DNA of 64,000 nt from Candidatus Jorgensenbacteria bacterium (GTDB taxonomy: Bacteria; Patescibacteriota; Minisyncoccia; UBA6257; GWB1-50-10). The stretch spans positions 44,710 to 108,709 of the forward strand of contig JAUSHK010000003.1 of the NCBI GenBank assembly GCA_030648515.1, given 5' to 3'. A program made the translations under genes and the position numbers. Numbering within the stretch: position 1 is the first letter of the stretch; the number at the start of each line of letters is the position of its first letter. Below, in pieces: positions 1 to 64,000 of the stretch. The notes beneath the pieces were generated by a model, which did no database searches, was not told where the DNA came from, and saw nothing but the letters and a program-made list of their open reading frames with translations.

Positions 1-46
1 GAAATCAAAGTTTATATACGAATTCATATAGCTGTAGTATTATACC

Positions 47-2581
47 CTACTGCCTTGCTTCTTTCCTCCACGTAAATTCCTCGCCTGAAACTGAAAGAAT
101 AAGCGTATCTCCACGGCCCACTTCTTTTCGTAAAATCTTTTCCGCAAGCACGCCGCGGATTTTTTCGGAAATCATCTGCCGCAGGGGGCGCGCGCCGAAT
201 ACGGGGCTGTATCCGAGCTCAGCGATTTTTTTCTGCGCGGTGTCTTCCACCTGCAACTCAATGCCGTGTGTGTCGCGAAGCAAACCAGCAACTTCATCTA
301 TAAGAAATCCGGTAACAATGTAAATTTCTTCAAGTTTCAGGTTGCGGAATACAATGACATTAGAAAAACGGTTTAAAAGCTCCGGCTTGAAGTAGTCAGT
401 GAGTTTTTTCTTGAGCTCTTCCCCTATCGCTTCAATTTGCCGCCCCTTCTCAACTTCTGTTTTTATGAACTCCGAGTGCGCGTTTGATGTCGCAATAATA
501 ATCGTGTTTTCAAAATTAACCGTGCGACCAAGACCATCCGTAAGCCGCCCATCGTCAAATACCTGTAAAAACAAATTTAAAATATCTGGATGTGCTTTTT
601 CAAATTCATCCAAAAGCACCAAACTGTACGGGTTCGCGAGAATCGCGTCGGTTAATGCGCCGGTCCTCTCCCCGTCCGGCGTGCCGATAAATTGGAAAAT
701 GCTCTGTTTGTCCTGATACTCTGACATATCAAACCGCTTCATTGCGTCACGGGTGCCAAATTGCGCCTCGGCTAAAATTTTTGCTAACTCGGTTTTCCCG
801 ACGCCAGTCGGCCCGACAAATAGAAATGTCGCAATCGGCCCGCCGCGGCGCGAGAGCCCGCTCCGATATTCACGCAACGCGCTTGAAACCGCCGCGACGG
901 CAGCATTTTGGTTCACAAGCCGCTTATGGATAATGTTTTCAAGGTTAAGAAGTTTTTCCGTTTCCACTTCGCCGGCCTGCTGGATGGGAATCTTGCTCTG
1001 CCCCTCGGCGATTTCCGCAACAATGTCGTAACTAACCGCGTCAAGTTTCCGTTCGCGCGCGACCGCGAATGCTTGTTTCAGTAAATCAACCGCGCTTCCC
1101 GGCAGAAGCTTCTGCGTAAAATAGCGGTGACCAATAGTAACCGCGCCGCGAACCGCCTGAAGCGTGGCAAAAATTCCGGATTGCCGCTCAAGCAAGAGAG
1201 CAGTGTAGATTAAAAACCTAGTTGCCTCTTCCTCTGAAATTTCATCAACGCGCACAACTTGAAACTGGTCAAGAAAATCGCTCCGCGGCTCTATATATTG
1301 TTTGAACTCGCGCGGATACGTTTCGCAAATCGTCGGTATCGCCTCTGATTTTATAACAGGCAGAAGAACATCAATGGCGTTTATACCCTTTGCCTGCGCG
1401 GTGCGGAAAAGATTATGGGCGTCGGGAATAAAAAGGACGATGTTTTGCGCGAGGAGTATTTCTTCAACGATTTTGCGCAGCCGCCCAGCCAAAATTTCGG
1501 GCGTTGCCTCCGCGATAAGTTCGCCGACATCAAGCGAGACGAGCCGCTTATCAAAAAGAATCGGCGGCACGAGGTCTTTCGTTATATTAAACGCAAGGTG
1601 TGCAATGATGGTGGATTTTCCCGCGCCCGGCTCTCCAACTAGAAGCGCGTTTGGTTTCCCAATCCGCGAGATTACATGCACGAGCGTGTCATACTCTTTT
1701 TTGTGCCCGATTAAAAATCCCGTTTTCTCCTCGCGCGCGAGGTCAGTGAGGTCGGTGCTATAGGAGTCCAAAATCGGCGTGGGGCGCGACGTCCACGCGC
1801 GGTTAATAATGCGGTGGCGCAAGAACCGCGGCCGGTGTGCGAAGCCGCCTAGAACCACCGGGATTCTCTTAAGCCACGAGAGTGTTCCGCTCCAGCGCGC
1901 AAAAATAATCGCCGCTTGCGCTTCCTCAAATGATAAGTTAATCACCTCAAAATATTTCCGCGCCGCCGGGTCCGCTGCCGCAAAAAGCGCGGCAAATATA
2001 TTGCGCGGTTCAATATAGCGCTCTCCGGATGCTTGCGCGCTTCGGAATGCCCCGCGCATTAAAATTTCCGCGTGCACTAAAAGTTCCTCGCGCGGACGCT
2101 TGCCCGCCCGTAGCCCGGCGGAGGAGGGGTTGCTCCGCGGAATATCATTTTCGTACGCATCGAGCTTTTCAAGTAGTTCTCCACTCGCGCGTCCGAGCCG
2201 CCGCACCGCGATTTTAATGCCATGTTGGGAAATAAGCCCGCGGAAAAGCGAGAGGTAAAAATTATCGCCGTGAAAAAGCGACTTTCGGAACGCTCTGCTT
2301 ATGTATCGGTATCCGCGCGGCGTGAGTGCGAGCGCGACATTCCCGTCGCCCTGATCAACTTCAATAAGTGTCCGTTCCGCTTCCCCGAAATGAAGTGCGC
2401 GGTCAGCAAGAAAAAGCAGAAGTAAAACCCCTAAGCCCTCCGAAACCGCGTTGCCAAATACAAAAAGAGCAAACGCGCAAAACGGCGCAAGTACATAAAA
2501 CGCGCAGGTTATGAAATTCAGAAAAATTTCTCCTGAGCGGGAAATGAGAAGCCGTGGTTCGCGAAATAAATAATCTTTCAT
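47..2581 (-). CDS. ClpC-type two-NBD AAA+ chaperone ATPase (Clp/Hsp100 family) with unusual hydrophobic N-terminal extension
   Basis: Two Walker A motifs (GEPGAGKST, GPTGVGKTE), Clp_N-like repeat, short middle domain, C-terminal ClpB_D2-small-like region; first ~60 aa hydrophobic. Confidence 0.8.
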   Translation of the reverse strand: MKDYLFREPRLLISRSGEIFLNFITCAFYVLAPFCAFALFVFGNAVSEGLGVLLLLFLADRALHFGEAERTLIEVDQGDGNVALALTPRGYRYISRAFRKSLFHGDNFYLSLFRGLISQHGIKIAVRRLGRASGELLEKLDAYENDIPRSNPSSAGLRAGKRPREELLVHAEILMRGAFRSAQASGERYIEPRNIFAALFAAADPAARKYFEVINLSFEEAQAAIIFARWSGTLSWLKRIPVVLGGFAHRPRFLRHRIINRAWTSRPTPILDSYSTDLTDLAREEKTGFLIGHKKEYDTLVHVISRIGKPNALLVGEPGAGKSTIIAHLAFNITKDLVPPILFDKRLVSLDVGELIAEATPEILAGRLRKIVEEILLAQNIVLFIPDAHNLFRTAQAKGINAIDVLLPVIKSEAIPTICETYPREFKQYIEPRSDFLDQFQVVRVDEISEEEATRFLIYTALLLERQSGIFATLQAVRGAVTIGHRYFTQKLLPGSAVDLLKQAFAVARERKLDAVSYDIVAEIAEGQSKIPIQQAGEVETEKLLNLENIIHKRLVNQNAAVAAVSSALREYRSGLSRRGGPIATFLFVGPTGVGKTELAKILAEAQFGTRDAMKRFDMSEYQDKQSIFQFIGTPDGERTGALTDAILANPYSLVLLDEFEKAHPDILNLFLQVFDDGRLTDGLGRTVNFENTIIIATSNAHSEFIKTEVEKGRQIEAIGEELKKKLTDYFKPELLNRFSNVIVFRNLKLEEIYIVTGFLIDEVAGLLRDTHGIELQVEDTAQKKIAELGYSPVFGARPLRQMISEKIRGVLAEKILRKEVGRGDTLILSVSGEEFTWRKEARQ

Positions 2582-2590
2582 AATATATCG

Positions 2591-2938
2591 TTATAAATAT
2601 CCGAGAAACGGACGCAGAAGCAGGTAGGGCGGAATGGCAATCCAGACAAGGTAACAAAAAACAGCAAACACAAATACTACTGCGTATACAACGGACGCGA
2701 TAATGAGCCGGAAAAAACGGAATATAAATCCAAGCACGTACCCCGTGATCGTGTAATCACCGTAAAGCGGATGAAATAAAAACCGCGCGGTTACTTTCCA
2801 CGCGAAATGCCGATCAAGCGCCTGAAGCATATCAATTATGAAGTTTGAATATATTCGCACGCTCTTTACATACCAATGGCGGAAAAACTCCGCGATGCGG
2901 TAGAGGGAGCGCTGTCCCAGGTATGTAAGCGTTAGCAT
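2591..2938 (-). CDS. hypothetical small polytopic membrane protein
   Basis: 115-aa ORF, C-terminal half strongly hydrophobic, immediately upstream and co-directional with Clp gene. Confidence 0.4.
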   Translation of the reverse strand: MLTLTYLGQRSLYRIAEFFRHWYVKSVRIYSNFIIDMLQALDRHFAWKVTARFLFHPLYGDYTITGYVLGFIFRFFRLIIASVVYAVVFVFAVFCYLVWIAIPPYLLLRPFLGYL

Positions 2939-2978
2939 TGCTTCAATTATACCTCTTATAATGGGGAGATGTTAATCA

Positions 2979-3085
2979 ATTTCTAATATCTAATTTCTAA
3001 TGTCTAATGAAAATTAAAATGTCTAATGTTTAAACACCCGAAGGGCTTATTAGAAATTAGTAATTAGGTATTAGGTATTTTTATA
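2979..3085. repeat. inverted arrays of CTAAT / ATTAG pentamer repeats (contains AGTAATTAG) flanking a GC hairpin
   Basis: ttctaatatctaatttctaatgtctaatg .. cacccgaagggc .. ttagaaattagtaattaggtattagg. Confidence 0.5.
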
Positions 3086-3776
3086 AGAGCCGCTCTTGCT
3101 CCTGTTCCAATTCCTTGTTTTGTTCCTTGCTAAGTTCCTTGTGCGGCTCTTCGTGAATATGCGGCGCGGCGACAAGCGCATCATATCGCTTGATAATCGC
3201 CGGAAGTTTCTTGAAACTTCCCTTAAGCGCTTCAAGCGTTCCGGTCCCGCGCAGCGCCGCCGCGGGGTGAAATAGTGGGACAATAAGTTTGTCTTTTATT
3301 CGGAACACTTTCCCTTGGTCGCGCGAGATTTTCGCGTCCGGAAGAAAATAGTTCATTGAAAATCTGCCGAGTGGCGCAATTATTTTCGGGTTGATAATTC
3401 GTATCTGTTCTTTCAAATATGGCTTGTACGCCTCAATCTCCTCAGGCAATGGGTCTCGGTTTTCAGGAGGCCTGCGCTTCACAATGTTTGTAATGTAAAC
3501 ATCCTCGCGTTTCCACCCAACCATAATAATGAGCTTGTCCAAAAGCTGTCCCGCTCGCCCAACAAACGGCCGTTTCAGCTGGTCTTCGTGAAACCCGGGC
3601 GCTTCGCCTATAAACATCACATCGCAGTTGATATTCCCCTCCCCAAACACAAGGTTTCCTTCCCGCAACGGAAGATTTTTGTCCTCCACTATTCTTTTTT
3701 CCAAATCTAGAAGAGCTGCTTGTTTTTCCATAAGTGCCCTTATCCAAAGCTTCTCATAACATTGTAAAAACGGCAA
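3081..3776 (-). CDS. uracil-DNA glycosylase, family 4
   Basis: GEAPGFHED..VGRAGQLL motif typical of family-4 UDG. Confidence 0.8.
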   Translation of the reverse strand: MPFLQCYEKLWIRALMEKQAALLDLEKRIVEDKNLPLREGNLVFGEGNINCDVMFIGEAPGFHEDQLKRPFVGRAGQLLDKLIIMVGWKREDVYITNIVKRRPPENRDPLPEEIEAYKPYLKEQIRIINPKIIAPLGRFSMNYFLPDAKISRDQGKVFRIKDKLIVPLFHPAAALRGTGTLEALKGSFKKLPAIIKRYDALVAAPHIHEEPHKELSKEQNKELEQEQERLL

Positions 3777-3866
3777 ATTCTTAAGAAAGTGAGAAAATCA
3801 ATGGAAAAGATTCAAGCTTTTTAGAAAGATAAAAAAATACCTTACCCTCTAAACAAAGTTTAGATA

Positions 3867-4213
3867 TTATTTATTATCATTGTTGATTTTAGTAGAAACA
3901 TCCGGAAATGGATCATTCTCCAAAGCTGGAGTGAAACATCTACACTCAGAGCACATGTCTTTTATTTCATCCGAACTTCTATTATAGCCACAGTTTGGAC
4001 AAAATTCTTTTATATTTTCTTCTTCTATGTTCTTTACTTTAAATCTGCTTCCGATTCTTCTTTTGCGTCTTCTTCAATAATATAGCCACCACAACTAATA
4101 CAAGTCTCGCCAGTGTTATGAGGAATACTTCCTTTTCTTATCTTTTTAGCAATTTCATTATTTTCACAACCAGAACACTTGCACCAATAAACTTTATTAT
4201 TCTTACTATTCAT
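3867..4213 (-). CDS. two tandem Cys4 zinc-ribbon mini-ORFs (or one frameshifted zinc-ribbon gene); first ORF ~59 aa from ATG at 4213
   Basis: Manual translation of minus strand: MNSKNNKVYWCKCSGC..CISCGG then second unit ..CPNCGYNRSSDEIKDMCSECRC; below ORF-track size cutoff; sequence display gap in line 4021 limits certainty. Confidence 0.35.
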
Positions 4214-4226
4214 AGTTTGACAATTA

Positions 4227-5372
4227 TTAATTTACTACTATTTCAATTAATTCGCCATCTACTGGTGCTATAAAAGGATCTAAGCGAGTATTGTTGCTTG
4301 GATTTGCTTGCAGGACAGACTCAGGTGTTCTTATCTCTGTAATATCAAACTGTTCTACCTGATAGAAGATGCTTGTTGTTGTCGCGGTATAAAGTCCCCT
4401 TCTCACTGTCATAACAGTAAAATAATTATCACCCTCTTCTAAAAATCTAGGAAAGCGCCCGCCAACAGTAGGGCCAATTTCAAATTGATACCTTGTTTGA
4501 CCTCCTTCATCGTAGTTATTTGCGGTTCCGCAAATGTTATTGAGTAATCCGCCAGAATAACTGACTTTCAAAAAACACCCGTTCCCAACTAAAAATACTG
4601 TTTGGGGCGCCCCTATAAAACCATTACTTGACTTTGGTGGGTGTTTGATAGAAAAAGTAATTTTTATTGGTTCTATGTCTATGCCCAATACTTTCATTTT
4701 AAACTTCGCTATGGTAAACGCTTCGGTGTCGTTATAAGCTGATGTTTTTTTAGGAGAATCTGGAGAAAGTGAGAGGATAACGGTAGGAATAGTTGGCGTA
4801 GTTACGGTTGGCCGTATCGTCACAACTGAACCCTGAACTGAGGGTGGAAGATTATCTGATACTTGTTGTGATGATATAACACTTTGTTGAGTCTGATGTT
4901 GCGCTAATGGTTGGCTTTCTGAATCATTTTTGTATTGAAGAGAAGTAATTTGTTGTCGTAACAGCCGAACTTGTTCTAAAAGCGCAGCAAGTTGCTGTTG
5001 TGTTGAATTTTGACGAGTAGGGACTATTGAAGTAGATCTAGTTTCACTAATGGCTTGGTTTTGAGCTTGATTTATTATTGTGCCAAGTTTTACATTCACA
5101 ACCGCTCTTGTTTTCGGTCCAAAATACCCAGCAGAAGGAATAATCCCTTCTCTTTCTTGAAAGTTCTTTACAGCAGTAAGTGTGAGAGAAAAGAAATTGC
5201 CCGTGATTGGACCGGAGTATATACCTTGATTAGTAAGAAATTCTTGAAGCTCGATCACGTCATCTCCCCGAGAACCGTAGGATAAATCACTCTCAAACGC
5301 CGCGAGTGTTAAAAACGGCGGTAGAAAAAATATAGTAGCCAAGAGGGTATATATAAGCGATTTTAGAATCAT
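4227..5372 (-). CDS. secreted peptidoglycan-binding (PG_binding_1-like) domain protein with Q-rich linker
   Basis: N-terminal signal/TM, GDDVIELQEFLTNQGIYSGPITGNF..AVKNFQ motif, low-complexity Q-rich middle. Confidence 0.5.
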   Translation of the reverse strand: MILKSLIYTLLATIFFLPPFLTLAAFESDLSYGSRGDDVIELQEFLTNQGIYSGPITGNFFSLTLTAVKNFQEREGIIPSAGYFGPKTRAVVNVKLGTIINQAQNQAISETRSTSIVPTRQNSTQQQLAALLEQVRLLRQQITSLQYKNDSESQPLAQHQTQQSVISSQQVSDNLPPSVQGSVVTIRPTVTTPTIPTVILSLSPDSPKKTSAYNDTEAFTIAKFKMKVLGIDIEPIKITFSIKHPPKSSNGFIGAPQTVFLVGNGCFLKVSYSGGLLNNICGTANNYDEGGQTRYQFEIGPTVGGRFPRFLEEGDNYFTVMTVRRGLYTATTTSIFYQVEQFDITEIRTPESVLQANPSNNTRLDPFIAPVDGELIEIVVN

Positions 5373-5460
5373 GTATTTATTAGATACCTATGATACAGAA
5401 AAATCAATGGAATAGGAAAAGTATTTACAAGCTAGATATTGTACCTAATTAGTAAACAAG

Positions 5461-5532
5461 TCCCCTCGTGAGGAATCGAACCTCAATTTCCAGCTTCGGA
5501 GGCCAGCGTCCTATCCGTTGAACGACGAGGGG
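5461..5532 (-). tRNA. tRNA-Arg (anticodon CCG)
   Basis: 72-nt cloverleaf folded by hand: acceptor CCCCTCG/CGAGGGG, D-loop with GG, anticodon loop CTCCGAA, T-loop TTCGATT, discriminator A; CCA not encoded. Confidence 0.75.
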
Positions 5533-5584
5533 GGAAGTAACAGTTTCATCTTATACCCAGTGCATTAAAAACGGCAATCATCCG

Positions 5585-5619
5585 TTATTAGTTATAGGTT
5601 ATTTGTTATCAGTTATTCC
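5585..5619. repeat. five tandem 7-mers TTATNNG spanning ligase-gene stop
   Basis: ttattag ttatagg ttatttg ttatcag ttattcc. Confidence 0.5.
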
Positions 5620-6915
5620 TAAAACAAGCCCAACCGAGAGCCACAACATCAATTGCCCTGCTGGCAAATCCCACGGAAAGTGGTCTACAAGTCCGAATAA
5701 GAGTGATACTGCAAGCATGCCGAGCGCAATTGCGCCTTCTGGGCCTCGTAAAAGATTTTTTCCATACCTGAATAACATCAAACCAAGAAGCGCGAGAAAG
5801 GCGAGAATTCCCTGAATACCTGTTTCTGACGCGATGAGAATATAGATATTGTGCACTGGTTGCCACAGCCAATCATGCGTAAGCCCTCTCGCCTGATACA
5901 GCCCTTCTTGAACGCTTGTAAGCTCCTGATCCCCGATTCCCACGCCCCACGGATATTTCAAAATAAGCTCCGCCCCGATTTTATTGTACGTAATCCGGTC
6001 ATTCACAGAACCTTCTCCGGGCGCAAAGCCAGCGCGAGGAATAATCGCCCAGGAAAAGATAGTGAGTAGTAAGTAGGTTGTAGTGAGTAGAACAAACAAG
6101 AGACCGAGAGTGGGACGGCGATACTCTTTATGAAAAAATCCCCACACGAGAACAAGAAGAGTGACGAGCGACGCGGTAATCCACCCGGAGCGGGAAAAAG
6201 AAACAATAAGGCCGATGCATACCGCAAATATGCCGAGAACGGAGTATATGCGGAGCGCAATGTGCTTTGCGCCCCATCCCTTGCTTGTGAGATAAAGGTA
6301 GAAGAAACACAAAAGCCCGATGACGAGAAACGCGGCAAAAATGTTCGCGTGCGACATTGTGCCAATGGCGCGCAAGTATTTTTCTCCCTCAAGCGTCATG
6401 CGCCCAACATTCGGCGTTGTCGCGTTAATTACTGATTCTCCCAAAAGCCGCAACCCGACGCTTTTCCCGTATAAAAATTGAGAAAAGCCGATGAACGCTT
6501 GAAAAATTGCGGAAGCGCTGATTGAAAAACAAATCCACCTGAAAAATTTCTGGTCGCGATGTATAAGTGTGCCAGCCACGAGCGCGAGAAGGATATAGAG
6601 TCCGAGCCGGAGCACGCGATATGCCGCAAGCCACGGGGTAAGGGCAAAAACAACCGAGAGCACCGCAAAAATCCAAAACGCGAGTGAAACTTTTTTGATT
6701 GTGGGTGGTATGCTGTAAAACCGCTGTCCTAAAAAGAAAAACAATACAAGGGATACGAGAAGCAAAATATCTGTGCCGTAGAGAAAAATAGCGTGATATT
6801 CATCAACAACGGGCGCGAATGAATATAAAAATTTCTTTGTCCCAAACGGAATTGCAAACGTGAGACAAATGAGTAACGCGCGAACATTGTTTTCGTAGCC
6901 CCGCAAAAAGTTCAT
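5599..6915 (-). CDS. O-antigen ligase/Wzy_C-like polytopic membrane protein
   Basis: 438 aa, ~10 hydrophobic helices with large loop; family assignment by overall architecture only. Confidence 0.45.
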   Translation of the reverse strand: MNFLRGYENNVRALLICLTFAIPFGTKKFLYSFAPVVDEYHAIFLYGTDILLLVSLVLFFFLGQRFYSIPPTIKKVSLAFWIFAVLSVVFALTPWLAAYRVLRLGLYILLALVAGTLIHRDQKFFRWICFSISASAIFQAFIGFSQFLYGKSVGLRLLGESVINATTPNVGRMTLEGEKYLRAIGTMSHANIFAAFLVIGLLCFFYLYLTSKGWGAKHIALRIYSVLGIFAVCIGLIVSFSRSGWITASLVTLLVLVWGFFHKEYRRPTLGLLFVLLTTTYLLLTIFSWAIIPRAGFAPGEGSVNDRITYNKIGAELILKYPWGVGIGDQELTSVQEGLYQARGLTHDWLWQPVHNIYILIASETGIQGILAFLALLGLMLFRYGKNLLRGPEGAIALGMLAVSLLFGLVDHFPWDLPAGQLMLWLSVGLVLGITDNK

Positions 6916-8027
6916 AAAATGCCCAAAAAGCTTACGACCTCATACCCGAGCGCGATTAAGAAAATCACATAGAGCAACGAGCTCCACCCGCGCCATGGAT
7001 TTTTTGGGAAAGCGCTCCTCCATATCCAGACAATAAAAATCCCCTCAAGCGCAAGGAACACACTTCCGATAAAACTCACCATCGGAAGAAACTCGCGAAA
7101 ACCGATCGCATAAAGAACGAGCGGGATAATAAGAACAACTAAGGCGCTTAAAATCCGCGAGCGACGAAGGTCGATGTGCAAAATATCGCGGACATTAATT
7201 CCGATTACAAAATACGAGGTCCATAACGTCACAAACCCTAAGATTCCTAAAAGAGACTGGGTTGCGCGCGGAAGCATATTGAGGCTATTAAGCGCCTCGG
7301 GGCCGGCAAACGGGTTGAGGCGCAAAACGCCCATGATAAACAGGAAATAAACAACGGCGGAAATCGCGGTACCCCAAAAGACAGAACTAAAGAGCGAAAA
7401 CCCGCGGCCGGCGGCTTTTGCTTTTCTATGTTCCTCTAAAACCGCCGAGAGCGCGGGGCGGCCGCTCAGGGCAAAAAGAAGCGGTCCAAACGGCAGAAAA
7501 AATGCCGTCAAATCAAACGTTTCAAAAAGCGGTGCCTCAAAGGGACGATGCAGTGAAAGTATAAAAATAAAAACGACAATGCCCGCGATGCTCAAAACTC
7601 CCAGGGCCTCGGCCCACCCAAGCCACTTGAGCCGCATGAAAATAAAAACGGATCCGAGAAACCAGAATGCGACGAGAGCGAATGTAAAATTTGCGGGCGC
7701 AACAATATTCCAGAATACCGGCGCGAGAACAAGATACGTTGCGAGCACGAAAAAGAGTTCAATGAATATGGAGCATGACGCGATGCTCCGTATTCCCCAC
7801 GGCAAATATTTTTTAGCAAGATAAAAAAACTGATGCTCTCCTTTGTTTGCTTCAAGCACGCGCGCGTACATGGCATGAACCGCAATATAGACGATTGTAA
7901 AAAGTGCGAGATATACCGTGCCAGTTGCAAACCCAACCACACGAAAGATGAACGGTAAAGAAAAAATGCCCGCGCCAATAATAGTACCCGCGAGCAAGCT
8001 CGTCGATCTAATAAAATATGTATTCAT
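6912..8027 (-). CDS. amino-acid permease-like polytopic membrane protein (HAAAP/TyrP-like N-terminal GTIIGAGIFSLP motif)
   Basis: 371 aa, 10-11 TM helices, N-terminal motif resembling aromatic amino-acid permeases; 4-nt overlap with upstream gene. Confidence 0.45.
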   Translation of the reverse strand: MNTYFIRSTSLLAGTIIGAGIFSLPFIFRVVGFATGTVYLALFTIVYIAVHAMYARVLEANKGEHQFFYLAKKYLPWGIRSIASCSIFIELFFVLATYLVLAPVFWNIVAPANFTFALVAFWFLGSVFIFMRLKWLGWAEALGVLSIAGIVVFIFILSLHRPFEAPLFETFDLTAFFLPFGPLLFALSGRPALSAVLEEHRKAKAAGRGFSLFSSVFWGTAISAVVYFLFIMGVLRLNPFAGPEALNSLNMLPRATQSLLGILGFVTLWTSYFVIGINVRDILHIDLRRSRILSALVVLIIPLVLYAIGFREFLPMVSFIGSVFLALEGIFIVWIWRSAFPKNPWRGWSSLLYVIFLIALGYEVVSFLGIL

Positions 8028-8032
8028 ATCCC

Positions 8033-8290
8033 CTACTCTATGGGATAAACCTCGTCGCCCTCGCGCACCTTCTCACTAACTTTTATACCGACCTCCTGCC
8101 CTTTCTTGGCCGCAGTTATGTCCTTGTGGTCGTATTGCATTGATTGTATCGTCTCGTCAAAATCAGTCGTCGCTCCCTGAAAATGAACTTTGGTTCCGGC
8201 AGCCATAGACATATTAAATTTTACTATCGCTACACTGAGACCGCCGAAGAAGTGCGTTACTACTCCGATTGGTTTTTTTTCTTTTGGCAT
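8033..8290 (-). CDS. small hypothetical protein, translation-factor domain-II-like beta-barrel
   Basis: 85 aa; G.V.HFF..V..V...G..V.F.G....V.SMQ...I..A..GQEVGIKV...VREGDEV pattern. Confidence 0.3.
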   Translation of the reverse strand: MPKEKKPIGVVTHFFGGLSVAIVKFNMSMAAGTKVHFQGATTDFDETIQSMQYDHKDITAAKKGQEVGIKVSEKVREGDEVYPIE

Positions 8291-8304
8291 AATAAATACT
8301 TTTC

Positions 8305-8946
8305 TTAAAGCACTCGACCTTTAGACTCATGCTTCCTCTCTTCTTCTTTTTCGATGATTGCAATAAGTTTGTCAAGCAGGTCCGACGGGTCCCGCGAAAA
8401 CACCACCTTACGGAATCCCTGGTAGGATTTTTCAAGAATTTCGCGGATCATGTCCGCCGTACCGCCCGTTCCCTCAAGGACGCCAATCGGTTTTTGGTTT
8501 TCAAAATTAATTGTGAACTCGTTTAGACTCCCCGTCCGCCCGCAAACCAAAACCATACCGTCCCCGGCGTTTGTAAGTATAAGATTTCTGCCAACATAAT
8601 TTGCTCCGGTAAAAATAATGGTGTCGTGATAATCCGTTGGTAGTTGATATGTTTTGACGTGCGCCACCCTGGACTCGGCTGGAGAAAATCCGATAACCAT
8701 TCCGCCTTCGTTGTGCGCGCCCTTCGCCGCCCAATACGGAATCCCCGTCGTCGCGCCTGTTAAAAGTATAAGGTTCCGATGTGCGACTTCTTTTCCTATA
8801 TCCTCCGCTTTCCGGACGGCATCCCGCGAGCAGTGCCCGGTTTCGGCCGCTCCAGAAATGGAAATTTTGTACGCGAGCTTCATGCCGACCTTACGCTGTT
8901 TTTTTGGAACCGGAGAATCTTTTTTCATACGTGTTATATCGTTCAT
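8305..8946 (-). CDS. LOG/SLOG (TIGR00725-like) Rossmann-fold nucleotide-binding protein
   Basis: ILLTGATTGIPYWAAKGAHNEGG and VLVCGRTGSLNEF motifs resembling LOG-family PGGxGTxxE. Confidence 0.5.
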   Translation of the reverse strand: MNDITRMKKDSPVPKKQRKVGMKLAYKISISGAAETGHCSRDAVRKAEDIGKEVAHRNLILLTGATTGIPYWAAKGAHNEGGMVIGFSPAESRVAHVKTYQLPTDYHDTIIFTGANYVGRNLILTNAGDGMVLVCGRTGSLNEFTINFENQKPIGVLEGTGGTADMIREILEKSYQGFRKVVFSRDPSDLLDKLIAIIEKEEERKHESKGRVL

Positions 8947-10301
8947 TATAACATCACTGTTTCTCCCGCAGAAGGAATTTCTGTTTTAATGCCGAACGTG
9001 CTCGTAACTTTTTCCGAAAACGGCCGCGCTTCATCGTCTTCGCCCTGTACCACAAAAACTTTTTTAAGGGTTTTCTTCATCGGTTCAAGCCACTTCAAAA
9101 GCTGGGGCTGGTCCGCGTGCGCGGAATATCCTCCTATTGCTACTACGTGCGCCCGCACCGGAACTTCTTCGCCGCGGATATGAACCATCTTCGCGTCGTC
9201 TAAAATGTTTCTGCCAAGCGACCCTCGCGCCTGATACCCGACAAAGAGAATCGTGCTTTTGGAATCGGGAAGATATCTGAGCTCGTGGTGCAATATGCGC
9301 CCGCCGTTCGACATCCCCGCTCCGGCGATGATTACCTTCGGCACTGGAACGTCGTTGATTGCCTTGGATTCCTCGGTCGTGAGCGTCATCTTGAGTCCGG
9401 GAAAATTAAAAATAAAATCTCCGCGCTTCGCCTGTTCTATGGCGCCAGCGCTGAAATAGACCGGATCGCGCGAATATTTTTGGTAAACAGCGGTAAGTTT
9501 TATCGCGAGCGGGCTGTCAATAAAAACCGGCACGCGATGAACCTGTCCGCTTTCAACAAGACTGTTGAATTCGTAGATAAGTTCCTGAGCACGCTCAAGC
9601 GCGAAAGCGGGAATCATAAGAACGCCGCCGTTTTTAATTGTTTCCGTGATGGTTTTCCGAAGCGCGGTCTTGCGTGTATCGCCGCCTTCGTGCACGCGGT
9701 TTCCGTACGTTGATTCAATGAGCGCGTAGTCCGCGTCCGTAATATAATCCGTGCCGGTAATAAACGGCGTCGGCAGATTTCCAAGATCGCCGCTAAACAC
9801 CACGCGTTTTCCTTCCGCGGAAACAACGATTGAACTTGAACCAAGAATATGGCCCGCGTTATAGAACTCAATAATGAACGGCCCAATCTTCACCGGTTCG
9901 CGATACGGGACTCCTTCCCAAAGACCACAAACTCGGTCAACGTCCGGAGTATCATAGAGCGCCGCCTCATCGCATTTCGCCGCATCTTCAAGAAGAACGT
10001 GTTCGGAATCAAGAAGAAGCGACTCGGCAAAGTCGCGCGTCGGAGGAGTTGAAATAACGCGCCCGCGAAATCCGAATTTCGTAAGCTGCGGAAGCCGTCC
10101 TGTGTGGTCAATGTGCGCGTGCGTTACAAATACCGCTTCAATTTCCTTCGGGTCGTATGGGAATGGCTTAAAATTCGGCGATTCGCAGATGCGGCCGCCT
10201 TGGTGAAGCCCGCAATCTATCATAATTTTTGTGCCACCAGATTCTAAAAGATAATTTGAGCCGGTAACCTCTCCCGCTCCGCCGTAAAATGTGAGCTTCA
10301 T
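8946..10301 (-). CDS. MBL-fold beta-CASP ribonuclease (RNase J / CPSF-like)
   Basis: HxHxDH motif (VTHAHIDHTG), beta-CASP region, C-terminal RNA-metabolising MBL motifs (GYSAHAD). Confidence 0.7.
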   Translation of the reverse strand: MKLTFYGGAGEVTGSNYLLESGGTKIMIDCGLHQGGRICESPNFKPFPYDPKEIEAVFVTHAHIDHTGRLPQLTKFGFRGRVISTPPTRDFAESLLLDSEHVLLEDAAKCDEAALYDTPDVDRVCGLWEGVPYREPVKIGPFIIEFYNAGHILGSSSIVVSAEGKRVVFSGDLGNLPTPFITGTDYITDADYALIESTYGNRVHEGGDTRKTALRKTITETIKNGGVLMIPAFALERAQELIYEFNSLVESGQVHRVPVFIDSPLAIKLTAVYQKYSRDPVYFSAGAIEQAKRGDFIFNFPGLKMTLTTEESKAINDVPVPKVIIAGAGMSNGGRILHHELRYLPDSKSTILFVGYQARGSLGRNILDDAKMVHIRGEEVPVRAHVVAIGGYSAHADQPQLLKWLEPMKKTLKKVFVVQGEDDEARPFSEKVTSTFGIKTEIPSAGETVML

Positions 10302-10418
10302 ATATGTCTAGTATACCAGTACGCATATAACTCATCATAAATTGACTTTTTAAAATAATGTGGCATGTTTAGTATTAGTTATTAATAATAAAAACACTAA
10401 GAGAAAGGAGCGTCCGCT

Positions 10419-10760
10419 ATGGAGGAACCTCTTAAGAAGTTTAGTGGCACATGGCAGAGTGAGAAGACAAAAGAAGTTCGGGGGTTTGCTAAAAGCGACC
10501 TCCAATTTAAGGTGCTTATTCTTGGGCTTTTTAATAAAGAATTCAGAGAAAGAAGAATAAGAATAAAAGTCTCGCCATTTAATGATGATGACTTCACTCT
10601 CATGGAAGTTGGGATCGAATCAGGGGAAGAAATTCCGGAGAAACCGGAGGTTTACTTTACGGGAGAAGAATTAAGAAAGTTTTCCCTGAAACTGAAATTA
10701 CAAAATCCTCCGCGAGAGAAAGGAATAGTCGTCGGTCGTCTTCCTTATAGAGACGATTAA
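10419..10760 (+). CDS. hypothetical protein
   Basis: 113-aa ORF with AAAGGAG RBS 8 nt upstream; followed by bidirectional terminator. Confidence 0.35.
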   Translation: MEEPLKKFSGTWQSEKTKEVRGFAKSDLQFKVLILGLFNKEFRERRIRIKVSPFNDDDFTLMEVGIESGEEIPEKPEVYFTGEELRKFSLKLKLQNPPREKGIVVGRLPYRDD

Positions 10761-10771
10761 TAAATCAAAAT

Positions 10772-10814
10772 AAAAAACCCTTGAGCTATCTAGTTCAAGG
10801 GTCTTAATTTTTTT
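10772..10814. terminator. bidirectional rho-independent terminator between convergent genes
   Basis: stem cccttga/tcaaggg flanked by A-run and T-run. Confidence 0.6.
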
Positions 10815-12028
10815 AGCTCTTCCTCAAAAACTCCCCGCTCATTCCAGGGAACTGTTTCTCCGTTTGCTATATGAATTGACGATTCGCTTCCCTTTCCGGT
10901 TGCAATCACGACATCGCCTGCGTGCGCGAGCGAGAGTGCTTTTCTAATTGCTTCTATGCGGTCAATAATTTCACAAACACTTGATTTAAGAAAATCTGGC
11001 GAGATACCGGAACGAATTTGCGAAATAATCTCCGTCGGATTTTCGTCATACGGGTCTTCATTTGTAAGAATTATAGTGTCGCATTTTTCGGATGCGATTT
11101 TTCCCATCTCCGGCCGTTTCCATTTATCGCGTCCCCCGCCAGCGCAGCCCAAAATACAAATCATCCGTCCGGAAGGAGTTTTATAATCTTTTCGTAAAGC
11201 GTCATATACGGCCAAAAGCGAATCCGGCGTGTGCGCATAATCAACTACAACCGCAAATGGTTCGCGCTGGATTATATCTAACCGCCCGGGTACGCCATTA
11301 AATGCCGCGAGCGCGTGTTCAACCGTCGGCCACTCAATTTTCAAAATTTGCGCGAGCGCGAACGCCGCCGACGCATTTTCAATATTAAAATCAGCCGAGA
11401 GCCAATTTCCAAGCAATTCTTTTTTCCCTTTAAGCTTTTCAGAGAGAAACTTGTTTTTGCTGAAATATATGACATCGCTCCCCTCCTTGTCTTTCACGAT
11501 GTCCAAAAAATACGCGTAGTTGCAATCTTCCGTATTAATGATGAAATACTTACGCAACTTCGGCGAATTAAGAACACTTCTAAAAAATTCAAGCTTTGCG
11601 CCGCGATATTCTTGAAACGACCCGTGTGCTTCAATATGTTCCGGCGCAATGTTTAAAAACGCCGCGACGTCCCACGCGATAAACTGGTGTCGATGCTGGA
11701 GTACGCCCTGCGAGCTCACCTCAATCAGCGCGTGCGTGCAGTGGGCATTCACGGCATCGCGCAAAAATTTCTGAATCGCGAACCTCCCCGGCATGGTGTT
11801 TCCCGCGGAGTTTCTCACTGATTTTTCTCCTACCTTCCGCCGCACCGTGGACAAGAGGGCGGTCTTTTTTTCTGACGCTTCAAGAACCGCGTTCATAAGC
11901 TCAAGCGTGGTGGACTTGCCTTTCGTCCCTGTCACGCCGATAACAAAAAGTTTTCTGCTTGGAAACCCGTACAGAATGTTTCCAAAAAACGCCCAGCACC
12001 AATGGTAGATAGAAAATAGGATATTCAT
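10790..12028 (-). CDS. Mur ligase family protein, MurE-like (lacks usual N-terminal domain)
   Basis: GVTGTKGKSTT P-loop, IAPEHIEAHGSFQEY, C-terminal Mur ligase domain. Confidence 0.6.
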   Translation of the reverse strand: MNILFSIYHWCWAFFGNILYGFPSRKLFVIGVTGTKGKSTTLELMNAVLEASEKKTALLSTVRRKVGEKSVRNSAGNTMPGRFAIQKFLRDAVNAHCTHALIEVSSQGVLQHRHQFIAWDVAAFLNIAPEHIEAHGSFQEYRGAKLEFFRSVLNSPKLRKYFIINTEDCNYAYFLDIVKDKEGSDVIYFSKNKFLSEKLKGKKELLGNWLSADFNIENASAAFALAQILKIEWPTVEHALAAFNGVPGRLDIIQREPFAVVVDYAHTPDSLLAVYDALRKDYKTPSGRMICILGCAGGGRDKWKRPEMGKIASEKCDTIILTNEDPYDENPTEIISQIRSGISPDFLKSSVCEIIDRIEAIRKALSLAHAGDVVIATGKGSESSIHIANGETVPWNERGVFEEELKKLRPLN

Positions 12029-12034
12029 AGTATC

Positions 12035-12619
12035 TTATCGCGTCGCGCGCCCGAGCTCTTTAAGCGCCGCTTTAAGCCGCGCCTCCATGCCCGTTACATC
12101 TTTCGACAAACGATCAACAACGCCGCGGATTTGGCCGCGCGCGTAACCGAGATTAAGAAGCACTTCCTCAACCTCGCGGTTTTGATCAGCTTGTTTTGTT
12201 ATCATTTCGGCGCCCGAGAGATGCAGTTTGCTTTGAAGTTCGAGTATCACCCGTTCCGCGGTTTTCTTCCCGATACCTGACGCGCGCGTAAGTAAATCAG
12301 CCCGCTTTTCAATGATCGCCGCGATGATGTTTGGCACGCTATCTATATCAAGCACGCCGAGCGCGGTTCTTGGCCCGACGCCTCCGACGGTATTTAAAAG
12401 CTCAAAAAGTTTGAGTGACTCTTCTTCCAAAAATCCGAACAAATCCTGCCGTTCTTCGCGGATAAAAAGCGATGTAAAAACTAAAATTTCCGAACCAAGT
12501 TCAGGAAGTCGCGTTAGTGTCCGCTCGCCAGCCGTTACTTTATATCCAACACCGTTGCATTCCACCACAAAAAACGTCGGCGTCCGCTCAGTAAGTTTTC
12601 CCCGAAGGGTGTGAATCAT
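12035..12619 (-). CDS. ruvA: Holliday junction DNA helicase RuvA
   Basis: N-terminal OB domain MIHTLRGKL..VVECNGVGYKV, HhH domain, C-terminal domain III. Confidence 0.85.
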   Translation of the reverse strand: MIHTLRGKLTERTPTFFVVECNGVGYKVTAGERTLTRLPELGSEILVFTSLFIREERQDLFGFLEEESLKLFELLNTVGGVGPRTALGVLDIDSVPNIIAAIIEKRADLLTRASGIGKKTAERVILELQSKLHLSGAEMITKQADQNREVEEVLLNLGYARGQIRGVVDRLSKDVTGMEARLKAALKELGRATR

Positions 12620-12686
12620 TCACGCTCAAGTATAACTCGAAGATTGACAAAAAAACAGCCGTGCCTTATTCTTTACTTCACAATAT

Positions 12687-12941
12687 ATGCCTAAAATACA
12701 AAGCGCAAAGAAAGCTCTTCGGCAAAACCGCCGGAGAAATGCGCAAAACCTCGGGCGCGACAAAATAATGAAAGACGCAATCCGCGCCTTCAAAAAACTC
12801 ATTTTGGCGAAAAAAGAACCCGAGGCGCGTGAACAGCTCAAAAAAGTTTATAAAGTTCTGGACAAGATGGCAAAAGTTGATTTTATTAAAAAGGGTAAGG
12901 CGAGCCGCCTCAAATCCCGCCTCGCAAAGAAATTAGGATAG
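12687..12941 (+). CDS. rpsT: 30S ribosomal protein S20
   Basis: MPKIQSAKKALRQNRRRNAQN.. characteristic basic S20 sequence. Confidence 0.85.
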   Translation: MPKIQSAKKALRQNRRRNAQNLGRDKIMKDAIRAFKKLILAKKEPEAREQLKKVYKVLDKMAKVDFIKKGKASRLKSRLAKKLG

Positions 12942-12943
12942 AA

Positions 12944-12976
12944 ATAAAAATCCGGCAGTTGCCGGATTTTTATTTC
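12944..12976. terminator. rho-independent terminator after rpsT (convergent with holA)
   Basis: stem atccggc/gccggat, loop agtt, flanking A- and T-runs. Confidence 0.65.
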
Positions 12977-13794
12977 AGTACGAACGCAAGAAGCGCCTCC
13001 TCATACTCCAATCCCCCGCTTTTTATGGAAACATCGTAGTCTGCGAGGCGAACGGCGTCCGCGCCGTGCACTTGGTACGCAAGCGAGTTAAAGATGTGCG
13101 CGCCCGCTTCTCGCTGGAGAAACATCCGTTCAAGCATGATAATTTTCTGTCTCCAATCTCCATATCCTGCCTGCGCAGGCGGGCCAGTAAGCTGTCTCGT
13201 GATATGGAAAACCTCATCGCGCGAGAACCATTTGATCACCGACCGTACATCGCTTAGTGAAATCGGTTGATTAAAATTCGCGAGTTCAAGTTTTAGAAGT
13301 TCCGCCATTCCGGCGCCAACACTCTCGCCCCCATTTGCGAATCCCGCAAAAAACCGCCATGCATCGGGCGCAAATGATAATCCACGCGCCTTTGCTTCTT
13401 TATAGAAAAACGCTTCGCGCATCTTGCTCTCTAGCGCCGGAAATTCCTGCGAGACCGCCGGCTTCGCGAGGAGAAACGAAAATGCTTTTACCGGTTTTTT
13501 ACACGAATCAGAAATCAGAATAAACGTCTTCGGGGTTTCCAAATGCGACTTCAAAACTTTAATCCACTCTTTTCCATCAACTGATGTCGCCTCGCGCACA
13601 AGCGCAATTTTCGCGTCCGTAAACATTGAGGGCTGGCTCAAAAAATCCCGCACTGTTTTCCAGTCGTCAGGATTACTCTCCAAATCAACGGAGCACACAT
13701 CCATCGCCGGATGCTTCCCGCGATATTGAGAAAAAAGCTCTTTGAATTTTTCAGTCCGCCGGTACCAATCCGGCCCATAGAGATAAATAACCAT
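12970..13794 (-). CDS. holA: DNA polymerase III delta subunit (HolA)-like; start placed at internal Met (track ORF extends to 13893)
   Basis: MVIYLYGPD N-terminus typical of HolA; upstream extension overlaps lipoprotein gene so shorter start preferred. Confidence 0.5.
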   Translation of the reverse strand: MVIYLYGPDWYRRTEKFKELFSQYRGKHPAMDVCSVDLESNPDDWKTVRDFLSQPSMFTDAKIALVREATSVDGKEWIKVLKSHLETPKTFILISDSCKKPVKAFSFLLAKPAVSQEFPALESKMREAFFYKEAKARGLSFAPDAWRFFAGFANGGESVGAGMAELLKLELANFNQPISLSDVRSVIKWFSRDEVFHITRQLTGPPAQAGYGDWRQKIIMLERMFLQREAGAHIFNSLAYQVHGADAVRLADYDVSIKSGGLEYEEALLAFVLK

Positions 13795-13874
13795 TACAAA
13801 AAAGTATACCCCAAACGAAAAGGCCCCGCACATAAAGCGCGGGGCAGTAAAAATTTTGATAAACCGGAATGGGC

Positions 13875-14330
13875 TTACCGGAACTGGAACCATTCTTCTG
13901 CCGACCCTCCGTTCGATTCCAAAACCCAGGATTCATCATTGGTCCCCGAGGAGCCTTCATTAAAACTCCATTGCCGGCTTGCGCTCCGAATTATCTTCCC
14001 TGCTGGGACACCATTCGGCACGGCAGTTATAGTCGTCGAATGATAACCATTCGTCATATTCCGCATCCAGCCGCGCGCGACGATTGTAAAATATTCGCCG
14101 GCCATCACCTCAGTCGGTGGAGAAAGCTCAACTCCTTGAAGCGTTCCGGGATCAATGATTACCGGATGTCTGGTCATATTTCGGATTTTCACACCAGCAA
14201 GAAACATGGGACCACGACGAACCACCATATACTCAATGTCCGAGGTTCTAATTTCGTACGTGGTGCCACAACCTCCGATAAAAAACACAACAAACATGGC
14301 GATACTTATTACTAAAAGTAATTTTTTCAT
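13875..14330 (-). CDS. hypothetical lipoprotein
   Basis: Signal peptide with lipobox-like FIGGC, 151 aa. Confidence 0.45.
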   Translation of the reverse strand: MKKLLLVISIAMFVVFFIGGCGTTYEIRTSDIEYMVVRRGPMFLAGVKIRNMTRHPVIIDPGTLQGVELSPPTEVMAGEYFTIVARGWMRNMTNGYHSTTITAVPNGVPAGKIIRSASRQWSFNEGSSGTNDESWVLESNGGSAEEWFQFR

Positions 14331-14429
14331 AACACACCTCTAAAAAGATCGAGTTATTTACCACTTAATTATTTAAAGTTTCTACCACAATTGTACCACC
14401 AAAGACACCGTTTGTCAAACTGTCAAAAG

Positions 14430-14470
14430 TTCTCTTGTGCGCCCCATAGAAACCTCTTATAATTCAAAAA
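14430..14470 (+). promoter_or_regulatory. putative pilB promoter; TATAAT -10 at 14455..14460 only ~10 nt before ATG (near-leaderless)
   Basis: perfect TATAAT hexamer, weak -35 (TTGtgc) 17 nt upstream, no SD before ATG at 14471. Confidence 0.4.
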
Positions 14471-16150
14471 ATGCCGATTTCAAAATACATTGACGCGCAG
14501 CTTCTAGCACAGCGAAAAATCGCCGAGGAAAACGACGCGAAGCGTCGTGCTGATCAGCTTGGCCTACCCTATTTAGACCTCGTCTCAACGAAGGTCCCAA
14601 CTGAAATTGACGCTATGAAGCTTGTGCCAGAAGAAGACGCGAAGAAAGCACTTCTCGCCCCGCTTCAGCTTATCGGCAAAAAACTCGTGATAGCCGTTTT
14701 TAATCCTGCGGCGCCTACGGCAAAACAAATTCTTGATTCGCTCGCGCAAAATTACGAAGTGCACGCGGTTGTCGCCTCGCGAGCCGGCCTCGCTCACGCG
14801 TGGAGTTATTACCAGTATGTGCAAACCGAAGCAAAAGACATTGCCGGCAAAGTAGAAATTGACGAAACAAATCTGCAAGGCATCACCGCTTCAATTAAAA
14901 GTCTGGACGATGTCCGCGCCGCGATTCAAAATTTCAAAAGCCCGTACGTTTCCCAAATGCTTGAAATTATTTTGGGCGGCGCGCTTGCGCTCAAAGCGTC
15001 TGATATTCACCTTGAACCAAAGGAAGACACGGGGCTTCTCCGCCTTCGTGTTGACGGCATGCTTCATCCGGCATACGAATCATTTTCAAAAACGACCTAT
15101 CACTCAATAATCACGCGCATCAAACTGCTTTCAAACGTAAAATTAAATTTAACTGATCGTCCGCAGGACGGGCGCTTCACAATCGGTCTTAAAGACCGCG
15201 ATATTGAAATCCGTGCCTCACTCATTCCATCGGAATACGGCGAAACAGCGGTGCTCCGCCTCCTAGACCCGCTCTCGCTCAAGGTAAAGCTTGAGGAATT
15301 AGGATGGCGATCGGACGATCTCGAAATTGTAAGGAAAGAAATTGAGAAACCGAACGGGCTCATTTTAAACACCGGCCCCACCGGTTCCGGGAAAACAACG
15401 ACGCTTTACGCGTTTTTGAAACACGTCGTCACGCCTGAAATTAAAGTCATCACTGTTGAGGACCCGATTGAGTACCACTTAGATGGCGTGTCGCAAACAC
15501 AAGTAGACCCGGAAGCTGGCTATACGTTTGCTTCGGGCCTGCGGTCAATCCTACGGCAGGATCCTGACGTGATTCTCGTCGGCGAAATTCGCGACGCGGA
15601 AACCGCCGAGATTGCGATGAATGCGGCGCTCACGGGCCACATGGTATTTTCAACACTTCACACGAATGATGCCGTTGGCGCCATCCCCCGTCTTATAGAT
15701 CTCGGCGCAAAACCGCAGGTAATCGGCCCGGCAGTAAGTTTAATTATTGCCCAGCGTCTTGTGCGCGTTTTGTGCCCGCACTGCAAAGAAAAAATGGAAG
15801 TAAGCGCGGTGGCGAAGAAAAAAATTGAGGAGTTTCTCTCCTCATTGCCGAAGCGAGTGAACAGCGACGGGTATAAAACAATTACCATGGCGAAACCAAA
15901 GGGGTGTGAAAAATGCGGCGGCTTAGGATACCGCGGACGAACATCAATTTTTGAATTATTTGAAGTGACTGAAAATATAGAACAGGCAATTTATCAAAAT
16001 CCGAACGAGATTGAGCTTAAGGTATTGGCAAAGAAACAAGGGATGACTACAATGCAGGAAGATGGAGTGTTAAAAATACTCCAAGGGATTACAAGCAAGG
16101 AGGAGGTGGAGCGGGCAACGGGCCCGATTGAGTGGCTAGTCCTGAGCTAG
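14471..16150 (+). CDS. pilB: type IV pilus assembly / type II secretion ATPase PilB/GspE
   Basis: Walker A GPTGSGKTTT, Asp/His boxes, tetracysteine CPHC..CEKCGG zinc motif. Confidence 0.85.
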   Translation: MPISKYIDAQLLAQRKIAEENDAKRRADQLGLPYLDLVSTKVPTEIDAMKLVPEEDAKKALLAPLQLIGKKLVIAVFNPAAPTAKQILDSLAQNYEVHAVVASRAGLAHAWSYYQYVQTEAKDIAGKVEIDETNLQGITASIKSLDDVRAAIQNFKSPYVSQMLEIILGGALALKASDIHLEPKEDTGLLRLRVDGMLHPAYESFSKTTYHSIITRIKLLSNVKLNLTDRPQDGRFTIGLKDRDIEIRASLIPSEYGETAVLRLLDPLSLKVKLEELGWRSDDLEIVRKEIEKPNGLILNTGPTGSGKTTTLYAFLKHVVTPEIKVITVEDPIEYHLDGVSQTQVDPEAGYTFASGLRSILRQDPDVILVGEIRDAETAEIAMNAALTGHMVFSTLHTNDAVGAIPRLIDLGAKPQVIGPAVSLIIAQRLVRVLCPHCKEKMEVSAVAKKKIEEFLSSLPKRVNSDGYKTITMAKPKGCEKCGGLGYRGRTSIFELFEVTENIEQAIYQNPNEIELKVLAKKQGMTTMQEDGVLKILQGITSKEEVERATGPIEWLVLS

Positions 16151-16417
16151 GTTGAGGGGTTAACCCTGAGCTTAAGCCTAAGGACTTAAGTGTAATCGCA
16201 GGCTGAGATCTGTGGGCATCAAATTGCCAGAGCAGGCAAATTAAAAAACTTTCCCGAACAAGTTCAGAAAAGAAGAGGCCTTTCCGAGGATATTTCCAGC
16301 CAAAACCAGAAAGTCCTGTACATAAGAAAGAATCCCTGTGCCCACAGGTCCCAACCCCCGATTCAACGCTCTAATGGGGGATGTTAGCATAATAGAAAGG
16401 ATTTGTCAATATAGCTT

Positions 16418-17422
16418 ATGGACCCGCTCACAAAGCCAAAAACACAGCCAGACGAGATAAATCTCGAGCTAACCCTGCGTCCGACGACGTGGGAAGAGTA
16501 TATCGGCCAGGAAAAGGTCAAAACAAACCTCCGGCTTATTATTGAGGCAGCAAAAGGGCGCAAGGAAACCTGCGACCACATCTTATTCTACGGCCAGCCG
16601 GGGCTCGGAAAAACCACACTCGCCTATCTGATTGGAAAAGAGATGGGCGTCACGGTTCGCTCAACCTCCGGTCCCGCGCTTGAAAAAGCCGGCGACGTTG
16701 CCGCGCTTCTCACGAATCTCGAACCGCACGAAATTCTCTTTATTGATGAGGCGCATCGCATCAATAAGCTCGTTGAAGAAATTCTTTATCCCGCGATGGA
16801 AAGCCGCAAGCTTCACCTTATCGTCGGAAAGGGCCCGTCGGCGCGCACATTCTCGCTTGACCTGCCGCCATTCACAATCGTCGCGGCAACAACGAAAGCA
16901 AACATGTTATCGTCTCCCCTGCGCTCGCGTTTCGGCGCGACGTTTCACCTTGATTATTACGAACCAAAAGATATTGAGAAAATTTTAGCGCGGTCGGCGC
17001 GGCTCTTGGGCGTTCAGGTTACCAAAGAGGCGCTCGCGAAACTTGCCGCCGCGGCGCGCTTCACTCCGCGCATCGCAAACAGGCTTTTAAAACGCGCGCG
17101 CGACTACGCGCAGGTTTATCAAAACAATAAAGTTGATGAAGTGGTCGCTCAAAAAACTTTAGAGATGCTTGAGATTGACGAGCTCGGGCTTGAACACACT
17201 GATCGCGAATTGCTTCTCGCTATTATCAAAAAATTTAACGGCGGCCCGGTTGGGCTTAATGCTTTGGGCGCCGCTTTAAATGAGGAGGTTGGCACCATTG
17301 AAGACGTCTACGAACCGTTTTTAATGAAGCTCGGCCTTCTCCACCGGAGTCCAACGGGCCGCGTCGCAACGCAAAACGCGTATGAGCATCTTAACGTTCA
17401 AAAGAAATCCTCGCTTGTTTAA
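16418..17422 (+). CDS. ruvB: Holliday junction branch-migration helicase RuvB
   Basis: LRP..EYIGQEKVK..., Walker A GQPGLGKTTLA, typical RuvB length. Confidence 0.9.
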   Translation: MDPLTKPKTQPDEINLELTLRPTTWEEYIGQEKVKTNLRLIIEAAKGRKETCDHILFYGQPGLGKTTLAYLIGKEMGVTVRSTSGPALEKAGDVAALLTNLEPHEILFIDEAHRINKLVEEILYPAMESRKLHLIVGKGPSARTFSLDLPPFTIVAATTKANMLSSPLRSRFGATFHLDYYEPKDIEKILARSARLLGVQVTKEALAKLAAAARFTPRIANRLLKRARDYAQVYQNNKVDEVVAQKTLEMLEIDELGLEHTDRELLLAIIKKFNGGPVGLNALGAALNEEVGTIEDVYEPFLMKLGLLHRSPTGRVATQNAYEHLNVQKKSSLV

Positions 17423-17882
17423 AATCAGATTCGCGAGCGGCTCAGCGGGAAAAACGCGAAAATTAGGCGAAGCGTTAGGCGCGGAACTTCGTAAGGGGTT
17501 TCCTAAAAGCCGGCGCGGAATTATTATCCGCCTCAAGGGCAATCTCGGCTCGGGCAAAACAACATTCATCCAGGGCATAGCGCGAGGGCTCGGACTGAGG
17601 CACCGGATCGTTAGCCCGACGTTTCTTCTCATGCGCGTCTATCCGTTTACAAAACAGGGCAGGAGCAAGAAACTGCTTCACATTGATGCGTACCGCATCG
17701 CGACAAAAAAGGACGCGGCGATACTTGAAAATAAAAAGTTTTTTGAAAATCCATTGCACATAATTGTCGTTGAATGGCCAGAGCGCATCCCCGCCCTCGT
17801 GCGCGGCCCGGCAATCCAAATTAATTTCCTGCATGGCGCGCGGGAGAATGAACGGAGTATTATTATACAAACGAAACCGTGA
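17382..17882 (+). CDS. tsaE: tRNA t6A37 biosynthesis ATPase TsaE (YjeE)
   Basis: GNLGSGKTTFIQGIARGLG P-loop and SPTF motif; overlaps ruvB 3' end. Confidence 0.75.
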   Translation: MSILTFKRNPRLFKIRFASGSAGKTRKLGEALGAELRKGFPKSRRGIIIRLKGNLGSGKTTFIQGIARGLGLRHRIVSPTFLLMRVYPFTKQGRSKKLLHIDAYRIATKKDAAILENKKFFENPLHIIVVEWPERIPALVRGPAIQINFLHGARENERSIIIQTKP

Positions 17883-20338
17883 AAAAACTTATTCTTATCG
17901 ATGCGCACGGATTGATTCATCGCGCCTATCACGCCCTCCCGCCACTTACAACGCCGAAGGGCGAACCAATCGGCGCGATTTACGGACTCGCAACAATGCT
18001 CTTAAAAATCATAAAAGAGCACGACCCGGATTATATCGCCGCGGCTTTTGACCGCCCCGAACCGACGTTCCGCAAACAAAAATTTGAGGCCTATAAGGCG
18101 CATCGTCCGCCGGCGCCCGACGAACTCGTGGGCCAGTTTACAAAAGCGCGCGAACTTTTCGGCGTTCTGAATATTCCTGTTTTTGAAAAAGCGGGCTACG
18201 AAGCCGACGACATTATAGCAACACTCGTAAAGCGCTTCGCTGGAAAAGAGGCGTCGGTTGTCGTTGTGACCGGCGACTATGACACCATGCAGCTTGTGCA
18301 CGATCCGGATGTGAGAGTTGAGACCCCCAAAAAAGGCGTCGGCGAAACGATGCTCTATGACGAAAAAGCCGTGCGCGAGCGTTTCGGCGTGCCGCCCGAA
18401 AAAATGACGGACTATAAGGGACTTGTCGGGGATCCGTCCGACAACATCCCCGGCGTGCCGGGTGTGGGCCCAAAAACCGCGGTCGCGGCGATTGAAAAAT
18501 TTAATTCAATCGAAGAGATGTATAAAAAAATGAAACCCGATGATCCGCTTGCAAAAAAATTCCTTCCGCACAAAAAAACAGCGCTTTTTTCAAAAGAACT
18601 TTCAATTCTTGATAAAGACGTTCCAGTCGCCGTAAATCTTGCCGACCTCGCGTTTGTAAAACCGTCCCCCGAAGCCATCGCCCGCCACTTTTCCGAACTT
18701 GGATTTAAAAGCCTTCTTGCGCGGCTCGGGTTCACAAAAAATTCCGTACCCGAACAGGAAGCGCTCATCGGTTTTCCCGCGCAAGAAAACCGCGCAAAAG
18801 AAATCGCGATGGACAGCGAAAGCGCGCTGGTAATTACAGAATCTTCAAACCCGAAACTTCTCGCGGAGAAAAAACTGAAGATTGCGTTTGACTGGAAGGC
18901 GCTTCTTAAAACGTTTGGCGCGCGCGGACTCTCAATCCAGAATCCCCTTTTTGATATTCACATCGCCACGTGGCTCCTGAATCCGGAACGCAAAATGCTC
19001 ACCGTTGAAGAAATTTCATTATTTTTAAGGGCGCGCGACAGCGACGAAGAAAAACTTTTAAGGACACTCTACGCGGCGACAAAGCACAAGCTTGAACATT
19101 ACAAACTTACAAAAATCTTTGAAGAAATCGAGATGCCGCTCGTGCGGGTTTTGGCGCAAATGGAATTGTGGGGCATTGGAGTAAATAAAGAAAAACTGAA
19201 AAAACTTCACGGAGAAGTAAAAAAAGAAACGTCGGCGCTTGAAAAGAAAATTTACGCGCAAGCAAAAACAACTTTCAATATTAATTCCCCGGCGCAAATC
19301 GCGCAGGTGCTTTCGGAAAAACTTGGCATTAAAGAGCTCGCGAAGCGTAAAACTTCAAGCGGCCAGTTAAAAACAGGGAGGGACGTCCTGGAAGAAATCG
19401 CGGACGCGCATCCGATTATTCCCCTGATTCTGAGCTATCGCGAGAACTTCAAAATCCTTTCGAGCTTCATTGAGCCGCTTCAAAGCCTCATTGGTGAAGA
19501 TGGGAGAATCCACACGACGTATCTTCAGACCGGCACAGCAACCGGTCGGCTTTCATCGGAAAAACCGAACCTTCAAAACATCCCGCAGGAATCGCAGTGG
19601 TCGGAAAAGCTCCGCTCCGCGTTTGAGGCAAAGCGTGGCTGGAGCTTGCTTTCATTTGATTACGCCCAGATGGAACTCCGTCTTTTGGCGCACGTCTCGG
19701 GGGACGAAGAGTTTAAAAAAGCATTCCGCGGAAATTATGACGTCCACACTGAGACAGCATCCCGTATTTTTAACGTCCCCTCCGAGAAAGTCACGAAGGC
19801 GATGCGACGGATTGGTAAAACCCTGAACTTCGGCGTCATTTACGGCATGGGCGCGAGGTCATTTGCAAAAACTAGCGGCGTCACGCTTGAGGAAGCGAAG
19901 AAAGCGATTGAAAAATATTACAGTGATTTCCCGGACATAAAACGGTGGCAGGAAAAAACCCTCGCGGAGGTAAAAGAAAAGGGGTACGCGGAAAACATTC
20001 ATGGAAGAAAACGGTGGTTTGATTTGCAACACTCGCAGCGGGGAGAGTACGAGCGCGCGGCGGTCAATATGCCAATCCAGAGCTTTGAGGCGGACATCAT
20101 AAAAATCGCGATGATCAACTCGGAAACCGTGCTTGAAGAAAAAGGGCTTTTTAGAGAGCACGTTCGCCTACTCCTCTCCACTCACGACGAATTGCTCTTC
20201 GAGGTGGAGGATGATAAGGTAAAAAGCGTAGTACCGCTTATCGCGCGCGTTATGGAATCGGCGGCAAAAATTTCAGTGCCCCTCCGCGTTGAAGCAAAAA
20301 TCGGAAAAAACTGGGGTAGCATGAAAGTATTTGAGTAA
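17879..20338 (+). CDS. polA: DNA polymerase I (5'-3' exonuclease + family-A polymerase)
   Basis: GTG start; N-terminal FEN-like domain, motif A/B/C of family A pol (RRIGKTLNFGVIYG, LLSTHDELLFEV). Confidence 0.9.
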   Translation: MKKLILIDAHGLIHRAYHALPPLTTPKGEPIGAIYGLATMLLKIIKEHDPDYIAAAFDRPEPTFRKQKFEAYKAHRPPAPDELVGQFTKARELFGVLNIPVFEKAGYEADDIIATLVKRFAGKEASVVVVTGDYDTMQLVHDPDVRVETPKKGVGETMLYDEKAVRERFGVPPEKMTDYKGLVGDPSDNIPGVPGVGPKTAVAAIEKFNSIEEMYKKMKPDDPLAKKFLPHKKTALFSKELSILDKDVPVAVNLADLAFVKPSPEAIARHFSELGFKSLLARLGFTKNSVPEQEALIGFPAQENRAKEIAMDSESALVITESSNPKLLAEKKLKIAFDWKALLKTFGARGLSIQNPLFDIHIATWLLNPERKMLTVEEISLFLRARDSDEEKLLRTLYAATKHKLEHYKLTKIFEEIEMPLVRVLAQMELWGIGVNKEKLKKLHGEVKKETSALEKKIYAQAKTTFNINSPAQIAQVLSEKLGIKELAKRKTSSGQLKTGRDVLEEIADAHPIIPLILSYRENFKILSSFIEPLQSLIGEDGRIHTTYLQTGTATGRLSSEKPNLQNIPQESQWSEKLRSAFEAKRGWSLLSFDYAQMELRLLAHVSGDEEFKKAFRGNYDVHTETASRIFNVPSEKVTKAMRRIGKTLNFGVIYGMGARSFAKTSGVTLEEAKKAIEKYYSDFPDIKRWQEKTLAEVKEKGYAENIHGRKRWFDLQHSQRGEYERAAVNMPIQSFEADIIKIAMINSETVLEEKGLFREHVRLLLSTHDELLFEVEDDKVKSVVPLIARVMESAAKISVPLRVEAKIGKNWGSMKVFE

Positions 20339-20365
20339 AACAATTTGATACATTCACCTTGAGTT

Positions 20366-21670
20366 ATGGAAGAAGTTTTTGAAATTATAAAAACCACAAT
20401 AAAAAATGTCGCTCATCCGGCATTTAGGCCGCTTGTAGCGGTTATTATCGTAGAAGTTGCTCTTTTTGTTGTTTACCTCCTTGCGTTTACGGTGTCATCG
20501 TGGCTTGTACTGCTTACCATTCTTGTCGGAATTGGAACGGCCGCGATTACCGCGCAAGCGTACGTTAAGCTTATCTCAACCCACAGTGAAACAGCATTCA
20601 ACGAGGAGATGCTTTTGGCGCTTACTGAGTATCTCAAAGACGCGGTTATAATTTACGACACGAATTTTAAAATCATCTCGATTAATCCGGCAGCAGAAAC
20701 ACTTTTTAGCGTCGCGAAAGAATCGGTTATAAACGCGACCGTAGATCCTGGATCAGTAAAACAGCGCAACCTAAAACTTTTCGCTCAAATTCTTTTCCCG
20801 TCGCTCGCACCGGCAGTCGCGCAAATTTCCGAAGCAAACGCGTGGCCGCAAGTGGTGCGCATTTCAATAAGCGAGCCAAACCTTAGCCTCCTCGTCACCA
20901 CGAATCGAATCGCGGACAGGAACGGTGGCGTCATTGGTTTTGTAAAACTCGTAAAGGACGAGACGCACGAGGAATCAATTCTAAAAGCCAAGAATGAGTT
21001 TATTGATGTCGCGGCGCACCAGCTCCGCACGCCGCTTACGGCGCTTCACTGGACGCTCGAGAGCATGACAAAAATGACCGAGGGCGCCCCAGATCTTCAT
21101 GAGCTCTCGCAACAAGGGCTTCTGGTCGCGGAACGCGCCTTAAAAATCACAAACGATCTTCTCGATGTTTCAAAAATTGAAGAGGGGCGGTTCGGCTATG
21201 CCCCGCAGCGCACAGACATCATTGGGCTAATAAAAACAGTGCTGCGTGAAACGAACTCGCTCGCCAAACAATATAACGTGGAACTCGCCGACGCGACGAG
21301 AGAACAAAATATTCCCGTATATATAGACGTAAACAGTATCGGCATGGTGCTTATGAACCTCGTTGATAATGCCATCAAATATAATACGAAAAATGGAAAA
21401 GTGGTGGTGTCCGCGGAACAGGCGGCCAACAACAGATCTGTGCGCGTCTCAGTCACTGATACCGGCATCGGAATTACGGAAGAAGATATGAAAAAACTTT
21501 TTGAAAAGCTCCATCGCGGAGCAAACGCCGCACAGATAGAACCGAATGGAAGCGGCTTAGGGCTCTATATCGCAAAAAATATTGTGGAACGCAATAATGG
21601 AAAAATCGGCGTTGAATCAACACTGAACCGTGGAAGCACATTTTGGTTCACACTGCCGATAGTCGCTTAA
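20366..21670 (+). CDS. membrane sensor histidine kinase (2 TM, PAS-like, HisKA, HATPase_c)
   Basis: H-box AAHQLRTPLT, N-box LVDNAIKY, G-boxes DTGIGI and GSGLGL; no response regulator adjacent. Confidence 0.8.
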   Translation: MEEVFEIIKTTIKNVAHPAFRPLVAVIIVEVALFVVYLLAFTVSSWLVLLTILVGIGTAAITAQAYVKLISTHSETAFNEEMLLALTEYLKDAVIIYDTNFKIISINPAAETLFSVAKESVINATVDPGSVKQRNLKLFAQILFPSLAPAVAQISEANAWPQVVRISISEPNLSLLVTTNRIADRNGGVIGFVKLVKDETHEESILKAKNEFIDVAAHQLRTPLTALHWTLESMTKMTEGAPDLHELSQQGLLVAERALKITNDLLDVSKIEEGRFGYAPQRTDIIGLIKTVLRETNSLAKQYNVELADATREQNIPVYIDVNSIGMVLMNLVDNAIKYNTKNGKVVVSAEQAANNRSVRVSVTDTGIGITEEDMKKLFEKLHRGANAAQIEPNGSGLGLYIAKNIVERNNGKIGVESTLNRGSTFWFTLPIVA

Positions 21671-21673
21671 AAT

Positions 21674-22150
21674 ATGATAATCCTGGGTATTGATCCGGGG
21701 ACAACGCGGATTGGGTACGGAGCCGTTGAGAAAACCGGCGGGACACTCACCCACCACGCATCGGGGCTTATAGAATGCGCCTCCGGTAATCTCGCGGAAC
21801 AACTGCATATTATTGAAAAAAGGGTTGAGGATGTTATTAAAAAAACAAAACCGGCAAAAGCCGGAGTTGAAAAGCTTTTCTTTTCAAAAAACAAGAAGAC
21901 CGCCCTTACTACCGCCCATGCCCGAGGCGTTATCTTAAGCGCGCTCCGCAAGCACAATATAGAAATTGTGGAGCTTTCCCCGGTTGAGGTAAAACTAGGG
22001 GTCACGGGCTACGGCTCTGCGTCAAAACAGGCGGTCGCAGCGATGGTTTCGCGGATTCTAAACATCTCAACAAAAAACGTGATTGACGATACAACTGATG
22101 CCCTCGCAATCGCTATTACCGCAGCATATACCAGCATTAATGGGCGATAA
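21674..22150 (+). CDS. ruvC: Holliday junction resolvase RuvC
   Basis: MIILGIDPGTTRIGYG N-terminus with catalytic Asp, RuvC length. Confidence 0.85.
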   Translation: MIILGIDPGTTRIGYGAVEKTGGTLTHHASGLIECASGNLAEQLHIIEKRVEDVIKKTKPAKAGVEKLFFSKNKKTALTTAHARGVILSALRKHNIEIVELSPVEVKLGVTGYGSASKQAVAAMVSRILNISTKNVIDDTTDALAIAITAAYTSINGR

Positions 22151-22190
22151 AGTTATCCACGTTTGACATATAAAATCCCTTCGTTATACT

Positions 22191-22421
22191 GTGGCTACAA
22201 TTCCCACTCAGGAATGGGAAAGGTCGTTTAAAATCATGAGCGATACAATGACCGACTTGAAATTAAAGAAGCCCTACCAAAGGAAAGATGACGATGAGAA
22301 TCTTGGTGTTGAGCTCGGAGAAGAAATTGAAGAGCTCGATGCGGAAACGCCGGAGGAAAAAGCTCTCCTCCCGGAAGAGGAATTGGATGGCGGCGACGAG
22401 ACAGAGAAAGAAGAAGAATAA
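22191..22421 (+). CDS. small highly acidic hypothetical protein
   Basis: 76 aa, C-terminal half ~50% D/E; followed by terminator. Confidence 0.35.
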   Translation: MATIPTQEWERSFKIMSDTMTDLKLKKPYQRKDDDENLGVELGEEIEELDAETPEEKALLPEEELDGGDETEKEEE

Positions 22422-22445
22422 TTAATAAGGATAATAAAAACAAAG

Positions 22446-22480
22446 GCCCCCGGCGATTTATGCCGGAGGGTTTTTGTTTG
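22446..22480 (+). terminator. rho-independent terminator
   Basis: stem ccggc/gccgg with flanking c/g pairs, loop gatttat, then TTTTTGTTTG. Confidence 0.55.
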
Positions 22481-24651
22481 AGACAAAAACCGATATACTT
22501 ATAATAATGACGTATAACAAAATACATCTTAAGAGGTCGGGGCGCCGGCTCCGCTTTTTTTTCTGGGTTGTGTCTATATTTGTCGCCGCATGCGCGGTAT
22601 TTGCGTTGTATCTTATAATCCTCATAACAACACTCCCATCCCCGGCGCAATTCTCAACACGAAGCGTAAGTCAATCTACAAAGCTTTACGACCGTACGGG
22701 AAAAACGCTCCTCTATGAAATCTTCAGCGGCGAGAAGCGCACCATTATTCCATTCAATGAAATTCCGGAACAAGTAAAACTCGCGACGCTCGCCGCGGAG
22801 AATGTTAATTTTTATAATGAGCCGGCCATCAGCTGGCGCGGCATGCTGCGCGCGCTCTATGTTGATGTTACACAGGGCCAAATCACGCAAGGCGGTTCAA
22901 CGATTACCCAACAACTTGTAAAAACAGTGCTTCTCACGCCGGAACGGACCGTGACGAGAAAAATTAAGGAGGTTGCGCTCTCAATTGAATTAGAATCAAA
23001 ATATTCAAAAGAAGAAATCTTCTTCCATTATTTAAATCAGATTCCTTACGGGTCAAATGCGTACGGCGTTGAGGCCGCAAGCCAAATTTATTTCAATAAA
23101 TCAGTCAAAGATTTGACACTCGCGGAATCCGCGATTCTCGCCTCGCTTATTAAGGCGCCAAGCTACTACTCCCCGTGGGGAGACCGCCAAAAGGAACTTT
23201 TTGAACGTCAGCAGTACATATTAAAACAAATGAAGGACCACGACTTCATCTCCGCGAAAGAGTATGACGGCGCGCTTAAAGAAAAAGTTGTATTCATTCC
23301 GCAATCGATCGGTTCAATACAAGCGCCACATTTTTCATTTCTTGTAAAAGATTACTTAATCAACCAGTACGGCGAGTATATGGTCATGAATGGAGGGCTC
23401 AGAGTTATGACAACGCTTGATGCTAATCTTGAAAAAATTGCCGAGAAAGCGGTTGAGGACGGCGCTAAACGGAATGAGGAGCTCTATAGCGGTACAAACG
23501 CGGCGCTCGTCGCGCAAGACCCCAAGACGGGGCAAATTTTGGCGTACGTCGGGTCGCGCGACTACTTTAATGATGCGGTGCAGGGAAAATTTAATTTGCC
23601 CGTGCAGGGCTTGCGGCAACCAGGATCGGCTCTGAAGCCATTTGTATATCTCACAGCATTCCAGAAAGGCTATACGCCGCAATCCGTAGTCTTTGACGTC
23701 CCCACGGAGTTCGATACGCGCGGCAACGAAGAAACGAGCTATAAGCCGGAAAACTTTGACGAAAAGTTTATCGGACCAGTTGCGCTTCAAGACGCGCTCG
23801 CGCAATCACGCAACGTTCCCGCTGTTAAGGTACTCTACCTCGCAGGCATTGACGCAGTTATTAATAATCTTAAAAATTTCGGCATAACAACACTTAAGGA
23901 TCCGTCGCGGTATGGATTATCTCTAACGCTCGGCGGAGGAGAAGTAAAACTCATGGATCTTATAAGCGCCTACGCAACACTCTCGCAAGAAGGTATTAAG
24001 CATGAACAAAAAATTGTCTTGAAAGTTGAGGATAGCTCAGGAAATGTTCTTGAAGAATACAACGACGACAGCAAGCGAGTTATTGACCCTGAATATCCTC
24101 GAATAATCTCAAAAATTCTCTCAAACCAGGATCTTCGCGCGCCAATTTTTACAGCGAGCCTACCACTTACAGTGTTCCCGGGATACCAGGTCGCTCTAAA
24201 AACAGGGACGTCGCAGGATTACCGCGATGCGTGGGCCTTTGGCTACACGCCGTCGCTTGCCATTGGTGTCTGGGCTGGAAACAATGACAACAAACCAATG
24301 AAGCGGAGTGGATCAAGCATCTTGGCCGCTGTGCCTATTTGGAATTCATTCCTGAGTGAAGCGCTTCTTAAATTTCCAAGTGAATCGTTTACCGAGCCGG
24401 ACCAACTTCCCCTTCCGGCAAAACCAATGCTGAACGGAGAATACCAAACAACAATTACCGTTGGAGGGAAACAATACCCGCAAATACATTCAATCCTTTA
24501 CTACGTTGATAAAAATGACCCATTAGGGCCGGTTCCAAGCGACCCGGGACAGGACCCGCAATTCTATAACTGGGAATTGGGTATGATAGAGTGGGCGCGC
24601 GCAAATCTTCCAAACTTTTTCAGCTACAATATTTCAGTTCCGAAAAGTTAG
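22474..24651 (+). CDS. class A penicillin-binding protein (glycosyltransferase + transpeptidase), PBP1A-like
   Basis: N-terminal TM, GT51 motif GGSTITQQLVK, transpeptidase SxxK (SALKP), KTGT. Confidence 0.85.
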   Translation: MFETKTDILIIMTYNKIHLKRSGRRLRFFFWVVSIFVAACAVFALYLIILITTLPSPAQFSTRSVSQSTKLYDRTGKTLLYEIFSGEKRTIIPFNEIPEQVKLATLAAENVNFYNEPAISWRGMLRALYVDVTQGQITQGGSTITQQLVKTVLLTPERTVTRKIKEVALSIELESKYSKEEIFFHYLNQIPYGSNAYGVEAASQIYFNKSVKDLTLAESAILASLIKAPSYYSPWGDRQKELFERQQYILKQMKDHDFISAKEYDGALKEKVVFIPQSIGSIQAPHFSFLVKDYLINQYGEYMVMNGGLRVMTTLDANLEKIAEKAVEDGAKRNEELYSGTNAALVAQDPKTGQILAYVGSRDYFNDAVQGKFNLPVQGLRQPGSALKPFVYLTAFQKGYTPQSVVFDVPTEFDTRGNEETSYKPENFDEKFIGPVALQDALAQSRNVPAVKVLYLAGIDAVINNLKNFGITTLKDPSRYGLSLTLGGGEVKLMDLISAYATLSQEGIKHEQKIVLKVEDSSGNVLEEYNDDSKRVIDPEYPRIISKILSNQDLRAPIFTASLPLTVFPGYQVALKTGTSQDYRDAWAFGYTPSLAIGVWAGNNDNKPMKRSGSSILAAVPIWNSFLSEALLKFPSESFTEPDQLPLPAKPMLNGEYQTTITVGGKQYPQIHSILYYVDKNDPLGPVPSDPGQDPQFYNWELGMIEWARANLPNFFSYNISVPKS

Positions 24652-24657
24652 TAAAAA

Positions 24658-25767
24658 TTATTTTCGAATCGGCATCACAACATAAAGAAGTGATGGTTCT
24701 TTTGGATCGCGGATTACCGCCGGCTTATCTGGCGTGTTCACGCCTAAAATAATTTCATCACTTGAGTAAATCCGAAGTCCGTCGTAAAGATATTTCCAGT
24801 TAAAAACAACGGAGAATATCTCGCCCTTCACTTTACTGGGAACTTTGTAAACACTTGACCCAAGCGATCCTTCCTGTGAAGAAATTTCAATAAATTTTTT
24901 ATTTTCACCTACCGAAATAGTTATATCATTTGTTCTTCCCGAGAATGAACTTACAAGTTTTATAGCATTCAGAAGCTCTTGCCTGTTTATTGAAATTTCA
25001 TTCTCTGTTGATTTTGGAATAATCGGCTGATATTCCGGGAATCTCCCATCGACGGTTCGTGATGTTACGAACTTTGTTTTTGTTATAAAAAATACCTGGT
25101 TTTGGTCGGTGTGAATCGTAACCTCATCGTCTGATTTTTGAATTACTCTCATAAGCTCTTCTGCTGTTTGAAGCGGGATAATGAATGAAACCTCGTCAAA
25201 CGTAGAAGCAACGCCTGATCCGCTTATTATTTTTTCAGCAAGCCGAAAACTATCAGTCCCTACAAATGTAAGTTTTTCATTTGAGTATGTAAAAAACACC
25301 CCACTGATTTCAGGACGGATATCAGAGTATTGTGTTGCAATAATAGTACTTCCAAGACTCTCAAGAAAAACATCAACGGCGACCCGAATTGAATTTTTTA
25401 CATCACTTACGTGCGGAATAATCGGAAAATCTTTTTCGTTTCCGCCCTGAATCGTCGCCTCATAATTATCAGTTATAACCCGTACAGTATTCTCATTTGT
25501 TTCAATGGTTATTCTCTCGGAATTTAAATTTTTTATTACAGAACCAAATAATACAGCTGGCATCACGGCGCGGCCATTTTCTATAATTTTCCCCTGAATT
25601 GTGTGAGTAATTGCAAGTTCAAGATTTGTCGCGGTTATTGAAATTTTATTATTCTGCGCCGAAAGAAGAATGTTTTTAAGAACAGGAAGATTTGTATTAA
25701 TACCAGTAGCTCTCTCAACAGAGAAGAGTCCTTCTACTATATTAGTCTTAAGAAGAATTAATTTCAT
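24658..25767 (-). CDS. dnaN: DNA polymerase III beta sliding clamp
   Basis: three-domain clamp, N-terminus MKLILLKTNIVEGL..; adjacent to dnaA. Confidence 0.85.
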   Translation of the reverse strand: MKLILLKTNIVEGLFSVERATGINTNLPVLKNILLSAQNNKISITATNLELAITHTIQGKIIENGRAVMPAVLFGSVIKNLNSERITIETNENTVRVITDNYEATIQGGNEKDFPIIPHVSDVKNSIRVAVDVFLESLGSTIIATQYSDIRPEISGVFFTYSNEKLTFVGTDSFRLAEKIISGSGVASTFDEVSFIIPLQTAEELMRVIQKSDDEVTIHTDQNQVFFITKTKFVTSRTVDGRFPEYQPIIPKSTENEISINRQELLNAIKLVSSFSGRTNDITISVGENKKFIEISSQEGSLGSSVYKVPSKVKGEIFSVVFNWKYLYDGLRIYSSDEIILGVNTPDKPAVIRDPKEPSLLYVVMPIRK

Positions 25768-25940
25768 AGTAGTGGTGATAATAGTGTGGATTAGTGGATA
25801 AGTCTATTTTTCTTTTAGTAGTAACGTTTTTCCGTGGCGATTTTTATTGTTGGGTGTTGATAGTGTTGTGTGTAATGTCTAATAAGTTTCATAGGTTGTG
25901 TTAATTGTTCCTAGTTGTTAACAATATAATTAGTACTTAT
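25768..25940. other. candidate chromosomal replication origin (DnaA-box cluster + AT-rich stretch) between dnaA and dnaN
   Basis: TGTGGATtA 25785..25793, aGTGGATAA 25793..25801, TTATCtACA 25923..25931 and AT-rich runs; flanked by dnaA/dnaN and rpmH-rnpA-yidC-jag. Confidence 0.5.
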
Positions 25941-27308
25941 CTACACCTTATTCAAGTTTTCTTTTATAAGAAGAATTTTTTGATTAAGGTTTGAATCTTG
26001 TGTCATCTCTTTTTGTATTTTTTCATACGCGTGAATAACTGTGGTGTGGTCCCGCTTCCCTAGTTTCTCGCCGATATGCGGGTACGACATCTTTAAGAAC
26101 TCACGCATAAGATACATCGCAATCTGTCGCGGTTCAACAACCTCCTGCTTTCTACCCTTGTTTATTAAATCATTTAATGGGATTTCAAAAAAATCAGAAA
26201 CAGATTTCAAGACGTCATTTGCTGTAATGTTTTTAGTGGAAACAGTGCTTGTCTCTTGGATAATTTCATCAACTTTTTTAATATCAATCTTTTTATTCTT
26301 GCATTGCTGGAAAAACGCGATTTTATTTAAGACCCCATCAAGCTCGCGTATGTTTTTCTGAACTTTAGCGGCAATGTGCTCAGTAACAGCATCCTCAATA
26401 TCAAGTCCTTGGTTCTGAATCTTTGTTTTAAGTATTGCAAGTCGCATCTCATAGTCCGGGTACGTGATATCGGCAATCATGCCCCCCTCAAAGCGGGATC
26501 GTAGGCGTTCTTCTAGTGTTGGAATCGCTGCCGGGGGCCTATCAGAGGAAAGAATAATCTGCTTGTTGTTTTCATGGAGGGCGTTAAAGGTGTGAAAGAA
26601 CTCAAGTTCTGTAGCCGGTTTCCCGCCGATAAATTGAATGTCGTCAATAATAAGGACGTCAACGTCGCGGTGTTTCTTCTTCATGTCCTCCATCCGCTTA
26701 TTCCGCACTGACCAGACGACATCATTGATGAATTTCTCGGAAGTTGTGTAAAGGACATTTACCTTCCCGCTGTATTTCTCGTGAATCGCGTTTCCAACAG
26801 CTTGCATAAGATGCGTTTTCCCGAGTCCGACGCCGCCGTAGATAAAGAGCGGGTTATACTTTTTTCCGACATCATTAACAACGGCTTGAGCCGCGGCATG
26901 GGCGAGTTCATTTGAGGACCCAATGATATATGAAGCAAATGTATATTTGGGGTTAAGGTTCGTTCGCGGGTCAACTCTTGATTCAACGAGCGGTAATTGC
27001 GGCTTTCCTAAATCCTCGGTCTTTTTAGCTTTCGCACATTGTATCTGATTTGGCGTACCGCTAATCACGGTGTAGTTTACTGATCGCACCGAAGTGTCAA
27101 AGTTTCTGAGGGACCCAAGGATAAGTTTGTGATACCGGTTTTTCACCCACTCTTTTGCAAAATTATTCGGCAGGCCGACAAGCGCTACGCCGTCCTTCTC
27201 ATTCTTTCCCATGAGCTGGCTGTTCTTAAGCCATGTAAGAAAGTTCGGCCGTGAAATTTGAACCTCAACTTCTCCTAAAACATTTTGCCAAAGCTCGTTG
27301 TGGTCCAT
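25941..27308 (-). CDS. dnaA: chromosomal replication initiator DnaA
   Basis: AAA+ Walker A GGVGLGKTHL, C-terminal DnaA-box binding HTH (IAMYLMRE..HTTV). Confidence 0.9.
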   Translation of the reverse strand: MDHNELWQNVLGEVEVQISRPNFLTWLKNSQLMGKNEKDGVALVGLPNNFAKEWVKNRYHKLILGSLRNFDTSVRSVNYTVISGTPNQIQCAKAKKTEDLGKPQLPLVESRVDPRTNLNPKYTFASYIIGSSNELAHAAAQAVVNDVGKKYNPLFIYGGVGLGKTHLMQAVGNAIHEKYSGKVNVLYTTSEKFINDVVWSVRNKRMEDMKKKHRDVDVLIIDDIQFIGGKPATELEFFHTFNALHENNKQIILSSDRPPAAIPTLEERLRSRFEGGMIADITYPDYEMRLAILKTKIQNQGLDIEDAVTEHIAAKVQKNIRELDGVLNKIAFFQQCKNKKIDIKKVDEIIQETSTVSTKNITANDVLKSVSDFFEIPLNDLINKGRKQEVVEPRQIAMYLMREFLKMSYPHIGEKLGKRDHTTVIHAYEKIQKEMTQDSNLNQKILLIKENLNKV

Positions 27309-27454
27309 AGGTATCGTAATGATAGATGTATTTACATACTTTACAACAGCGGCAAAACAGCAAAAAGTTACTTACCTGTGTATGATGTGTTGATAACTCA
27401 TAAAATGCAAGCGCATATTGATTTTTTAAGCGATTCGGGTAGAATATAAAGGAT

Positions 27455-27589
27455 ATGAGTAGGACTTATCAGCCAAAAAAGAGGAAAAGGGCGCGTACGC
27501 ACGGCTTTTTAGTGCGCGGGCGAAAGGCGAAGGGGCGCGATGTAATCAGACGGCGCAGACAGAAGGGTCGGCGCAAGCTCGCTGTTTAA
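27455..27589 (+). CDS. rpmH: 50S ribosomal protein L34
   Basis: Manually translated 44-aa [47 protein letters not shown]; absent from ORF track (below size cutoff). Confidence 0.8.
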
Positions 27590-27598
27590 GCCTGTCCC

Positions 27599-27871
27599 TT
27601 GGCCTATTCTATGCCACAGGCCGTCCTGGTTAAGAAATTTAGAAAGGGCTTTCAGAAAAAGCCATTATTTATTATTGCAGGGACGTCGGTTTCAAAAAAA
27701 GCCACCGATCGCAACCGCATAAGGCGTCGTATTCGGGTGATAATGACGCCAATAATGAAAGAACAGCGGAATGACTATGCGATTATTGTGAAACGCGGCG
27801 CGCTCGCGCTTTCCTATAAAAACCTTAAAGAAGAAATTTTAAAATTCATACACCATGATAGAACTGTATAA
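27599..27871 (+). CDS. rnpA: RNase P protein component
   Basis: basic 90-aa protein downstream of rpmH with RNR-motif region (DRNRIRRRIR). Confidence 0.75.
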   Translation: MAYSMPQAVLVKKFRKGFQKKPLFIIAGTSVSKKATDRNRIRRRIRVIMTPIMKEQRNDYAIIVKRGALALSYKNLKEEILKFIHHDRTV

Positions 27872-28550
27872 TTATTTTCTCTACCACCCGATTCTCTGGC
27901 TCCTTGTTGAAATTTATAACACTGTGGCTTTTCATGATTTGGGGATAGCAATCATTCTCCTTACTATTCTTGTGCGCGTGGTGCTTCTTCCCCTCTTTTA
28001 CAAGGGAGCGAAGGACCAAGTGATTATGCAGCGCCTACAGCCCAAGATAAAAGAGATTCAGGAAACGCATCGTGAAAACAAGGAACGGCAGGCGCGGGAG
28101 CTGATGAGTCTGTATCGCGAGCACCGCGTAAATCCCCTCTCGAGCATCCTCCTTGTTGCTATACAACTCCCCATTCTTATCGCGCTTTATCAAGTGTTTG
28201 GTAAGGAGGCGCTTTCTGCAACATTTGACAATCTCTCGTTTCTAAGCTTAATTAACCTAGGGGAAAAGAGCGTCGCTCTAGTAGCTATTGCGGCAATTCT
28301 CCAGTATATTCAAGGGAAACTAGCCCTTCCGAAGCAATCCCCGGCCGACGGACCGAATCCGGTAGCAGCGATTGGGAAAACGATGGTGTATGTGGGACCG
28401 CTCCTTACACTTGTTATTCTTGTAAATCTCCCGTCAGCACTCGGTCTCTATTGGGCGATTTCGACGGCCTTTTCAGTCATTCAGCAGATTTACATCAATA
28501 AACACGTACATATTCAAATAACACCAACAACAAACGAAAAAACCATATGA
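27855..28550 (+). CDS. yidC: membrane protein insertase YidC (short form)
   Basis: ILLTILVRVVLLPL..QRLQPKIKEIQ..SSILLVAIQLPILIALY typical YidC/Oxa1 core. Confidence 0.8.
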   Translation: MIELYNYFLYHPILWLLVEIYNTVAFHDLGIAIILLTILVRVVLLPLFYKGAKDQVIMQRLQPKIKEIQETHRENKERQARELMSLYREHRVNPLSSILLVAIQLPILIALYQVFGKEALSATFDNLSFLSLINLGEKSVALVAIAAILQYIQGKLALPKQSPADGPNPVAAIGKTMVYVGPLLTLVILVNLPSALGLYWAISTAFSVIQQIYINKHVHIQITPTTNEKTI

Positions 28551-28981
28551 ACGAAATTCATACAAAAACAAAAAAACTGCTTGACCTCATTGGGTTCGGA
28601 GGCGCCAATATAAGCATTGATGAAGAGCACCGGAAAATTTCAATTTTTGTGGACGACGAGATTATTAAAGAAAATATCTCGGTAATTCTGCAAACATTTG
28701 ATCATCTTTTAAACCTTATGCTCCGGAGGGAGGGCGACAGGATGTTTGTCGTTGATCTTAATAACTACCGCAAGGAACGCGAGCGGATTATTGCCGACCT
28801 TGCCCGCGCCGCGGCGCACAAGGCGATGCTTACCAAAGCGGATGTGGAGCTTCCTCCAATGAACGCGTACGAGCGCCGATTGGTGCATATGGAGATTGCA
28901 AGCCATCCGGAATTAAAAACCGAAAGCATTGGCGTTGGAAAAGACCGGCGAACAGTAATAAAACACATTGTAAATAGTTAA
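28547..28981 (+). CDS. jag: Jag/KhpB-like RNA-binding protein (KH + R3H)
   Basis: C-terminal R3H motif LPPMNAYERRLVHMEI; position after yidC. Confidence 0.7.
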   Translation: MNEIHTKTKKLLDLIGFGGANISIDEEHRKISIFVDDEIIKENISVILQTFDHLLNLMLRREGDRMFVVDLNNYRKERERIIADLARAAAHKAMLTKADVELPPMNAYERRLVHMEIASHPELKTESIGVGKDRRTVIKHIVNS

Positions 28982-29010
28982 AAAACTCCGACTTTAGTCG
29001 GAGTTTTTTG
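28981..29010. terminator. bidirectional rho-independent terminator
   Basis: stem ctccgac/gtcggag, loop ttta, A-run upstream and T-run downstream. Confidence 0.65.
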
Positions 29011-29011
29011 T

Positions 29012-30181
29012 TTACTGCCCTGTCGTGAGGCGATAAAGCCCGTTATCCAGTTTGTTTATGAAGTAAAGATAATTCCCTGTGATTCGTGGGTTTTTTGCGT
29101 CGACGGGCTTGCTGTTGTTAAGATCCGAAACAGAGATCTGCTGCATTGAGTCCGCCGCGGTATTCATAAGATAGAGTGCGTCATTAAAGTAGGTTTTATT
29201 GGTAAGATATGCGTCAATGAGGTCCGAATCTTGCGGTACGCTCTCCGCGTTCTGCGGTACAAAACACGCGATAGTAGAGCCAAGTGAGGCGCACTTTTGC
29301 GGAACGGTCTTAAACGGTGTTGGAAAAATACTGGTAAGCATGAGGCCGGTAAAAATTTGGAATTGCGACGCGCTTCCTAAGAAAGTTTTTGTTCTATCCT
29401 GCGACATCCGCAGTACAAGATCATTACCCCCTCTCTGCAATGTATTTACCGCGAGTGTTTTGGTGTCAAAAAGCCAGGCGCGGCTCTGATATGACGGCGA
29501 TGGGAGTTCTGTAATGTATAGGCTTGTCGGCGGAACAAGTGTGAGGCGCACATCGCCGAGGCGGAAGTCTTGGAGAATGGCCTTAAACGCCGGCGGAGTT
29601 TTGGAGACATCATACGTTCCAAGTGTTCTTGCGTCGCCGGATGTTCCGGTGATTGCAATAATCTCATTATCTTTCGCGCCCCATGTTGCGGTTATAATTC
29701 CTGAAGGAAGCGGTCGCCATATTTTATCAACCGCGTCAAAAACGCCCCACTGTAGCGAGCGCGGATTGCCGAACGCCACAAGTGCCCTATCGCCCTTACT
29801 GTTCGGCTCAAGTGAATTTAGTGCCGTAAGCGGCTGGGAAGAAACCTCGGTATCGTCCGCTTCTTTCGCTAAATACACCACCCCGTCCGCGGTAAGATAA
29901 TACGCTTCAAGCGTTCCTGTATTTACCCAATAATCAAAAACTGGTTTGTCGCTTAATTTAACAAACTTTTGCTCAACGGCATTCGTCGCCCCACCTGTCC
30001 CCGGCGACAAAACCTCCGTGGAGGTGGTATTTTCCACAGGCAACGGAAGCATTCCGGTTACCGGCGTCTGCTCGGGGGGTGTTACTGGAGTGCCAGAATT
30101 TCTGAACCAGATTGCATAAACAAGGAGCGCAAGAATAATAACAACAAGCGACGCAATTATGATTTTATAAGAACGGCTCAT
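29012..30181 (-). CDS. hypothetical membrane-anchored extracytoplasmic protein (last gene of T4SS-like operon)
   Basis: single N-terminal TM helix, 360-aa beta-rich exported domain. Confidence 0.4.
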   Translation of the reverse strand: MSRSYKIIIASLVVIILALLVYAIWFRNSGTPVTPPEQTPVTGMLPLPVENTTSTEVLSPGTGGATNAVEQKFVKLSDKPVFDYWVNTGTLEAYYLTADGVVYLAKEADDTEVSSQPLTALNSLEPNSKGDRALVAFGNPRSLQWGVFDAVDKIWRPLPSGIITATWGAKDNEIIAITGTSGDARTLGTYDVSKTPPAFKAILQDFRLGDVRLTLVPPTSLYITELPSPSYQSRAWLFDTKTLAVNTLQRGGNDLVLRMSQDRTKTFLGSASQFQIFTGLMLTSIFPTPFKTVPQKCASLGSTIACFVPQNAESVPQDSDLIDAYLTNKTYFNDALYLMNTAADSMQQISVSDLNNSKPVDAKNPRITGNYLYFINKLDNGLYRLTTGQ

Positions 30182-30197
30182 GATAATAGAACATTTT

Positions 30198-31523
30198 TTA
30201 TTGAGCTAACTGAACATGGAAGTGTCGATCTGCGCCAGTTTCTCTGCATAACTTACCAACTTTACTAGGCGAAGCATAAGCTTTGAGATTATTAAAATCC
30301 TTATCATTTGCAACGCATAATTTAGTAACCCTTGGATTGTCAATAAGGTATTTACCGAGTACGTCCCACGCAAGCTCATTGCTTCTATTTTTAGGAACGA
30401 CGTCAAAAATTGGCTCGCCGGGGCCATGCGTGTTGTGCCCCTCCTCGGTTCCTCCGGTTACTTCAATTTGGCACGGGGGCCATCCACTAAGCGGTTTTGT
30501 CCCAACTTGTATTTCGCAATTTTGCGGGATTTCCTTAAGAAAAGTAATAACGCTATTAGGCATTCCACTAAGAGACGTGCAGTTAGTGGCTTTAGCGGTC
30601 GGACAATCTAGTTTGTTTATGGTAATATTTTTATTTACTTCTAGTTCAGCTCTTAAAGCTGCGTCCGAAGAATAACTTGCTTCCCCTTGTAAACTTGTAA
30701 TTTGTTGCCCTTCAATAATACAAGCGCTCAAATCATCCCGTAGCTGCACTGATTGCACAGATTGCTTCCCGTCATTATAGTCAGGCGGCTGATAAGCGTA
30801 TATGAGACACTTCGCGCTTTCCGAAGGTGTCACAGAGCCTTTTATAAAATACGGATAACTCCACACGATTGAACTTATGGGAATTGAAATATTATAGGTA
30901 GTCAGCCCAAGATAATAATACTTTTTATCCCCAGCGTTTGCGCTGAGCGTTATCTGTTTTGTGGTTACCGTCTTTCGGAATTGGCATCCGTCAACTTCCC
31001 CGGGGACTTCGCTTAAATACAGAATACTAGCTGGATCTCCGCAACTTTTACTCTCAGCCCCGAGCGAAAGGGATGACGACGCTACTGTTTTTTGCGGAGC
31101 GTACGGCTCTTTAAGCGTCACAAGTTCCGGATTGATGGTATTTAAGATGAGATAAGTGCCGAAGAGCAGGACAATCCCCCAAATGGCAGAGGTAATCATC
31201 TCTCTTCCAAGCCCGGCTTTTGTAACATCGCCTGTCGTCGCGGAAATATAAATGCCGCCGGCAATAATCATTCCGACCGCGAGAATGCCCGCTATCGCGA
31301 TGCCGAATTGGTAAATCTTTTTAATGTAATCAATGAACGATGTATCGCTGCTTACGCCAACAGTGCAGTCTTGCCCGAGTTGCCCGGCTGGACACGGAAA
31401 ATTAATGTCTACGATTTGCGATGTGGCAGACGGATCAGTTTTTTCTTGTCCGTATGCCAGCGCGCCAGACATTGTAAACATCACAGTGAATACAAGCAGA
31501 AGAAGAACTAAAAATTTTTTCAT
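30198..31523 (-). CDS. VirB2/TrbC-like pilin module fused to large Cys-containing extracellular domain
   Basis: signal peptide, helix-loop(SATTGD..GREM)-helix identical in architecture to paralogs at 53657..55426, then ~310-aa domain with 10 Cys. Confidence 0.45.
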   Translation of the reverse strand: MKKFLVLLLLVFTVMFTMSGALAYGQEKTDPSATSQIVDINFPCPAGQLGQDCTVGVSSDTSFIDYIKKIYQFGIAIAGILAVGMIIAGGIYISATTGDVTKAGLGREMITSAIWGIVLLFGTYLILNTINPELVTLKEPYAPQKTVASSSLSLGAESKSCGDPASILYLSEVPGEVDGCQFRKTVTTKQITLSANAGDKKYYYLGLTTYNISIPISSIVWSYPYFIKGSVTPSESAKCLIYAYQPPDYNDGKQSVQSVQLRDDLSACIIEGQQITSLQGEASYSSDAALRAELEVNKNITINKLDCPTAKATNCTSLSGMPNSVITFLKEIPQNCEIQVGTKPLSGWPPCQIEVTGGTEEGHNTHGPGEPIFDVVPKNRSNELAWDVLGKYLIDNPRVTKLCVANDKDFNNLKAYASPSKVGKLCRETGADRHFHVQLAQ

Positions 31524-31538
31524 ACGTTTAATAACTGA

Positions 31539-32219
31539 TTATTGAACCATTAATTTCGCACGACCGTTCGCAAATTCCGCAAGGTTACTTTGATTTTGAA
31601 CTGTTCCCGTTATGCGCAGTGTTTGCTGTCCGGACGTCTGAAGCGCCCCAAGTTTTAAAGACAATGCATTGTCCCCGGTTGATTGCTGACGGGTATCATT
31701 AATTTGCCAGAAAAAAATAAGGTCGTTGAGTGAGGAGTTTGTAAAAAAGTACGGAATAGATTTCAAAAATATGTCGCTCTGTGCTTGCACAATACCATTT
31801 GGATATGGCGCTTCAATCACGACTCGCGGCGCCGTGATTGGAATTTGGAGAGATGTTACGAGCGTCCCCTCTGCGCGCTCAATTTCTGCCCGTATGGTGT
31901 GCGTTCCGCTGTCTTTCTGCCGAGCCGTGAACGTTACACTCTTTTTCCCGTGCCCCTCACTCACAAAATTATCATCAAGGTACCACGCGATATTAGAGCC
32001 GCTAATGTTTAAGAATTTCCCTCCGCGCACTACTTCAACGAGCGCTGTCACGGGCGTGCCGGGAGTTACGAGCGGTTTCCCTAGAAAATTCGCCGGATAA
32101 AAATTGTTCGCTTCCCATGTAATAATGACCTGGTCAGTTGTTTGCGCAAGAGCAGTTTGAACAAGTGTAGCGACCGCAAGTATTGCTAAAATAACAATGG
32201 TAAAACGTGCTAAATTCAT
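31539..32219 (-). CDS. hypothetical secreted protein
   Basis: cleavable-type signal peptide (..ALA/QT), beta-rich 200-aa domain. Confidence 0.4.
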   Translation of the reverse strand: MNLARFTIVILAILAVATLVQTALAQTTDQVIITWEANNFYPANFLGKPLVTPGTPVTALVEVVRGGKFLNISGSNIAWYLDDNFVSEGHGKKSVTFTARQKDSGTHTIRAEIERAEGTLVTSLQIPITAPRVVIEAPYPNGIVQAQSDIFLKSIPYFFTNSSLNDLIFFWQINDTRQQSTGDNALSLKLGALQTSGQQTLRITGTVQNQSNLAEFANGRAKLMVQ

Positions 32220-32251
32220 CCCGTTTATTATAACCTATTTAACAGTCGTGC

Positions 32252-32563
32252 TCACGTCTTCTCATGTGGCGCCGCGCGATTATGCATAATCGCGCTGACG
32301 ACAAACACAACAAACGTTGTTGGTATCACAGGAAGTATATTCGCGGCGTACTTAGCTATTTGTCTCCCGATCTTTTTTGAGTCGGCGTCTCCCTTGTTTT
32401 TAAACCAAAACCACGTTGCCGCAGTCACGCCCGCTTGTATAAGCGGGCTCACAATAATGCCGATAGCAAATGCGTCGAGAATCCCGCAAGCAAAGTCAAT
32501 AAAGAACGTGACTAATCCCCCAATAAGGATTTCGGCCTCCGAAAACTTTTTATACTCGCCCAT
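32252..32563 (-). CDS. small 3-TM membrane protein (possible VirB3-like accessory)
   Basis: 103 aa, three hydrophobic segments, directly upstream neighbour of VirB4-like ATPase. Confidence 0.35.
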   Translation of the reverse strand: MGEYKKFSEAEILIGGLVTFFIDFACGILDAFAIGIIVSPLIQAGVTAATWFWFKNKGDADSKKIGRQIAKYAANILPVIPTTFVVFVVSAIMHNRAAPHEKT

Positions 32564-32566
32564 CGA

Positions 32567-34324
32567 TTATTGCTTTTCAATCCCCTTCATCTCGAGCATT
32601 TGCTCCGGATTTGTCGTGATAATCTGGTCCTCGGTGTACGACGCAATAACCTTAAGCGCGACGTGTTTCAATCCAGCGAAGAAAAGCCCTTCGCCGACGT
32701 TTGCTTCAAGGAGAAACGCCTTCTCGCCTTCCGTAAGGCCGAATGTCTGCGCGACCGGCGCGATGCTCGCGGGTGATTGTTTCATAAGAAGCTGGAGCGA
32801 AGAGTTTGTAATGATTGGCCGGCCGTAGTCCGACTTAATGAAATCCTCAACGTCTTGCGTAATCGTTGTAATGCCGAGATAGTATTTGCGCGAGCGTTTT
32901 ACGAGACCAAAGAGGAACGCCGCGCTGTCCTTATACTTCATCATCCACCACGCCTCATCAATGACGAGGATTCTTGGTTTTAGCTGCGAGCGGATGAGGT
33001 TCCAGACGAAGTTTAAAACAATATACATTGCAATCGGCCGCAACTCTTCCTCAAGATCGCGGATTGAAAAAACAATCAGGCGGTTTTTAACATCAACATT
33101 GGTCGGGGCATTCGTAAATCCGGCGTATGAGCCGTTCACGAACTTTTCAAGCCGCTGGCCGATTCCGCGCCCGCCCTCGGTGTTTTGAAGAATTGTCTGG
33201 AGGTCTCCCAAAAGCGGCGGATTAAGCTCTTTCATTGAGCCGAAATTTTCCGCCGTAATGTCGCGCGAGGCATAGGTTTCTGTAATCACGCGGTCAAGGA
33301 TCGCGTCCTCCTCGGGCGTTACGACTCCCAGCATAAGTTTTACAAGGCCGGTAAGGTTCAAGATGTGGGATTTAAACACGTCCGCCGGCTCCTCCCCTTC
33401 CGGTATCACTGGAATATCAAACGGGTTGATGTGGCTCTCGGACGTAAGAGAAATTTTAAAGTAGCTGCCGCCGATCGCGTTTGAAAGATTTTCATACTCA
33501 TTCTCGGGGTCAATGATGATTACGTCATTCCCGAGCATGAGCGATCGGAGAATTTCAAGCTTTGTTGCGTATGATTTCCCGGCACCTGCTTTCGCGAACA
33601 CAACCTGGTTCGCGTTTTCAAGCGAGAAGCGGTCAAAGATGACAAGTCCGTTATTGTGAAGATTTATCCCGTAAAGAATGCCCTTGTCCGATGAAAGATT
33701 TGGCGAGACAAATGGAAAAAGAGACGACGCAGGTCCCGAATTGAGGGGCGTGTGAATCTGAATCTGGTCCTGATTCAGCGGGAGGACCGAATTAAATCCC
33801 TCAATCTGGCGGAAAAGCGCTGGCTTTATGTAGACAAGCTTGCTTTCTAAAACGTTTTCAACGGTGTGCTCAAGCCGGTTTAATTCCTCAATGCTTGCGC
33901 CATAAAACGTGATATAAACCCCGACTTTAAAAAGATGTTCTTGTGCTTGCATCAGCATATCGCGAAGATTCTCTACGTCTTCCTGCGCGGTTTCAAGCGC
34001 CGGGTCGCGCACAAGCCCTTTCTCCTCCTTTTCTGAAAGTTCCACCTCAATTTGCGTAATTTTCTTTTTAAGGCCGCGAAGCGCGAGCGCTGTGTCCATT
34101 GGGTGTATGAAAATTGAGATGTCCATCATTTGCGCCATATTAATAATAGGAGAGAACCACCCGCTTGATATGTATCGCGGATAAGTGAAGATGAAGACGG
34201 TTTTCGCGTAGTAATCGCCGATTTTAAGATAGTTCGAGCTTACCTCAAGGCCGGCGGGGGCGATAATATTTGGAATGTCTTCCTCGGGAGACGCTTTGTA
34301 AGCTTTCGGAATTTTAATATCCAT
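32567..34324 (-). CDS. VirB4/TrbE-like (Gram-positive type) conjugation/secretion ATPase
   Basis: Walker A AKAGAGKSY, Walker B ILVIDEAWWM, N-terminal region with conserved hydrophobic block typical of VirB4-family. Confidence 0.7.
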   Translation of the reverse strand: MDIKIPKAYKASPEEDIPNIIAPAGLEVSSNYLKIGDYYAKTVFIFTYPRYISSGWFSPIINMAQMMDISIFIHPMDTALALRGLKKKITQIEVELSEKEEKGLVRDPALETAQEDVENLRDMLMQAQEHLFKVGVYITFYGASIEELNRLEHTVENVLESKLVYIKPALFRQIEGFNSVLPLNQDQIQIHTPLNSGPASSLFPFVSPNLSSDKGILYGINLHNNGLVIFDRFSLENANQVVFAKAGAGKSYATKLEILRSLMLGNDVIIIDPENEYENLSNAIGGSYFKISLTSESHINPFDIPVIPEGEEPADVFKSHILNLTGLVKLMLGVVTPEEDAILDRVITETYASRDITAENFGSMKELNPPLLGDLQTILQNTEGGRGIGQRLEKFVNGSYAGFTNAPTNVDVKNRLIVFSIRDLEEELRPIAMYIVLNFVWNLIRSQLKPRILVIDEAWWMMKYKDSAAFLFGLVKRSRKYYLGITTITQDVEDFIKSDYGRPIITNSSLQLLMKQSPASIAPVAQTFGLTEGEKAFLLEANVGEGLFFAGLKHVALKVIASYTEDQIITTNPEQMLEMKGIEKQ

Positions 34325-34352
34325 GTAAATAATTAGTAATTAAGGGTTAATG

Positions 34353-34994
34353 CTATTGTTTTCGCGTGGCCTCCAAATTTTTCTTTTCGGTAAGCTGCGG
34401 ATTGTAGAGATTGTAAAAAAGCTCGACCATTTCATCGTCCGCGAGTTCAGCTGTCCGAAGCCCGATTTGCCCAAGGCCGCTAGTGACTTGCGACACCCTC
34501 TGCTCAAGCTGTTCTGCGTTTTCTTTTTCGGTATTCTCCTTTTGTTTCTGATTTGGTTTTTGTCCAAGGACTCCGCTTAAGAAACCGCGCGCTTCAGAAA
34601 CAAGAATAAGTGGCTCGTACGGGACGATTACAAAGAAAGCCTTATCAATAATAGCGTTTTGCTCGACAAATGACTTAATGAACTCAACATATTCCGCAAT
34701 CTGGATTTTGAGGAGTTCATTTGTTTCCTCGTTTTTACGCGCAAGCATGCGCTCAAGATAACTCTCAATATTCACTTTCCTTGAATGGATGAAAAATTGT
34801 ATTGGGAAGTCAAGTCCGTTCAGAAAATTCTGGAACGTACCGAGAATCATTTCCTGTTCTTCCTCTGATTTGAGATCGAAATTAATTCCGCTTACAATTA
34901 AAATTTTTCGCAGCCCGCCCTTTTTTAAATAGACGATGCTGTTTTTAACCTCTTTAATTTCTACGAATTTTTGCGTCGGCAAAGATGGCTCCAT
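34353..34994 (-). CDS. hypothetical cytoplasmic protein of T4SS-like operon
   Basis: 213 aa, no TM; no recognisable motif. Confidence 0.4.
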   Translation of the reverse strand: MEPSLPTQKFVEIKEVKNSIVYLKKGGLRKILIVSGINFDLKSEEEQEMILGTFQNFLNGLDFPIQFFIHSRKVNIESYLERMLARKNEETNELLKIQIAEYVEFIKSFVEQNAIIDKAFFVIVPYEPLILVSEARGFLSGVLGQKPNQKQKENTEKENAEQLEQRVSQVTSGLGQIGLRTAELADDEMVELFYNLYNPQLTEKKNLEATRKQ

Positions 34995-35006
34995 GTGTTT
35001 ATTATA

Positions 35007-35489
35007 TTAGTAATCTATGCGCTTTGCCACAACTTTTTCTCCGGTTATCCGCGTAACGACCTGAAGTCGCTCCCCCGAGGATTCCTTGCTCTCGGTAAAT
35101 ATTTTTCCCGTTGCGATATTCATAGTAATAGATTTCAACTTTTCCTGGATGCTCATCGTGTTCCGCACTGCCTTAATCCGCTCAATATCGGAAACGTCAA
35201 CGTCTTTTGATATTCTCTGCCACGTGTAGACGCGCGGCTGCCACATATATGAGAGTCCAGAGAGAAGTGCCTGCGTGGCGTCTTGCCCATTGATTTTTAT
35301 AAACGCGAGCGCCGCGGCGGCTCCGCCCACGATAATCGTAATCAAAATCCAGAAAAACATGTTGAAAATGTTATATGAGATAACACTAATAAGGAACGCG
35401 CCCGCGATAAAGAAAAACTGCCGGAGCGTAAGTGGTCCGATGATTTTTGCCTTTTCTTCAATGAATTGTGGGACTTGGAATGTTGCCAT
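35007..35489 (-). CDS. 2-TM membrane protein (possible PrgI/VirB3-like)
   Basis: 160 aa, two adjacent TM helices near N-terminus then soluble tail. Confidence 0.35.
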   Translation of the reverse strand: MATFQVPQFIEEKAKIIGPLTLRQFFFIAGAFLISVISYNIFNMFFWILITIIVGGAAAALAFIKINGQDATQALLSGLSYMWQPRVYTWQRISKDVDVSDIERIKAVRNTMSIQEKLKSITMNIATGKIFTESKESSGERLQVVTRITGEKVVAKRIDY

Positions 35490-35490
35490 G

Positions 35491-36459
35491 TTATTGCTTG
35501 AGATTTACGATGTTGCCGTCTAAAAGTACACCCCCTTTCATTGTATCCTCTCCTTGTTTTTGAGGCGAACTTATTTGTTGCGCGGGTAATGGAGCCGGAA
35601 TCGGCGAGATTGGCGGAACTGGCGCGTTAGGCGCCTTAATTGACTGCGGCGCGGAGCTTGGAGCCGCTCCACGGGCACCTCCGCCGAAAGTTTCTAGATT
35701 AATAAACTCCCCTCCGCGCGACACTGGAGAAATCGGCGTGCGGAATTCGCTGTAGTGCACTACGCGCTTATCCTGAGCGGAGCCGAAGGATTTCTCCGGC
35801 TGTGGCTTGCTCTGAACTTGCCGATTTTCGTCAGGCGCCTCGATTTTGGCTTTTACCGGATTTTGTATTTCTTGCGGCGTGATTTTTTGCGCGAAGAAAC
35901 TGAATGATTTAGAAAGGTCCTTGAACGGAACTTTTGTACGTTCACTTGCGCCGGGTCCGAGTGGGCGCATCTCGTGAAGAATAAGCGGCGCGCCTTCCTC
36001 GCCCATCGTTTGTTTTGAGGCACCTTCGCGGATTGGTATTTGGGCTGTCTTTTCTTCGGATCTTTTTCCCTGAGCGGGAACATTTTGCAATAAACTTCCT
36101 CCCTGACGCGAAAGTGCTAACTCTTCATCAGCTGGCATATATATCTGCGCGAGGTCGCTTTTTACGGGGTTGAAAATTTCAGAAGCGAGCTCGTTTGAAA
36201 GCGCGGTCGCATGCTCAAAGTTCATATAAAGCCGGTCAACAAGTTCCTGCTTCAAGTCGCGCATATCAAGAAATCCAAGGAGCACGAGCCCGACGAGCTG
36301 TTCAAGAAGTCCGATTTTCTCGCGGCTCAAGTAATGCGATTTTCCAATTTGTGTTACAAGTTTTTCCGTGTGTTCGCTCGCAAGTAATTCCTGAATATGC
36401 TCAGGTAACGTATCAAATCGGTCTGAAATAATTTCTTGTGTGAGAAGTGAGTAATCCAT
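35491..36459 (-). CDS. hypothetical protein with Pro/Ala-rich disordered C-terminus
   Basis: 322 aa, structured N-terminal ~120 aa, low-complexity remainder. Confidence 0.4.
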   Translation of the reverse strand: MDYSLLTQEIISDRFDTLPEHIQELLASEHTEKLVTQIGKSHYLSREKIGLLEQLVGLVLLGFLDMRDLKQELVDRLYMNFEHATALSNELASEIFNPVKSDLAQIYMPADEELALSRQGGSLLQNVPAQGKRSEEKTAQIPIREGASKQTMGEEGAPLILHEMRPLGPGASERTKVPFKDLSKSFSFFAQKITPQEIQNPVKAKIEAPDENRQVQSKPQPEKSFGSAQDKRVVHYSEFRTPISPVSRGGEFINLETFGGGARGAAPSSAPQSIKAPNAPVPPISPIPAPLPAQQISSPQKQGEDTMKGGVLLDGNIVNLKQ

Positions 36460-36462
36460 ATA

Positions 36463-38514
36463 TTACACCGTGTTTGGAGGTATTGTATTGCCGCTTTGGC
36501 CCTGTCCTGGCTGTTGCTGACTTTGTGTTGGGCTTGTTGAGGCGGTAGGTGGTTGTTGTGATTGTCCGCGTCTATTTCTCCCAGTGACCCCCATTGCCTT
36601 ATTCATGGCGCCTTGTTCTTTGTCTTTTTGAACCGCTACACTCGCATACGTCTTTATCCTAAAGTTGAGATCAGTAAGCGCTCCTTCTGTTTCCTTAAAT
36701 TTCTTTTTTGCGGTAGCTTTATCAGTCTTAGAAGCTTTCTCATCATCTTTAACCCTATCCCAATCCGCTTTAGCGGCACTAAATTCGCTTTGTAATTCGT
36801 TTTGTCCCTTGTTTTTCTTGCCATTATCATCAGTAAACCCATCAATAATCTTCTTAAGATTTGCATTTACTTCATCCATCCCCTTGCCTCCTAAATCTAC
36901 ACGAATCTCGTTCTCAATAATTCTATTGAGTTCTCCTTTTAGCCGTTTAACATCTGTATCAATTCCCATAACTTCTTTTGAATCCTCCTTGTATCCCGCC
37001 TGTATCATATTTTCCTTGAGATTTTCCCTTGTTTTAATATCTTCCGTAATTTCCCCCTTGGATTTTCTTTCTTGCGGTTTTTCTTCTTTCTTTTCAATAG
37101 CTCCGATACTTTCAAGACCACCTCTTGTAAGTATTCCGATTATGCCCTTAGCCTTAATATCCGGCGCTTTTGCGAGGTCCTGCATTGTCTTAGCCCGTCC
37201 GGAAAGCAGTTCCCCTGTTGCACCACTCAAGGAAGAAAATCCAGTGGCCTTAGTGGCAACATTGGCCGCGCGCTTACTCCAACGTTTCATAAATCCATCA
37301 TCCGGTTTCACCTTCCAATAATCACCAGCGACTCCTTGTAGTGCCTTGCCGCCGCCCTGAAGCCTTTTTGCAACATTCTGTCCAAACCTAGTCCGTGCCG
37401 TTGCTTGAGTGCTGCGGCGCGCAATATTCCCCGCCCATTTTTTTGTGCTGTTTCCAAGGCTTTGTGCCGCGCCGAGCGCTGCCTTTGCACCAGTAGCTCC
37501 CATCGACTGTGCTGTTATAAGCCCCATCATGAGGATGCCGCACAACACAATCAAATTAAGGCCATTAGAAATAGTTTCTCGTATAGCGCCAAGCGCTGTT
37601 CCGCCAACTATGCCCGTTGGAGGGTTTTCTGCAAACTGCTGTGCGGCGACAACCGCCAAGTAAACAAAGAACGACATTGCCGGAGCAAATAATAACTGCT
37701 CAGTAAACTTTTTCCACCACTTACTCCAGTGTTCGGAAAGCGCAGGAAACGCGAGTGTGAGGCACGCCATCGGCGCGAGAATCAATAAAACAGAAAGATA
37801 AAGATATCTTGCAAGGAGCATGAATGCAAACCCAAGCATCGTAATCGCGGCAATCATTGTAAACGCGACATTGAATACGAGCGTGGTAAGTCCCACAAGC
37901 ACCGCTGTTCCAAATGTCGCAAGTCCGCCCCCTTGTTCCGCGGGATCCGGCGGTGGCGGGTCGGCTGGCGGCGTAAGAAACTTCTGCGGGTTTATAACCC
38001 TTCCTATCGTGTCGGATAATAGAAGGCTGGTACCCTCAGGGACGGTTCTTCTGATAAAGAATTTTGTGAGAACATTCGAAAACTGGATGAGTGAGCCGGC
38101 GATGGTGAGCGAGAAATTCACAAGAATCGCGACTGCTATGAGTTTTCCGAGAAGTTTATTATTGCCGTAGCTCTGGTATCTTACGATGGTTGCGATGGCG
38201 ATGATAATCGCAAGGAGCACAAAGCCGAGGTTCGCAAGGTCGCGGGTGATTGTCCACCCTATCTGCACTACTTTATTGGTGGAATTTAAAATATCAAAGT
38301 TCAACTGAAGCGCGATATCAACAAGCCACCCTCCTAAAATGAGAAGCGCTCCGGAAATAAAATTAAAGAGGTACCCAATGTAATAGAAAAAACCGCCGAC
38401 AATTTCCGAGGTGCTCCATCCTAGCGCGCTCGCCTGATGCGGGATAATAAATACGATAAATGATACAAAGAAAACTGTGAAAAGTATTTTTTTGTTGAAA
38501 AATTTCATGAGCAT
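36463..38514 (-). CDS. VirB6/TrbL-like polytopic membrane protein with long charged/Q-P-rich C-terminal tail
   Basis: N-terminal signal-like segment, >=5 TM helices over ~450 aa, then K/E-rich coiled-coil-like and Gln/Pro-rich terminus. Confidence 0.55.
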   Translation of the reverse strand: MLMKFFNKKILFTVFFVSFIVFIIPHQASALGWSTSEIVGGFFYYIGYLFNFISGALLILGGWLVDIALQLNFDILNSTNKVVQIGWTITRDLANLGFVLLAIIIAIATIVRYQSYGNNKLLGKLIAVAILVNFSLTIAGSLIQFSNVLTKFFIRRTVPEGTSLLLSDTIGRVINPQKFLTPPADPPPPDPAEQGGGLATFGTAVLVGLTTLVFNVAFTMIAAITMLGFAFMLLARYLYLSVLLILAPMACLTLAFPALSEHWSKWWKKFTEQLLFAPAMSFFVYLAVVAAQQFAENPPTGIVGGTALGAIRETISNGLNLIVLCGILMMGLITAQSMGATGAKAALGAAQSLGNSTKKWAGNIARRSTQATARTRFGQNVAKRLQGGGKALQGVAGDYWKVKPDDGFMKRWSKRAANVATKATGFSSLSGATGELLSGRAKTMQDLAKAPDIKAKGIIGILTRGGLESIGAIEKKEEKPQERKSKGEITEDIKTRENLKENMIQAGYKEDSKEVMGIDTDVKRLKGELNRIIENEIRVDLGGKGMDEVNANLKKIIDGFTDDNGKKNKGQNELQSEFSAAKADWDRVKDDEKASKTDKATAKKKFKETEGALTDLNFRIKTYASVAVQKDKEQGAMNKAMGVTGRNRRGQSQQPPTASTSPTQSQQQPGQGQSGNTIPPNTV

Positions 38515-38525
38515 TCAGGAAGCGC

Positions 38526-40505
38526 CTATTGGCTCATAAACGATTCGCTTGTTGTCGCTGTTCGCGCGCCCGACCCGGTCGCCGACGCAGTTGCGGAAAT
38601 CGCCGATGTATTAAGGGCCGACTGCGCCGGACATATATATTCCTTTGCCCGATTTTCGCAGAGAACTTTCTCGTCGCTGAACTGTTTTATCGTTAACTGA
38701 AGCTGTGTTTTAAGCGTTCCAAGTGCTTGAACATTGCTTTGGAGACTACTAAGAACGGAATTTAATGATGTGATAAGTGAAATGAGCGTATTATCATCTG
38801 AACTTTCGGCACTGGATTGAATGTTTCTCGCTTGCGCGATTATAGCGGTCGCCTGGTCGAGGTCGCTTTGCATTGTGGAAAGCGACGTCGCTAAATTTTT
38901 CGCGCTCGAAACCGCGGTATTAGTATTTGCGCATCCATCCCCCGACATTATCCCGTTCAGCGTGCGGTCTTTTTGGCAGACGAGCAACTTTTCTGTCATG
39001 GTGTCTGCGGCATCATTATTGGCAACACGCGCATTAAGTGCGATAACCTCTGGCAGAAGCGCATTTTCATCTTGCCACGCCTGCGTGGTGCTCGCGATAA
39101 GATTATTTACTGTTTGAACAAGCGATGCGCCTAAGTTGCCGGCGTTTCGATAATCAGTTGCGCCCTGTAAAAGCCCCGCTGTTCCCGCGGCACTCGCTGT
39201 AAGTGGTGTTGATTTTCTCCCCGTGGTGGTTTCGCTAAAGATATCGCTTGCCGAATTTTTGATTCCCTTCACTCCTGATGAGATAAGCCGGTTTACCGCC
39301 GCGTCAAAAATCATAGACATATACGGAGTAAGATCGTCGGCGCTCAAGAGATAATCAGTGTCAGAGGTAAATGCCTTATTAGTAGCAGCTTCTTTTACAG
39401 TGTAAGGTAACGTCGTTTCAGTGTTCTTGCAATTCCAGCGAAGATTTCTAGCGTTACTAAAGTTTTCAGGAACAAGGTCCTGAGACGGATCGGACGGATT
39501 GTATGTAGGTGGTTTTGTCGGATCAGGGAATTTACTTGTGTTAAGTGTGGGACCAAGGATTTCCTGCTCGAAGCCATTAAAAGTTCCAAGGAGTCGCCAC
39601 TGAGTACACTGTTCTGTTGGGGTAAATCCAGCGCTTACGTTAAATTGTGCTTGTTTTTTAGCTTCTTCTTCCGCTTTTTTCTTTTGGTAATCCTCGTACG
39701 TCATATACGCGAGGCCATACTGGTTATTCTGCGGTTTTAGAAGTTCGTAATACCCGAGCCATCCTCCGGTTGTGAAATTGTCGCGAAACCCCGCCGCATT
39801 ATCCATAACTTGCGAAAGCGTACAGCTGTATCGTTCCGCGGGAGGTACTGATTGTTGAAGTTGTAAGTTAATATTGAAACGAAACGCATTGCCATAACAA
39901 AGGTTTCCCAAGCCGATGTCGATGAGTGTATCGCCGGCCGCTTTATCTGCCGCATCCCTCATAAATCCCGTGAAATTCGTGACAAACTGAGGCTTTCCGC
40001 CATCTCCCCTGATCCACGAGATGGTCTGGTCAGTCATGCGGTCCAATAGGCGCTTCTTGAAATTATAGAGGGCAATCTTTCCGGCCTGATTCATTATGTC
40101 GGTGATACATGTCTGGATGGACTGTGTATTCACAATATCTCTAAGTCCAGTTTCTTTTACACGCTGCTCGCCCCCAATGATTCCTCCAGTGAGAAAGCTG
40201 AGGCCACTTGATATGCCGCTTGATATAAGTCCGGTAACTTCTTGGAGAAGCATGTTCATGCCCGTTTTTATAAAACATTTATTTGTAGAAGCTTTTTTCT
40301 CATCTATAAGCTTTTCAGCCGTTGGAGCTGGAGCAATGATATTATTGGGATTTGCGAGATCCGGCGATGGTACGAGGTTTCTTGTTGCCGGAGTGTTAGC
40401 GTCGTCCCCGCTCGTTTGGGCATAGGAAATAAACGGCAAGCTAGCGCCTAAAACAATTGTCGCGGAGAGCAATATCGCAATGAATTTTAATCCTTTAGAA
40501 TCCAT
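38526..40505 (-). CDS. large secreted hypothetical protein
   Basis: signal peptide, 659 aa, Thr/Ser/Asn-rich, no motif. Confidence 0.4.
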   Translation of the reverse strand: MDSKGLKFIAILLSATIVLGASLPFISYAQTSGDDANTPATRNLVPSPDLANPNNIIAPAPTAEKLIDEKKASTNKCFIKTGMNMLLQEVTGLISSGISSGLSFLTGGIIGGEQRVKETGLRDIVNTQSIQTCITDIMNQAGKIALYNFKKRLLDRMTDQTISWIRGDGGKPQFVTNFTGFMRDAADKAAGDTLIDIGLGNLCYGNAFRFNINLQLQQSVPPAERYSCTLSQVMDNAAGFRDNFTTGGWLGYYELLKPQNNQYGLAYMTYEDYQKKKAEEEAKKQAQFNVSAGFTPTEQCTQWRLLGTFNGFEQEILGPTLNTSKFPDPTKPPTYNPSDPSQDLVPENFSNARNLRWNCKNTETTLPYTVKEAATNKAFTSDTDYLLSADDLTPYMSMIFDAAVNRLISSGVKGIKNSASDIFSETTTGRKSTPLTASAAGTAGLLQGATDYRNAGNLGASLVQTVNNLIASTTQAWQDENALLPEVIALNARVANNDAADTMTEKLLVCQKDRTLNGIMSGDGCANTNTAVSSAKNLATSLSTMQSDLDQATAIIAQARNIQSSAESSDDNTLISLITSLNSVLSSLQSNVQALGTLKTQLQLTIKQFSDEKVLCENRAKEYICPAQSALNTSAISATASATGSGARTATTSESFMSQ

Positions 40506-40520
40506 GTTTTATTGTTACGA

Positions 40521-41330
40521 TTAAAGTTTGCTAAGTGTATTTTGAAATGACGCGAGTAACTGTTCCTCATTATTTACCGCATCCGAAAGTCCTTGAAGCG
40601 CGGCAAGCGGTTTTAAACTATCTTGATTGCCATCAAGGACAGCTTTTCCTAGCTCGTAGCGCTCGTTCCACGCGTTTATAAAATCAAGATGAAACGAGGC
40701 GAGATTAGGCGGCGCGGTAATCGCAAGAAGATCAGTGATTTGGTCAGAAGTCGTAGTTAGATAGCCCTGAAGCTTTTCCGCGCTCTGGTTTATAACAGCA
40801 TCAGCGACCATCGCTAAGTATTGGTCATCCTGTCCGTGAAAATTTTTTATGTACGTGTTTTGGATATTTTTAAGATACGCGAGCGCGGCTTCCTTACTGA
40901 AATCGTTTGAGATTTTTATATCTTTTGTTTCGTAGTGTTTTATTGCAATACCACGAGAAAGTTCGTCGCTTATAATATTGCCCAGCGTCGCCTCATTCGG
41001 CACGGTGATTGGAGAGCTTGTGCCCACGCCAAACTTATTTGCATTAAAAATTTCCTGCTGATAGCGCTGAATAACCCGCTCGGTAATACTATTAGGATTT
41101 TGCTGTACCGCGGAATCGGTGTTGGTCGCGACCACGCTTGAAGTCGCAAAACGTCCAGAATCAACTCCGGACCGGATGATTTCAAAAAGCGACGCAACGT
41201 TCCCGGTTTTGGACTTTGAATTTACAATCCAGAATGAAATCCCTGCTCCGATAAGAACAATAAAAATTGCAATGACAAACCGCCTGTTTTGAAACATTTT
41301 TGTCCTCTTATTATACACTATCGCGGGCAA
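40521..41330 (-). CDS. bitopic membrane protein (candidate VirB8-like scaffold)
   Basis: single TM near N-terminus, ~220-aa extracytoplasmic domain; overlaps rsmA 3' end by 20 nt. Confidence 0.35.
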   Translation of the reverse strand: MPAIVYNKRTKMFQNRRFVIAIFIVLIGAGISFWIVNSKSKTGNVASLFEIIRSGVDSGRFATSSVVATNTDSAVQQNPNSITERVIQRYQQEIFNANKFGVGTSSPITVPNEATLGNIISDELSRGIAIKHYETKDIKISNDFSKEAALAYLKNIQNTYIKNFHGQDDQYLAMVADAVINQSAEKLQGYLTTTSDQITDLLAITAPPNLASFHLDFINAWNERYELGKAVLDGNQDSLKPLAALQGLSDAVNNEEQLLASFQNTLSKL

Positions 41331-42093
41331 GATTTTTAATAATTTGGACGCCTAAATCTTGCGGGCGCGAGTGAGGATCAACCCCGTACTGTTTAAGCAG
41401 CCCCAAAAGAGTTTCTTGAGGAATTTCGAGGGTCTTTAAATTGTTTAAAACCGTCTTTCGTGGCTGCTTAAAAAGCGCGCGGATGAACGGGTAATACGAT
41501 TCAGTAATAATGCTTTTATCTTTGGGGAGCATGACAAGTTTAATGATGGCCGAATCAACTTTTGGCTGAGGCGAGAAATCGCTTCGCGGAATTATTTCAA
41601 TGATTTTGGGTTCCGCCCACACTTGCACGCTCGCCGCGAGAAGATTCATCTTGGGAGGATGCGCCGCAAGGCGTTCAGCGACCTCTTTTTGAACGGTAAG
41701 CACTATAACGCTCGGTTTTTTAGGAAGCTCGCCGAGTATCCGCAGGAGATGCCCGGTAATGTAATACGGAATGTTCCCCACTAGTTTGTAGTGAGTAGTT
41801 TGTAGTGAGTAGTCGGAGATAATTTTAGGCAGTACTTTGAGAGCATCCCCGCAAACAATCTCAATATTCCGATTTTTTTGAAACCTCTTTTTTAGTTCTG
41901 CGGCAAGTCTCATATCCTTTTCTACCCCCATAATTCGTACTTCATAATTCATAATTCTCTCCGTGAGCTCTCCGTGACCGGGCCCGATTTCAACAACAAT
42001 ATCGCCTGGTTGGATATCGAGCGACTCAACGATATGCCTGATTTTTTCAGGGTTTTTAAGAAAGTTTTGACCGTAGCGTTTTTGCGCGCGCAT
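41311..42093 (-). CDS. rsmA: 16S rRNA (adenine1518/1519-N6)-dimethyltransferase RsmA/KsgA
   Basis: QNFL, VVEIGPGHGELT SAM motif, NIPYYI; contains 14-nt tandem duplication. Confidence 0.85.
   Translation of the reverse strand: MRAQKRYGQNFLKNPEKIRHIVESLDIQPGDIVVEIGPGHGELTERIMNYEVRIMGVEKDMRLAAELKKRFQKNRNIEIVCGDALKVLPKIISDYSLQTTHYKLVGNIPYYITGHLLRILGELPKKPSVIVLTVQKEVAERLAAHPPKMNLLAASVQVWAEPKIIEIIPRSDFSPQPKVDSAIIKLVMLPKDKSIITESYYPFIRALFKQPRKTVLNNLKTLEIPQETLLGLLKQYGVDPHSRPQDLGVQIIKNLARDSV
41782..41809. repeat. perfect 14-nt tandem duplication inside rsmA
   Basis: tagtttgtagtgag x2; 13-mer ttgtagtgagtag also at 6078..6090. Confidence 0.6.
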
Positions 42094-42137
42094 AATGTTT
42101 ATGGTATACTGGTTTCATTCGTATTCTACTACACATT

Positions 42138-42821
42138 TTGACCTTTATTAAGAAGGGTGCCTGCCTGCGCAGGCAGGTTTTGAAGGCGGCCATGCCCCAA
42201 ATAAAGACCGGATCGGCGTGGCTTGTCATTTTTGCGATATCCGCAATTGCGGCGCATCAAATCGCTGTATATACGCTTGCGCACGCAGGAGAGCGTGACA
42301 GCGCAAAAACTATAAGCGAAGAAATTGGAAAATATAATCTTGATGCAAGCCTTCTCGCTGTTGCCGGCCAGTTTTCGTCCGCGGCCAGTAAAACAGAGCA
42401 GGTTATTGCCACAAACGGGTCCGCAATGATGGGCACGCTCGATCCGTTTACGACGCTTATAAAAAAAGAAGGCGGCGCGCAGACGTATAAAGTAAAACGC
42501 GGAGAAACTCTGCAAGGCATCGCAAAAAAGTTCGGAATCTCGGTGGAAACAATAAAAACGACAAATCCGAGCATCAGCTCGAAAGTTGCTATGGGCCAAA
42601 CGCTATCAATTTTGCCGGTTTCGGGGATTCTCTACCCTGTTTCCGAGAATGACACGCTTCAGCTTATCGCAGAACGTTACAACGTTGATTCGAACCTCGT
42701 AAAAATTTACAATCCTAACTACATTGATGTTCTTACATCAGGTAACGGCACGCTTATCTTGCCCAACGCTATTTCGCCAGTTGTAACTATGAAGCTGGCG
42801 GCCACGTCTACAAATAAATAA
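42138..42821 (+). CDS. membrane-anchored protein with two LysM peptidoglycan-binding domains
   Basis: YKVKRGETLQGIAKKFGISVETI and YPVSENDTLQLIAERYNVDSNLV LysM motifs. Confidence 0.7.
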   Translation: MTFIKKGACLRRQVLKAAMPQIKTGSAWLVIFAISAIAAHQIAVYTLAHAGERDSAKTISEEIGKYNLDASLLAVAGQFSSAASKTEQVIATNGSAMMGTLDPFTTLIKKEGGAQTYKVKRGETLQGIAKKFGISVETIKTTNPSISSKVAMGQTLSILPVSGILYPVSENDTLQLIAERYNVDSNLVKIYNPNYIDVLTSGNGTLILPNAISPVVTMKLAATSTNK

Positions 42822-42822
42822 T

Positions 42823-44355
42823 CTACTCCCCTGTTTTGACGCGGTATTGAAACGCTTCCGCGAGGTGGTTTTGTGAAACGCGTTCAGATTGTTCTAAGTC
42901 GGCAATCGTGCGCGCAACTTTTAAAATTCGGTAATATCCGCGCGGCGAAACGAAATTTTTCTCAAGCACGCGTTTCAAGAATTGTTCGCCCGCCGAATCA
43001 AGCGCGGCATATCCTTCCGCGAGTTTTGAGCTCATATCGGCATTCGCGTATACGCCGGAAACTGTTTTAAACCGTTCGTACTGGCGCGCCCGCGCGCTTC
43101 GCACGCGCGTCCGGTACTCATCATCATTTGACGCCGCGCTTTGTTTCCGTAATTCCTCAATTGGAATTCTTGGAACTTCAAGTTGAATATCAAAGCGGTC
43201 AAGTAATGGTCCCGAAATTTTCTTTTGATAGCGCATAATTTCATGTGCCGTGCATCGGCATTCTTTTTCGGAATCTTCAAAATATCCGCACGGGCACGGA
43301 TTCATCGCGGCAAGAAGCGCGAAGCGCGCCGGAAACGTAAGCGTCCGCTTCGCGCGCGCGACATGAATTTTCCCGTCCTCAAGCGGTTGGCGAAGCCCCT
43401 CAAGTACGTCGCGATGGAACTCAGGGATTTCGTCCAAGAACAGCACGCCGCGGTGCGCCAAACTTATCTCGCCTGGCCTCGGGTTTGCTCCACCGCCCAT
43501 GAGTGAAACGAGCGACGCCGAGTGGTGCGGTGAGCGAAACGGGCGCCAGCTCATGAACGGTTGGCTTGCAGTGAGTCCTGCAGCGCTGTAGATTTGCGTA
43601 ATCTCAATTGCCTCGTCAATTGACGGTGGTGGAAGGATTGAAGCGAACGCCTGCGCAAGCATCGTCTTGCCGGTTCCCGGCGGCCCCGAGAAAAGCACAT
43701 TGTGTCCGCCGGCAGCCGCGACAAGCAGTGCCCGCTTTGCGGCCTCGTGTCCCTTGATGTCTGAAAGCGAAACAGATGATGGCGGATGTCCCGGTACAAT
43801 TTCCGTAAACGGCTGTGGCGTAATCAGTTTCGCTCCCTCAAGATGCTCAATAAGTTCGCGCACATTACCAACCGGAATTACTTGTATATTTTTAATAACG
43901 GCGGCTTCGCGCGCATTTTCGCGCGGGACAAAGACAATGGGAATTTTTTTGCGCTGCGCGAGCCGGGCGATATTCAATGTGCCCGCGACCGGTCGCACAC
44001 TCCCATCAAGCGACAACTCGCCGATAAAAATTTTGTCGTCGGTTTTAAAAGGCTTTAATTGGTCGCTCGCGAGAAGGTACGCGACGGCAATCGGAAGGTC
44101 AAAATGCGCCCCGCTCTTTTTTACGTCGGCCGGCGCGAGGTTAATAGTAATCCGCCGGTTTTCTTTCGTCGGCGGTTTGATGCCGGAATTCTTTAGAGCA
44201 GAGTTAACCCGCTCTTTCGCCTCAGAAACCGCCTTATCAGCAAGCCCGACAATATTAAATGAGTGGAGGCCGACGTTAAGATCGGCCTCCACTTCGATGA
44301 GTTCCGCGGTGATGCCGTCAAGTTCTGCGGCATAAAGCTTCGGAACCGAGCTCAT
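42823..44355 (-). CDS. comM: Mg-chelatase-like AAA+ ATPase YifB/ComM
   Basis: N-terminal Lon-like domain, Walker A GPPGTGKT, Mg_chelatase C-terminus. Confidence 0.85.
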   Translation of the reverse strand: MSSVPKLYAAELDGITAELIEVEADLNVGLHSFNIVGLADKAVSEAKERVNSALKNSGIKPPTKENRRITINLAPADVKKSGAHFDLPIAVAYLLASDQLKPFKTDDKIFIGELSLDGSVRPVAGTLNIARLAQRKKIPIVFVPRENAREAAVIKNIQVIPVGNVRELIEHLEGAKLITPQPFTEIVPGHPPSSVSLSDIKGHEAAKRALLVAAAGGHNVLFSGPPGTGKTMLAQAFASILPPPSIDEAIEITQIYSAAGLTASQPFMSWRPFRSPHHSASLVSLMGGGANPRPGEISLAHRGVLFLDEIPEFHRDVLEGLRQPLEDGKIHVARAKRTLTFPARFALLAAMNPCPCGYFEDSEKECRCTAHEIMRYQKKISGPLLDRFDIQLEVPRIPIEELRKQSAASNDDEYRTRVRSARARQYERFKTVSGVYANADMSSKLAEGYAALDSAGEQFLKRVLEKNFVSPRGYYRILKVARTIADLEQSERVSQNHLAEAFQYRVKTGE

Positions 44356-44357
44356 AG

Positions 44358-44627
44358 TTACTTCTTGCCTGCCCGCGGTTTGGCGGAAGAATTTCCCTTC
44401 TTTGATTTTTTAAGCGATTCAAGCGTTTTATTAATTTCTTTAAGCTGATTCTCAAACACGCGCTTCACGCCCATGCGATTTGATTTTTCTTCGCTTTCCT
44501 CGGTTTCCTCGTCTGGATCAACGTCGTTTCCAAAATCAACAAAACCGCTGCCGAGTTTTTTGAGCTGCGTCTCAATTTCTTTTTTATGCTTCAAAAGGCT
44601 TTTTTCTCTGTCCGCTGTTGTATTCAT
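44358..44627 (-). CDS. small charged hypothetical protein
   Basis: 89 aa, K/E-rich, co-directional and 2 nt after comM. Confidence 0.3.
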   Translation of the reverse strand: MNTTADREKSLLKHKKEIETQLKKLGSGFVDFGNDVDPDEETEESEEKSNRMGVKRVFENQLKEINKTLESLKKSKKGNSSAKPRAGKK

Positions 44628-44865
44628 CCCGTTAGAGAAAGGAAGCGCCTTACGCGATTCCTAACGTTATTACTCGAACCTTTTTGTTTAAAATCAAACC
44701 TAGTACACCAATTATATCAGAAAGGGCGCTTCCGTATTTGCTAGGTATAATAAATATATTATTTTTAATCTTTGTTATTTTATGAAACATATGCTTTAAA
44801 CATTGCCTTCTCTAACGGGATTCATTATTTCCAGTATATCATGCCGAAAATGCTCTGCAAGATAC

Positions 44866-44904
44866 AAGAAAGCGGCACTATTTAGGCCGCTTTCTTTGTT
44901 TCTT
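44866..44904. terminator. strong 11-bp-stem rho-independent terminator
   Basis: aagaaagcggc/gccgctttctt stem, 9-nt loop, T-rich 3' on plus strand; also serves minus-strand gene ending at 44929. Confidence 0.6.
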
Positions 44905-44928
44905 AATACTAAATACTAGATACTTTCT

Positions 44929-46200
44929 TTAATATCCCAATCTATTTACTGCCTCTTTCATTCCCGTGTAGCTCGTGCTCATAAGAAGCGAATTATTGGG
45001 AAGCCATGCGTAGTTGAAAGAAGCGCCGGTTTGCGAGAACGATGCGTACCGTGTTACGAGAGAATTTATTTTTCCATCCTTCCATCCTGTCGTTGTGCCG
45101 GGGTCTGAAAGATAAAATCCTTTTGCTTCTCCGCTTGTTTCAATATTTTGAACACTTGTTTTAAGCGTTGCGATAGTTGCATCGGCTTTTGGTTTCGCGA
45201 TTATACCTGGCCATGAACCCGTTTTGTCGGTATAAATAAAGAATGTGAAGTCCGATTCAAAGCTTTTAACTATTTCGGGATTAAATGTCAGTGGTGCGAA
45301 CATTTGCGCTAATCTATTGAAGGGTTCAATCGTGCCTCCACCATCCGGTTCGCCTGTTCTGATTACGATTTCTTTAAGAATTGGCACCTCGGCAGTTGAA
45401 AATTGAATAGCCGTTTTTAGAGTATCGGGTGTAAGTTGGCGAAGCTGAGCCTCTGTTGTCGCGTCCGCCGCAATATTGAAGAGTGATGAATGTGTTGGAA
45501 CCTCAGGCGGCGGAACAATGGGCTGTTGTGTAACTTCGGGTGTTGTTACTGGGGGCGGAGTTGTTACTGCGGCAGGCGGCGTAACAACAGGAGTTGATGG
45601 GGAAAGATATGGATAAACGAAGAAGTAACCAGCAAGGCCTAGCGCGACAATAACAAGAAAAACGATAATTCCCGTTACCGCGGCATGCCCGGATTTTTTC
45701 GGGGCCTCTGGCGGAAACTGGCTTGTTGGGGGCATTGGTTGCGGAGCTTGCGGTTGTGGCCTAATGCTCGGAGGCGTAACAACCGGAGGCCGCTGTGGAA
45801 TCCCTCCTCCAAACTGCGGTGCGCCAAATTGCCCGGACGGCAAATTTGTCGGAGGAGCCGGCGGAGCCGGGGGTCTTGGTGGCATACTGCTGACCTGAGG
45901 AGTGTAAGGCGTAGGCGCGCCTCCCCCGCTCTGTTGCATTGACTTTATATCCGAGCCCATCGTACGCATCGTGACATTTTGAATTGGCGGAGCAAGCGGA
46001 ACTTCGCCTTCGCCTGTACCGATTGAACGAGTTGGCGTTGGGACAGTCGGACTTTTGCTTTGCGGAATCCCCCCGCCAGGGAATGTATTGTTTTCCATTG
46101 CAGTTATTATACCACTCTGGGATTTTACGATATCTGTGGATAGTCCTTCGGCGAGCTCAGGACGTAAATTCTTCAAATTAAGCGGGATAGTGAATAGCAT
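44929..46200 (-). CDS. membrane-anchored protein with Pro-rich N-terminal region and globular C-terminal domain
   Basis: 423 aa, PPxP repeats, single TM (IIVFLVIVALGLAGYFFVY). Confidence 0.4.
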   Translation of the reverse strand: MLFTIPLNLKNLRPELAEGLSTDIVKSQSGIITAMENNTFPGGGIPQSKSPTVPTPTRSIGTGEGEVPLAPPIQNVTMRTMGSDIKSMQQSGGGAPTPYTPQVSSMPPRPPAPPAPPTNLPSGQFGAPQFGGGIPQRPPVVTPPSIRPQPQAPQPMPPTSQFPPEAPKKSGHAAVTGIIVFLVIVALGLAGYFFVYPYLSPSTPVVTPPAAVTTPPPVTTPEVTQQPIVPPPEVPTHSSLFNIAADATTEAQLRQLTPDTLKTAIQFSTAEVPILKEIVIRTGEPDGGGTIEPFNRLAQMFAPLTFNPEIVKSFESDFTFFIYTDKTGSWPGIIAKPKADATIATLKTSVQNIETSGEAKGFYLSDPGTTTGWKDGKINSLVTRYASFSQTGASFNYAWLPNNSLLMSTSYTGMKEAVNRLGY

Positions 46201-46244
46201 AAAAAGCCCGCCAGTGCGGCGGGCTTTTTATAAACTAAGAAAAA

Positions 46245-48311
46245 TTAACTGGCCGGCTTCCCCATTGCTTTAAGCGAAAGGCCGATCTTACCTTCGGGAT
46301 CTACGCGGATAACTTTTGCCGTTACGCGGTCTCCGATGTGCAGTACATCCTCCACTCGTTTTGTGAATCCTTCCTTAAGTTCCGAAACGTGAATCATACC
46401 GTCTTTCCCGCCGCCCAAGTCAACAATCGCGCCGAACTCAAGAATTCTCACAATCGGGCCTTCAATAATTTCGCCGACCGTGTATTCCCTCGTGAGTCCC
46501 TTAACTATCGCGAATGCTTTTTCAACCGCGACGCGATCAGTGCCAGACACAAACACGTATCCTTCCGCCTGCCCGTTTTCTTGTTCAATATCAATCGCGA
46601 CGTTTTCGCCGACATCTGAAATAATTCCTTTGATAGTCCGTCCGCCCGGCCCGATGAGCAAGCCGATTTTATCCTGAGGAATCGGAATCTTCATAATAAT
46701 CGGCGCGTAGCTTGAAACGGTTTCGCGGTATTTGGGAAGTGTCTTTTCCATCACGTCCAAAATATGGAATCGCGCTTTCTGTGCCGCGGCGAGCCCGTCG
46801 GCAAAAATTTTTGCGTCAATGCCGTTGATTTTCACGTCCATCTGAATCGCAGTTATTCCGTCGCGTGTTCCGGCAATCTTAAGATCCATGTCGCCATAGT
46901 GGTCCTCCGGTCCTTGAATGTCGGTAAGTATTTTATATTCGCGCTCGTCAGACATAAGGCCAATCGCGATTCCGGCGACGAGTTTTTTGATCGGCACGCC
47001 GGCATCCATAAGCGAAAGGCACGCGGCGCACGTTGATGCCATTGATGACGATCCGTTTGAAGAAAGTGTTTCAGCAACGACGCGGATTGCGTACGGAAAC
47101 TCGTCCTTTGACGGAATCATATTAATAAGCGCTTTGAGCGCGAGCGCGCCGTGCCCAATTTCTCTTCGTCCTGGACCGCGCGATTGCTTTATCTCCCCCG
47201 TCGCGAAGCTCGGGAAGTTGTAGTGGAGCATAAACCGTTTCTTTCCCGAAAACTCAATCGTCTCAATTAGTTGTTCGGCGGCCGGCGAGCCGAGAGTTGT
47301 AACCGCGAGAATTTGCGTTGTGCCGCGCATGAAAATCGCCGAGCCGTGTGTCCGTTCTAAAATTCCAACCTCAGCATAAAGATCGCGCACTTCGTCAAAT
47401 TTCCGTCCGTCGGGGCGCTTTCCTTTTTTGATTGCTTCTGTGTGCACGAATGCGTCAATGTAATCTTCAAAGATTCCAAGCATGAGCGCTTTATTGAGCC
47501 CGGTTTCTGATTCTGCCTGTTTGAAAAGCTCGTCCTTCAAAGCATCAAGCGTTTTTTCCCGCATCGCTGTTTCGAGTTTGTCGCTCAAAAACTTTTGCAC
47601 GAAAGAAAGCGTCTCTTGGTCGGGCTCGGGAAGCGCGACGTTCTCTTTCGGTTTTCCGATTTCCTTAATGATTGCTTTCTGGAATGTTACAAGTTCGCCG
47701 ATTTTTTTCTGGGCGTCGGCAAAAAGCTTAGCCGCAAGATTTTCCTGGATTTCTTTTCCTTCAAGCTCAATCATATTGATCTGAGTTTCCGTGCCGGCAA
47801 ACGTTGATGTGTAAAAAGCATCGGATTCGCGCGGTTCTGACGACGCGAGTTTCACGCCGGCAACCGGCCCGCCCCACGGAATATTTGAAACTCCGAGCGC
47901 GGCGGATGCCGCAATGAGCGAAATGATATCGGGGTCGTTTTTCTCATCGTACGCGAGAACCGTCACGACGATTTTAACTTCGCGCCGCAAACGCGGGTCA
48001 AAAAGCGGCCGCATAGTGCGGTCAATAAGGCGGCCCGAAAGAATCGCGTCATCCGACGCCTTTCCTTCGCGCCGTATAAACCTGCTTCCCAATATTTTCC
48101 CGGCCGCGTAAAACCGCTCTTCGTAATCAACGGAAAGCGGGAAAAAATCTCCGCTTACGTCATTTTTCCCCATCACCGCGGTTACTAAAACTGCGGTCTG
48201 CCCCAATCTCCCGATAACGGCCGCGTTTGCCTGTCCCGCAAGTTCTGAAAACTCCAAGCTCAGATCCTCGCCGTCAAGCGTGGTTTTATATGTCTTCCGG
48301 TTTAAGTTCAT
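46245..48311 (-). CDS. pnp: polyribonucleotide nucleotidyltransferase (PNPase)
   Basis: two RNase PH domains, KH and S1 C-terminal domains. Confidence 0.9.
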   Translation of the reverse strand: MNLNRKTYKTTLDGEDLSLEFSELAGQANAAVIGRLGQTAVLVTAVMGKNDVSGDFFPLSVDYEERFYAAGKILGSRFIRREGKASDDAILSGRLIDRTMRPLFDPRLRREVKIVVTVLAYDEKNDPDIISLIAASAALGVSNIPWGGPVAGVKLASSEPRESDAFYTSTFAGTETQINMIELEGKEIQENLAAKLFADAQKKIGELVTFQKAIIKEIGKPKENVALPEPDQETLSFVQKFLSDKLETAMREKTLDALKDELFKQAESETGLNKALMLGIFEDYIDAFVHTEAIKKGKRPDGRKFDEVRDLYAEVGILERTHGSAIFMRGTTQILAVTTLGSPAAEQLIETIEFSGKKRFMLHYNFPSFATGEIKQSRGPGRREIGHGALALKALINMIPSKDEFPYAIRVVAETLSSNGSSSMASTCAACLSLMDAGVPIKKLVAGIAIGLMSDEREYKILTDIQGPEDHYGDMDLKIAGTRDGITAIQMDVKINGIDAKIFADGLAAAQKARFHILDVMEKTLPKYRETVSSYAPIIMKIPIPQDKIGLLIGPGGRTIKGIISDVGENVAIDIEQENGQAEGYVFVSGTDRVAVEKAFAIVKGLTREYTVGEIIEGPIVRILEFGAIVDLGGGKDGMIHVSELKEGFTKRVEDVLHIGDRVTAKVIRVDPEGKIGLSLKAMGKPAS

Positions 48312-48335
48312 TTATTTGTTGTTTTTATTCGCTGA

Positions 48336-48863
48336 TTACTTTCTTTCTTGTTTCCGCTTGTTTATCTTCAAAAGAATCTTTTGGATTTTTTCAATTTCAA
48401 TAAACGTGTCAGCCGCTTCTTTGAGCCGGCTCGACGTCGTGCGCGAAAAGGCCGCGACTTCAACCTGCTTGCCCATCCCCCACTTGAGGTATTCGACGAG
48501 CGGCACGAAGTCGCCGTCGCCGGTCACGAGAATCACGACATCAAGCGCAGGCGCCATGCGGATCGCGTCAACCGCGAGCCCTACGTCCCAATCGCCTTTT
48601 TTGACGCCTCCCGCGAATATCTGCAAATCTTTTACGCGCAAATCAATGCCGGTTTTTTCAAGCGCGTCAAAAAACGACTCTTCGCCAAGCGCCGTTTCGC
48701 TCTTCACGACATACGCGAACGCCCGGACAAGCGGGCGATCCGAAACGAGTGACTTCATCAACTCCTGAAAATTAACGCGCGAGCCGTAAAGGTTTTTCGC
48801 GGAGTGATAAATGTTTTGGACGTCTATAAAAATTCCTACGCGGTGGTTTGGATAAATGTGCAT
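48336..48863 (-). CDS. NYN/LabA-like nuclease-fold domain protein
   Basis: VGIFIDVQN..VILVTGDGDF motifs of NYN domain; between rpsO and pnp. Confidence 0.6.
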   Translation of the reverse strand: MHIYPNHRVGIFIDVQNIYHSAKNLYGSRVNFQELMKSLVSDRPLVRAFAYVVKSETALGEESFFDALEKTGIDLRVKDLQIFAGGVKKGDWDVGLAVDAIRMAPALDVVILVTGDGDFVPLVEYLKWGMGKQVEVAAFSRTTSSRLKEAADTFIEIEKIQKILLKINKRKQERK

Positions 48864-48872
48864 GAATTGCTG

Positions 48873-49148
48873 TTACGCCTCAATCGCGAGTTTCTTCGCG
48901 AGCTTTTCGTATTTCTTCTCGTTCGTGTGTTTTAAATATTCCAAAAACTTCCTCCGCTTCCCTACCATCATAATAAGCCCGCGGCGCGAGTGATGATCCT
49001 TCGCGTTTTTCTTTAAATGGTTCGCGAGTTCGCTGATACGCTTCGTAAGAATGCCGATTTGCACCTCCGCCGAGCCGGTATCCCGATCGTGTTTTTGGTG
49101 TTCTTTTATGACCGTCTGCTTTTTACGTTTAGTAAGCATATATCTCAA
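48873..49148 (-). CDS. rpsO: 30S ribosomal protein S15 (true start probably at second Met, 49139)
   Basis: DTGSAEVQIGILT..HLKKNAKDHHSRRGL conserved S15 core. Confidence 0.8.
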   Translation of the reverse strand: MRYMLTKRKKQTVIKEHQKHDRDTGSAEVQIGILTKRISELANHLKKNAKDHHSRRGLIMMVGKRRKFLEYLKHTNEKKYEKLAKKLAIEA

Positions 49149-49242
49149 TCGTACCGCAAATATGTTTGATTGTCAAAATTCCGTCCGAAATGGTGCCTGC
49201 CCCGTTTCCAACGGGTGTCGCACAATAATGTACAATAAAGAT

Positions 49243-50139
49243 ATGACAGAGATTGAAAAATTGATGCAGGATTACCTTTCCTATCTTGAAATTGAAAAAA
49301 ACCGCTCCCGAAAAACGCAGGAAAATTATGGGCGCTACCTCAAGGTTTTCATAAAGGAATCAGGAATACGATCGGCGCGCGACATAACGCAGGACACGGT
49401 CCGCAATTTCCGATTGAAACTCGCAAAAGGAGATACTAAAAAAATAACGCAGAGCTATTACGTTATCGCGATACGCAGCTTCTTAAAATATCTCATAAAG
49501 CGCGGGATGAAAGCGCTCTCTCCTGAGATGATTGAACTGCCTAAGGTAACGCGGCGGGAAATAGAAGTATTGAGTTATGACGAGCTTGAGCGGCTCGTTG
49601 GCACTCCTGCCGGAAGCGATATTCGTTCGCTCCGCGACAGGGCGATTTTAGAAACGCTGTTTTCAACCGGCCTCCGCCTTTCGGAGCTCTGCTCGCTTGA
49701 TAGGTATATTGATTGGAAACGCGGCGAGATTTCAATCCGCGGAAAAGGCGACAAATTGCGCGTTGTGTTCCTCTCCCCTACCGCGAAGGAAAAACTCAAA
49801 GCGTATCTTGATAAGCGCACCGACACGGAAGAAGCGCTCTTTGTAAGCATTTCAAAAGCCAAAGTCCCGAAAGTTTTGGGACGCGTAATTCCGCGCGCGG
49901 TGGAGCGCCTTGTTGATTTTTATGCGCGCAAAGCCGGTATCGCTAAAAAAGTGCATCCGCATCTCTTGCGTCACTCGTTTGCCACCGACTTATTAGTAAA
50001 CGGCGCCGATCTCCGCTCGGTGCAGGAACTCCTTGGCCACGCGAATATCGCGACAACCCAAATCTACACACATCTCACAAATAAAGAGCTCCGCGAAGTC
50101 CACTCCGCCTTTCACGGCGTAAGGAGAAAGGAGAAATAG
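49243..50139 (+). CDS. tyrosine site-specific recombinase XerC/XerD family (start at internal Met; track ORF extends to 49051)
   Basis: R..H..R..Y catalytic motifs (LLRHSFAT, LLGHANIATTQIYTHL). Confidence 0.75.
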   Translation: MTEIEKLMQDYLSYLEIEKNRSRKTQENYGRYLKVFIKESGIRSARDITQDTVRNFRLKLAKGDTKKITQSYYVIAIRSFLKYLIKRGMKALSPEMIELPKVTRREIEVLSYDELERLVGTPAGSDIRSLRDRAILETLFSTGLRLSELCSLDRYIDWKRGEISIRGKGDKLRVVFLSPTAKEKLKAYLDKRTDTEEALFVSISKAKVPKVLGRVIPRAVERLVDFYARKAGIAKKVHPHLLRHSFATDLLVNGADLRSVQELLGHANIATTQIYTHLTNKELREVHSAFHGVRRKEK

Positions 50140-50165
50140 CTTTGGTACTTGTGGTTAACCCTTAA

Positions 50166-50759
50166 TTAAGCTTTAGCATCCTTATCATTTTCTTCTTTTG
50201 TTTTTTGCAAGATAGACCGCAATTGTTCTGTATATCCATTTATTCTTTCATATTCTTGACCATCCGTTGTTCTTGTTTTTCCCTCAATGAAATCATATCT
50301 GATATCTGCAAAATCTTCTATATAAATTTCTTTTTTATCGGTAGTTATAAATATATATTTATCCCCATTCTTGGTGATTGTATTTATGCCTAATTTTAGT
50401 AATTCGGCATTTCCTATGTCCTTGCCCATTTTTTCTATGTTATGCAATAAAGCTTTCAATTTTTTATTGACTTCATTTTTATTCAAAAAATTATCCTTCA
50501 TTACAATTCTGGATTTTAAGATTAATTCGGTGTTATAAGACAATAAAATATAAAGGGATCTTAAATAAGCTGAACCGTCGAGCCGACATCTTTCTGAGTC
50601 TAAGTAGTTTTTTATAAAAGAAAGTCCAGTAGAAGCCCTGGTTGCCATACGAAACGCAATATCATATTTTTCTTTTTTATTCATTTTTTCTTTTATTATT
50701 TTAAATCTTATGAGTAAAATAAAGGCAAAAGTTATTATTGCGTCTTTTACTTTTTTCAC
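50166..50759 (-). CDS. hypothetical protein in low-GC cassette
   Basis: 197-aa ORF in ~30% GC segment, 4-nt overlap with upstream partner gene. Confidence 0.4.
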   Translation of the reverse strand: MKKVKDAIITFAFILLIRFKIIKEKMNKKEKYDIAFRMATRASTGLSFIKNYLDSERCRLDGSAYLRSLYILLSYNTELILKSRIVMKDNFLNKNEVNKKLKALLHNIEKMGKDIGNAELLKLGINTITKNGDKYIFITTDKKEIYIEDFADIRYDFIEGKTRTTDGQEYERINGYTEQLRSILQKTKEENDKDAKA

Positions 50760-51067
50760 ACCTTTAAATTTACTAAAAAGGAAACCAGCTCAACTTTTGT
50801 CTTAAATCTTTTAATAATATCCAACGCTATTTGTTCAAGTGGACTACCTAAAAAATCAGTTTTCAGTATGGGAAAACATTTTTCAATAACCGATGGATTA
50901 TCGCATCTCCAAATTAATTTAGGAAAAATAAAAAATATTTGCTCATAAATTTTGATTCCAGAAATTGAATTGCCAATCGTTACCTTTTCATTACTGTCTA
51001 AAAGTAATTCTATTTCGCTGGGATAAATTGATGTGCTGTCTTGATATGTGTGAATAATTTTGCCCAT
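50756..51067 (-). CDS. hypothetical protein in low-GC cassette
   Basis: 103-aa ORF, translationally coupled to 50166..50759. Confidence 0.4.
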   Translation of the reverse strand: MGKIIHTYQDSTSIYPSEIELLLDSNEKVTIGNSISGIKIYEQIFFIFPKLIWRCDNPSVIEKCFPILKTDFLGSPLEQIALDIIKRFKTKVELVSFLVNLKV

Positions 51068-51111
51068 GTTTTTGAAATTATTTTTTTACTAATGTTAATT
51101 ATTTCTTCCTG

Positions 51112-51193
51112 TGCCTCCGAGAGGATTTGAACCTCTAACCCTTGCGGGACAGCGTCCTAAGCGCTGCGCGTATGCCAGTTCCGCCACGGAGGC
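51112..51193 (-). tRNA. tRNA-Leu (anticodon TAG), long variable arm
   Basis: 82-nt cloverleaf by hand: acceptor GCCTCCG/CGGAGGC, 3-bp D stem, anticodon loop CTTAGGA, 13-nt variable arm hairpin, T-loop TTCAAAT. Confidence 0.8.
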
Positions 51194-51280
51194 ATGAACC
51201 CCGTGTAGTTACATAACTATTTACGGGGTAACCCTGATTTCATGGGCTAATTCCCCTCATAATACCAGCGTTTCTGCTAT

Positions 51281-51309
51281 TTGACAAATAAAGTTTTTCG
51301 CGGTATTAT
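51281..51309 (+). promoter_or_regulatory. near-consensus sigma70 promoter TTGACA-N17-TATTAT
   Basis: exact -35, 17-nt spacer, 5/6 -10; ~58 nt upstream of ATG 51368 with AAAGGAG RBS. Confidence 0.6.
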
Positions 51310-51367
51310 TTTAATAGAAACTTAATTCATTAAATACGAGACAAAATTATAAGAAAGGAGTTGTGCT

Positions 51368-51769
51368 ATGGAAAAGGTAAACATGGGTTTTTCAAAACTG
51401 TTAAAACTACTAACAATGACTGACTGTAAGAAAGATATCGAAAAATTTAAGGAAGAAATGTTGATACTCGGTCTCTCTATAGAATTCATATGCAATCCAA
51501 CCGTTTTATCAGAGTTGACAATTGATGGTTCAGGCAACAACCCAGAGATTGATCGTGGTTCAATAAATTCTTCCGACCTCGATGATAGAATCCTTCCATG
51601 TATTACTTTAGGAAGTGCGGAGAAAATCCAGAAGTTTTTAGAAGAAAATCACGCAGATGGGGCGTTGGTACTTTCGGGACTAATAAATGGAAATAGGTAT
51701 GACGGATATATATTTTCCATTACAATCCAGCCATATAAGTTAATTCGCCAAGGCGGAAAAGATTCATAA
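51368..51769 (+). CDS. hypothetical protein
   Basis: 133 aa, strong RBS and consensus promoter, followed by terminator. Confidence 0.45.
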   Translation: MEKVNMGFSKLLKLLTMTDCKKDIEKFKEEMLILGLSIEFICNPTVLSELTIDGSGNNPEIDRGSINSSDLDDRILPCITLGSAEKIQKFLEENHADGALVLSGLINGNRYDGYIFSITIQPYKLIRQGGKDS

Positions 51770-51843
51770 CGGCCTTTTGTGTAGAGTTAGGATACAATTT
51801 TATTCATGGTATAAATTAGTAGTAGTGCTAACTTTCTAAAATA

Positions 51844-51872
51844 CTCCCTTGTTAACAGCAAGGGAGTTTTTA
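51844..51872 (+). terminator. rho-independent terminator
   Basis: stem ctcccttg/caagggag, then TTTTTATT. Confidence 0.65.
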
Positions 51873-51957
51873 TTAGTAAATTCTACTATTTCAGTTGCGC
51901 CATAAAATACCGCATTTTTCCTAGGTTTTCTACATAATAACACCAATTTTTCGCTGT

Positions 51958-51986
51958 TTGACAAATCCGTGCTCTCGTGCTAGAAT
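51958..51986 (+). promoter_or_regulatory. consensus sigma70 promoter TTGACA-N17-TAGAAT
   Basis: exact -35, 17-nt spacer, 5/6 -10; upstream sequence duplicates that of promoter at 51281. Confidence 0.6.
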
Positions 51987-52037
51987 ATGACCAGTTATTA
52001 AACAATTAAAAACTCTAATTTAAGAAAGGAAAAATCA

Positions 52038-53138
52038 ATGAAAGCAGAGATAATAAATTTTCTGAAAGGAACGCTTTCGAAAGTTGTTACAAGCGGCGAA
52101 AAGTTTCTGGAGAAACCAAGGCCGCTTTTGCTGCCAGGAACAATCTTTTTTGCAGTAGCGGGTATTCTTGAGGTATGTATTTACTACGCGGCAAACGTGT
52201 TTGGCCTCCCGTGGTTTGTTGAATTAATGTGTCTTGTGGGCGGCGTAATTATTATAATTATTGCCACACTTTTTCTCACTATAAGCATCCCAGCGTACAA
52301 CTTCGGAGTAGTTGAACGATTTGGAAAACGTACAAGAGTGTTGTATGAAGGACTAAATCTTCGCTTACCATTTGAGGAGGTAAAATTTATTTCCATGGAG
52401 GTTATCTCCGTAGAAGTAAAAACTGGATTTACCACTTTTGATAAGCTTCACTTAACATGTGTTGGTTCGCTTCAATATAGGGCAAATCCAGATGTTAGGG
52501 ATGAAGAAAATCGTAATGTTTTCGTAACAATGTCGGAAAGCATTATTAAGAGTGGTATTGTGGCCGGAATAGAAGCGAAGTTAGGAGCGTTGGGTGGTGT
52601 ATATAAAGGAGAGGATTTCATACAATCGCGCCACGCAATTGCCGACATTATCAACGCTTTTCTTCGTCTGGGAACACTTCCACATGAAGAACATCAAAAA
52701 AACGGTTGTGGTGTTCAAGATTGTAAATTTATAGGGCAGAGAGTGGAAGCAAAAGATCTAATAGAATTCTACAATTCTCACTGGGATTGGATCAAGAAAA
52801 TGCTTTCTGAAACGCAGGGAAGTTCTCAGTCGGGAATCGAAACGTTGTACGGAATTGATATTAGGAAGTTTGAACTTTCCGACATTTCTTTCGAGAAAGA
52901 AACAAAAGAAGCGTTTGAGAAAGAACAACAGGTAAAAGCTAAGAAAAATGCATACCTGACCAAATTAGCAATGGCTAAAATCACTATGCGTAAACTTGGC
53001 GCATCACCTCAAGTTGCCTTGAATAGCGTGGATGTTGCGCTTGATCCTCAGGTAAAGAAAAGCGTAGTTTCTGTGGAAGGAGAAATTGGGGTATTGGGTG
53101 GATTACTTGGAAAATTAACAAATGAAGGAGGGAGGTAA
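52038..53138 (+). CDS. SPFH/Band-7 (stomatin/HflK-like) domain membrane protein
   Basis: N-terminal TM helices then YNFGVVERFGK..LNLRLPFEEV SPFH core. Confidence 0.6.
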   Translation: MKAEIINFLKGTLSKVVTSGEKFLEKPRPLLLPGTIFFAVAGILEVCIYYAANVFGLPWFVELMCLVGGVIIIIIATLFLTISIPAYNFGVVERFGKRTRVLYEGLNLRLPFEEVKFISMEVISVEVKTGFTTFDKLHLTCVGSLQYRANPDVRDEENRNVFVTMSESIIKSGIVAGIEAKLGALGGVYKGEDFIQSRHAIADIINAFLRLGTLPHEEHQKNGCGVQDCKFIGQRVEAKDLIEFYNSHWDWIKKMLSETQGSSQSGIETLYGIDIRKFELSDISFEKETKEAFEKEQQVKAKKNAYLTKLAMAKITMRKLGASPQVALNSVDVALDPQVKKSVVSVEGEIGVLGGLLGKLTNEGGR

Positions 53139-53140
53139 TT

Positions 53141-53548
53141 ATGTCTCACGTCATTAATGGGAAAGGAAATGCTTCCCCAAAAGCACTCAAGGTACTAATC
53201 GGAAGCCTCGTGATTATTATAATCGCGGTTGTGGTAATAATGTGGATTTACAGTGCGGCAAATAATCAAAAATCAAGCGCACAGCAACCATTCGAACAGG
53301 CGGAAATTGTTTTAGCGCTGGGACAATTCAAGGACTTTAAGTTAAGTTCGGCGTGGACGCCACGGATTAGTACGCCGCCAGGAAGTCGGTACCTCTTTTA
53401 CATCGAAGACTCCACATTTATTTTGTTTGCGAACGGAAAATTAGACACATTAGTTCCGGGAAACATAAATGTTAATCTTGGAACAAAGAGAGGAATCTTT
53501 AGGTTAAGCGGTAAGGGTGTAACAACAGTAGAGGCGCGCAATATGTAG
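53141..53548 (+). CDS. small membrane-anchored beta-rich protein, NfeD-like partner of SPFH protein
   Basis: one TM then ~90-aa beta-rich domain; 2-nt spacing after SPFH gene with GGAGG RBS. Confidence 0.35.
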   Translation: MSHVINGKGNASPKALKVLIGSLVIIIIAVVVIMWIYSAANNQKSSAQQPFEQAEIVLALGQFKDFKLSSAWTPRISTPPGSRYLFYIEDSTFILFANGKLDTLVPGNINVNLGTKRGIFRLSGKGVTTVEARNM

Positions 53549-53560
53549 TAAAAAATTAAC

Positions 53561-53598
53561 CCCCAAGAAAGGCAGGATCTTTCTTGGGGCGTTTTATT
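53561..53598 (+). terminator. rho-independent terminator of SPFH operon
   Basis: 11-bp stem ccccaagaaag/ctttcttgggg then TTTTATTT. Confidence 0.65.
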
Positions 53599-53600
53599 TA

Positions 53601-53640
53601 GCGACAAATAAAAACCCCCGAAAGGAATTTCGGGGGTTTC
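53601..53640 (-). terminator. rho-independent terminator of minus-strand pilin-like operon
   Basis: stem cccccgaaa/tttcggggg, GGAA loop; on minus strand followed by TTTTTATTT. Confidence 0.6.
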
Positions 53641-53656
53641 AACTTACAAAACCGGT

Positions 53657-54100
53657 CTAGAAACTTGGTCCGCCAGGTACTCCTCTTTGATCGGGTGGGG
53701 TTGCATTAAAATTTCCTGGCTGGCCTAGTATAGGCGAACCAAAGTTGTTAATAGAAGGTTGCGATGTGTCCGCAGTGCCCGCCCCTAAAATGTTTTGCGT
53801 AAACGCAATAATGCCTTTTGCAAGAATTGCGATCGCAACCGCAATCACGGCATACACAATTTGTTTCTTTGCTTTCTCAAGCTTCTCTGTGTCCCCTTGC
53901 GAAAAAAGAAACATATACGCGGCGTATACAATAAAGAGTACCGCAAGAATGAGAAGAAGATAATACGCCCAATTGGTTATGCTTACGATTAGATTAACGA
54001 CTCCTTGTGGCGTATCAACTGCATGAGAAACCTGCGCCAACGCGAACGTTGGCGCAGATAACGCAAGAAACGTAATACTGTTTTTTATGCCTTTCAACAT
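53657..54100 (-). CDS. VirB2/TrbC-like pilin-family small secreted double-helix protein (paralog 4)
   Basis: signal peptide, hydrophobic helix, SQGDTEK loop, second helix; Gly/Pro/Asn-rich mature N-terminus. Confidence 0.45.
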   Translation of the reverse strand: MLKGIKNSITFLALSAPTFALAQVSHAVDTPQGVVNLIVSITNWAYYLLLILAVLFIVYAAYMFLFSQGDTEKLEKAKKQIVYAVIAVAIAILAKGIIAFTQNILGAGTADTSQPSINNFGSPILGQPGNFNATPPDQRGVPGGPSF

Positions 54101-54113
54101 CGAGGAATTTTAT

Positions 54114-54482
54114 TTATCGGCCAAGCGGTGTTGCTGTGCCCTGGCCAAAGAAATTAAGGACAAAACCGACCATTCCTTTCGCGAGAATCGCGATTGCTAT
54201 TGCAATGACAGCGGCAATAATCATCTGCCTCGCCTTTCCTGTTTTTTCTTCATCACCTCCGGAGGTGAGATAGAGGAATGCTGCATAAACAATGAAAATG
54301 ACGGCGAGAATGAGAAGGATGTAAAACATCCAATTCACTATGGCATTACCAAGGCTTGAGATTTGGCCAGACGTGCCATAATCCGCTGTGTTTGGGAGAT
54401 TGAAGCCCCCCGGACCTGCCTGCGCGCCCGCAATAACCGGCAAAACAGCCGCTCCCAGCCCCCACATAATTTTTTTAAACAT
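54114..54482 (-). CDS. VirB2/TrbC-like pilin-family protein (paralog 3)
   Basis: same module: ..IVYAAFLYLTSGGDEEKTGKARQMIIAAVIAIAIAILAKG. Confidence 0.45.
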   Translation of the reverse strand: MFKKIMWGLGAAVLPVIAGAQAGPGGFNLPNTADYGTSGQISSLGNAIVNWMFYILLILAVIFIVYAAFLYLTSGGDEEKTGKARQMIIAAVIAIAIAILAKGMVGFVLNFFGQGTATPLGR

Positions 54483-54534
54483 TTTTTTGATTTTTATTAG
54501 TGTAATCCTCGACCTTTCAGGATTATTTCAATTA

Positions 54535-55002
54535 CTATGATACATTCAGCATGTATTGAATAAGCGAAGTAATGCTTTTTGCAAGTATGATTATACCATA
54601 CCCTATCACGGTGTATAGAATCGTCTGCCTGCCCCTTTTAAACCGTTCAGGATCGCCGCCAGAAAAAAGCATCTGAAAAGCGCCGATGATAATCATAAGC
54701 ACAGCGATTGCCCCGCCGAGTGTTATAAGCCAGCCGACAATTGAATCAAGAAGAGAATAAATTGTGGTGTTTTGACCGAGAGGGTTTTGGAGTCCCTGTA
54801 AAGCGCTTGAGTTTGTCCCATAACCAGCTGCGGGAGGGTTTGTTCTGTAGCCAGTTGCAGGCGGATTTACACCGCCGCCCGCAGCGGGCGGATTTGTCAA
54901 GTAGCCAGTTTGTGCCAAAACAAAACTTGGGCCAATGACTATTAAAATTGTCAATGCTGTAAGGAAAACAACAAAACTACTTTTTTTTGCACCGCACTTC
55001 AT
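54535..55002 (-). CDS. VirB2/TrbC-like pilin-family protein (paralog 2)
   Basis: same module with PPAAG repeats in mature N-terminal region; hairpin downstream at 54485..54510. Confidence 0.45.
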   Translation of the reverse strand: MKCGAKKSSFVVFLTALTILIVIGPSFVLAQTGYLTNPPAAGGGVNPPATGYRTNPPAAGYGTNSSALQGLQNPLGQNTTIYSLLDSIVGWLITLGGAIAVLMIIIGAFQMLFSGGDPERFKRGRQTILYTVIGYGIIILAKSITSLIQYMLNVS

Positions 55003-55015
55003 TGGTTAGATTATA

Positions 55016-55426
55016 TCACTCGCACCTTACTTGCGACCATGGGACATTAGCTCCGCCGGTAAGAATATGAAAAACCTCATTTACAAGAAGCCATGCGAGA
55101 ACAACAATCACGAGCCCTATAATCGCGCTTGTAATCTTTGACCTCCCGCTTCCAAACCTGCTGGTATCTCCGGCGGATGTCATCATTAAAATTGCGCCAT
55201 AAACAATCATTACGATTGTGACTAAAATCGCGATTTGAACCATGTAGTTGATAATATTCGAAGTTACGATAATGCCGTCGCAAAAACTGCACGGCCCAGT
55301 AGGCCCGCCGGTTGTGATTTTTGGCGCGTTAGGATTAGAACTGCAGGTAGCGCCTGCCCAAATATTCTGCGCCCCCGCGACGAAGGGAAGGAAGTAAGCT
55401 AAAGCAATAAATAAATATTTTTTCAT
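55016..55426 (-). CDS. VirB2/TrbC-like pilin-family protein (paralog 1)
   Basis: same module: ..IVYGAILMMTSAGDTSRFGSGRSKITSAIIGLVIVVLA; Cys pairs in mature N-terminal part. Confidence 0.45.
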   Translation of the reverse strand: MKKYLFIALAYFLPFVAGAQNIWAGATCSSNPNAPKITTGGPTGPCSFCDGIIVTSNIINYMVQIAILVTIVMIVYGAILMMTSAGDTSRFGSGRSKITSAIIGLVIVVLAWLLVNEVFHILTGGANVPWSQVRCE

Positions 55427-55427
55427 T

Positions 55428-56735
55428 TTATTTTCTTCCCATTAGCGCCGTAACCGCATCCTGCGCCTTGCGGAGCGCCGTCTCGGCAATCGCGGCATTT
55501 GTGTTTACCTCCATAATAGCCTGCGAAAGCGCCGCGCTGATTGTGTCCTCGTCAATTTGCGGCCATGAGCGGGCGGTAAGCGTCTGTCGCGCGAACGCCC
55601 CAAGTTCTACGTCGTTCTGGTCAGTAATCGCAACGCTCTTTAATGCGGGCGGTTTGCGAGTTGCGGCAAAATACTGCTGCGCCGCAGTCGGGCTCATTGT
55701 AACGTCCATTATAAATTCCCACGCGAGCGCCTGTTGCTGCGATTGGCGGGAAACCGCGAGGCCGTAATATTGCGGGAACGAAACTCTGTTTGCGACCGCC
55801 GCATTTGCCGGCTGAGGCGCGGGGATGACTCCGAAGTTTAAGAAAGCATTCCGCGCCTTGATGTCAGGAATCGCCGAGGCAAACCCGAACATCATTGCGG
55901 TTTTTTCCTGCGCAAACGCGTCGCGATCATTCGCGAAGCCGTCGTTCCACGCATATGTCTTGCTGCGCGTATCTGAAAATTGTGTATAGAATTTCAAGGC
56001 GTTCACGCCCTCGGGGGAATTCGCGAATGTCGCGTTTGAAAAATCCGGCGAGACCATCGCGGTGCCGTTCTGAAGCATTAAAAGTTCAAGAATTGAAGGC
56101 GCGTCCGTAATGCTTTTCACCGAGCTTCCGATTGCCGCGCCCGACTGCGTTATCTTCCCCGACGAATCGTACTTGGTAAGTTTAGGAATAATCGCCGAAA
56201 AATCTTCCCATGTCTGCGGCGCGGCGACTGTCGCTTGGTCAAGAAGATTGCGGTTGTAATAGAGCGCGAGCGTGTCAATTGAAAGCGGCAGCGCGTACGT
56301 ATAATTTTGCTGAACAAAATCCTGTCGGACGACCTGCGGGAACGCGTCAAGAAGCGTAGCAGCAGGAAGCGCATCGCTTCCGATTGGCACAATTTTATTA
56401 ATCATCCTCGGCAAGTCCGTGTTGCGAATCATGAAAATGTCCGGGCCGGATATGGAAGCAAGCGCCTCAAGAAGCGCCTGCTGGTATTCGCCGTACGTCT
56501 CAAAGTTGCGGTAGGAAACGGTAACCTTGGGATAAACGGCGTTGAAACTCGCAATCACGGTATCAAGCTCGCTGCGCGATTTTGAAACGCCCCAAATTGA
56601 AAGCGCCCCCGTGATTTTTGTTTTGTCGTTGCCGCCGCCTTTTTGGAAAGCTGGAACAACGGCGATACCGATAAGCACAAGCACGATTAAAAGCGCCGCG
56701 CCCATGAGAATGATTTGATTTTTACTGAAGTTCAT
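55428..56735 (-). CDS. extracellular solute-binding protein family 1 (MalE-like) homolog, orphan (no ABC permease/ATPase adjacent)
   Basis: N-terminal TM/signal anchor, SBP_bac_1-like two-lobe sequence; stop overlaps within 2 nt of first pilin-like gene. Confidence 0.6.
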   Translation of the reverse strand: MNFSKNQIILMGAALLIVLVLIGIAVVPAFQKGGGNDKTKITGALSIWGVSKSRSELDTVIASFNAVYPKVTVSYRNFETYGEYQQALLEALASISGPDIFMIRNTDLPRMINKIVPIGSDALPAATLLDAFPQVVRQDFVQQNYTYALPLSIDTLALYYNRNLLDQATVAAPQTWEDFSAIIPKLTKYDSSGKITQSGAAIGSSVKSITDAPSILELLMLQNGTAMVSPDFSNATFANSPEGVNALKFYTQFSDTRSKTYAWNDGFANDRDAFAQEKTAMMFGFASAIPDIKARNAFLNFGVIPAPQPANAAVANRVSFPQYYGLAVSRQSQQQALAWEFIMDVTMSPTAAQQYFAATRKPPALKSVAITDQNDVELGAFARQTLTARSWPQIDEDTISAALSQAIMEVNTNAAIAETALRKAQDAVTALMGRK

Positions 56736-56775
56736 TAGGGGTAGTAATTAGAAATTAGGAATTAGTAATTAACAG
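56736..56775. repeat. AGTAATTAG-family motif array immediately upstream of SBP/pilin-like operon
   Basis: ggggtagtaattagaaattaggaattagtaattaac. Confidence 0.5.
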
Positions 56776-56802
56776 AAACCAGAACGAAGACTTAAAAATT
56801 CT

Positions 56803-59289
56803 CTAGAGGCATACGATGCCGATGAGGCTGTCCCCTTCTTCAAGGTTCATGACTTTGACTCCTTGCGTCGCGCGTCCGGCAATTCTAATTTGCCCTATCT
56901 TGCTTCGTATCGCCTGTCCCTTTGAAGAAAACGCGATTACTTCTTCCATTTCTTCGCCTACAATCCGCGCATCAATTACGACGCCGGTTTTTGGCGTAAC
57001 TTTCGCGGTTTTAATTCCGGACCCTCCGCGGTGCTGAACCTTATATTCCTTGAGCGGTGTTTGTTTTCCGAAGCCGTGCGCCATTACAACAAGCAGTTTC
57101 GCTCCCTGTACTTTCTTGTCACTTCTTATTATATCAAGTCCCGCGACGATGTCGCCCTTCTTGAGGCGCATTGAGTGAATACCGGCAGCGGTTCTTCCCA
57201 TTTGCCGCACATCTTTCTCTTTAAACCGAATAGATTGTCCTTGCGCCGTAACCATAATTATTTCATCCACTCCTATTGAACGCCGCACCCACCGAAGCGA
57301 ATCGTCTGGCTTAATCTTTAAAGCGATAATGCCGCTCCGTCTCACGTTTTCAAAATCTTTGAGCGCGGTCTTTTTAATGACGCCGCCGCGCGTTGCCATT
57401 ACGAGATAGCCGGATTTTTTCTCTTCGCTGGAATATGTCACGATTGCCGCAATTTTTTCCTCCTGCGAAAGCGTAAGGAAATTATGCACGGACTTGCCCT
57501 TCGCGGTGCGGCTTGCGACCGGAATTTCGTGCACTTTTGTCTGGAACGCGCGCCCGCGGTCGGTGAAGAAGAGCGCGTTGTCGTGCGTGTTCGCGGAGAG
57601 AATATCGTAGATCTGGTCTTCTTCCTTGAGTTCAATGCCGATAAGCCCCTTCCCGCCGCGCTTCTGAGCGCGGAAAGATGTCGGCGGCATGCGTTTTATG
57701 TAACCATCTTTCGTAAGCGTCACGATGACTTCCTCCTGCGGAATCAAATCTTCCTCATTGAATTCTTTGAGTCCCGACGCGATAAGTTTTGTTTTTCGCG
57801 CGCTCGGGTACGCCGCCCGCATCTCCCCCGCTTCGTGTTTTATAATCTCCGCGATTTTCTTCGGGCTCTTTAAAATTATCTCGCACTCCGTAATAAATGT
57901 TTTCTTTTCTTTGAGTTCGTCCTCAATCTTGTGCCGCTCAAGCGCCGCGAGCGTCTGGAGTCGCATCTCAAGAATCGCGTTTGCCTGAATCTCCGTAAGA
58001 GTAAACTTTTTCATCAGGTTTGTCCGCGCGTCATCCTTGTCTTTTGATTTCTTAATCGTCTCAATAACTCTATCTATCGCGTCAAGCGCTTTTACGAGCC
58101 CCTCCAATATATGCGCCCGCTCCTTCGCTTTCTTTAAATCAAACTCGGTCCGCCTGCGGACCACGACCGTCCGGTGCTTCAGGTATTCGCTCAAAATTTC
58201 TTTGAGTGACAGTACCTGTGGCTGAATGCCGTCAACCAAGGCAAGCATATTGAAATGGAAATTTTTCTGAAGTTCGGTGTAGCTGTAAAACTGGTTTAAA
58301 ACTTTTTGCGGAGCGCCGTCTTGTTTCAGCTCAACCACAATGCGGAATCCCTCGCGGTCGGACTCGTCGCGTATGTCGCGAACGCCCTCAACTTTTTTTG
58401 AAACTACAAGGTCCGCCATTTTTGAAATGAGGTCTGACTTGTTCACCTGATACGGAATTTCCGTGATGACGATCTGGAACCCGCCGGCTGCCTGCCCTGA
58501 GCTTGTCGAACGGGTTCGTTCCTCAATTTCCGCAACGGCGCGCATCGTAACGGAACCGTGTCCAGTCGCATACGCTTCCTCAAGCGCTTTTTTGTCGTAG
58601 ACGACTCCACCAGTCGGGAAATCAGGTCCAGGGATAAACTGCATAAGCTCTTTCGTGTCAGCGTCCGGATGCTCGGCAAGATGCATAATCGCGTCAAGCA
58701 CTTCAACTAAATTGTGCGGAGGAATTGAAGTCGCCATGCCGACCGCGATGCCGACGACGCCGTTCAAGAGCAAGTTCGGAAGTTTTGCGGGAAGATATTT
58801 CGGCTCTTCGCGCGAGCTGTCGTAGTTCGGCTGCCACTCAACCGTTTCTTTTTCAATGTCCAAAAGAAGTTCCTCGGAAATTTTTGTAAGCCGCGCTTCG
58901 GTGTAACGCATCGCGGCGGGCGCGTCGCCGTCAACCGAACCCCAGTTTCCCTGACCGTCAATAAGCGGATAGCGCAGAGAAAAATCCTGCGCCATGCGGG
59001 CGAGCGTGTCATAAATCGCGGAGTCCCCGTGCGGATGGTACTTGCCCATCACTTCTCCGACTACGTTCGCTGACTTGCGGAATTTCGCGGTGTGGAGAAG
59101 GCCGGTGTCCCACATAGCCCAGAGAATTCTCCGTTGAACAGGCTTCATCCCGTCGCGCACATCAGGCAGCGCGCGCGCGATGATGACGGACATCGCGTAA
59201 TCAAGATATGACTCGCGAAGCTCGTCTGTAATTTCGCGCGGCTCAATGCGCTCAATGCTCACTGGTGGTTTTTCTTTTGATTTATCCAT
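56803..59289 (-). CDS. gyrA: DNA gyrase subunit A
   Basis: active-site region HPHGD..Y, QRR motif, C-terminal beta-pinwheel repeats. Confidence 0.9.
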
Positions 59290-59308
59290 GGTTTTTTCTA
59301 TTTACGAT

Positions 59309-59338
59309 ATGTCCCTTCGGGACATCTCCCGTAGGGAG
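59309..59338 (-). promoter_or_regulatory. two adjacent short GC hairpins in gyrA 5' leader
   Basis: atgtccc-ttc-gggacat and ctccc-gta-gggag, 20 nt upstream of gyrA start codon. Confidence 0.4.
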
Positions 59339-59347
59339 ACAAACTAT

Positions 59348-59833
59348 TTATTGTTCCGGTTTAAATTGCGTGCTTGTCGCGGTTATTGAAAATTCGCGGC
59401 TCTGTCCTAAAAATTCCATAAGCCGCCCGATGCGGTCCCCCGCCTCGCCTTTTGCGAGACCCACTTTTCCAATGAAAGAACTCCAGATATTTATAGCACC
59501 TCGCGAGATAACACTAAAGAATGAATCGTTCTCTTCCGATGCTGACGCATTTTCCGGAGAGTTTGTTTGTTCGGCGGACATGCTTGTTTCTGACGGATTT
59601 ACTTGTCCTGAGCTTGCCGAATGGGCCGAATCCATTGTTGAAGTTGCCCCACTCGCGCTCACGTCTGGTTTCCCTTGGATAAGTGCCGGAATACTCACGT
59701 TTAGATATAAAAACCAGAGACCGATGACAATAATCATAGCAGCAGAAGAAAGAATGATAAGCCACCGGCGCTTCACATCATCATTAGCCCGCTGGATTTC
59801 TCGAATGCGGTTATGAAGAGTTTCAAGCGCCAT
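59348..59833 (-). CDS. hypothetical bitopic membrane protein with Ser/Thr-rich segment
   Basis: 161 aa, one TM helix (WLIILSSAAMIIVIGLWFLYL). Confidence 0.4.
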   Translation of the reverse strand: MALETLHNRIREIQRANDDVKRRWLIILSSAAMIIVIGLWFLYLNVSIPALIQGKPDVSASGATSTMDSAHSASSGQVNPSETSMSAEQTNSPENASASEENDSFFSVISRGAINIWSSFIGKVGLAKGEAGDRIGRLMEFLGQSREFSITATSTQFKPEQ

Positions 59834-59834
59834 A

Positions 59835-60401
59835 TTATGAAGAAAGAAGCACTACTTTCATTGCGTGCGGCACAAGATCCTTTTTCTTTATCGTAAGCTT
59901 TTCCTCTTTTGTTTCATCTCCGCCGAATTCTTTAATAAACGGCTTCGGGTCTTTAAATAATGAAGGGATTACAATGCTCGGTTCGATTTGCCGGACAAGT
60001 TTTGCGGCTGATGATTGTAGAATGTTCGGACTTCCGCCCGCGGGAATGATTACGACGTCGCAGCCGTTTAAAGCGAGAAGAATTTTGGGGTCCGGCTCTT
60101 TGGCGAGATATCCTAAAATTCCGATTACAACATCATCCCACCTGATGCGATAAATAGTTTTTTCTGTTCTGTTGTCTTGTCCTACGCTCCAACCCTCAAT
60201 ATGAATGCCTTTTGTTTCGTACTCGCCCTGATGTTCAACAACGAGGCCGCCCTCAAGGCTCACTGGTAAAACCGGCGGGAGCGTGGTTAAAACCACCGCC
60301 GTCGCGCCTTTAAGCGACCGCGCGTTTGTCGGGTCTATAAGAATCACATCGTTGCCATTTTGAATTTTAAAGTAATTATCCCCCTGATAACTGATTGTCA
60401 T
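59835..60401 (-). CDS. MBL-fold metal-dependent hydrolase (UPF0173-like)
   Basis: 188 aa, DVILIDP..., small beta-lactamase-fold family pattern. Confidence 0.45.
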   Translation of the reverse strand: MTISYQGDNYFKIQNGNDVILIDPTNARSLKGATAVVLTTLPPVLPVSLEGGLVVEHQGEYETKGIHIEGWSVGQDNRTEKTIYRIRWDDVVIGILGYLAKEPDPKILLALNGCDVVIIPAGGSPNILQSSAAKLVRQIEPSIVIPSLFKDPKPFIKEFGGDETKEEKLTIKKKDLVPHAMKVVLLSS

Positions 60402-60464
60402 ATGTAATAAGTATACGTCGGTTTCGCTTGATTTTCAACCGCGGGTATAGTATCTTTCCCCTGT

Positions 60465-61559
60465 ATGATAAACACAGACTATAAACAAGACGCGCTTATC
60501 CTGCCACTCGCAATTAAATCGGATCCGCGGCTTTTTGCCTTTTTAAAGGCGGGAGATCTTATCTCGGGCGCGCTCATAAAAAAAGGCGCAAACATTGCTT
60601 TTATTGATTTGGGAAAATACGGAACCGGCGTGGTGTATCACGATGAAATGTTAAACGCGCGGGAACTGTTGCGGAACTTGAATCCCGGCGACACGGTGCA
60701 GGCGAAAATAGTTGATACTGATAACGAGCAGGGATTTGTGGAACTCTCGCTCTCCGAAGCCGGACGGCAGAAAGCATGGGGCGAAATTACCGAGCTTAGG
60801 GAAAAAGACGAGCCGATTGCCATTAAAATCATGAGCGCTAATAAGGGCGGGCTAATCTCCGAAATCCGCGGCATTCCTGCCTTTTTGCCGGTTTCCCAGC
60901 TTTCAAACGACCATTATCCAAAGGCCACGTTTGAGGAAAAAGAGAAAATACTTGAAGAGCTCCAGAAGCTTGTCGGCGAAGAAATCAAAGTGAAAATTAT
61001 TGACGCGAATTCGCGCTCAAATAAATTGGTTGTTTCCGAACGCGAGGCGTCCGAGGTTTCAAGCCGCGAGTTCGTGAAGAATTATTCCGTCGGACAGATT
61101 GTTGAGGGAATTATTTCGGGCGTTGCCGACTTCGGCGCGTTTATGAAGTTTACCGACAATCCGGCTGTTGAAGGTTTGATACACGTCTCGGAACTTGATT
61201 GGCGTACTGTTGATAACCCGAAAGAAATCGTGAAAATTGACGACGTTGTCAGGGTAAAAATTATTGAAATCAAGGACGGCAAGATTTCGCTCTCGCTCAA
61301 AGCGTTGAAGTCCGACCCGTGGCAGACGGTCGGCGAGCTTTTCCGCGAAGGCCAGGAAGTTAAAGGAACTATTTATGCCACGAACCCGTTCGGCGCGATT
61401 ATCAATCTCGGCGGTTCTTTCCAGGGGCAATTGCACGTTACGGAATTTGGCAGCATTGAAGAAATGAAAAAGCGGTTAAGCGGAGACAAGGAACACGTCT
61501 TTATTATTGAAAGCATAAAGCCCGAGGAACGGAGAATCGCGCTGAAGCTCAAAGCATAA
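60465..61559 (+). CDS. S1 RNA-binding multi-domain protein (ribosomal protein S1-like)
   Basis: four repeats with S1 OB-fold signatures (G..V.G.V......G.FV.L....G..H.SE). Confidence 0.65.
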   Translation: MINTDYKQDALILPLAIKSDPRLFAFLKAGDLISGALIKKGANIAFIDLGKYGTGVVYHDEMLNARELLRNLNPGDTVQAKIVDTDNEQGFVELSLSEAGRQKAWGEITELREKDEPIAIKIMSANKGGLISEIRGIPAFLPVSQLSNDHYPKATFEEKEKILEELQKLVGEEIKVKIIDANSRSNKLVVSEREASEVSSREFVKNYSVGQIVEGIISGVADFGAFMKFTDNPAVEGLIHVSELDWRTVDNPKEIVKIDDVVRVKIIEIKDGKISLSLKALKSDPWQTVGELFREGQEVKGTIYATNPFGAIINLGGSFQGQLHVTEFGSIEEMKKRLSGDKEHVFIIESIKPEERRIALKLKA

Positions 61560-61560
61560 C

Positions 61561-61650
61561 GCAGGTAATTAGCAATTAGTAAATAGTAATTAGGAAATAA
61601 AAAGAATTGCCACTAGTCGTTGGATAATTCGATTAATTACTAATTACCAA
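61561..61650. repeat. AGTAATTAG-family motif arrays (direct and inverted) upstream of ftsH
   Basis: ggtaattagcaattagtaaatagtaattagg ... taattactaattacc. Confidence 0.5.
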
Positions 61651-61660
61651 TTTCCATTTT

Positions 61661-63499
61661 ATGAAAAATCTTAGTAAAAAACTCATCATAGTAATTGTTT
61701 TCTTCGTGTTGCTCGCGATCGCTTTTTCATCGGTTGAGATGAATGGCGAAAAACCGAAACAGCTTTCTTTAAACGCGCTCGCGCAAAAAATCGGCACTGG
61801 AGAAGTAAAAAGCATTGAGGTTTCCGGCAACGACGTAAACGTGGTGCTTAACAGCGGGGACAAGGTTTTGGCGCAGAAAGAAGCCGAGTCCGGGCTCGTT
61901 GAAACGCTTAAGAATTACGGCGTAGATCCGAAACAGCTTCAATCCATAGATGTTTCCGTAAAGGGGCCGGGCGGAACGCAATATTGGCTTGAAATTTTAA
62001 TTCCGACGCTTCTCCCGCTCATTGTAATAGCGATAATCTTTTTCTGGCTTTTCCGTCAGGCAAAAACAGGCGCGAATCAGGCGTTCTCATTTGGAAAAAT
62101 AAACGCGCGGCTCTTCGCAGTTTCTCGTGACCGCATTTTATTTAAAGACATCGCGGGACTCAAGGAGGCGAAAGAAGAATTGCGCGAAGTCGTGGACTTT
62201 CTTAAAAATCCAAAAAAGTTTTTGGATATCGGCGCAAAAATCCCGCGTGGAGTTCTTCTTATTGGATATCCGGGAACTGGCAAAACACTTCTTGCGCGCG
62301 CGGTCGCGGGTGAGAGTAATGTCCCCTTCCTTCACATCTCGGCATCCGAATTTGTTGAAATGTTTGTCGGTGTTGGCGCCTCCCGCGTGCGCGATCTTTT
62401 CCAGACCGCAAAGCGCGCCGCGCCGGCGATTATCTTCATTGATGAAATTGACGCCGTCGGCCGCGAGCGCGGCACTGGTTTAGGCGGCGGGCACGATGAG
62501 CGCGAACAGACATTAAACCAAATCCTCGTTGAAATGGACGGCTTTGACCGCGACACGAACGTGATTGTGATTGCGGCGACGAACCGCCCTGACGTGCTTG
62601 ACGCCGCGCTTCTCCGCCCAGGCCGCTTTGATCGGCGCGTGATGCTTGACATGCCGGACATTCAGGACAGGAAAGCGGTTCTCGAAATTCATAGCGAAGG
62701 AAAGCCACTCGATAAAGACGTTGATTTACGGACAATCGCGGTTCGCACGCCGGGATTTTCAGGTGCAGATCTCGCAAACCTCATGAACGAAGCAGCAATC
62801 TTGGCCGCTCGGCGCAATAAGAAAATTGTGAGCCAGGCGGAAATCATTCATTCAATTGAAAAAGTTATGCTTGGTCCGGAGCGAAGAAGCCGCGTGATAT
62901 CCGAGCGAGAAAAGAAAATCACTGCGTACCATGAAGCCGGCCACGCGCTCGTCTCGGCAGCGTTAAAGGACGCCGACCCGGTGCATAAAATTTCAATCGT
63001 GAGCCGCGGATTTGCCGGCGGATATACCTTAAAGCTTCCAACCGAAGAGCGCCGACTCAAAACGCGCGCGCAGTTTCTCGCGGAACTTGCCGTCGCTTTC
63101 GGCGGATACGCTTCTGAACTTCAGGAATTCAAAGACATCACAACCGGCTCATCAAGCGACATTCAGCAAGCGACTGACATCGCGCACGACCTCGTTGCTC
63201 GCTACGGAATGAGTGAAAAGCTTGGGCCGCGCGCGTTCGGCAAGCACAGCGATCTTGTGTTTCTTGGGCGCGAGATTTCTTCTGCGCGCGATTACTCCGA
63301 GAGCGTCGGCACGAAAATAGACGAAGAAATTAGCGCGGTTATCCAGAAAACGCTCGGTATGGCGAAAAAGATTGTCTTGGGAAACAAGGAAATTCTTGAT
63401 GCAATCGCAAAAGAACTGATTGAAAAAGAAACGATTGAGCACGAGGAGTTTAATAAATTAATAAAGAACTTTAATCTGAAACCGATTGCGATAAAGTAG
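61661..63499 (+). CDS. ftsH: ATP-dependent zinc metalloprotease FtsH
   Basis: N-terminal TM pair, AAA Walker [17 protein letters not shown] zinc site. Confidence 0.9.
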
Positions 63500-63543
63500 C
63501 CGGCTTGACACGCCCGTGTCTACGCCCGATTATTTTATAGACG

Positions 63544-63615
63544 CGGTCCGTAGCTCAACGGTAGAGCAATCGTCTTATACACGATTGGTTGTAGGTTCGA
63601 ATCCTACCGGACCGA
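63544..63615 (+). tRNA. tRNA with anticodon TAT (Ile2/UAU-type)
   Basis: 72-nt perfect cloverleaf by hand: acceptor CGGTCCG/CGGACCG, D-loop AACGGTA, anticodon stem ATCGT/ACGAT, loop CTTATAC, T-loop TTCGAAT, discriminator A. Confidence 0.7.
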
Positions 63616-63630
63616 CTGTTAGGTACTATT

Positions 63631-64000
63631 ATGGGCCGTTTTCAAAATTTATTTTTCAAGGCGCGGGAATGTAAGGATTGTGGTCCCCTGCCGGAAAACC
63701 ACTGGCATAATTTTCTGGATGATCCGGTTAATTTGGTTTTAAGGCGATATATCAAACTGCCGAGCGGTGTTACTCACCTGTGCACAAAATATATAACGAA
63801 TATTTTTGAGTCGTTCGGGCTAATTTCTTTTGTCCGTGATTTTGAGCCCGGCGCTATTTCCCTGCGAACAACCGTTTTTACGGATGAAGGGAAAAAACGC
63901 GGGTGGAATTTTCAGTACGCAAAAGGCCCCGCCGGATACCTCAACGATTTTTATATGGCAATTGGCGGGAAAAAATATTTGTGCGAAGGTCTGCCGCACG
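63631..64000 (+). CDS. hypothetical protein, partial (runs off window end)
   Basis: ATG at 63631, open frame to end of window; CxxC motif near N-terminus. Confidence 0.3.
   Translation, partial: MGRFQNLFFKARECKDCGPLPENHWHNFLDDPVNLVLRRYIKLPSGVTHLCTKYITNIFESFGLISFVRDFEPGAISLRTTVFTDEGKKRGWNFQYAKGPAGYLNDFYMAIGGKKYLCEGLPH

What the first reader, a model, noticed from the sequence alone, without database searches (positions are those of the whole stretch)
2979..3085. Recurrent intergenic motif family AGTAATTAG / TAATTAGTA in direct and inverted arrays at several gene boundaries
Seen: AGTAATTAG or one-mismatch variants occur at 3059..3067 (with inverted CTAAT x5 array 2983..3030 around a GC hairpin agcccttcgggtg), 5449..5458, 25908..25916 (inside the oriC candidate), 34328..34343 (directly upstream of the VirB4-like gene), 56743..56772 (x2, directly upstream of the SBP/pilin-like operon) and 61564..61593 (x3) plus inverted copies at 61634..61648 (upstream of ftsH). 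A specific 9-mer is expected less than once by chance in 64 kb. Inference: a cis-regulatory site for an unknown DNA-binding protein, or a promoter/UP-like element peculiar to this organism. The copies flank both accessory operons.
Basis: seen in the sequence. Interest (0 to 1): 0.5.

Follow-up and report, generated by a model that had tools for sequence, protein, structure and literature searches.

The report
Phased 7-bp ATTAG repeat palindromes between genes
The recurring AGTAATTAG motif is real: it is the unit of short 7-base tandem arrays, often in inverted pairs, that fill gaps between genes in this and many other Patescibacteria, and they behave like generic gene-end repeat elements, not like a switch for particular operons.

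Summary
The motif is the unit of tandem 7-bp arrays with an invariant ATTAG core, usually (T)AATTAG, and 1-2 variable bases. Arrays have 3-5 units, lie only between genes, and exceed chance even against shuffles of the AT-rich intergenic DNA.

The window has:
- one full inverted pair, (CTAATNN)4-loop-(ATTAGNN)4, at 2976-3079
- a split pair around the ftsH −10 box, 61564-61655
- a single 4-unit array at 56740-56772
- a 2-unit array at 34330-34343
- three isolated units

The window is Patescibacteria (Paceibacteria-like). The paired architecture recurs in Saccharibacteria genomes and in at least 120 metagenome stretches. In those contigs, period 7 outnumbers every other tandem period 5- to 200-fold, with many different cores.

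The paired elements start about 10 nt after a stop codon and end about 15 nt before the next start. They are depleted from divergent (promoter-only) spacers, have unrelated neighbour genes and show no strand bias. Syntenic relatives lack them in the same spacers.

Best reading: REP-like gene-end palindromes built from heptads, not operon-specific regulatory sites. Function is inferred, not shown. This is a new variant of the known but unexplained class of bacterial intergenic heptanucleotide repeats.

The parts
2976..3008 (.). Left arm of the full palindromic element. Four exact CTAAT units at 2983, 2990, 2997 and 3004 (period 7), plus one degenerate outer unit (TCAAT, 2976-2980).
3023..3027 (.). 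A fifth CTAAT unit, 19 nt inward of the main left arm.
3035..3046 (.). Small GC hairpin (CCC-GAA-GGG) at the apex of the palindrome. On the sense (minus) strand it reads GCCCUUCGGGU followed by GUUU.
   Evidence: read from the sequence
3049..3079 (.). Right arm. Four exact ATTAG units at 3049, 3056, 3063 and 3070, plus a terminal partial unit (ATT). With the left arm it folds into an imperfect hairpin of about 30 bp on either strand: −23.2 kcal/mol on one strand and −25.5 on the other, z −4.9 and −4.2.
2946..2975 (-). Sigma-70-like promoter, TTAACA-18 nt-TATAAT (11 of 12 matches). It directly abuts the element. The TATAAT lies 7 nt before the ATG of ORF 2591-2938, a leaderless-type arrangement.
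56740..56772 (.). Single array: GGTAGTA ATTAGAA ATTAGGA ATTAGTA ATTAA. It starts 30 nt after the gyrA stop codon (56803) and ends 7 nt before the ATG of the SBP gene (56735). On the sense strand it reads (CUAAUUN)4, contains no G, has no SD sequence and shows no significant secondary structure.
61564..61593 (.). Array TAATTAG CAATTAG TAAATAG TAATTAG. It starts 5 nt after the rpsA stop codon (61559).
61623..61628 (+). GATAAT −10-like hexamer between the two ftsH-proximal arrays. It aligns with the TGGGATAAT −10 box of the TTGAC-N17-GATAAT ftsH promoter in relatives. The window has no good −35 box.
61634..61655 (.). Inverted array TTAATTA CTAATTA CCAATTT C that runs up to the ftsH ATG (61661). 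It can pair with 61564-61593 (−18.1 kcal/mol, z −2.0).
34330..34343 (.). Two units (TAATTAG TAATTAA) in the 28-nt spacer inside the T4SS-like operon, 5 nt before the ATG of the TraG/VirB4-like gene (34324).
5445..5454 (.). Isolated palindromic unit CTAATTAGTA, next to tRNA-Arg.
25927..25935 (.). Isolated unit TAATTAGTA, 6 nt from the end of ORF 25941-27308.
51813..51821 (.). Isolated unit AAATTAGTA, in the spacer 51770-52037.

Best explanation
**What it is (well supported)**
- The motif is the unit of tandem 7-bp (heptad) arrays: an invariant ATTAG pentamer plus two variable bases, 3-5 units per array.
- Arrays stand alone or as an inverted pair, (CTAATNN)n-loop-(ATTAGNN)n, about 75 nt long.
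- This is the local family of a class of heptad-phased extragenic repeats that are abundant in Patescibacteria.

**How it most likely works (inferred)**
- It works like the REP/BIME/REPIN elements of proteobacteria. It is a generic, dispersed, fast-evolving palindrome that occupies the DNA just downstream of genes and is kept out of promoter regions.
- When transcribed, the paired form folds into a long AU-rich interrupted stem-loop between cistrons or at gene ends. There it could attenuate transcription or protect the upstream mRNA from 3' exonucleases.
- Any array of three or more units places a stop codon in all six reading frames, TAG on one strand and TAA on the other. This follows directly from the sequence.
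- The phased, invariant pentamers with free spacers, and the fixed C..A orientation, suggest that a protein also reads the arms on DNA.
- It is not a gene-specific regulatory site.
For: **Real and phased**
- establish the excess over chance and the 7-bp period.
- The window has 6 period-7 arrays and none at periods 5, 6 or 8-11.

**A general class**
- In 773 kb of related contigs, with the selected elements masked, 219 arrays have period 7. Other periods (5, 6, 8-11) give 1-22.
- A detection method that treats all positions alike gives 227 arrays at period 7 against 1-45 at other periods.
- Cores are diverse, ATTAG is the commonest, and 33% of arrays have an inverted partner.

**Recurring architecture**
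- The paired form occurs in Saccharibacteria genome contigs L072 (three copies in 8 kb) and L102.
- Arms have 4 ± 1 units, the median loop is 24 nt and the median element is 75 nt.
- Hairpins fold at −23 to −27 kcal/mol with z −4 to −7.

**Gene-end position**
- None lies inside an ORF. Paired elements sit a median 9-11 nt after the upstream stop and about 15 nt before the next start.
- 17% of convergent and 14% of co-directional spacers carry an array, against 6-7% of divergent spacers, which are twice as long (Fisher p 0.006 and 0.02).
- Window locus 1 has exactly the order stop codon, palindrome, strong promoter, next gene.

**Generic, not gene-specific**
- Neighbour genes are unrelated.
- The arrays are absent from the orthologous spacers of syntenic relatives.

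**Features pointing to a DNA-level element**
- Unpaired arrays show no strand bias: 27 read CTAAT and 23 read ATTAG on the sense strand.
- The sense strand does not fold better than the antisense strand: −25.8 against −27.1 kcal/mol.
- The C..A arrangement outnumbers A..C 13 to 1 in the Patescibacteria-like loci.
- A sub-family keeps four units, TTTTG, a 21-nt variable loop, CAAAA and four units at many loci.
Against: - No experiment or transcript data were available, so the function is inferred from position and shape only.
- The stems are AU-rich and no canonical U-tract follows. The terminator scan finds nothing at the three loci. T enrichment after the stem is modest, 4.2 of 10 positions.
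- Many co-directional cases leave only about 15 nt before the next start codon. That is too short for a promoter, so these copies cannot be full terminators.
- The two spacer bases show no register-specific complementarity: 45% Watson-Crick in register against 49-50% in shifted registers.
- The unit numbers of the two arms are not correlated.
- Single, structure-less arrays exist, for example 56740-56772.
- No REP-type transposase or other candidate binding protein was identified. Copy number per genome could not be measured from 64 kb.
- The many different cores in the same contigs argue against a single sequence-specific reader for the whole class.
- Gene calls in the related loci are my own crude longest-ORF calls.
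Confidence: 0.45

Rival explanations
1. The arrays are non-adaptive by-products of mutation. Polymerase slippage favours 7-nt units, as Mrazek et al. 2007 proposed for heptanucleotide repeats. Template switching then creates inverted copies. The arrays persist wherever they do no harm and are purged from promoters and coding DNA.
For: - Period 7 dominates whatever the core sequence.
- Control pentamers also give abundant heptad arrays in other collections.
- Turnover is fast: the arrays are absent from the orthologous spacers of relatives.
- There is no strand bias, no spacer covariation, no arm symmetry and no gene association.
- Tandem Repeats Finder sees 14-nt double units at 94-100% identity, consistent with slippage.
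- Depletion from divergent spacers can be explained by selection against disrupting promoters.
Against: - Only 17% of arrays are perfect repeats, and unit number peaks at 4 instead of decaying geometrically.
- Variation is concentrated in two adjacent positions: 0.588 against 0.557 ± 0.008 simulated, a modest effect.
- The same ATTAG core and the same C..A architecture recur in classes as distant as Saccharibacteria and the Paceibacteria-like window.
- A sub-family keeps a precise layout at many loci.
- C..A outnumbers A..C 13 to 1.
Confidence: 0.25
2. The arrays are operators or architectural sites for an oligomerising DNA-binding protein that reads one pentamer per 7 bp. The model is the ribbon-helix-helix omega repressor, which binds runs of 7-bp heptads in direct and inverted orientation. 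The protein would act as a repressor, roadblock or insulator.
For: - The pentamers are invariant and phased, with free 2-nt spacers, 3-5 units per array and both direct and inverted arrangements.
- The preferred relative orientation is fixed.
- There is no strand bias.
- Arrays abut the −35 box at locus 1 and flank the −10 box at the ftsH locus.
- The omega precedent for heptad operators is in PMC4627068 and PMC9499535.
Against: - No ribbon-helix-helix or other candidate regulator was found among the 20 small or unannotated ORFs of the window that were scanned.
- Neighbour genes are unrelated.
- Arrays are depleted where only promoters lie.
- Position is not conserved among relatives.
- Many other cores share the same heptad layout in the same contigs.
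Confidence: 0.15
3. In the CUAAUUN orientation directly upstream of a start codon, the array is an SD-independent translation leader. It would be G-free, unstructured and bound by ribosomal protein S1. This is what was proposed for the TAACTGA heptamer repeats of Beggiatoaceae.
For: - All three window arrays that touch a start codon read (C/U)UAAUUN on the sense strand. These are the VirB4-like gene, the SBP gene and ftsH. All three lack G and lack an SD sequence.
- Only 9 of 62 window genes have an SD-like tetramer.
- The TAACTGA repeats have the same position and the same lack of ribosome-binding sites (PMC4679880).
Against: - Across related loci, unpaired arrays show no orientation bias relative to the genes: 27 against 23.
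- In the paired elements it is the G-containing ATTAG arm that faces the next start codon.
- Relatives translate the same genes without the arrays.
Confidence: 0.08
4. The array is a binding site on RNA for a ring-shaped attenuation protein of the HutP or TRAP type. (AUUAGNN)n equals UAG-N4 repeats, which is the HutP site geometry.
For: The UAG-N4 geometry is met at 61564-61593 and in the right-hand arms (read from the sequence). That HutP sites have this geometry is from my own knowledge.
Against: - Orientation relative to transcription is random.
- Half of all arrays read CUAAU on the sense strand.
- More than the UAG is conserved.
- No HutP or TRAP homologue was seen among the window proteins scanned.
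Confidence: 0.03

Closest known systems
REP / BIME / REPIN extragenic palindromes of proteobacteria
   Same: - Short, imperfect palindromes confined to extragenic DNA.
- Located after stop codons, between co-directional or convergent genes, and avoiding promoter regions.
- Occur as singlets and as inverted doublets with variable loops.
- Neighbour genes are unrelated, and turnover between relatives is fast.
   Different: - The arms here are tandem 7-bp units with a phased invariant pentamer, not one 20-35-nt conserved sequence.
- There is no GTAG head.
- No RAYT transposase was identified, and copy number per genome is unknown.
- Neither mobility nor any of the REP functions has been shown.
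Intergenic heptanucleotide tandem repeats: LSSR (Mrazek 2007), cyanobacterial STRR, and TAACTGA repeats of Beggiatoaceae, cyanobacteria and Bacteroidetes (MacGregor 2015, PMC4679880)
   Same: - 7-nt tandem units, strictly intergenic, 2-6 copies.
- Often within a few nt of a start codon that lacks an SD sequence.
- Patchy distribution across phyla, and function unknown.
   Different: - A different heptamer.
- Units are not identical: a conserved pentamer plus variable bases.
- Most TAACTGA sets are direct and face forward, whereas these are commonly inverted pairs with no strand bias.
- The host lineage, Patescibacteria, is not covered by those studies.
GGGAATC heptamer repeats of Xanthomonas (Rehm 2015, PMC4692102)
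   Same: - Intergenic heptamer arrays, some arranged as inverted repeats able to form stem-loops.
- Length and sequence vary between close relatives at the same spacers.
   Different: Those are G-rich and can form quadruplexes. ATTAG arrays cannot form G-quadruplexes.
Omega (ribbon-helix-helix) repressor operators and parS of plasmid pSM19035
   Same: Runs of contiguous 7-bp heptads in direct and inverted orientation, with cooperative binding that needs at least 2-4 units.
   Different: - The heptad sequence differs: WATCACW there.
- The omega sites sit on the regulator's own promoters, on a plasmid.
- Here there is no regulator gene, and the arrays avoid promoter-only spacers.
Intrinsic (Rho-independent) terminators
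   Same: A stem-loop a few nt after a stop codon, sometimes followed by a promoter, as at locus 1.
   Different: - The stems are AU-rich and interrupted, about 28 nt per arm.
- There is no consistent U-tract.
- The window also has canonical GC-rich terminators, for example upstream of 46200.

Membership tests
Intergenic heptanucleotide tandem repeats (LSSR / STRR / TAACTGA class) | Head-to-tail units of 7 nt | tested here: met
   - Tandem Repeats Finder calls period 7 at five places.
- The ATTAG starts are 7 nt apart.
Intergenic heptanucleotide tandem repeats (LSSR / STRR / TAACTGA class) | More or longer arrays than chance allows | tested here: met
   - The three-unit pattern gives 12 matches against 0.18 expected.
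- The window has 6 period-7 arrays and 0 at periods 5, 6 and 8-11.
Intergenic heptanucleotide tandem repeats (LSSR / STRR / TAACTGA class) | Located in non-coding DNA | tested here: met
   - AATTAGTA occurs 8 times in 7 intergenic regions and 0 times in coding DNA.
- No paired element lies inside an ORF.
Intergenic heptanucleotide tandem repeats (LSSR / STRR / TAACTGA class) | Units identical or nearly so (simple-sequence repeat) | tested here: inconclusive
   - Units share the pentamer but differ at 1-2 positions.
- Tandem Repeats Finder reports 81-87% matches.
- Only 17% of related arrays are perfect.
TAACTGA repeats specifically | Unit sequence TAACTGA | tested here: not met
   - The unit here is NAATTAG.
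- One unrelated array at 5584-5616 contains a single TAACTGA-like unit.
REP / REPIN elements | Extragenic imperfect palindrome, found as singlets and inverted doublets, and excluded from promoter regions | tested here: met
REP / REPIN elements | Many dispersed copies per genome with a shared arm sequence | tested here: inconclusive
   - The 64-kb window has 4 arrays plus 2 short or degenerate ones.
- L072 has 3 paired elements in 8 kb.
- No whole genome was available.
REP / REPIN elements | An associated RAYT (IS200/IS605-type Y1) transposase and a conserved GTAG head | not tested
   - Only 30 of the 62 window ORFs were scanned against Pfam, and none was a transposase.
- No GTAG head is visible in the sequence.
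Intrinsic terminator | GC-rich stem followed by a U-tract | tested here: not met
   - No terminator-like site was found at any of the three loci.
- T enrichment after the stem is weak.
Omega / ribbon-helix-helix heptad operator | At least 2 contiguous 7-bp units in direct or inverted orientation | tested here: met
Omega / ribbon-helix-helix heptad operator | Heptad WATCACW, a cognate ribbon-helix-helix gene, and sites on that gene's own promoter | tested here: not met
   - The heptad sequence is different.
- No ribbon-helix-helix Pfam hit was found among the small ORFs scanned. The rest of the genome was not available.
HutP / TRAP RNA sites | (U/G)AG triplets at fixed spacing on the transcribed strand | tested here: not met
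   The geometry fits one orientation only, and orientation relative to the genes is random, 27 against 23.
MITE | Terminal inverted repeats around a conserved internal sequence, with target-site duplications | tested here: not met
   - Loops differ completely between copies in the same contig.
- No duplications were seen.
Any described RNA family (Rfam 15) | Match at the gathering score | tested here: not met
   Only tRNA and tmRNA reach threshold. The element gives sub-threshold matches to microRNA-precursor hairpins.

The most novel reading that the evidence does not exclude
Patescibacteria carry an undescribed, lineage-wide system. An oligomerising protein reads ATTAG pentamers phased every 7 bp on two head-to-head arms, always in the CTAAT...ATTAG orientation. 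It would act at gene ends as a protein-dependent bidirectional terminator, insulator or chromosome-organising site. The other heptad cores would be read by paralogues or through DNA shape.
Probability: 0.15. Interest if true: 0.7.

Novelty: new variant of a known kind. Interest (0 to 1): 0.5.

Why it matters
Intergenic heptanucleotide repeats have been noted in cyanobacteria, Bacteroidetes, Beggiatoaceae and Xanthomonas for decades without an accepted function. Here they appear as a very clean signal in the tiny, compact genomes of Patescibacteria, where little DNA is expected to be idle.

- Period 7 outnumbers every other tandem period many-fold.
- The pentamer is conserved and phased, the paired orientation is fixed, and the elements sit at gene ends.

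If the elements are functional, they would be a main punctuation mark of transcription units in a major, poorly understood bacterial radiation. Saccharibacteria can be cultivated and manipulated genetically, so the question becomes testable.

If they are purely mutational, they are a strong case for a 7-nt slippage bias. They are also a practical nuisance for motif discovery in these genomes.

Tried and rejected
- **Plain AT-richness.** Rejected by shuffling the intergenic DNA alone.
- **Regulon or operator of the accessory operons.** Rejected: the arrays are absent from the orthologous spacers of relatives, neighbour genes are unrelated, and arrays are depleted from divergent spacers.
- **Regulator encoded nearby.** A Pfam scan of 30 window ORFs found no ribbon-helix-helix, HutP or similar protein.
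- **Known RNA family.** None found.
- **Canonical terminator.** None found at the loci.
- **MITE.** Rejected because the loops are not conserved.
- **Covariation test for a hairpin.** The spacer bases pair no better in register than out of register. The arm lengths are not correlated. The sense strand does not fold better than the antisense strand. These tests neither prove nor exclude a hairpin, because the invariant cores pair in every register.
- **Conservation of pentamers between orthologous elements.** Abandoned, because every related locus was itself selected by a pattern that required exact pentamers.
- **Is ATTAG special across all bacteria?**
  - The genome scan returned more than 120 loci from many phyla, mostly perfect microsatellites such as cyanobacterial ATTAGTC.
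No comparison is therefore possible and no claim is made.
- **Viral contigs.** They contain no paired element.
- **The window's own genome.** Only a 7-kb Logan contig shares it, so genome-wide counting was not possible.
- **Literature.** A search for the exact repeat strings found nothing relevant.
Full report
**1. The observation**

The region 2976-3079 reads (NNCTAAT)x4, then a further CTAAT, a small CCC-GAA-GGG hairpin, and (ATTAGNN)x4. The pentamer starts are exactly 7 nt apart: 2983, 2990, 2997 and 3004 on the left, 3049, 3056, 3063 and 3070 on the right.

The same 7-bp unit, usually (T)AATTAG, forms several other arrays:
- four units at 56740-56772
- four units at 61564-61593
- an inverted run at 61634-61655
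- two units at 34330-34343

Isolated units lie at 5445, 25927 and 51813.

The statistics:
- The exact 9-mer alone is weak: 3 matches against 0.36 expected, and 2 of 100 shuffles reach 3.
- With one mismatch there are 30 matches against 12.2 ± 3.6 expected.
- The three-unit heptad pattern gives 12 matches against 0.18 expected.
- AATTAGTA occurs 8 times in 7 different intergenic regions and never in 59.5 kb of coding sequence.
- Shuffling only the intergenic DNA (36% GC) gives 0.5 copies, and none of 2000 shuffles reaches 8.

The coordinates are right except for 25908-25916, where nothing matches, and for some undercounted copy numbers.

**2. Context in the window**

Pfam identifies the flanking genes:

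| Locus | Upstream gene | Downstream gene |
|---|---|---|
| 1 (2976-3079) | UDG (3081-3776, minus strand) | 115-aa ORF (2591-2938, minus strand) |
| 2 (56740-56772) | gyrA | solute-binding protein gene heading a T4SS-pilin cluster |
| 3 (61564-61655) | rpsA (S1) | ftsH |
| 34330-34343 | ORF 34353-34994, weak sub-threshold TraC match (T4SS-like operon) | TraG/VirB4-like ATPase |

So the arrays sit next to housekeeping genes as much as next to accessory genes.

- **Locus 1.** A near-consensus promoter, TTAACA-18 nt-TATAAT, begins exactly where the element ends. Its −10 box lies 7 nt before the ATG. The order is stop codon, palindrome, promoter, leaderless gene.
- **ftsH locus.** Relatives have a TTGAC-N17-GATAAT promoter. 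The window keeps only the GATAAT (61623-61628), and it lies between the two arrays.
- **Arrays that touch a start codon.** All three read (C/U)UAAUUN on the sense strand, have no G and have no SD sequence.
- **Folding.** The paired locus 1 folds into a hairpin of about 30 bp on either strand, at −23.2 and −25.5 kcal/mol (z −4.9 and −4.2). Locus 3 folds weakly (z −2.0). The single array at locus 2 does not fold.

**3. Who carries this**

The best FtsH hits are Patescibacteria, at 80% identity to a 'Patescibacteria group' MAG and about 70% to Jorgensenbacteria and Brennerbacteria MAGs.

Three syntenic relatives share the gene order T4SS pilins, SBP, gyrA, lactamase_B, rpsA, ftsH. They lack ATTAG arrays in the rpsA-ftsH and gyrA-SBP spacers. 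One relative, L122, has degenerate ATTGNNN/ATTAGGT heptads in the opposite orientation before the SBP gene. The arrays are therefore evolutionarily labile.

- Most hits are perfect microsatellite-like arrays in cyanobacteria (ATTAGTC, next to the classical STRR heptamers), Bacteroidota, Planctomycetota and others.
- The Saccharibacteria, 'Patescibacteria group' and Peribacteria hits look like the window, with a fixed ATTAG and variable NN.
- The paired (CTAATNN)n-loop-(ATTAGNN)n architecture is present three times in 8 kb of Saccharibacteria contig L072 and once in L102.

IMG/VR has none.

**4. A general heptad phenomenon**

I masked the selected elements in the 773 kb of metagenome loci and counted tandem arrays by period:

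| Detection method | Period 5 | 6 | 7 | 8 | 9 | 10 | 11 |
|---|---|---|---|---|---|---|---|
| At least 3 units sharing a 5-mer | 1 | 7 | 219 | 18 | 22 | 5 | 10 |
| Position-neutral detection | 45 | 28 | 227 | 11 | 8 | 1 | 1 |

- Cores are diverse. ATTAG is the commonest (36 of 204), followed by related AATT-centred cores such as AATTACC/GGTAATT and CCAATT.
- Only 17% of arrays are perfect repeats, and 33% have an inverted partner with the complementary core within 130 nt. The usual size is 3-5 units.
- In the window itself, period 7 gives 6 arrays and periods 5, 6 and 8-11 give none. Without the ATTAG loci, period 7 is no longer special there.

**5. Anatomy and context of the paired elements**

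There are 119 distinct paired elements.
- Arms have 4 ± 1 units, the median loop is 24 nt and the median element is 75 nt.
- None lies inside an ORF. Of 92 with both flanks, 67 are between co-directional genes, 18 between convergent genes and 7 between divergent genes.
- The element begins a median 9-11 nt after the upstream stop, sometimes supplying that stop itself. It ends about 15 nt before the next start.

Counted per spacer:

| Spacer type | With a paired ATTAG element | With another (non-selected) heptad array | Mean length |
|---|---|---|---|
| Convergent | 17% | 17% | 111 nt |
| Co-directional | 14% | 14% | 105 nt |
| Divergent | 6% | 7% | 199 nt |

Fisher tests of convergent against divergent give p = 0.006 for the paired elements and p = 0.02 for the other arrays.

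Further findings:
- Neighbour genes form no recurrent family.
- After the last pentamer the sequence continues NN-ATT-T. A true U-tract is not the rule: 4.2 T in 10 positions.
- The two spacer bases are 45% Watson-Crick complementary in register. That is above the 30% seen after shuffling between elements, but no better than the 49-50% in registers shifted by one unit.
- Unpaired arrays between co-directional genes read CTAAT on the sense strand 27 times and ATTAG 23 times.
- The sense strand does not fold better than the antisense strand: −25.8 against −27.1 kcal/mol, with 28 elements favouring sense and 38 favouring antisense.
- In the Patescibacteria-like loci the C..A arrangement outnumbers A..C 13 to 1. 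The two are thermodynamically the same duplex.
- One sub-family keeps four units, TTTTG, a 21-nt variable loop with a small CGG/CCG stem, CAAAA and four units, at many loci in several genomes.

**6. Interpretation**

Shown:
- The family is real, phased and strictly extragenic.
- It sits at gene ends and is not gene-specific.
- It turns over fast and is widespread in Patescibacteria.
- Any array of three or more units carries TAG in all three frames of one strand and TAA in all three frames of the other.

Inferred:
- It works like REP/BIME/REPIN elements. These are generic palindromes tolerated, or used, just downstream of genes.
- When transcribed, the paired form gives intercistronic or 3'-terminal stem-loops that could attenuate transcription or stabilise mRNA.
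- The phased pentamers are possibly read by a protein on DNA. Pointers to this are the lack of strand bias, the lack of a sense-strand folding advantage and the fixed orientation.

I put 0.45 on this reading. Of that, the classification is secure and the function is not.

The main rival is a non-adaptive origin, through 7-nt slippage plus template switching, with purging from promoters and genes (0.25). It explains the diversity of cores, the turnover and the negative covariation tests. It does not easily explain the recurrence of one core and one orientation across distant classes, the peak at four units, or the precisely conserved sub-family.

The remaining rivals:
- A sequence-specific operator for an omega-like heptad binder (0.15) fits the geometry. 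It does not fit the context, the lack of gene association or the absence of a candidate protein.
- An SD-independent leader, as proposed for TAACTGA repeats (0.08), fits the three start-proximal arrays of the window. It does not fit the orientation statistics elsewhere.
- A HutP-like RNA site (0.03) fails on orientation.

**7. Comparison with what is known**

- Heptanucleotide repeats are the commonest long simple repeats in many bacteria, according to Mrazek 2007 as summarised in PMC4679880 and PMC4692102.
- TAACTGA repeats lie just upstream of start codons that lack ribosome-binding sites, in Beggiatoaceae, cyanobacteria and Bacteroidetes.
- GGGAATC repeats in Xanthomonas include inverted pairs and vary between close relatives.
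- None of these papers covers Patescibacteria, the ATTAG unit or the paired pentamer-plus-spacer architecture.
- A full-text search for the repeat strings, and for heptamer repeats in Patescibacteria, found nothing. Rfam has no matching family.

I therefore rate it a new variant of a known, still unexplained kind.

**8. Caveats**

- Gene calls in the related loci are simple longest-ORF calls.
- The metagenome loci were chosen by the pattern itself, so conservation of the pentamers among them cannot be used as evidence.
- The taxonomy of the metagenome contigs was not determined.
- Only 64 kb of the source genome is available.

Noticed in passing
window 5584-5616: A second heptad family: GTTATTA GTTATAG GTTATTT GTTATCA GTTAT, five units with a conserved GTTAT and variable last two bases. 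On the minus strand it ends 6 nt upstream of a TTGCCG-16 nt-TATAAG promoter-like site for tRNA-Arg (5460-5532). It contains one TAACTGA-like unit.
   Followed up: partly
window 44905-44924; 41782-41813; 41929-41957: Further short period-7 arrays: AATACTA x3 in the 44628-44928 spacer, and GTAGTGA (14-nt double unit, 100% identical) and CATAATT inside ORF 41311-42093. Whether that ORF is real was not checked.
   Followed up: no
window, all 62 ORFs: Only 9 of 62 ORFs have an SD-like tetramer at −18 to −4. Thirteen have a −10-like hexamer (at least 5 of 6 matches to TATAAT) ending 5-10 nt before the start codon. Examples are ORFs 2591-2938, 14471-16150, 31539-32219, 34353-34994 and 54535-55002. 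This suggests frequent leaderless or very short-leader mRNAs.
   Followed up: partly
window 63544-63616: ARAGORN calls a tRNA-Ile with anticodon TAT. Most bacteria read AUA with a lysidine-modified CAU tRNA, so a UAU tRNA-Ile is uncommon.
   Followed up: no
window 32252-40505 and 53657-56735; L122, L123, L126: - A T4SS-like gene set: a TraG/VirB4-like ATPase, a weak sub-threshold match to TraC, and a PrgI-like protein.
- A cluster of four T4SS-pilin genes headed by a solute-binding protein gene directly downstream of gyrA.
- The pilin-SBP-gyrA-rpsA-ftsH order is conserved in relatives.
   Followed up: partly
L132, L143, L147, L150, L172 (two copies), L176, L181, L183: A sub-family of the paired element with a fixed layout: four CTAAT units, TTTTG, a 21-nt variable loop with a small CGG/CCG stem, CAAAA and four ATTAG units. 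Its loop length (29 nt) is the commonest, found in 23 of the 127 matches before de-duplication to 119 distinct elements.
   Followed up: partly
metagenome loci L127-L246: - The CTAAT...ATTAG (C..A) orientation of paired arrays outnumbers ATTAG...CTAAT 13 to 1 outside the selected elements, although both give the same duplex. The window's ftsH pair (61564-61655) is of the rare A..C type. This is unexplained.
- Some of these 13 may be duplicates of selected elements that lie in near-identical loci.
   Followed up: partly
metagenome loci: In several cases the upstream ORF ends in the first TAA of the array itself (gap of −4). The array therefore supplies the stop codon.
   Followed up: no
L122 5064-5175 and window 3033-3048: The gyrA-SBP spacer of the closest relative carries a GCCCTTCGGG hairpin followed by TTTTT, a canonical terminator. 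Almost the same GCCCTTCGGG hairpin sits at the apex of the window's locus 1 palindrome.
   Followed up: no
L017 (uncultured Clostridia MAG), L010 (Poriferihabitaceae MAG): Non-Patescibacteria contigs with many ATTAGCA or ATTAGGA arrays, each preceded by a GC-rich hairpin. An example is CTTACTTGCTTCGCAAGA + (ATTAGCA)4, repeated in tandem. This looks like a different composite repeat.
   Followed up: no

Follow-up and report, generated by a model that had tools for sequence, protein, structure and literature searches.

What machine is encoded by a run of tightly packed genes, about 13 kb long, that directly adjoins the replication-origin genes in a Candidatus Jorgensenbacteria (Paceibacteria) genome, and what might it do for its bearer? 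The window, that is, the whole stretch of 64,000 nt that was analysed, covers positions 44,710 to 108,709 of the forward strand of JAUSHK010000003.1 (GCA_030648515.1, Candidatus Jorgensenbacteria bacterium). The twelve minus-strand open reading frames (ORFs) that the original prediction placed between 29012 and 42093, with rsmA at their head, are each confirmed, the junctions from rsmA downward measuring 13, 15, 11, 3, 1, 12, 28, 3, 32, 15 and 16 nt; the pilin array described below also lies on the minus strand. The best overall explanation, with a probability of about 0.8, is a chromosomal T4SS of the "Patescibacteria clade", for which contact-dependent exchange with a host cell is the likeliest task. 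Homology well supports this identity, and it bears out the reduced T4SS-like envelope machine originally proposed, with VirB4-, VirB6- and VirB2-like parts, a chromosomal position and no nearby relaxase or coupling protein. The implied novelty of the system falls away because such systems were published between 2023 and 2025. A chromosomal T4SS stands beside the replication origin in nearly all ultra-small Patescibacteria (CPR) (PMC12102498), with an equal component set, no relaxase and a position near dnaA/dnaN/rnpA/KsgA (Quinonero-Coronel et al., 2025, PMC12102498). Together with its pilin array, it is indispensable for epibiotic growth in Southlakia epibionticum, a member of Saccharimonadia, a different class from Paceibacteria (PMC10633639; PMC12857230). 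The locus is thus a real and biologically important machine of ultra-small Patescibacteria.

By homology, the system comprises VirB4, TrsD, PrgI/VirB3, a VirB6-like protein and VirB2-like pilins. Its signature T4SS component is the predicted VirB4 ATPase at 32567..34324, which contains the C-terminal motor and middle domain and carries both the Walker A (AKAGAGKSY) and Walker B (ILVIDEAWWM) motifs that had been read from it. The VirB4-like identity first suggested is upheld by the equivalog profile NF045971 conju_CD1110 (3.7e-108, 362.8 bits, cut-off 325; profile positions 186-733), with PF19044 also matching (1e-24). Its closest plasmid homologues, at 30-34.5% identity, are CD1110-family proteins of Firmicutes and Actinobacteria, and pCF10 PrgJ is 25% identical over 557 aa (E 1e-35). 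The best 120 relatives share 76-100% identity, and all the organism names given for them are those of Patescibacteria/CPR; one identical protein bears the label Ca. Jorgensenbacteria. Across related species, median identity is 74% for VirB4 and 67% for DnaA; VirB4 is under strong selection; its divergence keeps pace with that of the host lineage, and it is as well conserved as DnaA. The N-terminal domain of VirB4 has its homologue in the TrsD-like product of 34353..34994 (NF041427 TrsD, 2.7e-10), which matches VirB4 profiles in their N-terminal parts only (VirB4_plasma 104-232, CD1110 3-105, TIGR00929 18-186); TrsD is an ORF apart from VirB4 in 67 of 68 loci. The small membrane protein encoded by 35007..35489, with two TM segments, is PrgI/VirB3-like (PF12666 PrgI, 2.1e-10, 41.4 bits against a gathering cut-off of 27), and a counterpart occurs in 65 of 66 loci.

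The polytopic membrane protein of 36463..38514 can be assigned by orthology as an extended VirB6/TrbL-like component. The protein of the window itself has no Pfam match, and its hhalign comparison with pCF10 PrgH gave no significant match (Prob 0.5), whereas 5 of 41 orthologs match PF04610 TrbL. The ortholog in L026 does so at 28.9 bits (cut-off 25.9) and shares 38% identity with the protein of the window (E 5e-77); that in L081 gives a weak TrbL_3 match. The layout originally described, with at least five TM helices followed by a K/E-rich and Q/P-rich tail, is seen as some 8-9 hydrophobic segments between residues 10 and 333 and a long hydrophilic C-terminal tail of that composition.

Four divergent VirB2-like pilin genes at 53657..55426, a probable pool of pilus subunits, match PF18895 T4SS_pilin with E values of about 2.7e-10 to 8.9e-14, and two of the four also match PF04956 TrbC/VirB2. 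The one fresh detail at the locus concerns a further pilin, encoded by 30198..31523, which is fused to a predicted cell-wall-cutting enzyme of the LAS type. Its signal peptide leads into a pilin helical hairpin of the VirB2-like kind (residues ~60-135); next comes a beta-rich middle domain that contains Cys, and the C-terminal part is a Zn-metallopeptidase domain of LAS fold (~285-441). The N-terminus aligns at 18-28% identity with the four PF18895 paralogs of the array and has in common with them the motif ILAV.MI..G...S.GD...G..I..A..G, in line with the kinship noticed from the outset. Within the LAS domain, which no Pfam or NCBIfam model detects in this protein, the His...Asp and His-x-His motifs are conserved; the spacer is H-x7-D, the usual spacer in LAS enzymes being x6. 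Of 142 cluster representatives with this LAS-like domain subfamily, 124 also have the pilin module, and fusions of the pilin+Peptidase_M15_4 and pilin+SLT kinds occur among the database relatives; no description of a pilin fused to a LAS-fold peptidase was found in the literature searched. The original prediction saw no lytic transglycosylase, and this peptidase domain is not one, yet it gives the cluster a predicted wall hydrolase.

Eight further subunits had been called novel. Those starting at 34353 (TrsD) and 35007 (PrgI/VirB3) belong to known T4SS families; for those at 29012, 31539, 32252, 35491, 38526 and 40521, profile libraries offer no recognisable counterpart. A secreted, mostly helical protein of 659 aa with conserved cysteines and a signal-like N-terminus (38526..40505) has counterparts in 42 of 45 loci. 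Its AF2 model is poor (pLDDT 55) and confident only for a helical bundle at 460-620, and its Foldseek and PDB profile matches are generic coiled coils; the C-terminus is predicted to be a coiled coil or helical bundle. A 226-aa protein with an N-terminal hydrophobic segment, predicted to be membrane-anchored or secreted (31539..32219), has a beta-rich sequence pattern and recurs in 58 of 67 loci at ~94% coverage, with no PDB or Pfam match. The 389-aa product of 29012..30181, extracytoplasmic with an N-terminal anchor and one TM helix, is found in 49 of 55 loci (96% coverage) and is probably a beta-propeller, as weak matches suggest (RBBP7 0.018, TolB 0.12). The bitopic membrane protein of ~258 aa encoded by 40521..41297, with one predicted N-terminal TM helix, is fast-evolving, a gene of 250-270 aa standing at the equivalent position in related loci; Pfam, NCBIfam and PDB searches gave no match. 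Neither it nor the 31539..32219 protein resembles PrgL, and no VirB8-like component was found among the cluster proteins. For the small membrane protein with two TM segments and 103 aa (32252..32563), too, a small gene occupies the equivalent position in related loci, and profile-library searches gave no match. The product of 35491..36459, with neither TM helix nor signal sequence, is predicted to be cytoplasmic and, in the alignment, consists of an N-terminal helical domain and a disordered region bearing short conserved motifs; Pfam, NCBIfam and PDB searches were without match.

The order comM / lysM / rsmA / cluster / jag-yidC-rnpA / dnaA-dnaN is conserved in 80 loci of related species, which, like the E value of VirB4, places the signal far beyond chance. 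Base composition is uniform across the cluster and there is no plasmid match at the DNA level; promoter and terminator scans of the cluster stayed at chance level. The cluster behaves as a fixed chromosomal housekeeping locus rather than a mobile element. A Pfam scan of the cluster and the longer flanking ORFs of the 64-kb window agrees with the original prediction in finding no relaxase, VirD4, VirB11, VirB9/10 or lytic transglycosylase, and the 80 loci have neither a PcfC-like nor a PcfG-like sequence within 10 kb of virB4. Since relaxase and coupling protein are lacking from the cluster and the locus is fixed in this manner, it is not a conjugation apparatus. VirD4-like genes are located elsewhere in most Patescibacteria genomes (PMC12102498), and with 64 kb of this genome covered, a distant T4CP or relaxase may exist.

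Compared with the Patescibacteria-clade T4SS already described (Quinonero-Coronel et al., 2025, PMC12102498; Southlakia SEML1_0006-0019, Wang et al., 2023, PMC10633639), the cluster shares VirB4, a separate TrsD, PrgI/VirB3, VirB6, VirB2-like pilins with an array, the lack of relaxase and coupling protein, and the chromosomal site beside dnaA/dnaN/rnpA/KsgA. It is distinguished as a Paceibacteria/Jorgensenbacteria version by a pilin array 11.5 kb from the core instead of inside it, by the six accessory genes without profile-library counterparts, and by the peptidase-pilin fusion; essentiality is demonstrated for Southlakia alone. The clade is a lineage of T4SS that falls inside the conjugation machinery called MPF_FATA in monoderm bacteria (pCF10 prgD-pcfG; C. 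difficile CTn2 CD1110 family; pGO1 trs), with which the cluster has in common a CD1110-family VirB4, PrgI and, for pGO1-type systems, TrsD, and its order of VirB6, VirB3, VirB4 and wall hydrolase resembles prgH-prgI-prgJ-prgK of pCF10. Unlike MPF_FATA, it occupies a fixed chromosomal locus and lacks a T4CP (PcfC), relaxase (PcfG), VirB8-like PrgL, PrgD and LPXTG adhesins; it has VirB2-like pilins, which are absent from Gram-positive systems (PMC12102498; PMC12857230). In pCF10 the gene that follows VirB4 carries the annotation "phage tail tip lysozyme", in contrast to the LAS-type peptidase here. That domain has the conserved motifs of LAS metallopeptidases (MepA / peptidase M74; VanX and phage M15 L-Ala-D-Glu peptidases; the Sonic hedgehog N-domain) and differs from them in its spacer, in escaping the profile libraries and in being tethered to a membrane hairpin through a Cys-rich beta domain. 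Other T4CP-less, non-conjugative T4SSs (Bordetella Ptl, Brucella VirB, Helicobacter ComB, archaeal Ced) are also driven by VirB4, have no relaxase or nearby coupling protein and serve a task other than plasmid transfer. Apart from archaeal Ced, these are diderm systems with VirB7/9/10 outer-membrane cores, whereas the present cluster is of monoderm type with its own extracytoplasmic protein set.

A working scheme for this T4SS would have VirB4 and TrsD dock on a VirB3/VirB6 membrane platform, TrsD supplying the VirB4 N-terminal domain as its own polypeptide. VirB4 would spend ATP in extracting VirB2-like pilins from the membrane and assembling a pilus-like conduit that crosses the cell wall; the LAS-type peptidase, anchored by its pilin module, would replace VirB1 by cutting peptidoglycan cross-links in the wall of its bearer or of the host; and the 29012, 31539, 38526 and 40521 proteins, extracytoplasmic and specific to the lineage, may form the wall-spanning or host-contact part. 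The likeliest outcome would be contact-dependent exchange between these epibionts and the host cell that they live on. As to substrate and direction, we infer that uptake of host macromolecules through the pilus/T4SS is to be favoured, effector export being a close alternative.

Two readings would deny the identity proposed here. One makes the ATPase a translocase of HerA/FtsK type that has nothing to do with T4SSs and is set among unrelated membrane proteins. It can draw on a match to Pfam DUF87, the HerA central domain (1.9e-7), but VirB4-specific models score far higher (CD1110 as above, VirB4_plasma 289.8 bits, TraC 159.6 bits) and PrgI, TrsD, VirB6-like and pilin genes adjoin the ATPase gene; scores and neighbourhood rule it out, leaving a negligible probability. 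In the other, the genes belong to an ordinary conjugative element, either an ICE or an integrated plasmid, that has its relaxase and coupling protein beyond the window, as a VirB4 of the kind usual in Firmicute ICEs and plasmids, the CD1110 family, and a tyrosine recombinase (49051..50139) ~7 kb off, adjoining a low-GC stretch, might suggest. The dnaA-side and rsmA/comM flanks, however, keep a constant order in dozens of species, and the uniform GC, the lack of plasmid DNA matches and of relaxase or T4CP within 10 kb in 80 loci, and a VirB4 that tracks the host lineage all speak against such an element, as do the facts that neither flanking attachment sites nor patchy presence among close relatives nor a linked relaxase was seen and that relaxases occur in only 103 of 3,035 genomes (PMC12102498). 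The locus thus lies in no plasmid or ICE, a case the original prediction had raised, and this reading is highly improbable.

Three further readings accept a T4SS and differ on its task. DNA import of the Ced or Helicobacter ComB kind, with host or environmental DNA as a source of nucleotides or genes, fits the T4SS identity and the lack of relaxase and T4CP (window ORFs scanned; within 10 kb in 80 loci), and comM, from a family of helicases associated with transformation, is conserved beside the cluster. The 2025 study put forward the import of DNA or other macromolecules and observed that competence and recombination genes adjoin the T4SS in class ABY1 (PMC12102498). The similarity to NCBIfam CedB (4.3e-10) is weak, well under the cut-off, and reflects the common VirB4/HerA-type ATPase fold; the cluster has no identified DNA-binding or translocase component; and in Southlakia comEC is dispensable where the T4SS is essential (PMC12857230), which shows just that essentiality bypasses ComEC. 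DNA import is tentative, and export of effectors or proteins onto or into the host bacterium, causing nutrient leakage and possibly involving the pilin-tethered hydrolase, is about equally so. According to Wang et al., the system "may instead export proteins" (PMC10633639), T4CP-less protein-secreting T4SSs are known in Ptl and Brucella VirB (PMC12102498), the cluster encodes a predicted wall hydrolase, and the cytoplasmic, partly disordered 35491..36459 product could serve as substrate or adaptor. Against this, neither an effector nor a secretion signal could be recognised, and the hydrolase and other extracytoplasmic proteins have Sec-type N-termini and so need no T4SS for their export. Less probable still is an organelle for adhesion only, in which the VirB4/B3/B6 platform assembles VirB2-type pili and transports nothing. 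Four divergent pilins and a pilin fusion would suit it, and divergent pilin arrays may fit the cell to different host strains (PMC12102498); yet the genome already has a PilB-like type IV pilus ATPase for adhesion, and the extreme conservation of VirB4 with the essentiality in Southlakia (PMC10633639) suggests more than attachment, while compatible with it.

The gene at the head of the run, rsmA/ksgA (41311..42093; 16S rRNA dimethyltransferase, PF00398 5e-50), is a syntenic upstream neighbour and not a part of the T4SS. The 20-nt overlap reported between rsmA and the next ORF is a start-codon artefact, arising solely with a TTG start at 41330; the ATG at 41297, which follows the Shine-Dalgarno sequence AAGAGGA and is separated from the rsmA stop by a gap of 13 nt, is on sequence grounds the likelier start of the 40521 gene. 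An extra gene lies between rsmA and the cluster in about 10 of 42 loci (opposite strand in L003), and for both reasons co-transcription of rsmA with the cluster is possible at most. The "odd regulatory coupling" once seen here gives way to a known synteny: of the 44 related loci with room for it, 42 have rsmA upstream on the same strand, and KsgA linkage near oriC is conserved in Patescibacteria (PMC12102498).

The window is ordinary chromosome. The cluster at 29012..42093 has clpB, ruvABC, polA, a PBP gene, dnaN and dnaA, then rnpA, yidC and jag, on one side, and rsmA, a LysM protein gene, comM, pnp, gyrA and ftsH on the other; it lies near dnaA and dnaN (24658..27308), rnpA-yidC-jag (27599..28981) and the minus-strand rsmA (41311..42093). 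As originally predicted, the cluster comprises twelve consecutive minus-strand ORFs, which are separated by gaps of 1-32 nt. A scan of a genome collection yielded 80 loci in related species, and in these the order comM, lysM, rsmA, 40521-like and 38526-like genes (accessory ORFs are named here by their start positions), VirB6-like gene, 35491-like gene, prgI, trsD, virB4, small TM gene, 31539-like gene, pilin fusion, 29012-like gene, jag-yidC-rnpA and dnaA is kept. Most cluster genes were found in 87-99% of the loci with a long enough contig. Detection was lower for 40521, 32252 and 35491, which are short or fast-evolving genes; the loci inspected have a size-matched gene where 40521 is expected, and L081/L082, from a related genome, have one at each of the sites of 35491 and 32252.

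The identities of the components are shown by homology. The central ATPase is encoded by 32567..34324 (minus strand), in which the Walker A and Walker B motifs quoted in the original prediction can both be seen, and it spans positions 186-733 of 752 in the NCBIfam model "VirB4-like conjugal transfer ATPase, CD1110 family" (NF045971; E 3.7e-108, 362.8 bits against a cut-off of 325), with a further match to Pfam P-loop_TraG (PF19044, 1e-24). A HerA/FtsK-type identity, which would tell against a T4SS, has in its favour a match of the same protein to the HerA-type DUF87 model, but this is far weaker (1.9e-7) than the CD1110 score, which rules that identity out; the profile searches thus favour VirB4 and the T4SS reading stands on this point. 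The adjoining ORF 34353..34994 (minus strand) matches the TrsD model NF041427 (2.7e-10, under the curated cut-off) and, among VirB4 models, solely the N-terminal parts of three, and is assigned as TrsD, the VirB4 N-terminal domain as its own protein. This split is no sequencing artefact, because TrsD is a distinct gene adjoining virB4 in 67 of 68 related loci and the best 120 VirB4 relatives are 579-595 aa long throughout. The next ORF, 35007..35489 (minus strand), has two TM segments and matches PF12666 (41.4 bits against a cut-off of 27), which identifies it as PrgI/VirB3. Of eight subunits that had been regarded as novel, these two can therefore be withdrawn, while the other six stand as accessory proteins without a known family. 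Among the same best 120 VirB4 relatives, identity ranges from 76 to 100% and every named organism belongs to the Patescibacteria; the records include one VirB4, from a Candidatus Jorgensenbacteria MAG, that is identical. Across these species VirB4 is more conserved than DnaA (25941..27308), the median tblastn identities over the 80 related loci being 74% for VirB4, 67% for DnaA, 53% for YidC and 47% for RsmA.

The VirB6-like topology proposed for 36463..38514 was borne out, with some eight to nine hydrophobic segments in the first 333 residues followed by a long, charged, Q/P-rich tail. The Pfam scan gave no match for the protein itself, and it is through orthology only that it can be assigned as a VirB6/TrbL polytopic channel protein: PF04610 (TrbL/VirB6) is matched by 5 of 41 orthologs, one of which, from related-species locus L026, scores above the gathering threshold (28.9 against 25.9 bits) and aligns with 36463..38514 over 485 residues at 38% identity (E 5e-77), and another ortholog has a weak TrbL_3 match on record. 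A PDB profile search with the VirB6-like alignment returned nothing significant, tblastn of the TM domain against plasmids gave zero matches, and an hhalign comparison with PrgH of pCF10 (Prob 0.5) used a single template and is hence uninformative. In its long hydrophilic tail the protein is consistent with the "extended VirB6" type of a recent review (PMC12857230).

A monophyletic clade of Patescibacteria VirB4 proteins nested in MPF_FATA has been described by Quinonero-Coronel et al. (2025; PMC12102498). According to these authors the clade is accompanied by TrsD, PrgI/VirB3, VirB6 and VirB2-like pilins that are often arrayed, is almost never found with relaxases and seldom has coupling proteins nearby, and in Paceibacteria and Microgenomatia its locus adjoins dnaA, dnaN, rnpA, rpmH and KsgA (PMC12102498). 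The present cluster shares the grouping of its VirB4, which was placed by identity values and family matches rather than by a formal tree, together with the separate TrsD, the VirB2-like pilins and the position near dnaA, dnaN, rnpA and KsgA, and on this homology it is assigned to the T4SS of the Patescibacteria clade, the same system as that of PMC12102498. The original prediction of a T4SS-like identity is thus upheld by VirB4, its VirB3 partner and, through orthology, VirB6. In this genome the VirB2-like pilins take the form of an array at 53657..55426 and a module within 30198..31523.

Ordinary conjugation by a plasmid or ICE is the obvious alternative for a locus of this kind. The closest plasmid VirB4s, from Firmicutes and Actinobacteria, also belong to the CD1110 family; their identity to the cluster protein is 30-34.5%. 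The absence of a relaxase, a VirD4 coupling protein, VirB11 and VirB9/VirB10 noted in the original prediction was confirmed among the window ORFs scanned, which likewise contain no TcpA coupling protein, and in none of the 80 loci does a sequence resembling PcfC or PcfG (the coupling protein and relaxase of pCF10) occur within 10 kb of virB4. The cluster shows an even GC content, and no DNA match between it and any plasmid was found. The plasmid/ICE reading is rejected on these observations and on the fixed housekeeping synteny, and the proposal of an apparatus beyond ordinary conjugation survives a search for a relaxase-bearing plasmid or ICE in the window and the 80 loci. Lacking a relaxase or nearby coupling protein and lying at a fixed housekeeping locus, the cluster is, as judged from its gene content, not a conjugation system.

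At the head of the cluster stands rsmA, the same gene as KsgA. It had been thought oddly coupled to the operon; the coupling is not odd, because the neighbourhood of KsgA and the T4SS locus has already been published for Paceibacteria and Microgenomatia (PMC12102498). The claimed overlap of 20 nt with the following ORF depends on a TTG start at 41330 and is not retained: the ATG at 41297, which follows AAGAGGA, is preferable as the start codon and puts 13 nt between that ORF and the rsmA stop codon. In 42 of 44 related loci rsmA lies upstream in the same orientation as the cluster; of the 42 with both genes, about 10 have an extra gene between rsmA and the cluster. Promoter and terminator scans gave counts at the level of shuffled sequence (24 versus 20.2 and 20 versus 19.1, respectively) and are therefore uninformative on operon structure; co-transcription of rsmA with the cluster is no more than possible in this genome. 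In one related locus (L003, the same as L081/L082; 2432..3145) the inserted gene encodes an Rce1-like CPBP protease on the opposite strand, and in roughly nine others an extra ORF of 120-220 aa, same-strand where readable, stands between rsmA and the cluster. Divergent from rsmA is a LysM protein gene (42138..42821, plus strand), encoding 227 aa with LysM domains only; its counterpart in L081 (483..1547) encodes 354 aa with an additional Peptidase_M23 domain.

Pilin genes are found at two places. The array at 53657..55426 (minus strand) holds four T4SS_pilin genes (PF18895), two of which also match TrbC/VirB2. The N-terminus of 30198..31523 aligns with these four paralogs at 18-28% identity and has in common with them a helix-loop(GD)-helix pattern, in agreement with the module originally proposed; its own match to PF18895 reaches only 0.002, and 15 of 16 orthologs match the family, the best at 6.6e-10. 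The AF2 model of 30198..31523 (mean pLDDT 77, above 90 in the C-terminal domain) consists of a signal helix, a two-helix hairpin, a beta-rich, Cys-containing middle part and a C-terminal domain of about 155 residues. In structural comparisons the hairpin resembles an archaeal conjugative pilin (score 6.7), and the C-terminal domain matches MepA (10.8), Sonic hedgehog (8.0), VanX (6.6), the T5 L-Ala-D-Glu peptidase (6.1), LysB4 (5.9) and a Streptomyces DD-peptidase (5.7), all of the LAS metallopeptidase group, so that a Hedgehog/DD-peptidase fold is predicted for it by the model. The putative metal ligands are conserved (H366 in 24/28, D374 in 28/28, H434 in 28/30 and H436 in 29/30 sequences). 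The spacer of the first motif, H366-x7-D374, is one residue beyond the canonical H-x(3-6)-D range, the second motif is H434-x-H436, and some orthologs show SxHxxGxCxD with an x6 spacer. Pfam and NCBIfam scans of 30198..31523 and 16 orthologs gave no match for the C-terminal domain, to the curated peptidase families M15, M23 and M74 or otherwise, and PHROG endolysin matches were confined to single members; a distant database relative (P0163) carries PF13539 (Peptidase_M15_4).

The LAS-like domain is widespread: a whole-library search gave at least 150 cluster representatives (clustered at 50% identity), and among 142 of these the pilin module lies upstream in 124 and the motifs are kept in 122. 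Within the 80 loci, positional counterparts of 30198..31523 have the LAS signature in 26 of 62 cases and other C-terminal domains in the rest. Those lacking the signature include one with an M23-like tail and others with Cys-rich domains of unassigned type. More broadly, the pilin module is joined to varied extracellular domains, both in the gene downstream of the 31539-like gene (L001-L080) and in database relatives (P0150, P0163 and P0193-P0334), and pilin+M15_4 and pilin+SLT fusions occur among the database relatives. In VirB2 topology the C-terminus lies outside the cell, and for this reason we read 30198..31523, as modelled, as the putative wall hydrolase of the system, anchored by its pilin module. 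A pilin-LAS peptidase fusion was not found described in the literature searched, which is no proof of novelty.

Six accessory families (29012, 31539, 32252, 35491, 38526 and 40521) complete the cluster. When 134 orthologs of these ORFs were compared with Pfam and NCBIfam, the only matches were singletons at chance level, none of them consistent, and PDB profile searches returned nothing significant for 29012, 31539, 35491, 38526 and 40521. The product of 29012 is probably a beta-propeller, a fold to which it has weak matches only. Hints of a T4-lysozyme or GH108 domain in 38526..40505 (PDB profile, E 0.05-0.7) are unsupported, because the AF2 model is poor (pLDDT 55) and the Foldseek matches are generic coiled coils. 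A VirB8-like bitopic NTF2-fold protein was sought among the accessory ORFs and their orthologs with no Pfam, NCBIfam or PDB-profile match, and hhalign, run singly against PrgL and PrgK of pCF10, was negative. The protein encoded by 35491..36459 is predicted to be cytoplasmic, with an N-terminal helical domain and then a disordered region bearing the conserved short motifs PFILHEEK, KGFSxPFGFF, KRVVHYSExRTP and EGNxVDLR; it might be an adaptor or a substrate.

Patescibacteria, which live on other cells, account for a large part of bacterial diversity. To our knowledge, no Jorgensenbacteria have been cultured. In Southlakia epibionticum, the only species with such data, Tn-seq identified the T4SS genes and pilin array as essential to epibiotic growth, and coupling and relaxase proteins were noted as absent (Wang et al., 2023; PMC10633639); the Patescibacteria T4SSs are the first found to be essential to the growth of their owners, no other such T4SS being known, and it has been suggested that a pilus serves as the conduit in uptake from the host (2025 review; PMC12857230). 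For the present cluster, VirB4 and TrsD would act on a VirB3/VirB6 platform, VirB4 driving the extraction of VirB2-like pilins and their polymerization into a pilus-like conduit; peptidoglycan would be opened by the pilin-tethered peptidase, and the lineage-specific extracytoplasmic proteins would form a wall-spanning or host-contact part. Contact-dependent uptake of host macromolecules is the favoured function, with effector export, DNA import and adhesion alone as live alternatives. A more specific version, to which we give a probability of only about 0.15, is that the peptidase and the six accessory proteins form the tip or collar of a VirB2 pilus that breaches the host wall, the T4SS being reversed as a feeding tube. 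If so, host cytoplasmic macromolecules would be drawn into the epibiont, and pilin-hydrolase fusions (at least 124 sequence clusters) would be a general and hitherto undescribed component of Patescibacteria T4SSs, taking the place of VirB1.

At the system level the locus adds nothing new, its kind being already published; it is a clean example from the Paceibacteria, now mapped exactly gene by gene, in which two former unknowns become TrsD and PrgI/VirB3. The parts worth pursuing are the pilin-peptidase fusion, as a testable candidate for the missing wall-opening enzyme in the form of a widely recurring pilin-anchored LAS-type peptidase, and the six conserved accessory proteins without a known family, which are obvious targets for the host-contact mechanism.

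Three further features of the window lie outside the cluster. A PilB-type T2SSE ATPase is encoded at 14471..16150 (PF00437, 1.5e-117), beside ORFs at 12970..14330 without a Pfam match, so that type IV pilus machinery is present in the genome as well. At 49051..52000 a tyrosine recombinase gene (PF00589, 2.8e-39) adjoins a low-GC stretch (0.34 versus about 0.47) that holds tRNA-Leu(tag) at 51111..51193 and ORFs 50166..50759 and 51368..51769, both without a Pfam match; this region may represent a small integrated element, or else no more than XerC/D next to an AT-rich spacer. Finally, a tRNA-Ile with the anticodon TAT, which is uncommon among bacteria, is encoded at 63544..63616 and therefore points to AUA decoding without a lysidine-modified tRNA.

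Follow-up and report, generated by a model that had tools for sequence, protein, structure and literature searches.

A candidate LAS-fold peptidoglycan hydrolase with a pilin-module anchor, encoded in a T4SS operon of Candidatus Jorgensenbacteria

T4SSs are near-universal in the phylum Patescibacteria, and the only species in which this was tested cannot grow as an epibiont without one. CPR epibionts need both the T4SS and its pilin array to grow on the host (PMC10633639, PMC12857230), and a 2024 perspective describes the role of the Patescibacteria T4SS as "completely unknown" (PMC11665869). A survey of 3,035 genomes published in 2025 reported that most Patescibacteria with VirB2 have no recognisable VirB1 (PMC12102498). 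In Southlakia epibionticum ML1, the gene SEML1_0007 adjoins virB4; its product has a domain that ECOD classes as Hedgehog/DD-peptidase, and Tn-seq shows the gene to be essential (Wang et al. 2023, Cell; PMC10633639, Tables S1/S2). Elsewhere, the membrane-anchored hydrolases PrgK (pCF10), TraG (pIP501), and TcpG (pCW3) of Gram-positive conjugative T4SSs, and VirB1 of Gram-negative ones, are presumed to open the wall locally for the apparatus, and use SLT/lysozyme-like, CHAP/NlpC, or LytM (M23) domains attached to a plain transmembrane helix. The pilins themselves belong to the VirB2/TrbC/T4SS_pilin class (PF18895, PF04956), which includes the essential pilin arrays of Patescibacteria.

We analysed a 64,000-nucleotide window of a Candidatus Jorgensenbacteria genome (GenBank assembly GCA_030648515.1, contig JAUSHK010000003.1, positions 44,710 to 108,709), focusing on an ORF whose product is identical to a Candidatus Jorgensenbacteria MAG protein that NCBI lists as "pilin" (Table 1). 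Based on its predicted structure, conserved motifs, and gene neighbourhood, this protein is probably a T4SS-associated peptidoglycan hydrolase of LAS fold that is anchored by a pilin module; a wall-cutting enzyme of the CPR T4SS, and not an adhesin, is the most likely reading.

Table 1 Features of the ORF, its operon, and the small pilin array (positions in the window)
Feature	Residues	Position	Strand	Remarks
Whole ORF, putative pilin-anchored LAS peptidase	1-441	30198..31523	-	441 aa, ATG start
Predicted Sec signal peptide	1-24 (MKKFLVLLLLVFTVMFTMSGALAY)	31452..31523	-	Hydropathy; AF2 helix 2-24
Putative extracytoplasmic N-terminal stretch	25-62	31338..31451	-	Invariant F42-P-C44-P45 motif and C53
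VirB2/T4SS_pilin-like hairpin	63-131	31131..31337	-	Two hydrophobic helices, loop TTGDVTKAGLGRE, conserved LILNTINPEL end
Small all-beta middle domain	155-285	30669..31061	-	
Predicted LAS (Hedgehog/DD-peptidase fold) zinc-peptidase domain, MepA-like	286-441	30201..30668	-	Three Cys pairs
First metal-site motif	363-374 (HNTHGPGEPIFD)	30402..30437	-	Aligns with MepA H110, H113, D120
HxH motif of LAS enzymes, HFH	434-436	30216..30224	-	Counterpart of MepA H209-M-H211
Membrane-anchored protein, final operon gene		29012..30181	-	389 aa; size and position conserved
Secreted protein directly upstream of the ORF		31539..32219	-	226 aa; size and position conserved
Membrane protein between virB4 and the ORF		32252..32563	-	103 aa; size and position conserved
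VirB4-like conjugal-transfer ATPase, CD1110 family		32567..34324	-	362.8 bits; ends 1044 bp upstream of the ORF's start codon
VirB4 N-terminal (TraC-like) part, separate		34353..34994	-	213 aa
PrgI / VirB3-like protein		35007..35489	-	
Four further operon genes		35491..41330	-	322, 683, 659, 269 aa; no Pfam match
Array of four small VirB2-like pilins		53657..55426	-	147, 122, 155, 136 aa; all above PF18895 threshold

The preliminary description of this DNA had proposed a VirB2-like hairpin fused to a large Cys-rich part. The fusion is real: both parts lie in a single 441-aa ORF, in which every sequence string then quoted was found, including the one near the C-terminus (FGIAIAG at position 73, TGDV at 97, HNTHG at 363, FDVV at 373, and HFHV at 434). 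Hydropathy gives three hydrophobic segments, the signal peptide (residues 1-25) and residues 69-98 and 108-131, and AF2 models the hairpin as helices 63-95 and 100-130 with pLDDT of 79-89; its confidence is low over residues 25-62. The layout is thus that of a pilin, with a signal peptide and then two hydrophobic helices that have a short polar loop between them.

Four small pilins encoded elsewhere in the window are homologues of the hairpin; they likewise carry a signal peptide, and all (4/4) reach the gathering score of Pfam T4SS_pilin (PF18895). This kinship, first suggested for residues ~60-130, held up in three comparisons: a blastp search against the four-sequence subject set aligned 80 aa of our protein with the 136-aa paralog (34% identity, E 7e-9), a four-paralog HMM gave it 24.4 bits, and hhalign, which compared the profile of the fused-type module with that of the four, returned 97.4% probability (E 1.3e-11). 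Against PF18895 itself, the protein scores 18.6 bits over residues 67-122 (E 0.002) and misses the gathering cut-off of 26.6; 45 of 60 homologues of its C-terminal domain match that model at E <= 0.01. The loop, previously read as S-x-G-D, is A-T-T-G-D, and helix 2 ends in an INPxL motif that is distinctive to fused modules and absent from the small pilins. Matches between the hairpin and VirB2-type pilins of known structure were too weak to count as evidence (8dfu, E 3.1 with Foldseek; 8cue, E 9 in an HMM search). A type IV (PilA-like) pilin was ruled out by the missing class III signal peptide motif.

The protein contains 12 Cys, and the ten located past residue 131 agree with the count given earlier for the ~310-aa part. 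The proposed location of this part outside the cytoplasmic membrane is expected from VirB2 topology, and the signal peptide and K/R-containing loop agree with it. Described at first as one domain, it consists of two, a middle beta domain and a LAS domain. The middle domain (residues ~155-285) gave no significant structural match in any search; its residues C180, Y202-Y203, W221, P224-Y225, C239, A243-Y244, and C268 are invariant and C161 nearly so, and it is restricted to a subset of the family (3 of 75 confirmed GTDB loci, among the matches listed).

The predicted C-terminal domain has the Hedgehog/DD-peptidase fold of LAS metallopeptidases. MepA accounts for the only Foldseek hits at E < 0.1 obtained with the full model (probability 0.99, E 7e-3), and the closest structure is that of this periplasmic murein endopeptidase, which is the kind of known periplasmic enzyme fold that the preliminary description had itself set against its surface-exposed reading. 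MepA is a LAS metallopeptidase of E. coli (MEROPS M74, PDB 1tzp and 1u10) that acts as a penicillin-insensitive murein DD/LD-endopeptidase. The zinc-site motifs of our protein, H366-x7-D374 and H434-F-H436, are conserved family-wide: H363, H366, and D374 are invariant among 60 homologues, and H434 and H436 are at least 90% conserved. In LAS enzymes, the first His of HxH is catalytic, not structural. The spacing from H to D is 7 residues, compared with 6 in MepA and M15, one beyond the classical H-x(3-6)-D range. Local hhalign against the single MepA sequence places GGTEEG-HNTHGPGEPIFDV on MepA GGRFNGGHASHQTGLD-VDI; it covers the 18-residue metal motif only, at 3% probability and E 0.014, and is a register check, not proof of homology. 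The same comparison in global mode produced a meaningless alignment. A Hint/Hedgehog autoprocessing protein was ruled out, as the match covers only the fold of the N-terminal signalling domain.

Sequence searches were empty for the C-terminal 310 aa, which had no match at E <= 1 when the whole protein was searched against Pfam and NCBIfam, nothing in the PDB by phmmer, and nothing in PDB profile searches with an 80-sequence alignment or a 31-sequence domain alignment. The 31 isolated domain sequences, searched against Pfam at E <= 10, returned scattered single chance matches, with neither M74 nor M15 among them, and Foldseek against viral structures found nothing significant. Because no sequence model (Pfam M74/M15, NCBIfam, PDB) finds the domain, its assignment rests on predicted structure and motifs. 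Profile-profile hhalign does relate it to a 15-sequence set of pilin-fused proteins with a classical M15 motif (92% probability, E 5.8e-7), and one of these 15 (P0043) carries Pfam Peptidase_M15_4 (PF13539); the putative link to a curated M15 model is therefore indirect, by way of this set.

The gene belongs to a T4SS cluster and keeps its place there across lineages, as expected of a T4SS-associated wall hydrolase. Its operon, which adjoins dnaA, includes in this order PrgI/VirB3, a split VirB4, two small genes, our ORF, and one more gene, with inter-ORF gaps of at most 32 bp. The 226-aa secreted protein shows weak Ig-like hints (BiPBP_C, Big_7). At the syntenic locus of Brennerbacteria, a gene of 584-598 aa in the slot of the 683-aa gene matches TrbL_3 (VirB6-like). 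The window also encodes a class A PBP, a Mur ligase, and a PG_binding_1 protein, so the organism makes peptidoglycan.

We scanned GTDB species genomes with a degenerate DNA pattern for TGGTExGHxxHG and obtained at least 119 matching stretches; 80 loci were examined, of which five were chance matches in non-CPR genomes and 75 were confirmed. The pilin plus LAS design occurs in at least 52 of the 75 confirmed loci, among the matches listed. The architecture is unusual relative to classical VirB2, as had been remarked, but it is not rare. MAGs labelled "Bdellovibrionales" are among the carriers of the fusion. Gene order recurs in Brennerbacteria and two other lineages at 31-37% identity, with ksgA, four genes, PrgI, TraC-like, and VirB4 followed by genes for ~110 aa and ~225 aa, the gene studied here, a gene for ~390 aa, jag-yidC, and dnaA-dnaN. 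In all 21 listed GTDB loci where VirB4 is visible, it precedes the peptidase ORF on the same strand and ends 0.94-3.8 kb before it. Where 3.5 kb or more of the sequence upstream was available, VirB4 was found there in 14 of 28 listed loci; about half of the members with enough flank are thus not beside VirB4, and the family is not exclusively T4SS-linked. Wall hydrolases of different kinds (LAS subtypes, M15_4, and SLT) are fused to the same pilin module, so that the hairpin is a recurrent carrier for them, and many CPR database entries named "pilin" are probably enzymes.

Under the favoured reading of a T4SS-associated hydrolase, the signal peptide would be removed and the hairpin inserted so that the short loop with its K/R residues faces the cytoplasm while the two ends lie outside, by analogy with VirB2 topology. 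Because the ends would be outside, the Cys-rich middle and LAS domains would be located in the wall zone, presumably stabilised by disulfides. Zn would be held by H366, D374, and H436, with H434 and H363 acting in catalysis or as auxiliary residues as in MepA, and the LAS domain would cleave peptide stems or cross-links of peptidoglycan; the data behind this step are the fold and the conserved residues. Since its anchor is a pilin module, the enzyme would probably be recruited to the VirB3/VirB4/VirB6 platform that handles the small pilins, and wall cutting may thereby be restricted to the point where the channel or pilus passes. Its functional counterpart would be VirB1 in Gram-negative systems, or the membrane-anchored PrgK and TraG where conjugation is of the Gram-positive type. 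The wall that it cuts could be the cell's own, that of the host, or both.

A host-directed enzyme borne on the pilus is an unlikely alternative. Here the hairpin would be polymerised as a minor VirB2-like pilus subunit, at the tip, at the base, or scattered, and the peptidase would open host peptidoglycan for contact, uptake, or effector delivery. VirB2-type pilins have both termini facing outward on the filament, as seen in F and T pilus structures, and the C-terminal domain could therefore be displayed. The small pilins of this genome are true homologues of the hairpin, different wall hydrolases (LAS subtypes, M15_4, and SLT) are joined to its module, and the requirement for the T4SS and pilin array during growth of CPR epibionts on the host (PMC10633639, PMC12857230) is consistent with such a role. 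However, a 310-aa appendage would be hard to pack in a helical pilin array except at an end, the INPxL ending suggests a specialised anchor instead of a polymerising subunit, and the host of Jorgensenbacteria could be without peptidoglycan. We also consider, more speculatively still, that the hairpin lets the T4SS build the wall-cutting peptidase into the pilus as it grows, or load it onto the pilus, possibly after processing at the INPxL boundary, so that a peptidoglycan "drill" is carried to the host. If true, this would explain the pilins in monoderm T4SSs, the usual absence of VirB1, and the need for a T4SS in epibiotic growth.

It is improbable that the protein is a housekeeping endopeptidase that remodels the cell's own wall for growth or division like E. 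coli MepA, with the hairpin as a convenient anchor and T4SS proximity reflecting co-location near oriC instead of a common function. The closest structure is indeed a housekeeping endopeptidase, half of the members with enough flank have no upstream VirB4, and the operon adjoins dnaA/dnaN and the class A PBP. Nevertheless, the same-strand slot ~1 kb past virB4 is kept in all 21 of the listed VirB4-visible loci down to 31-37% identity, the anchor in most members is specifically a T4SS pilin module, and the S. epibionticum counterpart lies within an essential T4SS cluster. Very improbable is the adhesin or pilus-tip protein of the preliminary description, in which the C-terminal part would bind a host surface ligand with a LAS fold used for binding, as in the Hedgehog signalling domain, and the middle beta domain might also serve in binding. 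The terminal domain is instead predicted to be a LAS zinc peptidase whose H..D / HxH site is intact; it is closest to MepA, an active endopeptidase and the best match by a clear margin. Across the family, the full metal-site and catalytic set proposed from the motifs shared with MepA shows little or no variation, as expected of an enzyme and needless for a binder, and the SLT and M15_4 hydrolases on the same module in other proteins suggest that wall cleavage is the shared theme.

A T4SS-associated hydrolase would be a concrete candidate for the wall-opening function that is missing from the Patescibacteria T4SS, in the form of a MepA-like LAS peptidase, orphan by sequence, that is fused to a pilin module and encoded ~1 kb downstream of virB4 in about half of the assessable loci, with bearing on how ultrasmall epibionts breach cell walls. 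Compared with the VirB2/TrbC/T4SS_pilin class, the protein has the same signal peptide, two hydrophobic helices, and short polar G-D loop, is encoded in a T4SS operon, and is related by descent to its genome's four small pilins; unlike stand-alone pilins (~100-155 aa), it has 441 aa and two extra domains, one of them the putative enzyme, falls below the Pfam threshold on its own, and carries the INPxL motif. It shares the G-H-x-x-H ... D and H-x-H-V motifs with MepA and, like MepA, is Cys-rich and presumably extracytoplasmic. MepA, however, is a soluble periplasmic protein with neither membrane anchor nor secretion-system link, whereas our protein adds a beta domain and the pilin hairpin; sequence models detect no similarity between them, and Pfam M74 is missed even at E 10. 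SEML1_0007 likewise adjoins virB4 in a CPR T4SS cluster beside dnaA and ends in an ECOD Hedgehog/DD-peptidase domain; it is 1113 aa long compared with 441 aa, and the likeness is one of gene position and domain assignment. That SEML1_0007 is essential lends indirect support to the idea that the T4SS needs such a hydrolase. Our protein would work like the VirB1/PrgK/TraG class but is no homologue of it: searches of Pfam and NCBIfam found no SLT/lysozyme-like, CHAP, or LytM domain of the VirB1, TrsG, or CD419 type. As in PrgK, TraG, TcpG, and VirB1, an N-terminal membrane anchor precedes an extracytoplasmic, presumably wall-degrading part that would open the wall locally for the apparatus, here with a MepA-like LAS catalytic fold and a VirB2-like hairpin as the anchor.

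The gene coincides exactly with a single ATG-initiated ORF of 441 aa. NCBI lists an identical protein under the name 'pilin' in a Candidatus Jorgensenbacteria MAG, which places the window in the Candidate Phyla Radiation (Patescibacteria). All strings quoted from it in the preliminary description are found in the protein, and the cysteine count holds (10 after residue 131; 12 in total). Hydropathy indicates a signal-peptide-like segment (residues 1-25) and two membrane-length hydrophobic segments (residues 69-98 and 108-131); the helix-loop-helix module stands as first described, with a loop that reads TTGD rather than S-x-G-D. The four small ORFs of the VirB2-like pilin array all pass the Pfam threshold for T4SS_pilin (PF18895), and two of them also reach TrbC/VirB2. 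By itself the fusion protein stays below the PF18895 threshold (18.6 bits against a cut-off of 26.6, E 0.002). Its proposed kinship with the four paralogs is nevertheless supported by blastp (34% identity to the 136-aa paralog over 80 residues, E 7e-9), by an HMM built from the four paralogs (24.4 bits) and by hhalign of the fused-type module profile against the four-paralog profile (probability 97.4%, E 1.3e-11), and 45 of 60 homologues of its C-terminal domain carry a PF18895 match. The protein is thus a divergent relative of T4SS_pilin, with a VirB2-like hairpin judged by sequence, that departs from the family in score, in size and in not standing alone.

Helix 2 of enzyme-fused pilin modules ends in a conserved x-I-N-P-x-L motif (here ILNTINPELV, residues 126-135), in which T129, N131 and P132 are invariant across 21 homologues. 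The motif is repeated after each of the four pilin modules of a related protein, P0030. Among the matches listed (GTDB loci L009-L088), 24/52 fused ORFs contain its strict [TS][IVL]NP form, against 0/24 of the small free-standing pilins that these loci encode. The motif may cap the helix where it leaves the membrane, or mark a site of processing.

The remaining 310 aa, previously taken as one domain, comprise two. Comparison of residues 135-441 with 1.84 billion representative proteins yielded 160 relatives, which showed that the region separates into two modules: one in the middle (query 20-150), carried by a minority, and a terminal one (query ~145-307) that occurs in many proteins of ~280-310 aa. 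The middle domain (residues ~155-285) is small and all-beta, with two conserved Cys pairs; C180, YY202-203, W221, PY224-225, C239 and C268 are invariant and C161 nearly so. Searches of the PDB and viral structure libraries gave no significant neighbour for it. In every example seen it is preceded by a pilin module, and its C-terminal partner varies.

Single-sequence and profile searches of Pfam, NCBIfam and PDB gave no match to the C-terminal part of the protein. Alignments of the terminal domain show C307, C315, G358, E360, H363, H366, D374, H434 and H436 as invariant or nearly so; they form the pattern H-x(n)-D plus H-x-H, the signature of LAS zinc peptidases. AlphaFold2 modelled the full-length protein at pLDDT 71 and residues 135-441 (80 sequences) at pLDDT 78, with 84-95 in the terminal domain. 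In a Foldseek search of the PDB, the E. coli murein endopeptidase MepA provided the sole matches at E < 0.1 (probability 0.99). Local hhalign places GGTEEG-H363NTH366GPGEPIFD374 exactly on the GGH110ASH113QTGLD120 stretch of K-12 MepA, whose second motif is H209MH211V. The domain profile can likewise be aligned to the classical M15-type motif (HxxGxxxD ... HxH) of other pilin-fused proteins (probability 92%, E 5.8e-7), one of which, P0043, passes Pfam Peptidase_M15_4. Residues ~286-441 are therefore assigned, from predicted models, to a LAS-clan zinc peptidase domain with a conserved putative metal and catalytic site, structurally nearest to MepA and of a subfamily absent from Pfam; fold and motifs agree with the clan, although curated sequence models do not recognize it.

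Other wall hydrolases are joined to the same pilin module: P0030 combines its four tandem modules with an SLT lytic transglycosylase, P0043 carries the Peptidase_M15_4 domain, and P0034 and P0037 classical HxxGxxxD...HxH LAS domains, while P0091 (1318 aa) has a LAS domain before the pilin module and fn3 repeats after it. P0038 (locus L008, 10001-11404), one of the syntenic homologues of 31-37% identity, occupies the same operon slot with the same pilin and middle modules and a different C-terminal LAS subtype (WPPTVVHASLCHNIGTCADV...NLHVEL). What is kept at this slot is therefore a LAS peptidase, not one particular sequence, and the catalytic domain has been swapped within the clan.

We scanned GTDB species-representative genomes with a degenerate DNA pattern for TGGTExGHxxHG and obtained at least 119 matching stretches. 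Among the matches listed, 75 of 80 loci encode the domain, nearly all of them labelled as Patescibacteria lineages; the pilin module lies in the same ORF in 52 of the 75 (many others end at the locus edge) and the middle domain in only 3. VirB4 is upstream on the same strand in 21/21 of these loci where visible, 0.94-3.8 kb and mostly ~1 kb from the peptidase ORF (1044 bp in the window), and is seen in 14/28 loci whose upstream sequence extends for 3.5 kb or more, statistics bounded by the 8-kb loci. About half of the family thus has a fixed T4SS position, and the remainder lies elsewhere. The pilin-LAS ORFs of L009, L014, L017, L018, L026, L029, L045, L060, L068, L070 and L076 come from GTDB representative MAGs (binchicken TPA assemblies) that bear the label 'uncultured Bdellovibrionales' or 'Pseudobdellovibrionaceae'; if these labels can be trusted, the fusion occurs outside Patescibacteria as well, and otherwise the labels are in error.

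In the window, the gene belongs to a minus-strand ORF run with gaps of at most 32 bp that converges on jag-yidC, with dnaA and dnaN adjoining. These flanks, with ksgA on the other side, place the T4SS operon beside the replication origin, as in many Patescibacteria (PMC12102498). Order and gene sizes are identical around homologues of only 31-37% identity (Candidatus Brennerbacteria and two other metagenomic lineages), where a large gene in the slot of the window's 683-aa gene matches TrbL_3 (VirB6-like). VirB4 is split into two genes, as in 3/3 syntenic loci examined. Genes for a class A PBP, a Mur ligase and a protein with a PG_binding_1 domain, the last possibly another wall enzyme, lie in the window, so the organism builds peptidoglycan. 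The window also holds a tRNA-Ile (UAU), which is uncommon in bacteria, where AUA is usually read by a lysidine-modified CAU tRNA.

Features of the window, with the operon in gene order
Feature	Coordinates	Strand	Remarks
Four genes	35491..41330	-	No Pfam match; start of operon
PrgI/VirB3	35007..35489	-	
TraC-like N-terminal piece of VirB4	34353..34994	-	Separate gene, 213 aa
VirB4 ATPase	32567..34324	-	585 aa; CD1110 family, 363 bits
Membrane protein		-	103 aa; between VirB4 and the 226-aa protein
Secreted protein		-	226 aa; directly before the fusion gene
Pilin-LAS fusion gene	30198..31523	-	441 aa
x-I-N-P-x-L motif	31119..31148		
Middle domain	30669..31061		
Next gene		-	389 aa
Flanks: ksgA (RrnaAD); jag/yidC, dnaA, dnaN	25941..28981, 41311..42093		Opposite sides of operon
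Pilin array	53657..55426	-	Four small paralogs
PG_binding_1 protein	4227..5372		381 aa
PilB-like T2SSE ATPase	14471..16150		Type IV pilus component
tRNA-Ile	63544..63616		Anticodon TAT

A 2025 survey of 3,035 Patescibacteria genomes related their T4SS to the monoderm MPF-FATA class, often adjoining dnaA and with VirB2-like pilin arrays, and found VirB1 missing in most genomes with VirB2; it makes no mention of pilin-enzyme fusions (PMC12102498). Our full-text literature search for PF18895 and pilin/peptidase/CPR terms likewise found no description of this architecture. In Southlakia epibionticum, the T4SS cluster and pilin array are essential (Wang et al. 2023, PMC10633639), as are two genes adjoining virB4: SEML1_0007 (1113 aa, ECOD Hedgehog/DD-peptidase at residues 951-1105) and SEML1_0006 (two lysozyme-like domains and a cysteine proteinase domain) (PMC10633639). 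The protein is relevant to an unsettled point of Patescibacteria biology, for a 2024 perspective described the T4SS role as 'completely unknown' (PMC11665869).

We regard the protein as a predicted peptidoglycan hydrolase associated with the T4SS, in which the anchor is novel and the LAS domain is a sequence orphan. The hairpin loop would lie in the cytoplasm and the enzyme outside, where it would cleave peptidoglycan peptides in a Zn-dependent manner, the pilin module recruiting it to the T4SS. A pilus-borne enzyme directed at a host is an unlikely alternative, and a housekeeping endopeptidase whose location is coincidental is less likely still. The adhesin or tip protein originally proposed, from which the fusion and the predicted extracytoplasmic location survive, is very improbable, given the conservation of a complete catalytic site and the M15_4 and SLT hydrolases borne by the same module in other proteins. 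A pilin-anchored hydrolase that opens the wall for the T4SS is the reading we consider probable. The protein shares H-x(n)-D and HxH-type motifs with MepA, and would act like VirB1, PrgK or TraG, to which it is not homologous.
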